Positions 1 through 32,000 of a stretch of DNA of 32,000 nucleotides are shown here, piece after piece. The position numbers were made by a program, and so were the translations under genes. Source of the DNA: Geotalea uraniireducens Rf4. GTDB taxonomy: Bacteria > Desulfobacterota > Desulfuromonadia > Geobacterales > Geobacteraceae. Each line of letters starts with the position of its first letter. Within the stretch, counting starts at the first letter, position 1. The notes below the pieces were generated by a model, which was given only the letters and a program-made list of their open reading frames with translations, was not told the origin of the DNA and did no database searches. Where the stretch lies: NCBI RefSeq assembly GCF_000016745.1, contig NC_009483.1, forward strand, positions 450,001-482,000. The letters run 5' to 3'.

Positions 1-72
1 AAGCGGCCCTTATCGTTTCAGGGGAGGTTCATTTCATGTCGGGCAGGCGGATAGTTTGCCGGGGGGGGGCGC

Positions 73-234
73 TCATCTCCGCCGGTAGGCACGGGCAGAG
101 ACCCGGGCGTAGCGAAGGTACCAGCGGCATTTGTCCGTCACCCGCGTTACCATGCTGAAACAGATGATGAGGATAAAGAACGACCAGAAAATCATGACAC
201 TGATAAATTTGGGCGCTACGGTTTCATAGTTCAT
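73..234 (-). CDS. hypothetical small membrane protein (about 53 aa)
   Basis: ORF 73..309 (-). An internal ATG at 234 is preceded by GGGGGGAG. One clear hydrophobic helix (ISVMIFWSFFILIICFSMV) and an Arg-rich tail. No family recognised. Confidence 0.3.
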   Translation of the reverse strand: MNYETVAPKFISVMIFWSFFILIICFSMVTRVTDKCRWYLRYARVSARAYRRR

Positions 235-487
235 AACTCCCCCCATGTGATGGTCCCGCTGCTGGAAACGCCATTCGACGGCACTGATAACAGGCAGGGC
301 AGACCGCAAATTGCTGAAAAAATGGACCGATATGGCATGTATACCGTATCGGTCCAGCGGGAAAATACTTTAAAATTGCGCCGGTGCAGATGCTTAAAGG
401 CAGGGGGGTGCTGGGAGATGACTGCTTCAGCCGGACGGATGGCTGATTGATTGCAGAGACGGGCCGTAGAGAGGATGAAAATACTTC

Positions 488-1168
488 CTAAACCCTTTGC
501 AATTGCTGTAGCGAGTCGAGGATGGCTGCGGGCTCAAGGCGGTTGGTGTAGTCCGCATTGACAAAGGCGAGGCGGATCGTCGCCTTCCGGTCGATGACGA
601 ACGTTCCGGGGAGCGGCAGTTCCCAGGATTCATCACCGTTGTACTCGGGCAGATGGACGCCGAAGCCTTGATAAATGGAGCGCATCTCTTCGGCAATGGG
701 ATAGACGAGGCCGAATTGCCGGGCGACCTTGTTCCCGAGATCGCTCAGCACCTCGTATTCGAGGAAGTTCTTTAACAGGGTCGCCTGGGATCGGTCCGGG
801 GTCTGCGGAGAGATGGCCACAAGCGTAGCGCCGAGTGTCAGGATCTGAGGGAGGATCTTCTGGTAAGCCCGCAACTGCAGGCTACAGTATGGTCACCACG
901 CTCCCCGGTAGAATGTTGCCACCACCGGCCCGGCGTTCAGCAAGCCATGGAGCTGCACCTCTTTGCCGACGGCATTGGGGAGGGAGAAATCGGGCGCCTT
1001 TTCTCCCGGTTTCAGCGCCCGGTCGGCAATACCGGATTGCACCAGCTCCATGGTCGCCTTGCGCATGGCCGCCACCGTATCCGGGGGGAGTTTCGCAAGA
1101 TTTTCATCCTGGAGCCTTTGCAATTCAGCTTGCAATTCCGGATTGATTCCTTCTTGCCCGGTTGTCAC
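488..1168 (-). CDS. Peroxiredoxin-like (AhpC/TSA, thioredoxin-fold) selenoprotein with a U-P-Y-C redox motif; UGA at 893..895 read as selenocysteine
   Basis: ORFs 893..1168 and 488..874 are in the same frame, separated only by TGA. The joined sequence reads ...VVATFYRGAW-U-PYCSLQLRAYQKI..., which is the FYRGxWCPxC motif of Prx-like2 proteins with the first Cys replaced by UGA. A hairpin follows the UGA. Confidence 0.8.
860..887 (-). promoter_or_regulatory. putative bacterial SECIS hairpin, starting 5 nt 3' of the UGA
   Basis: The mRNA reads UGA CCAUA CUGUAGCC-UGCAGUUGCG-GGCUUACCAG. This gives a stem of about 8 bp with bulges, an inner GC/GC pair and an AGUU apical loop about 17 nt after the UGA. 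Confidence 0.45.
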
Positions 1169-1180
1169 GATAACTACCCC

Positions 1181-1349
1181 CTAGGAGCCTGTCGGACTTA
1201 GGAATGAATCTACTGCGAGAACGGAAAATCGGTCCATATTCCCGGAAATTTTCGACGAATAGGTCCACTATTAGCTCTCAAATTTCCGAAAATCTGTCCT
1301 CGATTTGCCATTCTCTCGTTACGATTCCCTAAGTCCGACGGGCTCCTAG
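1181..1349. repeat. 169-bp imperfect palindromic (MITE-like or structured-RNA) intergenic element with 22-nt terminal inverted repeats
   Basis: CTAGGAGCCTGTCGGACTTAGG (1181-1202) against CCTAAGTCCGACGGGCTCCTAG (1328-1349) pairs at 21/22 positions, and the mismatch is G:U-compatible. Internal blocks are also symmetric, for example CGGAAATTT / AAATTTCCG. Confidence 0.6.
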
Positions 1350-1441
1350 TTTGTGGAGATTACACCAATTATATACCCTGCTCTCCGGCTGGCAATAGCG
1401 GCATCCGCCGACGAAGGTAAAAAGGATGTCCTGCACAGCGA

Positions 1442-1475
1442 TAAAAAGTCCCCGCCAAAAGGCGCGGGGACTTTG
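1442..1475 (-). terminator. rho-independent terminator downstream of the subtilase gene
   Basis: The minus strand reads GACAAAGTCCCCGCGCC-TTTT-GGCGGGGACTTTTTATC: a GC-rich stem followed by a T-run, about 55 nt after the stop at 1529. Confidence 0.6.
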
Positions 1476-1528
1476 TCAGTCCGGCTCGGTTTAATGGTCG
1501 CCTCCATATGTAATACATCCGGGACAGG

Positions 1529-4500
1529 TCATTTGCGGTTTACCACAATGCTGCTTGACACTTTCCAGGCACTGTCGGCGTAACCTGTCTTGGTCGCCTT
1601 CACCCTGAAGGTGTACGTTCCTCTTGCTGGGACAGTGAGATTCGCCCAGGTGTAAGGCCCTCTGAAGGCGGAGGTATAGGCGCCGTTGTCCTTGCTGTAC
1701 TCCAGAACGTAGGTCACCCCGCTAACATTGCTGCGGCTCCAGCTTACCTGGAAACTCCCCGTGGTGCTGCTCGCCGGCACGCTGATCGAGGCGGGGGCGC
1801 CGCAGATCAATGTTACCGAGCAGCTTTTGGTTGCCGAGTAGGCGCTGTCGGTGTAACCCGTCTTGGCCGCCTTCACCCTGAAGGTGTATGTCCCGCTGGC
1901 GGGGACAGTAAGGTTCGCCCAGGTGTAGGTCCCTTTGTAGGCGGAGGTGTAGGCGCCGTTGTCCTTGCTGTACTCCAGAACGTAGGTCACCCCGCTGACA
2001 TTGCTGGGGCTCCAGCTTACCTGGAAACTCCCCGTGGTATTGCCTGACGGCACGCTGATCGAGGCGGGGGCGCCGCAGATCAATGTTACCGAGCAGCTTT
2101 TGGTTGCCGAGTAGGCGCTGTCTGTGTAACCCGTCTTGGCCGCCTTCACCCTGAAGGTATACGTCCCGCTGGCGGGGACGGTAAGGTTCGCCCAGGTGTA
2201 GGTCCCGCTGTAGGCGGAGGTGTAGGCGCCGTTGTCCTTGCTGTACTCCAGAACGTAGGTCACCCCGCTGACATTGCTGGGGCTCCAGCTTACCTGGAAA
2301 CTCCCCGTGGTATTGCCTGACGGCACGCTGATCGAGGCGGGGGCGCCGCAGATCAATGTTACCGAGCAGCTTTTGGTTGCCGAGTAGGCGCTGTCTGTGT
2401 AACCCGTCTTGGCCGCCTTCACCCTGAAGGTGTACGTTCCGCTGGCGGGGACAGTAAGGTTCGCCCAGGTGTAGGTTCCGTTGTAGGCGGAGGTGTAGGC
2501 GCCGTTGTCCTTGCTGTACTCCAGAACGTAGGTCACCCCGCTAACATTGCTGGGGCTCCAGCTTACCTGGAAACTCCCCGTGGTATTGCCTGACGGCACG
2601 CTGATCGAGGCGGGGGCGCCGCAGATCAATATTACCGAGCAGCTTTTGGTTGCCGAGTAGGCGCTGTCTGTGTAACCCGTCTTGGCCGCCTTCACCCTGA
2701 AGGTGTACGTTCCGCTGGCGGGGACAGTAAGGTTCGCCCAGGTGTAGGTCCCTTTGTAGGCGGAGGTGTAGGCGCCGTTGTCCTTGCTGTACTCCAGAAC
2801 GTAGGTCACCCCGCTAACATTGCTGGGGCTCCAGCTTACCTGGAAACTCCCCGTGGTATTGCCTGACGGCACGCTGATCGAGGCGGGGGCGCCGCAGATC
2901 AATGTTACCGAGCAGCTTTTGGTTGCCGAGTAGGCGCTGTCTGTGTAACCCGTCTTGGCCGCCTTCACCCTGAAGGTGTATGTCCCGCTGGCGGGGACAG
3001 TAAGGTTCGCCCAGGTGTAGGTTCCGTTGTAGGCGGAGGTGTAGGCGCCGTTGTCCTTGCTGTACTCCAGAACGTAGGTCACCCCGCTAACATTGCTGGG
3101 GCTCCAGCTTACCTGGAAACTCCCCGTGGTATTGCCTGACGGCACGCTGATCGAGGCGGGGGCGCCGCAGATCAATGTTACCGAGCAGCTTCTGGTTGCC
3201 GAGTAGGCGCTGTCTGTGTAACCCGTCTTGGCCGCCTTCACCCTGAAGGTGTATGTCCCGCTGGCGGGGACAGTAAGGTTCGCCCAGGTGTAGGTTCCGT
3301 TGTAGGCGGAGGTGTAGGCGCCGTTGTCCTTGCTGTACTCCAGAACGTAGGTTACCCCGCTAACGTTGCTGGGGCTCCAGCTTACCTGGAAACTCCCCGT
3401 GGTATTGCCTGCCGGCACGTTGATCGAGGAGGGGGGGGCAAGTTGGGGATTAGGCAATGTAATCTGATTTCCGGCAAGGGTATTGTTGTTCTTGTTTGTT
3501 TCAACCAGCCGATTCGTGTAATCAGCGCAGGCAATAAGGTACAGGGATCCGCCGGGCGCTGTAGGGGGAATGGGTGCCCGGGTTGTCCCACTGGGGCAGG
3601 TTCCGGCTGCGATAGACGCCACGTTCCGGCTGCCGATCAGCATGTCATCTGAAGAGAGGTTCTGGTCGCTGGAGAGGTAGAATCCGACCGAAAATCCCGT
3701 GGCATCGCCCGGACCGCCATTGCAGACAGTATCAGTGATCGTGATCGTGCTCCCCTGGACGGCGGAGGGCGGCCCTGCAACACTCTGCACGAACAGATCG
3801 GATGGTTGGAGACGCGTGACCGTGATGGTGAGGGATGTCGTCTTGCCAAGGGTATCGGTCGCCGCTACCGTGAAACCGTTGTCCCCCACTTGCAAAGCCA
3901 CTGGAAGACTGTAGTAGCCGTCGCTTGGCCGGTAGTTGGCCACGGTTCCGTTGATCGTCACCGAGCTCACCCCCGATGGATCGGTACACACTCCGGTGAT
4001 GACGGTGGAGGGCTGGTAGGTCGTGCTTCCCTCTGAGGAAGTAACGGTCAGGGATGGGGGGAGGTTCAACGTCGTAAATAAGATGGCACTGCTGCCAGCC
4101 GTATTTCCCGCTTCATCGGTGGATTTTGCCGCAACATGGTAAGTCGCTGCTTCCAGCAAGGCGGTGAGGCGCATGCTGTGTTCTGTTGCCAGCTTCTTGT
4201 CGGCGGACACCCCTCCCATGGCCGGGGTGTCGCCGTAATTAAGCACCGAGTTTGCCGGTTCGTTGGTGGTCCAGGTAATGGTCGCCGCAGTGTCGGTGAT
4301 GCCGGTGACGGCGAGGTTCGAGATGGCCGGCGGGACATTGTCCACAAAAGCTGCGGCTGTTACCGTTGCCGATTTCCCCGAGCCGTCGTTGGCATCATGG
4401 TAGATGGCAGTGATGGTATCGCCGTCGGCACCCTGGAGCCGGCCGTCGCCGGGAACGACCGGTGCGGCTGCAATAGGAATGCTTCCGGAAAAAATGGCGA

Positions 4501-6709
4501 TATTCGGGGCGGATTCGGTGAGGACGACCGTCTCCCCGGACGATTCTGCAGTGCTGACAACGAGTATCGGCACCTGCTCCACCTTGGTCGGATCACTGTT
4601 CAGATCACGGTCGGCTATCTGTATCTGGAGAGTGCTGCTGGAATTGTACCTCTGCCTGTCGAGGCTGATCGTTCCCCGGGATGTTACCCCCGAAGCCCCG
4701 GTGATGGCGAGGGCAAAGGGTTGTGGAGCGTAGGGAACGTTGTAGCCTGTGACGGAGACCGTGTATATTCCGGGAACCGGTGCCTGGACCAGGACCTGCT
4801 CCTCGACGTTGAGCCGATCAGGAGTGCCGCCGGCAAACGATTCGCCGTTGGTAAAGGCATTTCCCGTCAGAACCGTTCCGTCGGGGGTACTCACCGCCAG
4901 GTCGAGGTCGTTAACTATTGCTTTTACCGCGCCGATGGTCCCTGGGTAGTCGGTCCAGACCAGGGTTACCTTGAAGGGCTGCCCGCCCGGCACCAGGAAC
5001 TGCCTGCTCCAGTTCTTGTCCGTCCCAAGTCCGCCCCCCTCGTCCACCACTGCAAGTCTCCCGGCCTCCCCGGCAAAGGGGAGCGCGTTGGCGAGATTGA
5101 TCCTTCCCCAACCCTGGCCGGTGGCGGGGATCGGGCCACCGGTGCCGGTTCCGGTCATGTTCTGGGCGCTGTTGACAACCACCGCCTTGACCAGGGCGGC
5201 CGAAGGGGTGAACGCATTGATCGGGGTGGCGATGCCCAAGGGGTGGAAGCCGTCGATGAAATACTGACGGACCAGCGCAGCAGCTCCGGCTACGGCCGGC
5301 GTGGCCATGGATGTGCCGCTCATGCCGAGCGTGCCGTTGTTGGAACTGTCTTTCAAGCCGTCAGAATCGGCGGAGATGATGCCATAGCCGGGTGCGGTCA
5401 CCGTCGGCTTGATCCGACCGTCAGCGGTTGGGCCGTTACTGCTGAACGAAGCCATGTTCTCGGCACTGCTGCCGTTATAGGTGGCACCGACGCTGATGAC
5501 ATTCTTGGCGGTCGCCGGGTTGCCGACCGTGGATAACCCCGGCCCGGCGTTGCCGTTGGCGAACAAAGCAAGGAATTCCTTGTGTTCCCACAGGAAGCGG
5601 TCGGCGCTCGCCGCGAAGGAACTGTAGGACCCGTCGTCGTTTCCCCAGCTGTTAGTGTGGAAACGAGCCCCGACGTTGTAAGCGGCAGTGAACATGAGCC
5701 CCAGGTCATCGGGGGGATAGACTGCGTTGCTTCCTCCCGGCGTCAGATCCTGTATGAAAACCCGGGCCTTGGGCGCCATGCCGTTGGCATTGGAGAGTCC
5801 GTCCACCGGCGTGCGGTCGCCTGCCACCGTGTCCGTAACGTGAGTCCCGTGGCCCGGGGTGCTGGCATCGTAGTCGTCGCCGTAGGTCGTGTCGTAGCCG
5901 ACAATCTTCCGGTGCCCCGTGCCGATCGGCGCCCCGGCCGGGTCACGGAACCATGGCATGTCGTAGTCGAGCCCGGTATCGCCGATACCTATGATCTGGC
6001 CCTCGCCGTGGATCTTCTGGTCCCATATCTCCGTGTTATCGGGGATGTCGGTCTGGATCACCCAACGCGTCGTATCATTGAAAAGCTGCATGTCGAAGTG
6101 CTCGTCAATCCAGCTTACTTCCTCGATAGCCGCAAGCTTTGCAATGGACGTTGTGTCGACAGCCACCCGGAGTGTATCGCGGCCCACGTCGAGAACATCT
6201 CCCTCCATCTGCTGCACCACGGCCAGCACGTCGCGCACGTTGGCAGGGTCATCGAGCCTCAGGTGGATCCTGATCTTCTCGCCCGATGGCCGGGCAGTCG
6301 CCTTCTCCCGGAGCTTTTCGCGAAGCTTGTGGGCCGGTTTGAAACGGACCACTCCCTCGATGTACGGAAGTTTCTTCACGGCTTTTTTCGCAGTGTCATC
6401 CATGGTTGCCAGAAAGGCAAAATCGGGGAGGTAATCGAGAAGCCGGCACCCCAGCTCCTCCACTTTCGCTTTTTCCTCCTCGTGAATCGGCCCGGTAAAC
6501 TGGACGACCCACTTGCGTCGGCCCTTGTCCACTCTGGGTTCCAGGATCTCCGGCACCGCCGGTTCCTTCCCCTTCACGTCTATGACAATCCCATTGATCT
6601 GCACCTTGTGCTTCGAAAACTCTTTCGCCCAGGCTGGGCTTCCTCCCAGATACAGCAGAACGATGAAGAAGACCGATAGCGAGGCGCATCTCTTGATCTG
6701 GCCGCACAT
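1529..6709 (-). CDS. Secreted multidomain subtilisin-family (S8) serine protease, 1726 aa: signal peptide, propeptide-like domains, S8 catalytic domain, beta-sandwich, Fn3/Ig-like and CARDB-like domains, then 7 tandem Fn3-like repeats
   Basis: Catalytic motifs GIGDTGLD (Asp), HGTHVTDTVAG (His), NSWG (Asn) and GTSMATPAVAG (Ser). The likely start is the ATG at 6709 (MCGQIKRCASLSVFFIVLLYLGGSPAWA signal peptide), preceded by GGAAGGAGG. The longest ORF extends to 6772. Confidence 0.9.
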   Translation of the reverse strand: MCGQIKRCASLSVFFIVLLYLGGSPAWAKEFSKHKVQINGIVIDVKGKEPAVPEILEPRVDKGRRKWVVQFTGPIHEEEKAKVEELGCRLLDYLPDFAFLATMDDTAKKAVKKLPYIEGVVRFKPAHKLREKLREKATARPSGEKIRIHLRLDDPANVRDVLAVVQQMEGDVLDVGRDTLRVAVDTTSIAKLAAIEEVSWIDEHFDMQLFNDTTRWVIQTDIPDNTEIWDQKIHGEGQIIGIGDTGLDYDMPWFRDPAGAPIGTGHRKIVGYDTTYGDDYDASTPGHGTHVTDTVAGDRTPVDGLSNANGMAPKARVFIQDLTPGGSNAVYPPDDLGLMFTAAYNVGARFHTNSWGNDDGSYSSFAASADRFLWEHKEFLALFANGNAGPGLSTVGNPATAKNVISVGATYNGSSAENMASFSSNGPTADGRIKPTVTAPGYGIISADSDGLKDSSNNGTLGMSGTSMATPAVAGAAALVRQYFIDGFHPLGIATPINAFTPSAALVKAVVVNSAQNMTGTGTGGPIPATGQGWGRINLANALPFAGEAGRLAVVDEGGGLGTDKNWSRQFLVPGGQPFKVTLVWTDYPGTIGAVKAIVNDLDLAVSTPDGTVLTGNAFTNGESFAGGTPDRLNVEEQVLVQAPVPGIYTVSVTGYNVPYAPQPFALAITGASGVTSRGTISLDRQRYNSSSTLQIQIADRDLNSDPTKVEQVPILVVSTAESSGETVVLTESAPNIAIFSGSIPIAAAPVVPGDGRLQGADGDTITAIYHDANDGSGKSATVTAAAFVDNVPPAISNLAVTGITDTAATITWTTNEPANSVLNYGDTPAMGGVSADKKLATEHSMRLTALLEAATYHVAAKSTDEAGNTAGSSAILFTTLNLPPSLTVTSSEGSTTYQPSTVITGVCTDPSGVSSVTINGTVANYRPSDGYYSLPVALQVGDNGFTVAATDTLGKTTSLTITVTRLQPSDLFVQSVAGPPSAVQGSTITITDTVCNGGPGDATGFSVGFYLSSDQNLSSDDMLIGSRNVASIAAGTCPSGTTRAPIPPTAPGGSLYLIACADYTNRLVETNKNNNTLAGNQITLPNPQLAPPSSINVPAGNTTGSFQVSWSPSNVSGVTYVLEYSKDNGAYTSAYNGTYTWANLTVPASGTYTFRVKAAKTGYTDSAYSATRSCSVTLICGAPASISVPSGNTTGSFQVSWSPSNVSGVTYVLEYSKDNGAYTSAYNGTYTWANLTVPASGTYTFRVKAAKTGYTDSAYSATKSCSVTLICGAPASISVPSGNTTGSFQVSWSPSNVSGVTYVLEYSKDNGAYTSAYKGTYTWANLTVPASGTYTFRVKAAKTGYTDSAYSATKSCSVILICGAPASISVPSGNTTGSFQVSWSPSNVSGVTYVLEYSKDNGAYTSAYNGTYTWANLTVPASGTYTFRVKAAKTGYTDSAYSATKSCSVTLICGAPASISVPSGNTTGSFQVSWSPSNVSGVTYVLEYSKDNGAYTSAYSGTYTWANLTVPASGTYTFRVKAAKTGYTDSAYSATKSCSVTLICGAPASISVPSGNTTGSFQVSWSPSNVSGVTYVLEYSKDNGAYTSAYKGTYTWANLTVPASGTYTFRVKAAKTGYTDSAYSATKSCSVTLICGAPASISVPASSTTGSFQVSWSRSNVSGVTYVLEYSKDNGAYTSAFRGPYTWANLTVPARGTYTFRVKATKTGYADSAWKVSSSIVVNRK
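1532..3442 (-). repeat. 7 x 273-bp (91-aa) near-identical in-frame tandem repeats inside the protease gene
   Basis: The landmark GCAGATCAAT recurs at 1802, 2075, 2348, 2621, 2894 and 3167, an exact 273-nt period. Protein units read GAPASISVPSGNTTGSFQVSWSPSNVSGVTYVLEYSKDNGAYTSAY[N/K/S]GTYTWANLTVPASGTYTFRVKAAKTGYTDSAYSATKSCSVTLIC. Confidence 0.95.
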
Positions 6710-6922
6710 GGCATCCTCCTTCCTGGTTGAGGTTCGTTGCGATGGCCGATTACCGGAGACCTTCTCCGGCAATCGATGACATTCCTTCTCCTGGCACTAT
6801 TTGGATCGATCGCTTCTCGTGTGCTTTTTTCCGGCAAGCTCAAAGGTCTCTCCCCTTGTCTGATTAGTTGTTTTAAATAAAAACTTTGCAATACAACCTT
6901 TAAAGCATTTCAGGGGGAGGGC

Positions 6923-7247
6923 AATACGCTGTCCGGCGTATTTTAGGGGAGTATTTTATCGGGGAGGAAATGCGCTTTTCAAACGAGGGACAATTCCTGC
7001 GGGAGAGCCAAGTCGCCGCGATCGGGACCTGTTAGCGGCTCATGTCGACATATTGGCGGGATCGTGCGTTTTTCTGCCCACGATCTCCCGCCACTACGCA
7101 TATTTAACTGATAGAATCCAGCAATGAGGCATGCGGCTGCTGCCCTCTGCCATGGTTATTATCTAATTTAGATGGATGCTCGATTGTGTGCAATACGCAG
7201 AATGGTGTAAAAATGTGCGTATTTTAGATTACATGACTACGTATTTT
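6923..7247. promoter_or_regulatory. cluster of AATACGC/GCGTATT inverted repeats and CGTATTTT(A/G)G direct repeats in the AT-richer region upstream of the protease gene
   Basis: AATACGC-N6-GCGTATT at 6923-6942 and AATACGCA-N16-TGCGTATT at 7192-7223. CGTATTTTAG-like copies sit at about 6937, 7218 and 7240. Confidence 0.4.
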
Positions 7248-7361
7248 GGAGTTTGAGGAGTCTTTGACGCTTCAGAAGAACGTTCTGCTGACCATTAAAG
7301 GCCGGTTTGGTCAGCGGGTGAAGGGAGGAGTACTGGCTATGGCGGGGTGCCCTGCATGCGA

Positions 7362-7400
7362 AAAAAGGCCGTTCCCTTGTCGAGGGACGGCCTTTTTTTC
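7362..7400 (-). terminator. bidirectional-looking rho-independent terminator after the 7429..8037 gene
   Basis: AAAAAAGGCCGTTCCC-TTGTCGA-GGGACGGCCTTTTTTT: a GC stem flanked by an A-run and a T-run, 29 nt beyond the stop. Confidence 0.7.
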
Positions 7401-7428
7401 ATCTCAAGCGGGGGCGGAAAGCCCGCCG

Positions 7429-8037
7429 TCAGTCGTCATCGTCGTTGCGCCATCTTCCCCTGTCCTGCCTGGAGTAATCTTTTTCCGACCTTCGCGCCTC
7501 TTTCCACCGTTCATTGTCGTGCCGACGTCGCTCGCGCCACTCTCCGGCCGGCCGGCCATGCCTCCCCCAGTCCCCGTCATCACAGTGCCGCCTGTACTCC
7601 GCGTCCCGGTAGTAGCGGACACGCTCAAAGGGGTACCTGCGGAGCCCCCATGGGAGACTCCGGTAACTGGCCGTCACCCAGGGGCCGTTATGGGAAGGCG
7701 CACTGTACCAGGTATTGCCGCGAGTGAGGTAATAGCGACCGGAAACGTAGAAGAGGTCGTAGGGGACGCCGACCGCCGCGAAAAAACCCAACTCCGGGAG
7801 CCGGACGAATTCCGGCCGCTCTTCGATCACCACGGGTGGCGGGGCCGGGGCATAGACGGGGGGAGGGGGTGGGGCGTAAACGGGTGCCGAGACGGGGACA
7901 TAGACTGTGGGTGCAGATGCATACACCCGCGGCAGATTGCCGATGTTGATCCCGACGTTGAAACCGACGTTTGCTGCCTGGGCAGGGCCTGCTGCCGCGA
8001 CTGCCGCAACTACCATGCTTACAAGAATGCTTCGCAT
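7429..8037 (-). CDS. secreted proline-rich protein of unknown function with an Arg/Asp-rich C-terminal tail
   Basis: Signal peptide MRSILVSMVVAAVAAAGPAQA. Contains the tract PVYAPPPPPVYAPAPPP and ends RGRWRNDDDD. RBS AAAGGAGAAG lies upstream of the ATG. A GEMM-I riboswitch sits in the leader. Confidence 0.8.
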   Translation of the reverse strand: MRSILVSMVVAAVAAAGPAQAANVGFNVGINIGNLPRVYASAPTVYVPVSAPVYAPPPPPVYAPAPPPVVIEERPEFVRLPELGFFAAVGVPYDLFYVSGRYYLTRGNTWYSAPSHNGPWVTASYRSLPWGLRRYPFERVRYYRDAEYRRHCDDGDWGRHGRPAGEWRERRRHDNERWKEARRSEKDYSRQDRGRWRNDDDD

Positions 8038-8084
8038 ACGCTTCTCCTTTCTTTGACACAGGGTTTCCCGATGAACGGGGACGC

Positions 8085-8195
8085 AAAAAAGCCGGGGCAG
8101 AATATCCTGAGATAGTTCGGCAACCCGGCTGTCTTTTAAAGACCCTGTGGGCTTTCCGCCCCACCCTCGCGGGTGGTTTAGTAGTATCGCGTATC
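8085..8195 (-). promoter_or_regulatory. GEMM-I (cyclic-dinucleotide, c-di-GMP-I class) riboswitch with terminator expression platform, in the leader of 7429..8037
   Basis: The minus strand reads CUAAACC-ACCC-GCGA-GGGU-GGGGCGGAAAGCC-CACAGGGUCU-UUAAA-AGACAGCCGGGUUGCCGAA. It shows a GNRA-capped P1 and the conserved GGAAAGCC and AGCCGGGUUGCCG blocks. The 3' aptamer strand AGCCGGG can instead pair with CCCGGCU followed by UUUUUU (8085-8130). Confidence 0.8.
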
Positions 8196-8234
8196 TCGAA
8201 GCGAAGTTCGATCCAACTTTTATACTCTCGTATG

Positions 8235-8250
8235 AGCAGATACCGTGCCA
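8235..8250 (-). promoter_or_regulatory. sigma54 (RpoN)-type -24/-12 promoter upstream of riboswitch 1
   Basis: The minus strand reads C-TGGCACG-GTAT-CTGCT, against the consensus YTGGCACGNNNNTTGCW. GG and GC are at the correct 12-nt spacing, about 40 nt upstream of the aptamer. Confidence 0.5.
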
Positions 8251-8437
8251 GGTGCGGCTAATTAATTAAGGGGTTGAATTCAATGGGCAATTCTGATGTC
8301 GGCGGGCTGATCCCTCCCGGAGGGTGGCTCAAATCCTCCATGGATTACCTCTTCTCGGGTATAGGTATGGAAGGTGAAATTATTTGCAGCGGTTTCTCGT
8401 TATGCTGATTACTCAATCGCAAGGAAAGGACGATTGG

Positions 8438-8809
8438 TCAGAATGTGAAGCCGAGCTTGCAGCTGACTTCGCCCAGACCGATTGACTCTTTAATCGGAGG
8501 AACTAACCCGGCCCGCTCTCTGAGCTCGCTGGCGCTTTCGTCCGGACCGTAGATCATGGTGAGGGAAAGTCTACCATAGCGAATCATCACATTTCCGTCA
8601 TCATCCGCACCCAGAGCCAAATGTTTCCCCTTAGCTTTTTCATCCTGTTTAGCCTCGTGCCTAGCCTCGGGATTTCCCGTCGCAACAACTGGAAACAGTT
8701 TAATGTTCTCTGAAAAAGCTCCTTGCGGGACCAGGAGGAAGGTGATTGCCACGATCATCGTGACGCGATTCAAATACGGACCAATCGTTCTTCTCTGTAA
8801 ATCTGCCAT
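8438..8809 (-). CDS. small secreted protein of unknown function (C-terminus ...KLGFTF)
   Basis: ORF 8438..8860. The ATG at 8809 (MADLQRRTIGPYLNRVTMIVAITFLLVPQGAFS) is preferred, because codons upstream of it overlap the riboswitch terminator/hairpin at 8854-8872. The N-terminus is signal-like and the last residue is Phe. Confidence 0.65.
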   Translation of the reverse strand: MADLQRRTIGPYLNRVTMIVAITFLLVPQGAFSENIKLFPVVATGNPEARHEAKQDEKAKGKHLALGADDDGNVMIRYGRLSLTMIYGPDESASELRERAGLVPPIKESIGLGEVSCKLGFTF

Positions 8810-8857
8810 TTTTCCCACTTTCACCGGACTTTCTCCATCCGATGCCTGTTGTGCCGG

Positions 8858-8962
8858 CAAACAAAGCCGGCTCGCAAATTCCGTTGAGATCTTTCGGCAA
8901 CCCGGCTTCTCTTCCCAGACCCTCTGGGCTTTCCGTCTTATCCTCGCACGCGGTTGATACTA
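8858..8962 (-). promoter_or_regulatory. second GEMM-I-like riboswitch with terminator platform, in the leader of 8438..8809
   Basis: The minus strand reads AUCAACCGCGUGCGAGGAUAAGACGGAAAGCC-CAGAGGGUCU-GGGAAGAGA-AGCCGGGUUGCCGAAAG. The 3' half is nearly identical to riboswitch 1. AAGCCGG can pair with CCGGCUU followed by UGUUU, and there is an alternative perfect hairpin GCCGGC-UUUGUUU-GCCGGC. Confidence 0.65.
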
Positions 8963-9020
8963 ATGGTTGTTGTTTGTCTGTTACGCGAGTGTAACCCATT
9001 TGTTCCGCTTGCCGAGTAAA

Positions 9021-9050
9021 ACTATTGTAATACCTACTATTGTAATACCT
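9021..9050. repeat. perfect 15-nt tandem direct repeat (ACTATTGTAATACCT x2) in a divergent intergenic region
   Basis: Read directly at 9021-9035 and 9036-9050. It lies between riboswitch 2 (-) and the sensor kinase gene (+). Confidence 0.8.
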
Positions 9051-9211
9051 GTCGCGCATATGATGCATTCATGTCATTGGTCGGCCACCCAAAAAACCGG
9101 CTATCAATATTGACAGGGCCGGAGAAACCGGTATGCTCGACTCAATCAATTTCGCCCGTTTTGTGCCTTAATTTTACCTATCCCCTAACCCTGATAAACA
9201 GGTCCCGTTCA

Positions 9212-11334
9212 ATGGATGCAAGTGACTATCAGAAAATCCGGCAACTGTTTGACGACTACCTGCGGATGTATTCATCCCGCGATGATCGGCTCACCACGTA
9301 TTTCAGCGAGGACTTTTCCGGCTTTACCGGAGGCGGGGATTTTCTGGTCAAAGACAGGGAAGAATGGGTCGCGATTACCCGCCAGGACTTCGCCAAGGTC
9401 AAAGATCCGATCCATATCGAACTCAAGGACCTGGCCATCCAGTCACTGGCCGATACGATCGCCGTCGCGACCAGCTTCTTCACCATTCACCTGCCGATCG
9501 AAGACCACATCCTGTCACGAGAGACAGCCCGCCTGGTGCTGATTTTCCGCAAGGAATCCGCGGGCTGGAAAATCTCGCACAGCAGTATTTCCATTCCCTA
9601 CTACCTGGTTCGTGAAGGCGAAGTCTATCCCATGAAGGAACTGGTGGAGCGTAACCAGTACCTGGAAGAGCTGGTCGCCGAACGGACGATTCAGCTTTCC
9701 GAGGCAAACGATAAGCTGTTAAGAACAAATGAAGAACTGGCGAGAGAGATTGCAGGGCACAAGCAGGCCGAGGAGGCGCTGCGGCAGAGCGAGACCTACT
9801 ACCGACTGTTGACAGAGGATGCATCCGATGTGGTCTGGAAGATAGACAGCGATTATCGTTTCACCTATATCAGCCCGGCGGACGAGCGCCTGCGCGGCTA
9901 CAGGGCCGAGGAAGTGATCGGCCACCATGTTTTCGAAATCTTTGACGAAGAAGGGATCGCATCTCTCAAGAAAACAGCCCTACAGCGGCAGGAGGCCGAA
10001 CAGAACGGAACGGAACGCGGACAGGCACCTTAACCTTCGAAGCACAGCACCGCTGCAAGGACGGCAGATGGTTATGGGCGGAAATAAACTCAACTCCCGA
10101 GCGTGACGCGTACGGCAAAATTACCGGGTACCACGGTATAACCAGGGAAATAACCGAACGCAAGGAGCGCGAAAAAGAACTGCTGAAAATCGAACAGCTG
10201 GAATCCCTGGGTGCCCTCGCCGGAGGCATTGCCCACGATTTCAACAACATACTGACCGGAATCATGGGAAACGTATCCTTTGCGCAGATGTTCCTGGATG
10301 CCAGCCACAAGTCGTATAAGCCACTGGCTGAAGCCGAAAAAGCATCGGTAAGGGCCGGAGAACTCGCCCATCAACTCCTGACCTTTGCCCGCGGTGGCGA
10401 ACCGGTCAAGAAACTGGTTTCACTCCTGCAGCTTGTGAATGAAACCGTCTCGCTTGTTCTGAGTGGCTCAAACGTCAAGGGAACTATCGAAATCCCCGAC
10501 TCGATCCACGCCATCGAAGCGGACGAAGGGCAGATGAGCCAGGTATTCCACAACATCATCATCAACGCCACGCAGGCGATGCCGGATGGCGGGACTCTGA
10601 CCGTCACCGCACGGAACGCGTCTCTGGACAGTGCAAACACCATGAACCTTCCGGGCGGCAGATATGTCAGGCTGTCATTCGCCGATCAGGGGTGCGGGAT
10701 ACCGGATGGTGATCTGAATAAGGTATTCAACCCCTACTTCACGACCAAGTCGTCTGGAAGCGGGCTTGGGCTCGCTTCGGCCCACTCGATAGTAAACAGG
10801 CATGGCGGCCATATCGGCGTCAGTTCAGTACCGGGTAAAGGTACAACCTTCACAATCCATCTGCCATCAATCGGCGAGACATATTCTACACATCAAACCG
10901 ACTCTGTCGCGCAGTCTGCCGATGCTCATACGGGCGGTTCCATTCTTGTCATGGATGACGAGGAGTTTATCCGGGATATAACGACTGAAATGTTGGAATA
11001 TCTGGGATATCAGGCGACAGCATGTGAGAATGGCGCAGAGGCAATAGTGCAATATAAAGCTGCAAGGGAATCAGGGGTGCCCTTTTCTGCAGTTATCATG
11101 GATCTGACCATACCGGGAGGCATGGGAGGAAAGGAGGCAGCACAGCAGATTCTGGACATCGATCCGAAGGCGTGCCTGATTGTGTCCAGCGGCTATTCAA
11201 ATGATCCGGTCATGGCTGACTACAGTGCCTATGGTTTCAATGGTGCGATAGCGAAGCCTTACAACATGACGGAATTCGGGCAACTGCTGAGCTCGAAGTT
11301 GTCTACGCGACAGGCTCCTGGACAACGAATCTGA
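9212..11334 (+). pseudogene. Hybrid sensor histidine kinase (NTF2/SnoaL-like domain, coiled coil, PAS, HisKA, HATPase_c, receiver), interrupted by a frameshift at about 10003-10030
   Basis: The N-terminal piece is ORF 9071..10033, with probable start MDASDYQKIRQLF at 9212. The PAS continuation TGTLTFEAQHRCKDGRWLWAEINSTPERDAYGKITGYHGITREITERK and the H-box GIAHDFNNILTGIMGNV read in a different frame, into ORF 10264..11334. Also present: N box HNIIINATQAM, G boxes DQGCGI and GSGLGLA, and receiver ILVMDDEE...VIMDLTIPG. Confidence 0.8.
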
Positions 11335-11403
11335 TCATTATCTCCAGCGGTTTTGGAGATGTGTGACGTGGGGCTATTCGTGTCGATGGGGATGCGTTCG
11401 GTT

Positions 11404-11817
11404 TCATTTGCGAAAAACGATCCGGCTGACGTCGCTCGCCGAGATCCGGTAGGCTCCTACCCCCGTATCGCCGTAAAAGACGGCGCTTTTGTTCACCTTG
11501 AGCTGGAGGCGGCTCCCCGATTTTAGCAGCAGGTCGGCCGGTGCCTCGTTGCCGCTCACCGGGCCGAAGCTTAGTTCCTTAAGGTCGCGGAAGAAAACGC
11601 TCATGCGCCCTTCCCCCCGTTGCCCTTCGAAAAAGACATTGCCGTCCATGGAAAACCGGCTCAAGTCGGTCGTCACTCCCGAGCGGTCGATAATCTGAGC
11701 CTTGATGTTCTCTTCCGTTTTGGGGACCGTCCCCTCCGGGGTGCCGCCCAGGCTACCCATGCCCATCAGCATGATGGCGGTCAGCAGGACCAGAACGACA
11801 GTCAGTGCGCCTCGCAT
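11404..11817 (-). CDS. hypothetical secreted protein
   Basis: ORF 11404..11841. The ATG at 11817 (MRGALTVVLVLLTAIMLMGMGSLGG signal-like N-terminus) is preceded by AAAGGAGAGAAGGT. Confidence 0.7.
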   Translation of the reverse strand: MRGALTVVLVLLTAIMLMGMGSLGGTPEGTVPKTEENIKAQIIDRSGVTTDLSRFSMDGNVFFEGQRGEGRMSVFFRDLKELSFGPVSGNEAPADLLLKSGSRLQLKVNKSAVFYGDTGVGAYRISASDVSRIVFRK

Positions 11818-12111
11818 ACCTTCTCTCCTTTTCGTCGGCATATACCATATAGAATAGCACCGGAGGGGGCGATGTAAACCGGTGCTGACGAAAATCCCGC
11901 GGCGCCGCTTGCAACGTCGGCAAAATAATCGGCATTATAATCGGCAGGCTTGTTACAAAACGGACTTTATTTTGATAGATAATGCCTTATGTGATAGATA
12001 GTTATGCATGATATTGATGCTTTATTAACATAGGCAGAAGTTGGGACATCCGACCCTCAAGCCGGAGGCTGCCTACATGTTTCAGGAGGCCCTGCTGCGG
12101 CGCAGGGTGAC

Positions 12112-12250
12112 ATGATTCGGGTTTCCGGAATGGCTGAGCGGGCCGGCCGGATGCTGTTTGCCAAGTTGCTGGACGAGGGGCTGTTGGTTTCACGTATGCC
12201 GAAGGGGCCGGTAAGGCTGGCATTTCCGACCCATGTGGCCGGATACCTTA
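12112..12250 (+). pseudogene. possible remnant of a Fic-family gene C-terminus (winged-helix-like tail)
   Basis: The translation ...GMAERAGRMLFAKLLDEGLLVSRMPKGPVRLAFPTHVAGYL resembles, from memory, the C-terminal tail of Fic/DOC proteins. No Fic core lies upstream, and the adjacent flank (11930-12050) is AT-rich. Confidence 0.2.
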
Positions 12251-13402
12251 AATCGACAGAAATCCGTTTGGAGCAAGACTGGTGGCGAGCATCACCATGT
12301 TGATCTCCCGGTGTTCCCGCCATGTTTCGGTCTCCCTGTTTCTCCACTCCAGCCAGAAACCCTCGATTTCCTCCGCAAGCGACAGGTACCCCGCGAGCGC
12401 TTCGATCTTCCGTAGCAGTGGGTTTTCCAGATTCTTCTCCGACCAACCTCGTAGCGGCACAATCACCTTCAGCCCGATCGAGAGCCCCAGCTCGCGGAAG
12501 GCCAGACGGTATGCGGCAGGATATTTGAGGGGATTGCCCTCCGCGAAGGCCTGCAACCCTGCCAGGGCCGCATCGACAATGGACTCCAAAAGGGACGTGT
12601 CCCTGAAGCCCCCCATGTCCGTCAGCTGCGCGATCCGCCATGCGTCCCACAAAAGGCCGCCGATACCGAGCGGATCGTCCGTTGACCATTCCTTCCCCCG
12701 GCAGATGGCGGCCATATCGGCGATCTCGGCCTTGAGATCGAACTGGAGCGACAGGCCGGGCGCTGCGGCCGAGGCCTGCAGCTCGCAGTAGGTGACGTAG
12801 CCGTCGAGGGGGTCGTGCTGCCCCATGGAGGGGACGAGTGGCCGGCTGAGGTCGATGCTCATTTTCCAGTACATCCGCTTTGCTCCACTCCGGGAAGCAG
12901 GGACGAAGGCGGCATGCGCCGTCTGCGCCAGTTCCATGGCCCACCCGGCGTAGGTCGCAACACCGGTGACCCGGCTCATGCGGCTAAGCGCATGCATCCA
13001 TTTGGTCAGGTAGTGGAAGTACTGCCCGTCCTGTTCCCATTCCAGAGGCTCGTCGGGTGGCTCGCCGGGCCCGCGTTCGTTCAGCCTCTTGCCGATCCGC
13101 AGGCCGCCGCGGGTCGGGTGCGATTCCCCCTCGGCTTCGTCCAGTCCGCTGATCCAGCCGTTGCGGGGATCGTCGCTGCGGTGGCGGCCGAGGATGTGAT
13201 GTACCTGGTCCACGAGACGGAGGGCGAGATCCAGCCACTCCCCGTCATTGGTCTGGCGGAACAGCTCCAGCAGGTTGCAGAGGGCGAAGGCATCCGTCCA
13301 GAGATAACGCCGCGGTGTTTTCCCTGGGGGGGAAACCCCGGTGAGAGCCGCATAGTCCAGCATGATCCCACGGACCTCTGCAATGGAGTTCTTTGGTTCC
13401 AT
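12248..13402 (-). CDS. conserved hypothetical protein (384 aa), function not recognised
   Basis: ORF 12248..13483. The ATG at 13402 (MEPKNSIAEVRG) is preceded by GGAGAA. It is a long ORF with ordinary residue composition. The overlapping ORFs 12057..12944 and 12815..13723 look like shadow frames. Confidence 0.75.
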   Translation of the reverse strand: MEPKNSIAEVRGIMLDYAALTGVSPPGKTPRRYLWTDAFALCNLLELFRQTNDGEWLDLALRLVDQVHHILGRHRSDDPRNGWISGLDEAEGESHPTRGGLRIGKRLNERGPGEPPDEPLEWEQDGQYFHYLTKWMHALSRMSRVTGVATYAGWAMELAQTAHAAFVPASRSGAKRMYWKMSIDLSRPLVPSMGQHDPLDGYVTYCELQASAAAPGLSLQFDLKAEIADMAAICRGKEWSTDDPLGIGGLLWDAWRIAQLTDMGGFRDTSLLESIVDAALAGLQAFAEGNPLKYPAAYRLAFRELGLSIGLKVIVPLRGWSEKNLENPLLRKIEALAGYLSLAEEIEGFWLEWRNRETETWREHREINMVMLATSLAPNGFLSI

Positions 13403-13723
13403 GTTATTTTCTCCACGGCCGTCTTCTCTGTTCGGAGGCATCGGGACGATCCACGCACCCCGGAAACGCAAACGGCCGCACATACCGAAGGTTCTCCTTC
13501 GGCAGTCCGGCCGTCTTCCACTGCGAAGACCCGCGACTTTCCGCCCCCTTCTTGCGGAGGGTTCGGCTTTATCGTGAGGCGAATTAGAAAATATTACAAT
13601 ATAGTGGCAATTGTATCGCCGCCCCTCCCGCTGTCAAGGTTGCATTTCCCGCGCAGATGCACGAGCGCGTGGGGTTGCGGTACTGCCGGGAATGGTCACC
13701 GAATTCTGGGAACAGCATACTAA

Positions 13724-14395
13724 TTATTGCTCCAACAACTTCCGGGCCAAACTGTGTAATTCTGAATTTGCCAGCGCAACCACTTTTTTCTTAACCGAAC
13801 GGGAATAATACTCCTGTTCGGTCTTTGTCAGAGGGAGGCCTTCGAGTTTCTTCTTGAACAATTCTTTCTGTTTCGGCGAAAACACCTGCGACAGTGCATA
13901 GGCTAGAGAAAATTCTTCGTACTTTTCTTTGCGCCGCCTGGTCTTATCTACGTTCTGTTCAAAATAGAGTTCAAACAATCCTTTCAGTCGTTCCGGGTCG
14001 AGCTTTACATCGTCCCAGGCTAGTGCTTGATTGTGAGCAAGGCAGTTTCTCCATTTTTTAACCAGTGATTTGTCTTCGCTGGAGAGGTTTTTCTTAAGCT
14101 TGCTCGACCATGTAAATGTCAGGTGATAGAACGAATACAGAGACGAGGACAAAAGCAATAGCCGGTGGAAGTGATCTTTGTCTTCCCTGCCAGGCAACAG
14201 TTGCTCAACCAGTTCAGGTGCAAACTGATAGCTGTCAGCGGCATTAGCCAGCAACACAGGGAATCCTTCCCAAAGTCGGGTGTCTTGGCTCTTCACAACC
14301 TCCGCTAAAGTTTCATTGACATTCAGTTCTTCACTCGGTTCAAACATCGGAAATCCGAGCTTCGATAGGCTCTTCATAAGTTTCTCGTCAGTCAT
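13724..14395 (-). CDS. HEPN-motif protein (223 aa), second gene of the NTase/HEPN pair
   Basis: KKW-RNCLAH-NQ (nt 14033-14050) is an Rx4H motif of the RNxxAH kind seen in HepT/DUF86. The composition looks all-helical. Its ATG at 14395 overlaps the upstream gene end as TTATGACTGA (8-nt overlap). The longest ORF reaches 14422. Confidence 0.65.
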   Translation of the reverse strand: MTDEKLMKSLSKLGFPMFEPSEELNVNETLAEVVKSQDTRLWEGFPVLLANAADSYQFAPELVEQLLPGREDKDHFHRLLLLSSSLYSFYHLTFTWSSKLKKNLSSEDKSLVKKWRNCLAHNQALAWDDVKLDPERLKGLFELYFEQNVDKTRRRKEKYEEFSLAYALSQVFSPKQKELFKKKLEGLPLTKTEQEYYSRSVKKKVVALANSELHSLARKLLEQ

Positions 14396-14993
14396 AAAGG
14401 CCTTTCTCCCGCAGTAACTCAATGAAGTGCTGAATGTGTGGTTTCAGCCGGTCTTCTGCAATGTCATAGCTGACCATTTCATAGAAGTGTTCGACAAGCC
14501 TATCTATGTTAATATGTGCTATGCGGGCTTCAGCCAGGCTCAGACAATCCTCAAAATCAACCCTGGTTCCACGCATCAACTTGCTGGAAATCAGATCATA
14601 CTCGTTCAAAATGCCAATATACAGGGATGAGTATTCCTTGAAGACTGTATGCCTTCCTTTTTCCAGCGGAGATGCCAGCAACCCCGTCGTGTGAATGGAA
14701 TTTCCGCGAAAGATGTCGAACTGGAATATTTCACCGGAGCGTTTCCAGCCGGAACCGGTCATTGCTTCATAGCCCAATACCCTTAGCTGTTTCGTCAGGT
14801 ACTCATACTCTTGTATGTTGGGGGTCATGAAATCGACGTCTTTTGTCGATGGCTTGACTCCCAGCAATGTCATGGCAGTTCCACCGCAAGCAATCAGGTG
14901 AACTTTACGCTTGAGGAAGCGGTTCCATTCTTCCAGAATGTCAAGAAGCTGGTTTTTGTCTAGCCTATATATCATTTGTACCTTATCATACAA
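14388..14993 (-). CDS. Pol-beta-fold nucleotidyltransferase, AbiEii/DUF6036-like (195-201 aa)
   Basis: LIACGGTAMTLLGVKPSTKDVDFM fits the hG[GS]-x13-DxD motif (nt 14832-14885). A further acidic site is at FQFDIF, and the helical tail contains YDLISSKLMRGTRVDFEDC. The start is either the TTG at 14993 or the ATG at 14975, which is preceded by AAGG. Confidence 0.7.
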   Translation of the reverse strand: MYDKVQMIYRLDKNQLLDILEEWNRFLKRKVHLIACGGTAMTLLGVKPSTKDVDFMTPNIQEYEYLTKQLRVLGYEAMTGSGWKRSGEIFQFDIFRGNSIHTTGLLASPLEKGRHTVFKEYSSLYIGILNEYDLISSKLMRGTRVDFEDCLSLAEARIAHINIDRLVEHFYEMVSYDIAEDRLKPHIQHFIELLREKGLYD

Positions 14994-15055
14994 TAAATTG
15001 TATTGATTTATACAAGCTATTGTATATTTTTATACAAAATAGGTAGTTTTGTCAA
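14988..15055 (-). promoter_or_regulatory. sigma70-type promoter with overlapping palindromic operator-like sites for the NTase/HEPN operon
   Basis: The minus strand reads TTGACA (15055-15050), a 15-17 nt spacer, then TATAAAAAT. Palindromes are TATACAA-GCTA-TTGTATA (15009-15026) and ATACAAT-AA-ATTGTAT (14988-15003), with an extra TATACAA half-site at 15031-15037. Confidence 0.45.
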
Positions 15056-15147
15056 GGGATGTGTTGTTTCACCTTTGAAGGACTTGGAGAACGCTACCCT
15101 GTCAGGCTTTGCAATTGATGATTTGCCACAAGAGCTTTGATCCGGAT

Positions 15148-15774
15148 TCAAGCCTTCCAAACAAAGAAAACGGTTATCCCCAGTAAGCCATACAAAAAAA
15201 GGCTTTTCCAGTTAAATGCCACTTTAAGGTCTTGCGCTGAAGGCAACGATTCGTACAGCAAAAGGAAAACGACAAAATAGAGGCCCAAGATCGAGCCGAG
15301 GCTCGGCGCAAACCATTTGTTCCAATGTCGATACACCATAAAGGCGACTGCCACCAACAGCAAAGGCGCCAGGCCGATTGGCAGTGAATTGATGGCGTTC
15401 AGCTTTCTGAATCGGACCGAACCCATTACCCATTTGCCGTTACCGTCTGATTTCGGAAAAAGAGAAAAGCCGGTGGGGCTTGCAAAAAGGAGCAGCCCAA
15501 CGAGAAGATGACAGATTTCGTGCAGGACCACCCCGATGAAATTCCAGATGCCTATGATGAAGATCCCGCATTCACGGCTTCTGTGATTCAGTGTTATTAA
15601 AAGAAGAACGAGGAGGATGCCACAGAAGTGAAAAAATGAAAGCGAGTTGAATACATGCATGAGCAATAGATTATAGCATTTACCGTCATGGGGCAACTGT
15701 AGAATAGCTTCCTGCCTGACAATGCGCTTCACGGGGTTGCCGTTTTTTCTTACCTCTGGTATATATAGGCTCAA
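15148..15774 (-). CDS. polytopic membrane protein with an intramembrane HExxH motif (DUF3267/zincin-like putative metalloprotease)
   Basis: About 5 hydrophobic segments. VVLHEICHLLVG (HEICH at nt 15508-15522) sits inside a predicted TM helix. The gene is low-GC. The start is uncertain: TTG at 15774 or ATG at 15660. Confidence 0.6.
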   Translation of the reverse strand: MSLYIPEVRKNGNPVKRIVRQEAILQLPHDGKCYNLLLMHVFNSLSFFHFCGILLVLLLITLNHRSRECGIFIIGIWNFIGVVLHEICHLLVGLLLFASPTGFSLFPKSDGNGKWVMGSVRFRKLNAINSLPIGLAPLLLVAVAFMVYRHWNKWFAPSLGSILGLYFVVFLLLYESLPSAQDLKVAFNWKSLFLYGLLGITVFFVWKA

Positions 15775-15780
15775 GACGAA

Positions 15781-15819
15781 GGGCTAAGGACACAAGGTGG
15801 AACCTTGCGTCGTTAGCCC
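15781..15819. other. strong hairpin at the islet / gltB boundary
   Basis: GGGCTAAGGACACAAGG-TGGAA-CCTTGCGTCGTTAGCCC pairs at 15 of 17 positions. It lies between the divergent starts at 15774 (-) and 15850 (+). Confidence 0.5.
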
Positions 15820-15849
15820 TTACTATTTGCCCGAACTGCGGAGAGCCCC

Positions 15850-18800
15850 GTGAAAAATCAAGACGTTGATCCTTCAGGCCTGATGCCGGTTGAAAGAGAT
15901 GCCTGTGCCATTATCTGTTACATAAACAAGGCGGCGCAGCCGACCCACGGCAACCTGCAGCGCACCATCGATGCGCTGGTCAAGATGGGGCACCGGGCGG
16001 GCGAGATCAACGGTGAGGGTGACGGCTGCGGCGTGCTGACCGACATCCCGCGCCTTCTCTGGCGGGAGATACTGGCCGGGACCGAACATCCTCCCGTGCT
16101 TGCCGACGCCCCGGGCTTTGCCGTCGGCCATCTGCTCATTCCGAAAAATGAGCTGGAGACCGACCCTGCGCTCCAGGAGAAAATCATCCGTCGTATCAGC
16201 GACGCCGGCATCCGCCTCCTTGTGGAACGCCCCGGCCCGGTGCGGAGCATGGTCCTTTCGGCCAACGCGCGCCAGGGGGAACCGCTCTTCTGGCAGATAG
16301 CCCTCCTCTGCCCTGAACCGGCCAAGGCACCGGAACTGCTCTTCGATCTCCAGGTGGCCATAGAGGAGGACTTCCCGGTCCATGTGGCCTCCCTTTCCAC
16401 GGACGTGGCCGCCTACAAGGTCCACGGGGCGCCGGAACTCCTCCCCCGCTATTATCCCGAATTGAAACGTCGCGAGTTCCTCTCCAGCATCACCATCGGC
16501 CATAGCCGCTACTCGACCAACACCCTGCCGACGGTTTTGCGCGCCCAGCCCTTTTCCCTTCTCGGCCACAACGGCGAGATCAACACCATCGCCCGCCTCC
16601 GCGAAGAGGCTCGGATGCTGGGCATTGTCCTCCCCTCCGGGGGGAGCGATTCCCAGGACCTCAACCGGACCCTGGAAGGTCTCATGTTCCGCTACGGTCT
16701 CACCCTGTTCGAGGCGATGGAAATGGTCTTTCCCCCCATCTTCAGCGAGATGGAGCGGATGTCTCCGGAACTGCAATCCATGTACGACTGGTTCCGCCGT
16801 TTCCTTACCGCCTCGGCTCAAGGGCCGGCGGCGATCATCGCCCGGCACCGGCGCCAGTGCGTCTTCAGCGTCGACGCCATGGGGCTTCGGCCGCTCTGGT
16901 TCGGCGAGACAGAGAAGGAGCTGTTCGTCTCCTCCGAACTGGGGGTCGTCCCCCACGAGGAAATCCTTGCGGACCCGAAGCCGCTCGCCCCGGGGGAAAA
17001 GATAGGCATCATGGTCGCGGCCGGTAAAAGCGTCCAGGTGCTCGACCACAGCCAGTTGCGCCAGGATATCTACGGTCGGTTTCGCAAGCGGACCAATTTG
17101 ACGGCCCATGCCCGGTCCCTTGCCCGGGGAGATAGCCTGGGAGAGGCTGAACCCTCACGGGAGTGGGGAAAGAGCCGCAAGCTCCTGCTGGAAAATCTCA
17201 TGTCCGCCCTGGCCTGGAAAAGCACCGATGTGCAGAGCCTGAGGGAAATGGCCAGGAGCGGCCAGGACCCGATCGCCTCCCTCGGCTACGACGGGCCGCT
17301 GGCGGCGCTCTCCCTCTCCCGGCAGAACCTCTCCGATTACTTCAAGGAGCAGGTGGCGGTGGTGACCAATCCGGCCATCGACCGCGAGCGGGAGTCGGAA
17401 CACTTCTCCATCCGCGTTTACCTCGGCTCCCGCCCCTCCCTTTCCGGCCCGGTCGCGGCCGGGGTCGAGCTCGCCGTCCCCCTCCTGCCCGGCGGGCGGC
17501 GTGGCGACGGGGTCGGGTCCGATACCGACCTTGCCCGGGAGTTCGGCACCTGTACCATCGAAGCGCTCATGGGGCGCTTCAGGGGGAGGGGGAGCCGCCT
17601 CATCTCCTCTGTCATGCAGAAGGGCGAATCGATCCACGAGGCCCTGCAACGCCTGACGGGTGAAGCGGTGTCCGCGGCGCGGAACGGCGCACGGCTCCTC
17701 ATCCTCGACGACGGCGCAGCCTTCGGCCCGGGAAAGAGCTTTCTCGACCCCTACCTGGTGGTGGCGGTCCTGCACAAGGCGCTCAAGGAGGAAACCGCGG
17801 CAAGCGGCGAGTCACTGCGCCGGCGCGTCTCGCTGGTGGTGCGTTCCGGGGCCTTGCGCAACCTCCACGACCTGATCTTCGCCCTCGGCATGGGGGCCGA
17901 CGCACTCTGCCCCTACCTGATGTGGGAGCTGGCCGAAGCAGAGGGGAATGGCGTCAGAAACCTCCTCTCGGTCCTCGTCAAGGGGCTGGAAAAGGTCATC
18001 TCCACCATGGGGACCCACGAAATAGGGGGGTACGGCAAGTACTTCGCCTCCATCGGCCTCTGCCGGCACCTGGCGGAGATCTTCGAAACCCCCAATTTCT
18101 GCGGCTCCGGCCAGGGGGGATTGACCCTCGTCCGTCTCGAGGAGGAGAACCGCGGCCGGAGCAGCGTGGCGAGGAGTCGGGAAAAACAGCCGGTGCCGGT
18201 CCAGTTCCGCCTCTATCCGCGCATCTGGAAAATGGTGAGCGCCGTGGCGAAGATGGAGGAGACCTATGCCGACCTGTCGCGCCTGATCCGCCAGCTGGAG
18301 GGGGAAAATCCCCTGGCCATCCGCCATCTCATCGACTTCCGCTTCCAGGAAGAACTCACTGTCGACCCGGAAGAGGTGGATACAACGGTCGGCGGACACG
18401 ATCTCCCCATCCTCTTCTCGGCCATGAGCTTCGGTTCCCAGGGGGAGACGCCGTTCCGCATCTATGCCGAGGCTGCCCGCCGTCTCAACATCGTCTGCAT
18501 GAACGGCGAGGGGGGCGAGATTGCCGACATGCTCGGCCGGTACCGGCAGAACCGCGGCCAGCAGATCGCTTCCGGTCGTTTCGGCGTCAACATGGAGTTC
18601 CTCAATTCGGCAAACATCCTTGAGATCAAGGTGGGGCAGGGGGCGAAGCCGGGAGAGGGGGGGCACCTCCCCGGATTCAAGGTGACGGAGAAGATAGCCG
18701 CCGCCCGCCACGCCACACCGGGAGTGAGCCTCATCTCCCCCTCCAACAACCATGACATCTATTCCATCGAAGACCTGGCCCAGATCATCGAGGAGCTCCG

Positions 18801-20373
18801 CACCGCCAATCCCCAGGCGCGCATCTCGGTCAAGGTCCCGGCCGTGGCGGGCATCGCCACCATTGCCCTCGGCATCGCCAAGGCCGGGGCGGACATCATC
18901 ACCATCAGCGGCTATGACGGCGGAACCGGCGCGGCGCGGCGGCACGCCATCAAGTTCGTCGGACTTCCCGCCGAAATCGGCGTAGCCGAGGCGCACCGGG
19001 CGCTGGTTGCGGCCGGCATGCGGCACAAGGTGGAGATCTGGGCGGACGGTGGGGCGCGCACCGGCCGCGACGTGCTGAAGCTCATGCTCCTCGGCGCCAA
19101 CCGGGTCGGCTTTGGCACCATGGCCATGGTCATCATCGGCTGCACCGTTTGCCGCGGCTGTCATCTCGGCACCTGCCATGTGGGGATCGCCTCCCAGATC
19201 GAAACAACAGCGGAGGCCGAAGCAAAGGGGCTCAAGCGCTTCGTGCCGCGGGTGCTGGAAAACGGCGTCATCTACGAAACCACTTTTTTCCGCGGCATGG
19301 CGCGGGAGATCCGCATCCTTACCGCCAAGCTCGGTTTCAAGCGGACCCAGGACCTGGTCGGCCGGGCCGACCTCCTCTTCCAGGACCGCGGCCTTGATCA
19401 GTTGGATCTGACCGACCTGTTGGCGCCCGCCAGGAGCGGCGAAGCGGGCCGGGTGGAGAGCAAGGTGCGCATCATCCGCAAACCGCTCAACTACCTCACC
19501 TCGCTTATCTCCAACCTGGTCAGCGAAGCCTTTGCCGAAGGGGAGGAGCGGGTGCGCTACGATGACAGCGACGCTTCCAGCTCGGACCGGGCCATCGGCA
19601 CCCATCTGGCGGGAGCCATGGTGCGCGGCCTTCAGGATGGGCGGTTGAGTGGCGAGGAAAAGGCGCTGCTCCATTTCCAGCGCGATTCGATTCCCGGCAA
19701 CGGTCTGGCTGCCTTCAATATTCCGCACATCAACATCCGCGTCGAAGGCGGGGCCCAGGACGGGGTAGGGAAGTCGGCCCGCGGCGGCAAAATCGTCATC
19801 CTCAAGGGGGAAAACCGGAACGGCGTGCGGGTGGGTGGTTCTGTGGGGAAGGGGCTCGCCTACGGCGCCCAGGGGGGCTCTTTCATCGTCCAGGGGGATG
19901 CCGACAGCCGCGCCTGCATCCGCCTTTCCGGCGCGGACGTGGTGCTGGGGGGGCGGATACTCACTCCCTTGGACGATTCCTGCGGCAACATGGCGGGACG
20001 CGCCAATCTCAAGGGGTTCGCCTTTGAATACATGACCGCCGGCCGGGTCGTGGTTCTCGGCGATCCCGGTCCCTGGATCTGTTCCGGCATGACCGGCGGA
20101 ACGGTCTACTGCCATCTGGACACCGGGATGGGAATGACCCGCGAAGCCCTGCGCCGCCGCATCGCCAGGGGGGCCGGGGTGGAGATCCGCGACCTGGAAG
20201 AGGAGGACGTCGCAAGCATCGAGGAGCTTCTACTCCCCTATCACCGGGAGCTTCTCCACTCCCACCAGGAAGAGGAGGCAGACCGGGTGGGAAATATCAT
20301 CGCCGCCTGCCGCAACAGGTTCGTCAAGATCGTTCCCGAAAAGGTCGTCCTCTCGCCGAAGAGTACGGAGTAG
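15850..20373 (+). CDS. gltB: glutamate synthase large subunit (GltB-type: class-II amidotransferase, central, FMN and GXGXG domains)
   Basis: 1507 aa with a GTG start. Motifs: GHSRYSTNT, GHNGEINT, KVGQGAKPGEGGHLPG, ISGYDGGTGA, the cysteine cluster CTVCRGCHLGTC, and a C-terminal GGAQDGVGKSARGGKIVI repeat domain. No gltD-like gene is adjacent in this window. Confidence 0.9.
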   Translation: MKNQDVDPSGLMPVERDACAIICYINKAAQPTHGNLQRTIDALVKMGHRAGEINGEGDGCGVLTDIPRLLWREILAGTEHPPVLADAPGFAVGHLLIPKNELETDPALQEKIIRRISDAGIRLLVERPGPVRSMVLSANARQGEPLFWQIALLCPEPAKAPELLFDLQVAIEEDFPVHVASLSTDVAAYKVHGAPELLPRYYPELKRREFLSSITIGHSRYSTNTLPTVLRAQPFSLLGHNGEINTIARLREEARMLGIVLPSGGSDSQDLNRTLEGLMFRYGLTLFEAMEMVFPPIFSEMERMSPELQSMYDWFRRFLTASAQGPAAIIARHRRQCVFSVDAMGLRPLWFGETEKELFVSSELGVVPHEEILADPKPLAPGEKIGIMVAAGKSVQVLDHSQLRQDIYGRFRKRTNLTAHARSLARGDSLGEAEPSREWGKSRKLLLENLMSALAWKSTDVQSLREMARSGQDPIASLGYDGPLAALSLSRQNLSDYFKEQVAVVTNPAIDRERESEHFSIRVYLGSRPSLSGPVAAGVELAVPLLPGGRRGDGVGSDTDLAREFGTCTIEALMGRFRGRGSRLISSVMQKGESIHEALQRLTGEAVSAARNGARLLILDDGAAFGPGKSFLDPYLVVAVLHKALKEETAASGESLRRRVSLVVRSGALRNLHDLIFALGMGADALCPYLMWELAEAEGNGVRNLLSVLVKGLEKVISTMGTHEIGGYGKYFASIGLCRHLAEIFETPNFCGSGQGGLTLVRLEEENRGRSSVARSREKQPVPVQFRLYPRIWKMVSAVAKMEETYADLSRLIRQLEGENPLAIRHLIDFRFQEELTVDPEEVDTTVGGHDLPILFSAMSFGSQGETPFRIYAEAARRLNIVCMNGEGGEIADMLGRYRQNRGQQIASGRFGVNMEFLNSANILEIKVGQGAKPGEGGHLPGFKVTEKIAAARHATPGVSLISPSNNHDIYSIEDLAQIIEELRTANPQARISVKVPAVAGIATIALGIAKAGADIITISGYDGGTGAARRHAIKFVGLPAEIGVAEAHRALVAAGMRHKVEIWADGGARTGRDVLKLMLLGANRVGFGTMAMVIIGCTVCRGCHLGTCHVGIASQIETTAEAEAKGLKRFVPRVLENGVIYETTFFRGMAREIRILTAKLGFKRTQDLVGRADLLFQDRGLDQLDLTDLLAPARSGEAGRVESKVRIIRKPLNYLTSLISNLVSEAFAEGEERVRYDDSDASSSDRAIGTHLAGAMVRGLQDGRLSGEEKALLHFQRDSIPGNGLAAFNIPHINIRVEGGAQDGVGKSARGGKIVILKGENRNGVRVGGSVGKGLAYGAQGGSFIVQGDADSRACIRLSGADVVLGGRILTPLDDSCGNMAGRANLKGFAFEYMTAGRVVVLGDPGPWICSGMTGGTVYCHLDTGMGMTREALRRRIARGAGVEIRDLEEEDVASIEELLLPYHRELLHSHQEEEADRVGNIIAACRNRFVKIVPEKVVLSPKSTE

Positions 20374-20466
20374 AGACAAAGATCAACTTGAAGCGTCGAT
20401 CTTCAGCCAAGCCAGATGATCCCTGGATCGACACCATTGAACCGCCCGCTCCCTTCAGTCGCTCAA

Positions 20467-20558
20467 GACGCAAAGGAGACAAGAAAAGCGCTAAGCCATT
20501 GCAGAGGGTAATACCCTCTTGATTCCGACTTCCTTCGCGTTCTTAGCGTCTTTGCGGT
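20467..20558. repeat. intergenic inverted-repeat element built from CGCAAAG / CGCTAAG modules around the AGAGGGT-AAT-ACCCTCT hairpin
   Basis: GACGCAAAGGAGACAAGAAAAGCGCTAAG ... CTTAGCGTCTTTGCGG, with the central 7-bp hairpin at 20503-20519. The module style is shared with 26134-26204. Confidence 0.35.
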
Positions 20559-20632
20559 TACAAAGGTTTTCGGGTGTTTTGCTGAAGACCGACACTTCAG
20601 GAATTTCAAAGCCAACTGACTTGGAGTATTAC

Positions 20633-21892
20633 ATGTTTATTCTGACCCTCAATTGCAGGAGATTTTCCGTCCAGTACCAGCTGTTCGACTGGGCACAGAA
20701 GAAGGTCCTCGCCCGGGGCGCCGTCGAAAGGGTGATGGTAGGCGATTCCTTCATTACCCATAAGGTGCCGGGGCGTAGCGTCCACCATTTTGAACAGGAA
20801 TGTCCCGATCACCGCGCCGCGGTAGAACTGATCCTGACTACCCTTAGCGACGGCAAGGTCGGGGTGATCGACACCTCCGGCCAAGTCACCGCCATCGGCC
20901 ATCGGGTGGCGCACGGCGGTGAAAAATTCACCAGTTCGATGCTCATCGACGATGAGGTGCTGGCCGCCATCAACGAGATGGTGCAGCTGGCCCCCCTGCA
21001 CAACACGCCGAATATGGCCGGTATCCTGGCCGCCATGGAGATCCTGCCGGATATCCCGCACGTGGCCATCTTCGATACCGCCTTCCACCAGACCATGCCT
21101 CCCGCCGCCTATATCTACCCGCTTCCCTACGAGTGGTACGAAAAATACGGCGTCAGGCGCTACGGCTTTCATGGCCAGTCTCACCTCTACGCCTCGAAAC
21201 GGGCGGCTGACCTATTGGGCAAGCCGGCAGAGCAGTGCAGCCTGATTACCGTCCATACCGGCAACGGGGTCTCGCTCTGTGCCATAAAGAACGGCATCTC
21301 CATCGATACCAGCATGGGGCTCACCCCGCTGGAAGGGGCGATGATGGGGACCCGCTGCGGCGACATAGACCCCGGCATTCCTCCGTTCATGATGCGGGAG
21401 ACGGACATGTCTCCCCATGAGCTCGACATGGTCCTCAACCAGAAAAGCGGCGTAATCGGCATAACCGGTCGCCATACCAGCCGCCGCACCGTTCTGGAAG
21501 AAGCCCGCGTCGGCGATCCCCGCTGCAAGACAGCGCTGGAGCTGGAATCATACCGGTTGAAAAAATACATCGGTTCTTACTGCGCGGTGACAGGGCCGCT
21601 CGATGCCATCGTCTTTGCCTATGGCGAGGGGTGGGCGGACTGGCCGGTGCGGGGGATGGCGCTCCAGGGGATGGAGCACTTCGGCATCAGGCTGGATGCC
21701 GAGAGGGACCGGCTGGCCCTTGCCGGAGGGGGAGAAATGCTGATCAGCAGCGATGATTCTCCGGTCAAGCTCTTTGTCGTCCCCACCGACGAGGAACTGG
21801 TTTTTGTCGAGGATGTGGCCGCCATCCTGGCGGGAGAGAGCAGCGATCCCGCCCGCTTCGATTATTCCTTTGCCCGCTCTGCCGGCGAGTAG
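20633..21892 (+). CDS. ackA: acetate/propionate kinase family protein, divergent paralogue
   Basis: Motifs: GHRVAHGGEKF, LAPLHNTPN, IFDTAFHQTMP, YGFHGQSH, HTGNGVS, MGLTPLEGAMMGTRCGDIDPG and PTDEELVFV. The ATG at 20633 is preceded by GGAG. The N-terminal and adenosine motifs are degenerate (see findings). Confidence 0.85.
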   Translation: MFILTLNCRRFSVQYQLFDWAQKKVLARGAVERVMVGDSFITHKVPGRSVHHFEQECPDHRAAVELILTTLSDGKVGVIDTSGQVTAIGHRVAHGGEKFTSSMLIDDEVLAAINEMVQLAPLHNTPNMAGILAAMEILPDIPHVAIFDTAFHQTMPPAAYIYPLPYEWYEKYGVRRYGFHGQSHLYASKRAADLLGKPAEQCSLITVHTGNGVSLCAIKNGISIDTSMGLTPLEGAMMGTRCGDIDPGIPPFMMRETDMSPHELDMVLNQKSGVIGITGRHTSRRTVLEEARVGDPRCKTALELESYRLKKYIGSYCAVTGPLDAIVFAYGEGWADWPVRGMALQGMEHFGIRLDAERDRLALAGGGEMLISSDDSPVKLFVVPTDEELVFVEDVAAILAGESSDPARFDYSFARSAGE

Positions 21893-21936
21893 TCCTGCCT
21901 TTGAGCCGGCCATAACGCAACTATCAGGAGGTACTC

Positions 21937-22407
21937 ATGTCACTGGAAGGGAAAAAGGCGCCAGCCTTCGATCTGGAAGGAAGCGATGGGAAAAGGCATA
22001 CACTCGCGGAATATGCGGGGAAAACGGTCGTCATCTATTTTTATCCGAAGGACAATACACCGGGGTGCACCAAGGAGGCGTGCGGCTTCCGCGACCTGCA
22101 CAAGACCCTCCTCGACCGGGATGTGACGCTCTTGGGGGTAAGCAGGGACAGCCTGAAGTCCCATGACAAGTTCATCAAGGATTTCGGCCTTCCCTTCGTC
22201 CTCCTTTCCGACCCGGAAACGACCATGATGCAGGCCTATGGCGCATTCGGAGAGAAGGTGCAGTACGGCAAGAAGAGCATGGGGACGATTCGCTCCACGG
22301 TCGTTGTCGGTCCCGACGGCGTTGTCGTCAAGCACTGGTCCCGGGTAGCCAAGGCTGAAGAGCATCCCGCTGCGGTGATGGAATTTCTGCAAAAGATGCA
22401 CGGTTGA
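21937..22407 (+). CDS. bcp: thioredoxin-dependent peroxiredoxin Bcp (PrxQ)
   Basis: KAPAFDL...VVIYFYPKDNTPGCTKEACGFRD. RBS AGGAGG. 156 aa. Confidence 0.9.
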   Translation: MSLEGKKAPAFDLEGSDGKRHTLAEYAGKTVVIYFYPKDNTPGCTKEACGFRDLHKTLLDRDVTLLGVSRDSLKSHDKFIKDFGLPFVLLSDPETTMMQAYGAFGEKVQYGKKSMGTIRSTVVVGPDGVVVKHWSRVAKAEEHPAAVMEFLQKMHG

Positions 22408-22423
22408 GGAAGGGAAAAACCAG

Positions 22424-23251
22424 TTGCATGTTTCCATGAAGTCAGCTCAAGACACCTGGCGTCTCGTCGATACGGGGCCGCTTGACGGCGCCGCCAACAT
22501 GGCCGTTGACGAGGCACTGCTTGCCGGCTTTGTCCCTGAGAAATCTCTGCCGGTCCTCCGTCTCTACGGCTGGCATCCGCCTGCGCTTTCCCTGGGCCGT
22601 TACCAGCAGGCAGCCGAAGTGCTCGATCTGGCGAGCTGCGCCGGTGAGGGGATTCAGGTCGTACGGCGCATTACCGGCGGCGGCGTCATTTACCATGCCG
22701 AAGAGCTGACTTACAGCATTGTCTGTGCTCCAGGGCACATTCCCCAGGCCCGCACGGTCAAGGAATCCTTCGAGCGCCTCTGCGGCTTTATCCTTCTTAC
22801 CTACCGCAAACTGGGGCTCAATGCATCCTTTGCCGTCGAGCATACCCATCCGGCTGTGAAGCTCGGGGGGCGTGCGGACTTCTGCTTTGCCGGCAAGGAA
22901 GAGTACGACATCATCGTCGCCGGCCGCAAAATCGGGGGGAATGCCCAGCGCCGCAGGAAAGGGGTGATCTTTCAACATGGCTCGATCCCTTTGCAACCAT
23001 GTGTTTCGGCAGCGCTCGGGTTTCTTCGGCAAGCGCCGCCGGACCTTGAGCGGAGCACTGCCAGCCTGGCAGAACTGGGCGTGGCGGTGCCTGTCGAACA
23101 TCTGAAGGAACTCGTCGCCGCGTCGTTCAGGGAGTGTTTTAATGTTCTTTTGAGCCCCGATACGCTGACCGGCCGGGAGCAATGCTCCGCAGAAGCGCTT
23201 CGAACCGGCAAATATTGCCGGGACTCGTGGAATGTCTCGGGGGAGGGCTGA
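22424..23251 (+). CDS. lipoate-protein ligase / octanoyltransferase family protein (BPL/LPL catalytic domain only)
   Basis: Motifs NMAVDEALL, LRLYGWHPPALSLGRYQ, VRRITGGGVIYH and GRKIGGNAQRRRKGVIFQHGSI. The start is either the TTG at 22424 or the ATG at 22436. Confidence 0.85.
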   Translation: MHVSMKSAQDTWRLVDTGPLDGAANMAVDEALLAGFVPEKSLPVLRLYGWHPPALSLGRYQQAAEVLDLASCAGEGIQVVRRITGGGVIYHAEELTYSIVCAPGHIPQARTVKESFERLCGFILLTYRKLGLNASFAVEHTHPAVKLGGRADFCFAGKEEYDIIVAGRKIGGNAQRRRKGVIFQHGSIPLQPCVSAALGFLRQAPPDLERSTASLAELGVAVPVEHLKELVAASFRECFNVLLSPDTLTGREQCSAEALRTGKYCRDSWNVSGEG

Positions 23252-23294
23252 TACCCTAGCCCTCTCCTTTAGGCCCGCAATTTGGGTCCACAAG

Positions 23295-23350
23295 GGGCGA
23301 GGGGACTTTAAAGCTCCCCTCCCTTGATGGGAGGGGTTGGGGGAGGGTGG
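23295..23350. repeat. G/C-tract hairpin repeat (CCCCTCCC-TTGAT-GGGAGGGG type) between convergent genes
   Basis: GGGGCGAGGGGACTTTAAAGCTCCCCTCCCTTGATGGGAGGGGTTGGGGGAGGGTGG. Two alternative hairpins are possible. Related copies lie at 28894-29003. Confidence 0.6.
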
Positions 23351-23423
23351 AATGTGCTGGTTTTATGGCTTGGAGAGTCAGTGCAATTTTCTAACGAACA
23401 CTATGCTTTATAAGAAATCAAAG

Positions 23424-23780
23424 CTAGACCGGATGGCAGGAAATGCAGAGGATGTTCTGCTCCAGCCTCAATAGATGGCCGGTGGTCCCTTTGCCGTGGG
23501 GTTCGTGGCAGGTGATGCAGGTTATCCGGTTTTCCCTGTCGAGGGGAAGACCTTTGGGTAGGATGGGGGGGACAACGCCAAGTTTGTGGTCGGTGGCATT
23601 GGCCGGATGACATGCCAGGCAGAGCTCGTTCAACGGCATATCTTTCAGTTTCGCTCCGCGCAGATGGCAGTCATTACAGGCTTTATGCGCTGTTGTGATT
23701 GACTCTGCACTCGCCGGGCTTGCACCGCTTGTCATGCCAACCATCCATAGTGCGGTTAACGCACAAATCATTATTCTCAT
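23424..23780 (-). CDS. periplasmic tetrahaem c-type cytochrome
   Basis: Signal peptide plus four CxxCH motifs: CNDCH, CLACH, CITCH and CISCH. 118 aa. Confidence 0.85.
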   Translation of the reverse strand: MRIMICALTALWMVGMTSGASPASAESITTAHKACNDCHLRGAKLKDMPLNELCLACHPANATDHKLGVVPPILPKGLPLDRENRITCITCHEPHGKGTTGHLLRLEQNILCISCHPV

Positions 23781-23856
23781 CGTAATCCCGCCTCCCGCGG
23801 CTCTTTTAGCCAGCTATCGTTAACGCACTTATCCTGTTTATCACGGGTCGGTATTC

Positions 23857-25875
23857 TCAGGGGCAATACCCATACTTGTGGCACCTGTCGCATTCGATCT
23901 CATAGTAATACCGGTACGGCGTCCCCCATTTTACCGAGGTTTGCCCCTTATGACAAGAGACGTTGGAGCAGGTTTTTGTTGACGGATCGTATGTCGCTGA
24001 GGATAGGCTGTAAGGTGTATTGTATGGGAAGTTGTTGACCTTGTCGAATGCCACATCGACCGTGCCGTTGACATGTTTTGCGAAATTGGCGACGGGGACA
24101 TCGCCAAGGGTTGCCACGTACTTCGCGTCACGCGTCCAGCTATTGATGGTTTTTACCGTATCGTTGTGGCAGTAGCTGCAACTGATCGGGTCGAATTGCA
24201 TGTTGTAGTTATGCAGGTTCTCGTAGCCTTCGCCATCGATCCATGCGTGGCTGTTGCCCGATCCGCCGTCATTGGCCGGCAGGGATGAGCGTGGCGCCAG
24301 GCCATGGCAGCCCGAACAGGAGAGCGGCCCGGATTCCCAGGTCATGCTCCTGTACACCCTCGCAGTTTCAAGATTGGGGGGGATGTACGATGAGCAGTCG
24401 CTTGACTGCGGCACCCCTCCCGGTGTTGTCCAGTCGTTGTAACTGTGGCAATAGATGTTGTTGCAGGCGCCTTTGGTGTAACCGAAGCCCCTGCTGTCAA
24501 TAAGAATATCCGTTCCGGGAGTGTACGAGGCGGTCGCGGGATTTCTCTTTTTGAGCGAACCTTCCGGCGCCGCCGGATTGTACAGTTCTACCTCCACCGC
24601 CCCGTTCCGGTGCCTTGACGTGTCCATGGGATGGCAGTTGCCGCAGTTCATGATGTATGCGGGGGCATTGGCGCTGAAGTCCTGGGCGATCCGCACATCT
24701 CCGTATGCCGCGTTAGCCAGCGTCCCGCCAAAATGCTTCAGGTGCGCCGGGGTCGTCGGCGGGCTGTCATGGCAGGCATCGCAGGCGAGGGTGGTCCCCC
24801 ATTGCCGGCTTGCGTTGTTGAAATGACAGCCGACATTAGTGCAGGTTCCGCCGGTTGAAGAGTAGCCGTAACCGGTGAATAGTTCCGGTGAAGCGGGGCT
24901 GACATCATATGCGCCGTTGGCGTGAACAGCAGGGTTTGTGATGGTGAGGCCGTCGGAGGTCGTGCCGGCATGGCATTTGTTGCAGCTCCACGGGGCATGT
25001 TCGGGGACCTGATGGCTGTTTGCCTTGATGCCGGCTGCATAAGCGGGGGGGACGCTATGGCAACTGCCGCATGTCTGCGTTGTTCCCCATTGTGCGGAGG
25101 CATTGGCAGGTACAACGCCGGTTGCCACCGACGATCCGTCGCTGTGGCAGTAAGTGTTGACGCAGTTGCCGAATGTCTTCGACTGGCTGGGGAGGTAGTT
25201 GTCCAACGGCCCGCTGTAGCTCCCGGCAGGGACATCCGCCGGGTCGCGGGGCGTAACGACCAGATTCCTTCCGACGCTGGTGGCGTGGGAAAATGTGCTG
25301 TGATCGGCGTGGCATTTTTTACAGTTGTCGACGCCGCCATAATAGTCGTTGTGTCGGGTATGACTGCCCGCGTTGCCGGTCTCGCCGCCGGAGGGCGGTG
25401 TACCGTGACAGGCATTGCAGTCTGCGGGATATGCCAGGCGCGGCCCGCCCCAAACAGGCGTAATCCGCTCGAAATGGCAGTTGACGTTGGTACAGGTGCC
25501 CAGAATCGGGTTGGCGGTCTGGAGAAAGGCGGAGGTAGCGTTTTTGTACTGAGCCTCCAGCGGCGAGGCGTTGATGTTGGCGGACAGCTTGATCAGCCCG
25601 TCACGATGGGCCGAGCTGAAGGAGGCGCTGCCGGGGTGACATCTGGCGCACTCGGAAAAATCCGTGCTTTTGTCCACATGGGCGCGATGATTCCCTTCGA
25701 AGCCGCCGCTTGTGATGTTGCGATAAGGGGCATCGACGGGGCGGTAATCGTGCGAATCCTTGCTGCCATGGCATTCATAGCATTGGATCGCCGCCTCTGC
25801 CGTTATCGATATGCAGACCAGCCAGACCGTTAATAAGAATATCGAAACCATTTTTCGCCGACAATGATTATTCAA
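23857..25875 (-). CDS. large multihaem c-type cytochrome (about 16 haem sites) built from CxxxxCH...CxxCH modules
   Basis: Signal peptide. 11 CxxCH sites: CYECH, CARCH, CNACH, CKKCH, CGSCH, CNKCH, CDACH, CGNCH, CSGCH, CSYCH, CDRCH. 5 CxxxxCH sites: CTNVNCH, CVNTYCH, CTNVGCH, CNNIYCH, CSNVSCH. Confidence 0.9.
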   Translation of the reverse strand: MNNHCRRKMVSIFLLTVWLVCISITAEAAIQCYECHGSKDSHDYRPVDAPYRNITSGGFEGNHRAHVDKSTDFSECARCHPGSASFSSAHRDGLIKLSANINASPLEAQYKNATSAFLQTANPILGTCTNVNCHFERITPVWGGPRLAYPADCNACHGTPPSGGETGNAGSHTRHNDYYGGVDNCKKCHADHSTFSHATSVGRNLVVTPRDPADVPAGSYSGPLDNYLPSQSKTFGNCVNTYCHSDGSSVATGVVPANASAQWGTTQTCGSCHSVPPAYAAGIKANSHQVPEHAPWSCNKCHAGTTSDGLTITNPAVHANGAYDVSPASPELFTGYGYSSTGGTCTNVGCHFNNASRQWGTTLACDACHDSPPTTPAHLKHFGGTLANAAYGDVRIAQDFSANAPAYIMNCGNCHPMDTSRHRNGAVEVELYNPAAPEGSLKKRNPATASYTPGTDILIDSRGFGYTKGACNNIYCHSYNDWTTPGGVPQSSDCSSYIPPNLETARVYRSMTWESGPLSCSGCHGLAPRSSLPANDGGSGNSHAWIDGEGYENLHNYNMQFDPISCSYCHNDTVKTINSWTRDAKYVATLGDVPVANFAKHVNGTVDVAFDKVNNFPYNTPYSLSSATYDPSTKTCSNVSCHKGQTSVKWGTPYRYYYEIECDRCHKYGYCP

Positions 25876-26133
25876 GCGTTCCTCCTTGCACCCTGTCCGC
25901 CGGATTCCTGTAGCAGATAACTACCCGTCAAATCACTGCATTTAGACAAAATACCGTTCAAATAACCATTATTGAGATTTTCCATTACTTGTTAATTGCC
26001 TTTAATGGCGGAATGATTGATAAGTACTTCAAAGTATGCAATTTCTTCGCCTTAAATAGCAGTTTATGCGAATTGGATACGGAAAAGAAAGGTATGTATG
26101 AAGAGTGCAATGCAAGATCGAAAAAACCTGTCT

Positions 26134-26204
26134 TAACGCAGAGACGCAAAGGCGCAGAGATTTTTGTGAAGTGTCTTTCTTTGCGTCTCTGCGGCTCTGC
26201 GTTA
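26134..26204. repeat. intergenic hairpin repeat made of CGCAGAG / ACGCAAAG modules
   Basis: TAACGCAGAGACGCAAAGGCGCAGAG ... CTTTGCGTCTCTGCGGCTCTGCGTTA, with the inverted modules shuffled between the two arms. Confidence 0.5.
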
Positions 26205-26402
26205 CATTCAGCATTTGTTTGGGGTGTAGTTCCGATTGGATAAGCAAGGTATGTGGCAGATAATCGACAGACAATGCGCGCGATTGCTCCTGTCGATTGC
26301 GCCTTGATTTATCACCTCTATCCGGCTAAAGTGTGATGTGTGTGAGGCATTCGTCTTTCGCGGTGCGAGTGCCTCCTGCAATCTAAGCAACCCGGTGACC
26401 CA

Positions 26403-27254
26403 ATGAAGATTACCCGCCGTCCCGAATGGCTCCAGAAAAAGATTTCGCCGTCGGCCCATGCCGAGATGGAACGGCTCCTGGGAGACCTGCAACTGCATAC
26501 CGTCTGCCAGGAGGCCCACTGTCCGAACATTTCCGAATGCTTTCGTAGCCGCCAGGCAACCTTTCTCATCCTCGGCAATATCTGTACCCGTCTCTGCTCT
26601 TTCTGCAACGTGACCAAGCAGTCGCCCCACCATTTCGATCCTGATGAACCTGCACGGGTCGCAGCCGCGGTGCAGAAACTTCAGCTTTCCCATGTGGTCA
26701 TCACCAGCCCGACCCGCGACGACCTGCCGGACGGCGGCGCCGGCCTTTATGCGCAAACCGTTACAGCGATCCGCAAGGCAGCGCCGCAAACCGCCATTGA
26801 ACTCCTGATCCCGGACTTCATGGGGGATCACGGCAGCATTGCCGCGGTTGTCGCTGCCTGCCCCGACATCAGCGGCCACAACCTGGAAACGGTGCCGCGT
26901 CTCTATCACATCCGGTCCGGCGCCGACTACCGGCGGTCGCTGGATGTGCTGAAGATCATCCACGATCTTGACCCGCGGCTTCTGACGAAATCGGGGCTCA
27001 TGCTCGGCCTGGGGGAGACGGAAGTCGAGATCTTTCAGGTCCTGGACGATCTGCTGGCGGTGGGGTGCTCCTACCTTAGTCTCGGCCAGTACCTCGCCCC
27101 GAGCCGGAGCCACTATCCGGTACAGGGTTACGTGCCGCCGGAAATCTTCGACAACTACCGGGAGAGAGCCCTTGCCATGGGCTTCAAGCATGTGGAGAGC
27201 GGGCCTTATGTGCGCAGTTCCTATCATGCTGAACAGTACGGAATGAAAGGCTGA
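26403..27254 (+). CDS. lipA: lipoyl synthase
   Basis: Motifs: CQEAHCPNISEC, the radical-SAM CTRLCSFC (Cx3Cx2C), and the C-terminal YVRSSYHA. 283 aa. Confidence 0.95.
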   Translation: MKITRRPEWLQKKISPSAHAEMERLLGDLQLHTVCQEAHCPNISECFRSRQATFLILGNICTRLCSFCNVTKQSPHHFDPDEPARVAAAVQKLQLSHVVITSPTRDDLPDGGAGLYAQTVTAIRKAAPQTAIELLIPDFMGDHGSIAAVVAACPDISGHNLETVPRLYHIRSGADYRRSLDVLKIIHDLDPRLLTKSGLMLGLGETEVEIFQVLDDLLAVGCSYLSLGQYLAPSRSHYPVQGYVPPEIFDNYRERALAMGFKHVESGPYVRSSYHAEQYGMKG

Positions 27255-27363
27255 CTTTCGCTGTCCGTGGCATGGGACATGCAGGTTTCCCTGTTGCCCC
27301 TGCAAACGAGATTTGCTGAAAAATGGAAATACGCGCACGACAGTGTTAAGCCGGCGCAAATGG

Positions 27364-27960
27364 ATGACAAACGGTATGAAAAATTTACTTAGTTCTACGA
27401 AATATCTTCTTTTCCTGGCAATAACTTTTCTGGGATTATTGCCGCAGGTTTCTTATGCGGCACGGCAATCGCCGGTAGACGGCGGGGTGGTAACGTCAGG
27501 TGTCGGCTGGCGGCTCGATCCGTTCGGCAGCGGCAGGATGGTCTATCATAACGGTTACGACATCGCAGTGCCGCTCGGGACGCCTGTCTATCCGACCCAG
27601 GCCGGCAAGGTTTATTTTGCCGGGCCGTACAAGGGGTACGGCAATCTGGTTGCAGTCGATCACGGCAACGGCTATGTGACCTTCTATGGTCACAACTCCG
27701 TCGTGAAGGTCACCGTCGGGCAATCCGTGGATACGAATACGGTGATCGCCCTGGCAGGAAGCACCGGCAGGTCCACCGGTCCCCACGTGCATTACGAGGT
27801 CAGGCAGCTGCCGGGGTATGAGAAGCAGAGGCGCGTACAGCTGGAAACGAAGTTGAAGGATGTGTTGAAGGAAAAGGTGGATGGTTGGGTTGAAAACTAC
27901 GTTGCCGGCAAGGGTGGTCCCGATCCGGAAAATATCCTCCCCGAAGACCTCAACGAGTAG
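27364..27960 (+). CDS. M23 (LytM) family metallopeptidase, secreted
   Basis: Motifs HNGYD (HxxxD), GSTGRSTGPHVHYEV (HxH) and YGNLVAVDHGNGYVTFYGH. The N-terminus is signal-like (LLFLAITFLGLLPQVSYA). The start could be 27364 or 27376; the longest ORF starts at 27313. Confidence 0.85.
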   Translation: MTNGMKNLLSSTKYLLFLAITFLGLLPQVSYAARQSPVDGGVVTSGVGWRLDPFGSGRMVYHNGYDIAVPLGTPVYPTQAGKVYFAGPYKGYGNLVAVDHGNGYVTFYGHNSVVKVTVGQSVDTNTVIALAGSTGRSTGPHVHYEVRQLPGYEKQRRVQLETKLKDVLKEKVDGWVENYVAGKGGPDPENILPEDLNE

Positions 27961-27983
27961 GTTGCAGCTGTATCAGCCGGTAA

Positions 27984-28406
27984 TCATCTGCATTTTGTCT
28001 TGTTATCCGCCCGCAATTTGACCAACGGGACCAATTCCCGGTCCAGTTCGGCCATCCGTTCAGGACCAAGCCTTTCAAGTTCTTTTCTCAACCGTTCGCT
28101 CTCCTTGATCAGTCCGGCCACATCAACCGTCTGGCAGACCGGCGCCACATGGCGCAGCAGCTTGACGCCGGTCTCCAGCAGCAACACCGCCCCCCGGTAA
28201 TTCCCTTCCCGCCAGTGGTGGAGAGCCACCCCTATCTGGAGAATCCCCTGGTACAGGTCGCGTACTCCCCACGGCGCCCCGACCCAGAGATCTTCCAAAG
28301 TCTCGTGGCAGGCAAACCATTCCCCTGCGTTGAATTCCCCGATGCCTTGAATCAATTGCTCCGGTGGCGCCTGGCGGCAATCATCCGTCGACTTGGTGAC
28401 GTTCAT
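27984..28406 (-). CDS. DUF309 domain protein
   Basis: FNAGEWFACHETLEDLW...LYQGILQIGVALHHWREGNYRGAVLLL matches the DUF309 pattern as I recall it. Confidence 0.75.
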   Translation of the reverse strand: MNVTKSTDDCRQAPPEQLIQGIGEFNAGEWFACHETLEDLWVGAPWGVRDLYQGILQIGVALHHWREGNYRGAVLLLETGVKLLRHVAPVCQTVDVAGLIKESERLRKELERLGPERMAELDRELVPLVKLRADNKTKCR

Positions 28407-28420
28407 GGTCTTCTCTCCGG

Positions 28421-28798
28421 TTAGCCCAGCAACTCATGTTTCACAGTCTCATCGATGAGACTATCTTCTATCGCTTCCCTCGCCCACGGTTCCGTGCAGC
28501 GGGCAATCACCCGCGCCGCACCCTCGGCGACCGCCGGGATGGGGCTCCAGAGGGCGTTGCGGATGGCGCGCAGTTCATGGTCCCGGACCTTCTTCCCCTC
28601 GGCCAGCTCCCGGCAGCTGCCGCAGAGGAGCGCCAGGTTTTCCTCGGTAGGCTCCGCATCGGGGCGGTAGTCCCACGGTCGCAGGTCGCCTTTGCCTTCG
28701 CACCATTCGCAGGAGAATTTCGCCCGCTTGGCCAGCGCCTTGCCGAATTCGGCAATCGCCTCCTGCCGTTCCCTGTTTGCCTGGTAACCCTTCGCCAT
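28421..28798 (-). CDS. PhnA-like zinc-ribbon protein (CxxC...CxxC)
   Basis: SCEWCEG...LALLCGSCRE...LRAIRNALWSPIPAVAEGAARVI resembles the short PhnA-domain family, from memory. It appears co-oriented and co-transcribed with the DUF309 gene. Confidence 0.6.
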   Translation of the reverse strand: MAKGYQANRERQEAIAEFGKALAKRAKFSCEWCEGKGDLRPWDYRPDAEPTEENLALLCGSCRELAEGKKVRDHELRAIRNALWSPIPAVAEGAARVIARCTEPWAREAIEDSLIDETVKHELLG

Positions 28799-28893
28799 AT
28801 TATCTCCTTACACTTTTCAAATCTATTCGCATTCTATTAAACCATGAAAAAAGGATAATGTGAAGCGGCTACCCGGCAGATCAAAAAAATAGT

Positions 28894-29003
28894 CCCCCCT
28901 CCCCCTTCGATGGGGGAGGGATGGGGTGGGGGTGCAAAACAGTGATTCTTCGATATTCATATTCACCCTTCCCCTAGCCCCCTCCCATCGAAGGGAGGGG
29001 GGA
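28894..29003. repeat. two inverted copies of the G/C-tract hairpin repeat flanking an AT-rich spacer
   Basis: CCCCCCTCCCCCTTCGATGGGGGAGGGATGGGGTGGGGGTG (28894-28934) and CACCCTTCCCCTAGCCCCCTCCCATCGAAGGGAGGGGGGATC (about 28964-29003). Same family as 23295-23350. Confidence 0.65.
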
Positions 29004-29199
29004 TCATTTGGGGTCATCTGACGCTTTTTGCATAAATCAACGCACTATTCATGCAACCTGAGCTGTGTTTTTGTTCTGCAAAAGTTGAGTCTTTATCTTT
29101 AGTTTTTGCACGCCATGTCGATAAGATAGCTTGCGGGAACGTATTTTTGCGGGTGTCGTTTGAATGCGGATTGTTAATGATTGACCAGGAGAAATCGTC

Positions 29200-29862
29200 A
29201 TGAAACTTGACAGGATGGTTGTCAAAAGGTTTGAAGATCTGGCGGCAAAGGCAAAGGAGGTGGAAGCGACCGTCCTTATCAACGACACCTCGGCCGTTGT
29301 CGATTCGAACAAATTCCAGGAATGGGCGACAGAAGCCATGAATCTCCTGCAGCGGGTGTTCGGCGAGGAGAGTGTCCATTATCATAACTTTGATGTCATT
29401 TATTCCAAGATCATCAATATCGCCTACCTGGAGAGCTTCAGTACCTGCAAAGGTATCCTCAAGGCGGCGCAGGAAGACTATGAAGGGGGCAACACCTTTG
29501 AACTGCACGATCATCTCCATGAAGCCGTCCTGAAATATGTCTCTAACCAGGCATCGGAACTGCTCCGGTCAGGGCAAAAGGAGGCCGCCTGCATTTTATC
29601 CGTCGTCGCTCTGGAATCGGCACTGAAAGAGTTGTGCGAGCGGGCGGGCATTCCCCGGGGAAGCCATGAAGAGATGAACAAAGGTCTTTACAAGGCGGGC
29701 GTCTATACCATCGGCACGCAACAGCGGGTCAGCGACTGGGGCTGCATCAGGGATGATGTCCTGCGCGGCTTGAGCGACCAGTATTCTATCTCCGACGTCG
29801 ATGTAATGTTGAAAGGGATCGAGCGCTTTATGGCCAAGCATCTGACCGATGCTTCTGCCTAA
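29200..29862 (+). CDS. hypothetical protein; the C-terminal half is DUF4145/HEPN-like but lacks the His of Rx4-6H
   Basis: RBS AGGAGA 7 nt before the ATG. The C-terminal pattern reads EAACILSVVALESALKELCERAGI...LYKAGVYT...WGCIRDDVLRG...ISDVDVMLKGIERFM. GC is moderately lower than the flanks. Its end overlaps the ctaB stop by 4 nt (convergent genes). Confidence 0.65.
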   Translation: MKLDRMVVKRFEDLAAKAKEVEATVLINDTSAVVDSNKFQEWATEAMNLLQRVFGEESVHYHNFDVIYSKIINIAYLESFSTCKGILKAAQEDYEGGNTFELHDHLHEAVLKYVSNQASELLRSGQKEAACILSVVALESALKELCERAGIPRGSHEEMNKGLYKAGVYTIGTQQRVSDWGCIRDDVLRGLSDQYSISDVDVMLKGIERFMAKHLTDASA

Positions 29863-30638
29863 GGCCGGGAGCAGATGTCGATGATGACGGCCGATAGCAA
29901 ACCGAGCAGGTAAAAGATGGAGGCTTGAAAGGCCCGCTGGAAGCGGCGGTTTTTTACCAGGTAGAGATAACAGCTGAAAAGGTTGAAAAAGCCGAGGCAA
30001 AGTGCTTCGATGGCGAACCGGGCGGAACAGGCGCCGGTGAACCAGAGGGCCAGTGACGCGGGCAACAGCAGGGCGGCGAAGACAAAGATGCACACTTTCG
30101 TATACGCCTCTCCCCGGACCAGGGGCAGTGTCGGTACGCCTGCCCGCCGGTAATCGTCCTGGTGCTTGAGGGCCAGGGCCCAGAAATGGGGCGGCTGCCA
30201 GAGGAGCATGACGAGAAACAGGATCAGGGGTGCGCTGCTGATGGTACCGCTGACGGCACTGGCGCCGACGAGAACCGGCAGCGCCCCGGGAATCCCCCCG
30301 GGCACGACTCCCCAGGGAGAGCGACGCTTGAACCAGAGCGTATAGAGGGGCGTGTAAGAGAATATTGCCAGGAGGATCAGGGCCGTTGTCAGCCGGGGGA
30401 GGAACGTTATGCTGAGCGCCAGCGCGGCGAACAGCATTCCCGCCGCGGCTACCGTTGCTCGCTGCGCTCCAATGCGCTCAAGCGAGGCAACCCGTCTATG
30501 CAGCCGCGCCATCCGGGCATCCAGCTTTGCATCCAGGACGCCATTAATCATGGCAGCAGCGGCGGCGGCCAAAAGCAGCGCGGTCAGGCAGATCAGGCAC
30601 TCTTTTGTTCCGGGCATGCCCCTTCCAGCCAGGACCAT
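29859..30638 (-). CDS. ctaB: protohaem IX farnesyltransferase (haem O synthase, UbiA family); the N-terminus is probably truncated by annotation or a frameshift
   Basis: Motifs LLWQPPHFWALAL, GVPTLPLV, FKRRSPWGVVPGGIPGA and NGVLDAKLDARM. Homology continues upstream of the ATG at 30638 (FFVLTKPGIVAAATLAGFTG) with no in-frame start codon. Confidence 0.85.
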   Translation of the reverse strand: MVLAGRGMPGTKECLICLTALLLAAAAAAMINGVLDAKLDARMARLHRRVASLERIGAQRATVAAAGMLFAALALSITFLPRLTTALILLAIFSYTPLYTLWFKRRSPWGVVPGGIPGALPVLVGASAVSGTISSAPLILFLVMLLWQPPHFWALALKHQDDYRRAGVPTLPLVRGEAYTKVCIFVFAALLLPASLALWFTGACSARFAIEALCLGFFNLFSCYLYLVKNRRFQRAFQASIFYLLGLLSAVIIDICSRP

Positions 30639-30791
30639 GCCGGTAAATCCCGCCAGGGTCGCTGCTGCGACAATTCCCGGCTTGGTCAGGACGAAAAAGG
30701 CTGCACACCATCCGGCTTTCCTCTCTGCACAACCGCTCCCCGCATTTTCCCCTGTTTCCGCTATAAGGTCGATAATGCACCCCCCTTGATT

Positions 30792-31652
30792 TCATCCTTG
30801 ATTTGAAATTGTAATTACTTCACGCGCCCACATCCAGACCAGCGCCGAGAGCATGGCCAGCGCAACCGCCAGGTGCAGGGCCGTTGCCGCGAAGTTGAGC
30901 CCGGATTGCACAACTCCCGCTCCTACGCCGATCTGCAGGATTCCGGTTATGACGAGGAAGAGGGCCGGCTTGCGCTGCCTGCGGAGGCGTTCGTCCATCA
31001 AGGCGGCGATGTAGAGGATGGCCGTTGTGATGAGGATGAGATAGGCCAGCAGCCGGTGGGAAAAATGGATACGCATCGGCCCATCCAGAAGCGGCGGCAG
31101 CCAGTGCCCCAGGCAGGTGGGAAAGTCGGGGCAGGCGAGCCCTGCCTGGGCATGGCGCACGTATGCGCCGAGGGCTGCCTGGGAGAATATCAGTGCCCCC
31201 AGACCGAAAAAGAGCAGCGCATATCCTTTGAGGCTGAAGCCTGCCGGTTCCTTTTCTCCGTCAAATGCGGCCATGTAGAGGACGGAGATAAAGACCAGCA
31301 GGCCGGTCACGAAGTGGATGGTGGTGAGCTGCAGCGGCAGTTCCAGGAGAACGGCAAATCCGCCGATGACGATCTCCGCTGCGACGAGACCGACGGCTGC
31401 CAGGGGGACCGCTTTTGCCGCTCCATGGTAGCTCCTGAAGCGAACGTAACCCAAGGCCAGGAGAAAAACGGTTGCAGTGGCGGCGATCACCCGGTGCATG
31501 AATTCCATCCAGATGTCCAGCCGGAACGGTGGGAGCAGCCGCCCCTGGCAGAGAGGCCAGTCCGGGCAGGCCATGCCCGCCTTCATTCCGGCAACCAGGT
31601 TGCCCCAGATCAGGAGCAGAAAAAAGAGTGCAACGGTGATACGACCGAGCAT
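30792..31652 (-). CDS. ctaA: haem A synthase (COX15/CtaA family)
   Basis: Paired Cys motifs CPDWPLC and CPDFPTC, His residues in TM helices (FMHRV, IHFVTG, HFSHRLLAY), and 8 hydrophobic segments. RBS AAGGAGG 5 nt before the ATG. Confidence 0.9.
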   Translation of the reverse strand: MLGRITVALFFLLLIWGNLVAGMKAGMACPDWPLCQGRLLPPFRLDIWMEFMHRVIAATATVFLLALGYVRFRSYHGAAKAVPLAAVGLVAAEIVIGGFAVLLELPLQLTTIHFVTGLLVFISVLYMAAFDGEKEPAGFSLKGYALLFFGLGALIFSQAALGAYVRHAQAGLACPDFPTCLGHWLPPLLDGPMRIHFSHRLLAYLILITTAILYIAALMDERLRRQRKPALFLVITGILQIGVGAGVVQSGLNFAATALHLAVALAMLSALVWMWAREVITISNQG

Positions 31653-31668
31653 GGAAACCTCCTTGAAA

Positions 31669-31780
31669 GCTGTTCTACGTTCGAGGTTCTATGTTCTACG
31701 TTGAAAACCTCAAACCGTAACCTCGAACCTCGAACCTCGAACCTCGAACCTTGAACGTAGAACGTAGAACGTAGAACAGC
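31669..31780. repeat. heptanucleotide tandem-repeat block forming a long hairpin: (CCTCGAA)4-CCTTGAA-(CGTAGAA)3 opposite TTCTACG/TTCGAGG units
   Basis: Units read directly at 31721-31776. GCTGTTCTACGTTC (31669-31682) is the perfect complement of GAACGTAGAACAGC (31767-31780). Confidence 0.85.
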
Positions 31781-31781
31781 C

Positions 31782-32000
31782 TTACCTGAACATCGTGTCC
31801 GCCAGCGTGCCGAAGATGATCAGCGCCAGGAAGAAGAGGGGGAAGATGGCAAACGCCCAGACCAGCCTGTTCTCGTAGCGAAGCTGCATGAAATAAAGGG
31901 CGACGAGCGCAGCCTTTGCCGAGGCTATGGCCATGGCGACCGCCACGTTCCCCATCCTCAGGTCCAGGTAGGAGACCCCCCAGGTCGCCCCGGTCAGGAT
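31782..32000 (-). CDS. cytochrome c oxidase subunit IV family protein (prokaryotic COX4/CyoD-like); 3' end only, runs off the window
   Basis: The minus-strand translation ...NVAVAMAIASAKAALVALYFMQLRYENRLVWAFAIFPLFFLALIIFGTLADTMFR* matches the A..KA.LV..YFM.L signature. The stop TAA is at 31782-31784. Confidence 0.6.
   Translation of the reverse strand: MLTGATWGVSYLDLRMGNVAVAMAIASAKAALVALYFMQLRYENRLVWAFAIFPLFFLALIIFGTLADTMFR

Follow-up and report, generated by a model that had tools for sequence, protein, structure and literature searches.

The low-GC stretch upstream of gltB

In the 32-kb window (by which we mean the whole stretch of DNA that was analysed), three minus-strand ORFs, at 13724-14395, 14388-14975 and 15148-15774, lie between gltB and a left neighbor preceded by a riboswitch, and encode an all-helical protein (hereafter the partner), a nucleotidyltransferase and a membrane protein, respectively (Table 1). 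The original prediction had described these three genes as a sharply low-GC islet bounded by a strong hairpin before gltB, and both the ORFs and the drop in GC were found. The GC content of 13590-15820 is 45.9%, in comparison with 62.7% for the left gene (ORF 12248-13483) and 65.0% for gltB. A sliding GC profile placed the lowest 2.2-kb value of the window here, with a minimum of 45.5% at 13701, approximately 2.9 standard deviations lower than the window mean of 57.7% (sd 4.0%). The drop was also evident at third codon positions, as the GC3 of the three low-GC genes was 53-57%, as compared with 77% for the left gene and 83% for gltB. Among the values cited earlier for single 60-nt lines, those for 14041-14100 (40.0%) and 13201-13260 (65.0%) agreed with our computation, and the estimate of about 28% for 15001-15060 was too high (23.3%). 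The GC drop is thus real, and it has two separate causes, namely a resident part comprising the membrane gene and the hairpin, and an inserted part of 1,497 bp.

Table 1. Positions of the features at the locus, numbered from the first nucleotide of the window.
Feature	Position	Strand	Details
c-di-GMP-I-GGC-type riboswitch	13497..13576	-	Leader of left gene (12248-13402); Rfam RF03167
Left-gene promoter	13610..13637	-	TTGACA, 16 nt, TACAAT; consensus scan 11/12
Inserted cassette	13643..15139	-	1,497 bp; promoter, three palindromes, two overlapping genes, 81-nt 3' tail
Partner gene	13724..14395	-	223 aa, all-helical; proposed antitoxin/autorepressor; contains RNCLAH
Nucleotidyltransferase gene	14388..14975	-	195 aa; proposed toxin; Pfam DUF6036 (PF19502)
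Three putative operators	14976..15037	-	18-bp palindromes TTGTAT-N6-ATACAA; sole such sites in the 32-kb window
Sigma-70-like promoter, cassette	15026..15055	-	TTGACA, 18 nt, AAAAAT; consensus scan 10/12
Resident membrane protein gene	15148..15660	-	170 aa; HExxH and PSxQD; orthologues in L165, L170, L005, L166 and L168
Resident hairpin	15779..15821	.	Arms 15779-15798 and 15802-15821; 28 nt upstream of the gltB start codon

The left neighbor had been taken for a core metabolic gene. We found no support for this assignment, as neither Pfam nor NCBIfam recognized the gene, which has a c-di-GMP-I-type riboswitch in front of it; an exact-protein look-up of its 384-aa version also gave no match. 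The riboswitch matched RF03167 over its full length (model positions 1-80), scoring 68.2 bits (E 2.3e-15) where the gathering threshold is 59. The promoter of the left gene is conserved in the related loci L005, L165 and L170.

The membrane protein ORF contains HEICH, and a conserved start at 15660 gives the 170-aa protein. The gene is orthologous in four relatives at 78-94% identity (93% in L165 and 78% in L005 at the amino acid level), and H47, E48, H51, P140, S141 and D144, which belong to the HExxH and PSxQD motifs, were invariant in 26 homologues. A profile test for M50/S2P-like proteins gave 19 bits for Peptidase_M50B, against a cut-off of 26. The GC content of the membrane gene is 42-49% in L165, L166 and L168, none of which has a cassette near it, as compared to 57-62% for their contigs, and is 56% in L005. 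Folding of the hairpin bore out its predicted strength (-29.2 kcal/mol, z -5.7), with none of 200 shuffled sequences folding as well. The hairpin is kept in L165, L005 and L170, and is absent upstream of the membrane gene where gltB does not adjoin; a comparison of four close relatives showed no compensatory changes in it. Since the membrane gene and the hairpin are both present in all four close relatives, two of which lack the nucleotidyltransferase and partner genes, they are resident and not inserted. We rejected the hairpin as an RNA family and as the right border of an islet, as it had no Rfam match and is conserved without covariation, in relatives both with and without the insertion.

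Borders of a two-gene insertion

The cassette is a horizontal insertion consisting of the nucleotidyltransferase and partner genes only, because L165 (approximately 95% nucleotide identity; gltB 97.8% identical in amino acids) and L005 (a Geobacter sp. MAG; gltB 92% identical in amino acids) both lack the pair at matching breakpoints, which correspond to 13642 and 15137-15139 of the window. In these two empty sites, gltB, the hairpin, the membrane gene and the left gene are all present. L170 has the cassette at the same junction as the window, and therefore represents a filled site. In the length of 1,497 bp, a 3-nt TTG present at both junctions is included once, and the cassette ends 5 nt upstream of the -35 box of the left-gene promoter.

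The original prediction had noted that no integrase, tRNA or obvious direct repeats were visible, and this was confirmed. No tRNA was found in the 32-kb window and no integrase-like ORF in the region, and 100-nt pieces from the true junctions gave local alignment scores, for direct and inverted repeats, no better than those of shuffled sequence. Apart from the TTG, neither a target duplication longer than 3 nt nor terminal inverted repeats were found at the cassette ends. A likeness of the right end of the insert to the left flank, drawn by MAFFT, was not significant as compared with shuffles and was discarded. The classical marks of a genomic island (integrase or recombinase, tRNA or att site, flanking direct repeats) are accordingly missing from the cassette, which holds two genes only.

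Two other histories of the locus were weighed against this insertion. The view of the original prediction, in which the three low-GC genes and the hairpin were acquired together, accounts for the continuity of the low GC and for the location of all three genes on one strand. It is, however, refuted by the empty sites, in which the membrane gene still lies between the left gene and gltB, and the hairpin persists, in the absence of the other two genes. In L166 and L168 the membrane gene lies in other surroundings and has no cassette beside it, and its homologue was found in none of 80 cassette loci. We therefore regard a three-gene unit as hardly credible; the proposed horizontal acquisition stands for the nucleotidyltransferase and partner genes and falls for the membrane gene. 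It is also very unlikely that the cassette is ancestral here and that L165 and L005 each lost it by an exact deletion. In their flanks, the window, the filled locus L170 and the empty locus L165 are roughly equidistant from one another (93-95% pairwise identity) and so favor no one order of branching, and the TTG at both junctions could support a deletion by microhomology. However, this history needs two deletions with identical end points, the outgroup L005 being empty too. Moreover, the gene pair (GC 45.7%) has a GC3 of 53-55%, far from the 77-83% of the adjoining host genes, i.e., it is unadapted to the host composition. In the comparison of the window with L170, dS is only 0.09-0.10 in the cassette and 0.14-0.21 in the flanks, suggesting that the cassette is younger, not older, than its surroundings.

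The nucleotidyltransferase

The nucleotidyltransferase matched DUF6036 over residues 15-182 with 29.2 bits (E 9.4e-7), the curated cut-off for the family being 23.6, and PF19502 is precomputed for most of its 1,287 homologues. Residues G32, T33, S43, T44, K45, D46, D48, D87, K132, R135 and D140 were invariant in 58 homologues, giving the pattern GG...S-T-K-D-x-D with T44-K-D46-V-D48; D143 was invariant together with D140. The T-x-D mirrors T39/D41 of MenT1, and K132 and D140 mirror K137 and D152 of the same toxin (PMC11375011), an equivalence by pattern and not by residue-level structural alignment.

The AlphaFold2 model of the enzyme (pLDDT 94) gave 4ok0 (JHP933-like), MenT1, MenT4, LnuA, TM1012 and MenT3/TglT as its best Foldseek matches. 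The E-value was 6.3e-5 for MenT1 (8an5_B, TM 0.59/0.62), 7.1e-5 for MenT4 (6y56) and 1.7e-3 for TglT/MenT3 (6j7q). LnuA (TM 0.51/0.61), ANT(2'')-Ia and TM1012 were also among the best fold matches (E 1.6e-4 to 9e-4, TM 0.4-0.6), and MntA was not found among the top 50. No MenT was found in a PDB sequence-profile search, and there was no Pfam match to AbiEii/DUF1814; the PADLOC AbiEii model gave a weak, partial match (E 0.002, residues 7-76). The catalytic residues are thus invariant and the predicted fold is MenT-like, appearing closest to toxins of the MenT/AbiEii type, at moderate TM scores (0.5-0.6) that are similar for the non-toxins LnuA, TM1012 and ANT(2'').

The partner protein

The ATG of the partner gene overlaps the stop codon of the nucleotidyltransferase gene (ATGACTGA, 14388-14395, as read from the sequence). 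We found 2,167 partner homologues, forming 449 clusters at 50% identity, and the best 120 of the 2,167 were 72-100% identical to the partner. No Pfam family scored above its cut-off; the best was HEPN_Swt1 (E 0.002, 18.4 bits as against 27.5), which was likewise sub-threshold in 21 of 60 family members (best E 0.001). The PADLOC Cas13d model gave a weak, partial match (E 7e-4). The earlier designation as a HEPN-motif gene is weak, since only 18 of the 40 loci whose nucleotidyltransferase is intact keep both R116 and H121 of RNCLAH (8 have neither), and the RNCLAH columns were unconserved in a family-wide alignment of 57 representatives.

A structure model of moderate quality (pLDDT 78.5, pTM 0.56) was searched as a whole protein with Foldseek against PDB and BFVD, giving no match of E <0.3 and no HEPN structure, and a PDB sequence-profile search gave no match. 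Pfam searches revealed no match for the isolated N- and C-terminal pieces, no recognizable ligand-binding domain, and no similarity to AbiEi/COG5340, MazE-like MenA1 or COG4861. A helix-turn-helix of the sigma-70 region 4 or LuxR type, considered for the conserved C-terminus, was supported neither by Pfam nor by hhalign; the latter gave probabilities of 10% for LuxR-type proteins and 0.2% for sigma region 4, using small reference alignments.

Promoter and putative palindromic operators

The three palindromes, at 15020-15037, 14998-15015 and 14976-14993, are located at -62, -40 and -18 from the ATG with a 22-bp period, and the last of them covers the ribosome-binding site. Palindromes at the same three distances were found in 29 of 38 distinct loci, and most of the related loci have a TTGACA at the corresponding position. 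The operator architecture is thus conserved, and this triple array suggests that the cassette is self-regulated.

Distribution of the pair and decay of its genes

A search of other taxa found both genes, along with the operator arrangement described above, in dozens of unrelated contexts from metagenomes, and did not recover the membrane gene with them. In all 80 metagenomic loci, the nucleotidyltransferase gene was directly upstream of the partner gene and overlapped it, with unrelated flanks. Conservation was very high across hosts with flank GC contents of approximately 39-63%, and the dN/dS of the cassette genes between the window and L170 was 0.16 and 0.08. The two genes are thus linked, overlapping and under purifying selection. 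The partner clusters are spread across Thermodesulfobacteriota, and at least one homologue is labelled Planctomycetota. Two of the three long contexts examined had other AbiE-like or ParE modules a few kb or less away from the cassette. NCBIfam gave no match for the three low-GC genes. A phage origin was rejected, as no relatives were found in a viral contig collection and PHROGs matches were insignificant; a known defence system was likewise rejected, given that PADLOC returned only the weak, partial AbiEii and Cas13d matches.

Decay of the pair was asymmetric, the nucleotidyltransferase being lost and the partner kept. A broken nucleotidyltransferase accompanied an intact partner in 10-11 loci, with 7-8 independent internal deletions and three frameshifts, which in metagenome assemblies can be sequencing errors. 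No locus among those surveyed had an intact nucleotidyltransferase and a broken partner, in a survey that was seeded with the partner and could not find loci in which the partner is wholly lost. Partner homologues also outnumber those of the nucleotidyltransferase. The loss of a dispensable, non-toxic enzyme would give the same asymmetry of decay.

Discussion

We consider it somewhat probable that the cassette is an inserted mobile toxin-antitoxin-like module, composed of a nucleotidyltransferase toxin and a repressor/antitoxin partner, and not a classical HEPN/MNT system. It would act like AbiE or MenAT, as a toxin-antitoxin or abortive-infection system in which the toxin is a nucleotidyltransferase. 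We infer its toxicity, substrate, DNA-binding protein and mode of neutralization as follows. The upstream DUF6036 nucleotidyltransferase would be the growth-inhibiting enzyme and, by analogy with MenT, may add nucleotides to an RNA, for instance at tRNA 3' ends; the 223-aa partner, whose translation is coupled to that of the enzyme, would neutralize it. The one-sided decay and the larger number of partner homologues are in keeping with the nucleotidyltransferase being the toxic member of the pair. The partner, alone or in complex, would also repress the operon by binding the three same-face palindromes, which overlap the -10 region of the promoter and the ribosome-binding site. The self-contained 1.5-kb unit entered the intergenic space between the resident membrane-protease-like gene and the promoter of the riboswitch-controlled gene, and its entry left no trace in the form of an integrase, tRNA or repeat. 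Some nucleotidyltransferases of the DUF1814 superfamily are known to sit upstream of predicted regulators (PMC11375011). Non-toxin folds that score alike, the lack of DUF1814 membership, an order of genes opposite to that of AbiE and MenAT, and the absence of a recognizable DNA-binding domain in the partner count against this reading.

Two alternative functions were considered. In a non-toxic system, the nucleotidyltransferase would modify a small molecule in the manner of Lnu or ANT enzymes, and the partner would be a transcriptional repressor, the pair spreading because of its usefulness and not through addiction. The fold matches to LnuA, TM1012 and ANT(2'')-Ia are consistent with this, as are the conserved operator array, indicating tight transcriptional control, and the frequent loss of the enzyme with the regulator kept, which also fits dispensability. 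We nevertheless think it unlikely, in view of the strict one-to-one linkage with overlapping, coupled genes everywhere and the high conservation over so wide a range of flank GC, together with a bare two-gene insertion and toxin-antitoxin neighbors, which are typical traits of toxin-antitoxin and defence modules. In addition, a repressor left on its own, with no operon to control, would be expected to decay, and the partner has no recognizable domain for a ligand. The other alternative, a classical type VII system of the HepT/MntA kind with the partner as HEPN RNase toxin and the nucleotidyltransferase as AMPylating antitoxin, is in our opinion quite unlikely. The overlapping order of nucleotidyltransferase and HEPN-like genes fits MNT-HEPN pairs (PMC7641770), RNCLAH in the copy of the window fits Rx4H, and the sub-threshold HEPN_Swt1 hits and the Cas13d match point the same way. 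However, fewer than half of the 40 loci keep both R116 and H121, and the partner is intact in loci with a broken nucleotidyltransferase, including L088 and L095, whose partners retain both residues. As an unneutralized RNase should not be tolerated, this survival speaks against a HEPN toxin. The partner model, admittedly of modest pLDDT, matched no HEPN structure, and the structural neighbors of the nucleotidyltransferase are MenT-type toxins, not MntA.

Returning to the toxin-antitoxin-like module that we favor, the empty and filled sites provide a precise example of such a module inserted without recognizable mobility machinery, and they correct the moved unit from a three-gene islet to a 1.5-kb selfish or defence-type cassette that is polymorphic among close Geobacter-like relatives. 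We tentatively suggest that the cassette may represent a previously undescribed, widespread toxin-antitoxin/phage-defence family, a naked 1.5-kb recombinase-free unit with a MenT-like toxin encoded first and a new class of antitoxin-repressor, without recognizable relationship to AbiEi, MenA or HEPN proteins, that would read a rigid triple palindrome. The family is large, with thousands of sequences, and very well conserved, and its Pfam name, DUF6036, was not mentioned in the literature searched. Should the nucleotidyltransferase prove to be a MenT-like toxin, the known range of nucleotidyltransferase toxin systems would be extended by a new class of antitoxin, an inverted order of genes and a clean operator architecture.

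Comparison with known systems

The cassette shares with the HepT/MntA type VII systems (PMC7641770, PMC11586414) a nucleotidyltransferase gene upstream of an overlapping gene for a helical protein, and the partner copy in the window carries an Rx4H-like motif with weak HEPN_Swt1 similarity. It differs in that Rx4H is unconserved in the family, the partner survives loss of the nucleotidyltransferase, and the fold neighbors of the latter are of the MenT type and not MntA. Both cassette proteins are also larger than typical MntA and HepT. LnuA, ANT(2'')-Ia and TM1012 resemble the nucleotidyltransferase of the window in size and predicted fold; their genes are not known to be accompanied by a conserved, overlapping partner gene and a triple operator, and no resistance context was seen around the cassette in the window.

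The MenAT/AbiE systems, with the DUF1814 toxins MenT1-4 and AbiEii (PMC7450476, PMC10435456, PMC11375011), resemble the cassette in being mobile two-gene modules that center on a small nucleotidyltransferase, and in the autoregulation that is predicted for the cassette. MenT1, MenT4 and MenT3 are the nearest to the window enzyme in predicted fold, its invariant motifs (S/T-x-D-x-D, Lys and Asp) resemble those of MenT1 in pattern, and AbiEi is known to repress its own promoter through inverted repeats (PMC7450476). The window enzyme, however, belongs to DUF6036 and not to DUF1814, with no HMM-level similarity to MenT in PDB, and is encoded first in the cassette, whereas the enzyme of AbiE/MenAT is encoded second. 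The downstream partner shows no similarity to AbiEi/COG5340, MazE-like MenA1 or COG4861, and the putative operator of the cassette consists of three 18-bp palindromes that recur every 22 bp.

The Low-GC Patch Consists of Two Unrelated Parts

The stretch 13590-15820 had a GC content of 45.9%, as compared with 62.7% for the left ORF (12248-13483) and 65.0% for gltB (15850-20373). It is the lowest 2.2-kb stretch of the 32-kb window, approximately 2.9 standard deviations below the mean (57.7%, SD 4.0%), and the third-codon-position GC of its three genes was 53-57%, versus 77% and 83% in the neighbours. These data confirmed the compositional break that the original prediction had read as a horizontally acquired three-gene islet; two of its sampled 60-nt lines were reproduced (14041-14100, 40.0%; 13201-13260, 65.0%), but 15001-15060 has 23.3% GC rather than about 28%. 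The three minus-strand ORFs were present, as was the hairpin before gltB (-29.2 kcal/mol, z -5.7). As also predicted, no integrase was found, nor any tRNA in the whole window; a transposase was likewise absent.

Several metagenome contigs were 100% identical to the window and therefore offered no variation to use. When species-representative genomes were scanned with the protein of the left gene, a Geobacter sp. MAG contig, L005, was found, whose proteins share 88% (left gene), 92% (gltB) and 78% (membrane gene) identity with those of the window. Present in L005 are gltB, the hairpin, the membrane gene and the left gene; of the nucleotidyltransferase and its partner there is nothing, and BLASTN placed the break at window positions 13640 and 15139, one base apart in L005. 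A nearer relative found via the closest membrane-protein homologue, L165 (approximately 95% nucleotide identity; gltB 97.8% at the amino acid level), was likewise empty at this site, with breakpoints at 13642 and 15137 and a 3-nt TTG at both junctions; beyond these 3 nt, no significant direct or inverted repeats were found there. In L170 (92.8% nucleotide identity), both cassette genes occupy exactly the same junction. The two empty sites and the filled one thus define the inserted segment, which comprises two genes rather than three. Hence the proposed horizontal acquisition holds for a 1.5-kb cassette and fails for the membrane gene, which is resident together with the hairpin; both are retained in L005 and L165, where the nucleotidyltransferase/partner pair is missing. 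The low-GC patch is therefore composed of two unrelated parts, a resident membrane gene/hairpin side and an inserted cassette, and the original observation was correct while its interpretation was half right.

The window stretches 1421-7361 and 9035-12246, which include a 1,747-aa ORF (1529-6772, minus strand), a histidine-kinase/response-regulator gene (10264-11334) and a 145-aa ORF (11404-11841), also have no counterpart in L005, though the surrounding sequence aligns, and thus represent further indels between both genomes.

Features of the cassette and its resident neighbours (window coordinates)
Feature	Position	Strand	Remarks
Left gene	12248-13402	-	384 aa
c-di-GMP-I-GGC-type riboswitch	13497-13576	-	leader of left gene; Rfam RF03167, 68.2 bits vs 59, E 2.3e-15
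Promoter of left gene	13610-13637	-	TTGACA, 16 nt, TACAAT
Inserted segment	13643-15139		1,497 bp counting one TTG
Cassette 3' tail	13643-13723	-	81 nt
Partner gene	14395-13724	-	223 aa
Nucleotidyltransferase gene	14975-14388	-	195 aa
18-bp palindromes, TTGTAT-N6-ATACAA	15020-15037, 14998-15015, 14976-14993	-	three copies
-35 box of cassette		-	TTGACA, ahead of palindromes
5' end of insertion		-	~85 nt unique sequence
Membrane gene	15148-15660	-	170 aa; conserved start MHVFNS at 15660
Hairpin (arms)	15779-15798 / 15802-15821		28 nt upstream of gltB GTG start

Resident Neighbours of the Cassette

All four relatives have the membrane gene. In another two contigs (L166 and L168), it adjoins an AhpC-like gene and not gltB. 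Its GC content was 48.7% in L165, 42.3% in L166 and 44.4% in L168, as compared with 57-62% for their contigs, and 56% in L005. The low values in most relatives may be the mark of an older acquisition. The protein family is rare (27 database matches), with invariant HExxH and PSxQD motifs.

The outer stem of the hairpin (AAGGGCTAA / TTAGCCCTT) is invariant in four relatives; upstream of membrane genes that do not adjoin gltB, the hairpin is missing. Since it is kept in filled and empty relatives and missing without gltB, the hairpin goes with gltB rather than forming the islet border for which it had been taken. Comparison of filled and empty relatives revealed no compensatory changes, and the hairpin has no Rfam match and no T-run; it possibly acts as a leader element for gltB.

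On the other side, 5 nt lie between the end of the insertion and the -35 box downstream of it; this box belongs to a strong promoter that drives the left gene through the riboswitch. The left protein has no match in Pfam or NCBIfam, and homologues with 57-88% identity occur at no fewer than 577 loci in methanogens, Thermodesulfobacteriota and Nitrospirota. The left gene encodes a conserved uncharacterised protein under cyclic-dinucleotide control.

Organization of the Cassette and Its Two Proteins

The three palindromes lie at -62, -40 and -18 from the start codon with a spacing of exactly 22 bp, and the one nearest the ATG covers the ribosome-binding site. The six strand-wise matches to this motif at the cassette are the only ones in the window. 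The ATG of the partner gene overlaps the nucleotidyltransferase stop codon, in ATGACTGA. The cassette genes of the window and of L170 share approximately 97% identity and sit at the same junction; the non-coding tail beyond the partner stop codon aligns only loosely (L170 2124-2230, 19-nt indel) and evolves much faster than the rest of the cassette.

The nucleotidyltransferase matched Pfam DUF6036 above the curated cut-off, with invariant residues G32, T33, S43, T44, K45, D46, D48, D87, K132, R135 and D140. Its AlphaFold2 model was confident (pLDDT 94, pTM 0.89), and the best Foldseek matches were a putative Helicobacter pylori nucleotidyltransferase (4ok0) and the Mycobacterium tuberculosis toxins MenT1 (8an5, TM 0.59/0.62), MenT4 (6y56) and TglT/MenT3 (6j7q), then LnuA, TM1012 and ANT(2'')-Ia; the antitoxin MntA was not among the top 50. 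The arrangement T44-K-D46 with K132 and D140 resembles the MenT1 motif residues T39, D41, K137 and D152 (PMC11375011), as a likeness of pattern and not a residue-level alignment.

The only Pfam similarity of the partner was to HEPN_Swt1, below the threshold and in 21 of 60 members. The R and H of its RNCLAH motif are both kept in just 18 of the 40 loci with an intact nucleotidyltransferase, and these columns are unconserved across 57 diverse representatives. Conservation in the same set resides in the N-terminus (G14, R40, E43, F45, P46) and in a basic C-terminus (Q176, K191-E193, E195, Y196, R199, K202, K203). The AlphaFold2 model was all-helical and of moderate confidence (pLDDT 78.5), with no match in PDB or BFVD. 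Assignment of the C-terminus to sigma region 4 or a LuxR-like helix-turn-helix was tried and not supported.

Distribution of the Cassette Family

Database searches gave 1,287 homologues of the nucleotidyltransferase and 2,167 of the partner; the best 120 of the latter are all approximately 223 aa long, 72-100% identical and, where the source gives a name, called "hypothetical protein". Searching 1.84 billion cluster representatives with a profile returned 449 partner clusters, nearly all full-length ones being stand-alone proteins of 215-245 aa. We retrieved 80 metagenomic cassette loci in a search seeded with the partner. Wherever sequence suffices, the nucleotidyltransferase gene lies directly upstream of the partner gene and overlaps it, and the flanks are mutually unrelated, diverging right after the stop codon. 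Of 38 distinct upstream regions, 29 have the palindrome triplet at -62, -40 and -18. The GC content of the cassette varies between 36% and 59% and often tracks the host, but is sometimes sharply below it (L140, 44% vs 60%; L150, 37% vs 56%).

In three long contigs the pair sits among ordinary genes with no integrase around it, and two of them bear other toxin-antitoxin modules within a few kb: one has an AbiEi_4/AbiEii pair, and the other has ParE and an unrelated nucleotidyltransferase pair in which the antitoxin comes first. These modules are located at L172 2710-4238, and at L174 1805-3030 and 9957-10528. Nothing related to the cassette was found in the viral contigs searched, and we found no mention of DUF6036 across the literature searched.

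Some loci contain partner-gene fragments. In L092-L094 (~5880-5950), a 3'-end fragment (...FSPKQKELFKKRL) lies immediately upstream of a complete cassette's -35 box, and in L090 such fragments (1629-1781, 2848-2949) flank one on both sides. This pattern points to cassettes in tandem, or to older copies that received an insertion or recombined with each other. Solo remnants in L158 and L160-L164 consist of just the last 70-110 codons; in most of them a conserved terminator-like hairpin (AAAGGCGGCCGATTGGCCGCCTTTTGA) follows downstream, one that is common to one cassette subgroup and absent from the window's copy.

Discussion

The two cassette genes decay unequally. The nucleotidyltransferase is internally deleted in 7-8 independent loci and frameshifted in three more, with the partner ORF full length throughout, and no locus of the partner-seeded survey had an intact nucleotidyltransferase with a damaged partner; the partner remnants that do occur are without the nucleotidyltransferase too. 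This asymmetry is the pattern expected if the nucleotidyltransferase were the toxin and the partner its antitoxin. The converse arrangement, in which the partner is an RNase toxin neutralised by the nucleotidyltransferase, is argued against by two deletion loci, L088 and L095, that retain both R and H in the partner. Nevertheless, a dispensable, non-toxic enzyme would decay likewise, the search was seeded with the partner, and apparent frameshifts can arise from errors of assembly. Purifying selection acts on both genes, as judged from the window and L170 (dN/dS 0.16 and 0.08).

With regard to history, the window, L170 and L165 are about equidistant in their flanks (93-95%) and the outgroup L005 is empty. 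A single gain that the window lineage shares with that of L170 explains this most simply; less likely are two separate deletions that end at the same bases, as the empty sites would otherwise demand. Synonymous divergence between the window and L170 is lower in the cassette (dS 0.09-0.10) than in the flanks (0.14-0.21), which hints that recombination through the homologous flanks may have carried the cassette between lineages as well, although this evidence is weak because the genes are short. The event at the locus is an ordinary one, in which a small toxin-antitoxin-like module came to lie between genes already resident there. The family itself, as yet uncharacterised, is large and defined unusually well: its catalytic residues are invariant, its triple operator is rigid and its decay is asymmetric. 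It is therefore a reasonable experimental target.

The cassette is probably no HepT/MntA module (PMC7641770): the Rx4-6H motif that defines such modules is unconserved, and loci can lose the nucleotidyltransferase and keep the partner. The earlier label "HEPN plus nucleotidyltransferase" thus probably named the wrong family. It differs from the AbiE/MenAT nucleotidyltransferase-toxin systems (PMC7450476, PMC10435456, PMC11375011) in that its enzyme belongs to DUF6036 and theirs to DUF1814, its enzyme is encoded first, and its partner is unrelated to AbiEi, MenA1 and COG4861 proteins. By analogy, the cassette would work most like these systems, without being a member of them.

Follow-up and report, generated by a model that had tools for sequence, protein, structure and literature searches.

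A candidate toxin–antitoxin module of a DUF6036 nucleotidyltransferase and an all-helical partner in Geotalea uraniireducens Rf4

Two overlapping genes, A and B, on the minus strand of a low-GC islet in Geotalea uraniireducens Rf4 are proposed, with moderate confidence, to be a two-gene toxin–antitoxin (TA) module of the MenAT/AbiE kind, in which the toxin gene comes first, A encodes the toxin, and B represents a new antitoxin family. It is most likely that A is the toxin and that B is both the antitoxin and the repressor. The pair is without annotation or publication in the libraries searched. The NCBIfam search gave no matches for the pair, the PHROGs search gave nothing but noise at E > 0.02, and no papers were found in the literature on DUF6036, PF19502, or the two protein accessions. 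A preliminary description had been unable to place the pair in a named system, and none was found in PADLOC, NCBIfam, or Pfam. The window is the whole stretch of DNA that was analysed, 32,000 nucleotides in length, and all coordinates refer to it.

14388..14975, minus strand: gene A, encoding a 195 aa DUF6036 nucleotidyltransferase (ABQ24607.1), with its ATG at MIYRLDK; proposed toxin.
13724..14395, minus strand: gene B, encoding a 223 aa, all-helical protein (ABQ24606.1) of a family without annotation, with its ATG at MTDEKL; proposed antitoxin and autorepressor.
14388..14395, minus strand: the 8 nt overlap of A and B (ATGACTGA), with the start of B over the stop of A; translational coupling.

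Everything that had been described of the two genes was found in the sequence, on the minus strand. The junction reads ...CTTTATGACTGA..., the ATG of B lying within an 8 nt stretch that also holds the final codons and TGA stop of A, as had been reported, and the same 8 nt overlap is present in 42 of 76 related loci. Gene A had been given as 195–201 aa; the 195 aa form stands, but the 201 aa version with a TTG start is unsupported because the homologues are 195 aa and start with M-x-Y-R-L. Homologues of B are nearly all 223 aa. At E ≤ 0.001 there are 2167 homologous 90 %-identity clusters for B and 1287 for A, therefore these are not chance open reading frames. The low-GC islet is likewise present, at about 45–48 % GC over roughly 13600–15800 compared with 60–67 % on either flank. 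The pair is translationally coupled, autonomous, and like a TA module in appearance, in agreement with the first impression of it.

A and B are one fixed, self-contained two-gene module. In 43 of the loci selected by B that have both genes intact, A is directly upstream of B, down to 35 % identity, and the nucleotidyltransferase (NTase) gene leads the pair at every locus. The mirror-tree correlation between A and B is 0.95 overall and 0.86 inside the main clade. Co-occurrence of the two families had been put forward as a check on the pairing, and the two are indeed adjacent and co-diverging across this range. The flanks differ at every locus, with no flanking gene family common to more than four loci. 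No conserved third gene was found; the 208 aa membrane ORF adjoining A is not a conserved companion of the module. Of the three annotated contexts, two have other TA pairs near the module.

Upstream of A there is a promoter, overlapped and followed by an array of palindromes:

15026..15055, minus strand: sigma-70-like promoter, TTGACA, 18 nt spacer, AAAAAT; 10 of 12 matches.
15020..15037, unstranded: operator palindrome 1 (TTGTATATTTTTATACAA), a perfect match over the -10 hexamer, its position conserved in related loci.
14998..15015, unstranded: operator palindrome 2 (TTGTATTGATTTATACAA), 22 bp from palindrome 1.
14976..14993, unstranded: operator palindrome 3 (TTGTACCTTATCATACAA), with one mismatch, abutting the ATG of A.

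Most related loci have a TTGACA hexamer in the corresponding position. Three TTGTAT-N6-ATACAA palindromes with 22 bp spacing are present in the window, where none would be expected by chance. All 53 related loci contain one or more palindromes and 47 contain two or more, the palindromes are kept in the 35 %-identity clade, and neighbouring palindromes are 22 bp apart in 54 of 68 cases. Elsewhere in 363 kb there are only four matches. Judged from its sequence, the array is likely to be the signature of autoregulation, in which a protein bound to the palindromes would repress the operon.

The identity of A as an NTase is supported by profile and by predicted structure. Pfam DUF6036 (PF19502) matches A at 29.3 bits, above the cut-off of 23.6, and matches all 62 A homologues scanned (best E 1.2e-10); the NCBI name of A is ‘DUF6036 family nucleotidyltransferase’. 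When the AF2 model of A (pLDDT 95.3) was compared with the PDB using Foldseek, a comparison suggested beforehand for both proteins, an NTase fold of the MenT type was found for this predicted model. The best match was the MenT1 toxin (8an5_B, E 6.9e-5, probability 1.0, TMq 0.60), and MenT4 (6y56, E 1.3e-4) and the MenT1 entries 8an4 and 8rr5 were also present, all within the top 14. A sequence-profile search of the PDB for A gave nothing useful. Two conserved blocks were identified in A, the invariant columns being taken from a 62-sequence alignment that contains two clades:

14829..14888, minus strand: NTase motif I of A, residues 30–49 (CGGTAMTLLGVKPSTKDVDF), with invariant G32, S43, T44, D46, and D48.
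14544..14582, minus strand: C-terminal conserved block of A, residues 132–144 (KLMRGTRVDFEDC), with invariant K132, R135, G136, D140, D143, and C144.

The generic formula of NTase motif I is G-[GS]-x9-13-D-x-D. The first of these blocks is the Pol-beta NTase signature on which the preliminary description had based its assignment of A, and that assignment holds. In A, as at T39 of MenT1 and S78 of MenT3, there is a Ser/Thr two residues ahead of the first Asp, and T44-K-D46-V-D48 parallels MenT1 T39-R-D41-x-D43 by sequence position, not by superposition. In MenT1, T39 is the site of auto-phosphorylation (PMC11375011), and T39, D41, D43, K137, and D152 have been reported as essential. Residues 132–144 of A may correspond to MenT motifs III/IV, those of the catalytic Lys and Asp (MenT1 K137 and D152), with the invariant K132, R135, D140, and D143 spaced unlike the K137/D152 of MenT1.

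A had also been described as being like AbiEii and DUF6036 proteins. The DUF6036 part of this was found in 62 of 62 homologues, but the AbiEii part was not supported at the level of sequence: Pfam AbiEii/DUF1814 (PF08843) has no match to A at E ≤ 1 nor to the 62 homologues at E ≤ 0.01, and no similarity to a bona fide AbiEii protein from locus L082 was seen with hhalign. The sole sequence link of A to AbiEii is a weak PADLOC AbiEii match (E 0.002, residues 7–76). Similarly, A is oversized, as had been noted, when compared with MntA, but not when compared with MenT1, the chains of which have 184–195 residues, the size of A.

Which partner would be harmful is indicated indirectly by the way in which the module decays. 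Among the loci selected by B, 13 have a disrupted A beside an intact B, and one has an intact A beside a disrupted B. Among those selected by A, all 31 with an intact A also have an intact B, and two have lost A by deletion but kept B intact. In total, A is broken with B intact in 15 loci and the reverse is seen in one (sign test on 15 : 1, p = 5e-4; Fisher p = 0.003); these counts come from MAGs and metagenome contigs, so that some frameshifts may be assembly errors, and the lesion in L036/L037 is counted twice. A has been hit by nonsense mutations, frameshifts, and large deletions that are independent of one another. Such an asymmetry would be seen were A harmful in the absence of B, and of the two partners it suggests A, rather than B, to be the harmful one.

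This bears on a reading in which the pair is not a TA module at all, A being a benign small-molecule or antibiotic nucleotidyltransferase of the LnuA or ANT(2'')-Ia type and B its dedicated transcriptional repressor. LnuA (4fo1, E 8.3e-5), ANT(2'')-Ia (5cfu, E 2.4e-4), and TM1012 are nearly level with MenT1 in the Foldseek search of A, DUF6036 is a domain without assigned function on which no papers were found, and the conserved operator array implies tight transcriptional control, all of which would suit such an enzyme and its repressor. However, neutral decay or selection on the enzyme predicts about equal losses of A first and B first, not the ratio observed. The 8 nt overlap, the strict two-gene mobility across unrelated contexts, and the presence of some neighbouring TA pairs are typical of TA modules, and the invariant T44, two residues ahead of the DxD, matches the MenT auto-phosphorylation site. 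It is therefore considered unlikely that the pair is of this kind.

Gene B belongs to a large family, with 405 representatives at 50 % identity and more than 2000 90 %-identity clusters, mostly from Thermodesulfobacteriota such as relatives of Geobacter. None of the 120 B homologues listed has a precomputed Pfam domain. Three stretches of B are considered here:

14237..14284, minus strand: N-terminal conserved motif of B, residues 38–53 (DTRLWEGFPVLLANAA), in which R40 is invariant and E43, F45, and P46 nearly so.
14033..14050, minus strand: RNCLAH of B, residues 116–121, the putative HEPN motif of the preliminary description; unconserved.
13727..13903, minus strand: basic C-terminal domain of B, residues 165–223 (LSQxFSPKQKEL..LTKTEQEYYSRSVKKKVVALAN); proposed DNA-binding domain.

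Within the family, conservation is highest in the C-terminal domain, where K182, K191, T192, E193, E195, Y196, R199, and K203 are near-invariant; this domain has three helices in the AF2 model of B (pLDDT 91.8). It is also the mobile part of B, since three viral contigs encode small proteins that contain it. One of these proteins has an N-terminus like HNH_3 (23.6 bits, E 4e-5, slightly below the cut-off of 24.8) and a second has a similar motif recognized by eye. The domain gives the impression of resembling sigma region 4; in Pfam, the isolated domain matched no HTH or sigma-70 region 4 family. Because neither a known DNA-binding family nor a significant whole-chain structure was matched, binding of the operator by B is something that we infer. 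Fragments of the C-terminal part of B were also encountered, the scan patterns accounting for some of their excess. They are decayed remnants, since they contain in-frame stops, fusions, and internal deletions; with these marks of decay, a site-specific recombination site and a stand-alone gene were both ruled out as explanations for them.

The module might instead be primarily an abortive-infection phage defence like AbiE, with the same TA chemistry, in which B would sense infection by phage or be depleted by it. The homology of the AbiEii and MenT toxins, the abundance of AbiE as a defence system, the position of the module in a low-GC islet and, in one MAG, 1.2 kb from an AbiEi/AbiEii pair, and the phage-encoded relatives of the C-terminal domain of B are all in keeping with this. 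However, PADLOC gives no system model beyond the weak AbiEii match, two of the three annotated contexts contain mostly ordinary metabolic genes and are not defence islands, and B has no match among PLSDB plasmids and GenBank phages. A primary role in phage defence is thus thought to be improbable.

The preliminary description had likened the gene order of the pair to that of MntA/HepT (type VII); on that model, B would be a HEPN RNase toxin that A, as an NTase antitoxin, would nucleotidylate. The gene order, NTase ahead of partner as in mntA-hepT, and the overlap of the genes are indeed shared, and B contains WRNCLAHNQ (residues 115–123) and has weak matches to HEPN_Swt1 (18.7 bits, cut-off 27.5) and to a Cas13d model (E 7e-4). 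However, R116 is kept in 21 of 92 diverse B homologues, H121 in nine, and both together in only seven; in the close clade too they are variable, R116 being replaced by K, S, L, or Q in 25 of the 120 closest relatives and H121 being replaced in 18. HEPN_Swt1 recurs in only three of the 92 members. Against the PDB and BFVD, Foldseek gave no match to the model of B at E < 0.1. The best 50 PDB matches to B include no named HEPN structure and are all at E ≥ 1.1, with one ‘riboendonuclease’ entry (8h4u) at E 5.5, and a sequence-profile search of the PDB for B gave nothing. The motif counts, the per-member Pfam scan, and the structure searches lead us to reject a HEPN identity for B, which is thus no RNase of that superfamily. 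With MenT toxins the best of the top 50 PDB matches to A, none of which is described as MntA or as a minimal NTase antitoxin, and with A, not B, the gene that is lost first, a type VII system is very improbable here.

In the favoured TA module, A, as a MenT-like nucleotidyltransferase, would probably add nucleotides to the 3′ acceptor ends of tRNA and so block translation, by analogy with MenT1, MenT3, and AbiEii. B would neutralize A, perhaps by sequestration or by inducing auto-phosphorylation of T44, beside the D46-x-D48 metal site, on the model of MenA1 and MenA3, which induce auto-phosphorylation of their MenT partners. Several unrelated families of MenA antitoxins have been reported. The neutralizing part of B may be N-terminal (G14, R40-x-x-E43-G-F-P), and residues 38–53 may engage A. 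As a dimer, the basic C-terminal domain of B would probably bind TTGTAT-N6-ATACAA over the -10 and up to the start codon of A, and B at the palindromes would repress the operon. For the toxicity of A, its tRNA target, and the mechanism of neutralization, as for the choice of B rather than A or an A–B complex as the operator binder, this is what we infer.

Comparison with MenAT1 of Mycobacterium tuberculosis (Rv0078B/Rv0078A) shows a toxin close to A in size and alike in fold (A has its best structural match in 8an5_B), a shared T-x-D-x-D active-site layout with K and D residues downstream, a two-gene operon in a region of atypical composition, and an antitoxin unrelated to AbiEi. The two differ in that A is Pfam DUF6036 and MenT1 is DUF1814, and menA1 is upstream of menT1, whereas in A/B the order is reversed and the NTase is first. 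In addition, MenA1 is a 7.4 kDa protein without a DNA-binding domain, whereas B has 223 aa and a conserved basic C-terminal domain, in an operon with an operator array.

AbiE (AbiEi/AbiEii) and MenAT3/MenAT4 are also like A/B in having an NTase toxin with a two-domain antitoxin of about 22 kDa, in the inverted repeats of their promoters, and, as is proposed for A/B, in acting as a TA system or phage-defence module. AbiEi autoregulates through inverted repeats in its promoter. In AbiEi and MenA3, however, an N-terminal winged-helix DNA-binding domain is followed by a C-terminal antitoxicity domain, whereas the basic domain of B is C-terminal and of no known HTH family. Neither B nor A showed similarity by hhalign to an AbiEi_4 protein and a Pfam-AbiEii protein, respectively. 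In AbiE the antitoxin gene is first, and the order in A/B is the reverse of that in all described MenAT and AbiE systems.

The NTase gene is upstream of an overlapping partner in MntA/HepT (type VII HEPN/MNT), as it is in A/B, but B has neither the HEPN fold nor a conserved Rx4-6H motif, and MntA is a minimal NTase, whereas A is MenT-like. The polarity proposed for A/B would also be opposite, in that the HEPN partner is harmful in MntA/HepT and the NTase would be harmful here. LnuA, ANT(2'')-Ia, and TM1012 resemble A as small NTases with a helical C-terminal domain (E 8e-5 to 8e-4); unlike A as proposed, these are small-molecule enzymes. To our knowledge, the genes of the antibiotic NTases LnuA and ANT(2'')-Ia and of TM1012 do not overlap the gene of a conserved partner.

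More tentatively, and as a possibility only, DUF6036 may form a second branch of the MenT-like toxins that modify tRNA, distinct from the first in sequence, with B founding an antitoxin family that has no detectable structural relative. In this family, a neutralizing N-terminal part, possibly inducing auto-phosphorylation of T44, would be joined to a previously unrecognized domain that reads TTGTAT-N6-ATACAA and is common to phage HNH endonucleases. The order in which partners decay is a reusable way to assign toxin and antitoxin roles from sequence alone. If the proposed module is correct, Pfam DUF6036 and the large unnamed family of B would gain a testable function, and the NTase-toxin paradigm of MenT and AbiEii would be widened past DUF1814 and to a reversed gene order. 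It would likewise add a further unrelated antitoxin family and a compact, apparently new DNA-binding domain with a defined 18 bp target.

In this window of Geotalea uraniireducens Rf4 the gene pair lies on the minus strand, and the start codons of both genes are fixed by the lengths of their homologues (195 aa in the A family, 223 aa in the B family).

14975..14388, minus strand: gene A, ABQ24607.1, an identical 195-aa protein named 'DUF6036 family nucleotidyltransferase'
14395..13724, minus strand: gene B, ABQ24606.1, a 223-aa product named 'hypothetical protein'

The ATG of B lies on the end of A in an 8-nt overlap (ATGACTGA). Both peptide motifs cited in the preliminary description are present in these ORFs and the low-GC islet is evident, with 45-48 % GC over ~13600-15800 against 60-67 % on either side. 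A length of 195-201 aa had been given for A; 195 aa is supported by the homologues, which are of this length and begin M-x-Y-R-L. The 201-aa TTG start, which would fall inside an operator palindrome and yields a version absent from the protein collection, is not supported. Inside the same islet, a 208-aa membrane-like ORF (15148-15774, minus strand) adjoins the module promoter; it has sub-threshold Pfam matches only (Peptidase_M50B-like, SPW) and is not conserved alongside A-B elsewhere. Just downstream of B is a c-di-GMP-I-GGC riboswitch (RF03167, 13497-13576, minus strand, 68.2 bits, E 2.7e-14). In front of this riboswitch is a near-consensus promoter (TTGACA-16-TACAAT, 13637-13610), and after it comes an ORF of 411 aa without Pfam match (12248-13483). 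Another c-di-GMP-I riboswitch (RF01051) is at 8116-8192, minus strand.

A HEPN motif had been read in B at R116 and H121, residues that are not conserved. An alignment of 92 diverse members (28-75 % identity) has arginine at position 116 in 21 sequences, histidine at position 121 in 9, and the two together in 7. Within the 120 closest relatives, R116 is substituted in 25 and H121 in 18, with the adjacent W115 and L119 nearly fixed. The HEPN_Swt1 match of B is sub-threshold and is seen again in just 3/92 members. The model of B is confident (pLDDT 91.8); apart from one small hairpin it consists of helices, the central one being long (residues 134-171). Foldseek of this model against PDB and BFVD gave no match with E < 0.1, and a profile search of PDB sequences with B found nothing. 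By every test applied (motif conservation, profile scan, and structure searches), B falls outside the HEPN proteins. Its family comprises 2167 homologous clusters at 90 % identity and 405 representatives at 50 % identity, full-length members being mostly ~220-230 aa, and none of the 120 homologues listed has a precomputed Pfam domain. There is a conserved N-terminal motif (G14 and R40-L-x-E43-G-F45-P46-V-x-L-A-N-A), and conservation is strongest in a basic C-terminal domain (L-S-Q-x-F-S-P-K-Q176-K-E-L...L-T-K191-T-E-x-E-Y196-x-S-R199-x-V-K203-K-K-x-x-A-L-A-N).

For A, the Pfam DUF6036 score is 29.3 bits against a threshold of 23.6, also passed by 62/62 homologues scanned; NCBIfam has no model for A and a PADLOC search returned only AbiEii, weakly (E 0.002). 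In a two-clade alignment of members 35-96 % identical to the window protein, C30, G32, T33, A34, K41, S43, T44, D46, D48, T96, T97, N124, D127, K132, R135, G136, D140, D143, and C144 are invariant. AlphaFold2 gave a high-confidence model of A (pLDDT 95.3, pTM 0.90). Its top PDB match is MenT1, a toxin of M. tuberculosis (8an5_B, E 6.9e-5, TMq 0.60), followed by LnuA, MenT4, TM1012, ANT(2'')-Ia, and more MenT1 entries; the best 50 matches include no entry described as MntA or as a minimal nucleotidyltransferase (NTase) antitoxin. The key MenT1 residues are T39 (the auto-phosphorylation site), D41-x-D43, K137, and D152 (PMC11375011); matched by sequence position only, T44-K-D46-V-D48, K132, and D140/D143 of A would correspond to this layout. 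The size of A, previously called oversized, is so relative to MntA only, A being equal in size to MenT1.

B was used to collect 78 genome loci; in all 43 of them with both genes intact, A is immediately upstream of B, and this adjacency holds in a clade just 35-38 % identical to the window pair. Mirror-tree comparison of A and B gave r = 0.95 across the full set and 0.86 for the main clade by itself. The annotated contexts are otherwise unrelated, and clustering of all flanking ORFs found no family in more than 4 loci. Given this linkage, co-divergence, and absence of a conserved neighbour, A-B behaves as an autonomous two-gene cassette that moves horizontally. Searches of PLSDB plasmids and of GenBank phages returned nothing for B. 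Other toxin-antitoxin (TA) genes were seen nearby: locus L082 has a canonical AbiEi_4/AbiEii pair 1.2 kb from the module (4710-6238, minus strand) and a PhdYeFM antitoxin gene further along the contig, and a ParE toxin gene is near the module in another MAG. In a Desulfuromonadales MAG (L083), a second NTase pair is 2.4 kb from the module (3805-5030, minus strand), in antitoxin-first order, a 176-aa protein then an overlapping 233-aa NTase (T-H-D-V-D-V and KLEAFxGRG...HDLEDI); its relation to A is weak (hhalign E 9e-4).

At every locus, each of the two genes was scored as intact, as disrupted, or as truncated where the contig stops.

B-selected loci (genome contigs): both intact 43; A disrupted, B intact 13; A intact, B disrupted 1
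A-selected loci (metagenome contigs): both intact 31; A disrupted, B intact 2; A intact, B disrupted 0

A was not detected in two further, distant loci of the B-selected set. The disruptions of A are premature stops (L019, L026, L045, L048), frameshifts (L023, L033, L036/L037, L054), and large deletions (L009, L018, L025, L050, L132, L133). The asymmetry is 15:1 (sign test, p = 5e-4; Fisher test between the two selections, p = 0.003). L036 and L037, counted separately here, are a single event, and L017 may be divergence rather than disruption. Assembly error may account for some of the frameshifts in long-read MAGs, but such errors should strike the longer B at least equally. This is the pattern predicted for a TA system with A as the toxin, since A is dispensable at any time and B is indispensable while A is active.

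Upstream of A are three 18 bp palindromes, TTGTAT-N6-ATACAA.

15020-15037: operator palindrome, overlapping the -10 hexamer
14998-15015: operator palindrome
14976-14993: operator palindrome, abutting the ATG of A

They are spaced exactly 22 bp apart behind a TTGACA -35 hexamer, and no match would be expected by chance in the window. Of the loci with enough upstream sequence, 53/53 have at least one palindrome no more than 200 nt from A and 47/53 have two or three, the spacing being exactly 22 bp in 54/68 cases; the remaining 363 kb of these loci contain only 4 matches. The divergent clade retains two, upstream of its TTGACA. The simplest explanation is that the palindromes would be read by a module-encoded dimeric DNA-binding protein, for which the C-terminal domain of B, conserved as strongly as the half-sites, is the obvious candidate.

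A profile-guided IMG/VR scan found this domain only, without the rest of B, in three viral contigs, 42-48 % identical to B residues ~157-221, in proteins of 85, 132, and 138 aa, where it stands by itself or follows an HNH endonuclease-like motif.

L134 4950-5207, L135 4794-5192, L136 2842-3258: small phage-contig proteins with the B C-terminal domain

The N-terminus of the 132-aa protein is HNH_3-like, scoring 23.6 bits (E 4e-5) where the cut-off is 24.8, and the 138-aa protein shows a comparable motif by eye (H-H-x-D-G-D-x-H-N). Occurrence both stand-alone and appended to a nuclease is consistent with nucleic acid binding. In L134 and L135 the gene comes after apparent large structural and small membrane-protein genes (by eye). 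Many loci retain B remnants only, mostly the last ~60 residues (L002 686-883; L062-L068), a C-terminal excess that is partly scan bias; with stops in several, they look like decay products. L006 has an extra tandem copy directly after intact B (2973-3152), protein P0208 fuses the A C-terminus in frame to the B C-terminal domain, and P0263 is a 'mini-B' without the variable middle.

Overall, the A-B module is probably a TA system. Based on fold and motifs, A would be a MenT-like NTase toxin whose probable target is the acceptor ends of tRNA, with B neutralising A and repressing the operon at the palindrome array through its C-terminal domain. As T44 is invariant, it is plausible that B might neutralise A by induced auto-phosphorylation there, as shown for MenT1, MenT3, and AbiEii. 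The LnuA and ANT structural matches would suit a benign small-molecule NTase with B as its repressor, which is unlikely given the decay asymmetry and TA-like genetics. An abortive-infection role on top of TA chemistry is similarly doubtful. The MntA/HepT analogy, drawn from gene order, is very improbable, contradicted by the lack of HEPN features in B and by A-first decay, which marks A as the harmful partner, the opposite of the MntA/HepT polarity.

A literature search for DUF6036, PF19502, ABQ24607.1, and ABQ24606.1 found no paper mentioning them. The closest known system to the TA module proposed here is MenAT1, which differs in toxin Pfam family (DUF1814, against DUF6036 for A), in gene order, in lacking the tandem operator array, and in its partner, that of A being a new 223-aa family without detected structural relative and unrelated to AbiEi. 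Since MenA antitoxins already come from several unrelated families, B as an antitoxin would be a variant and not a new category.
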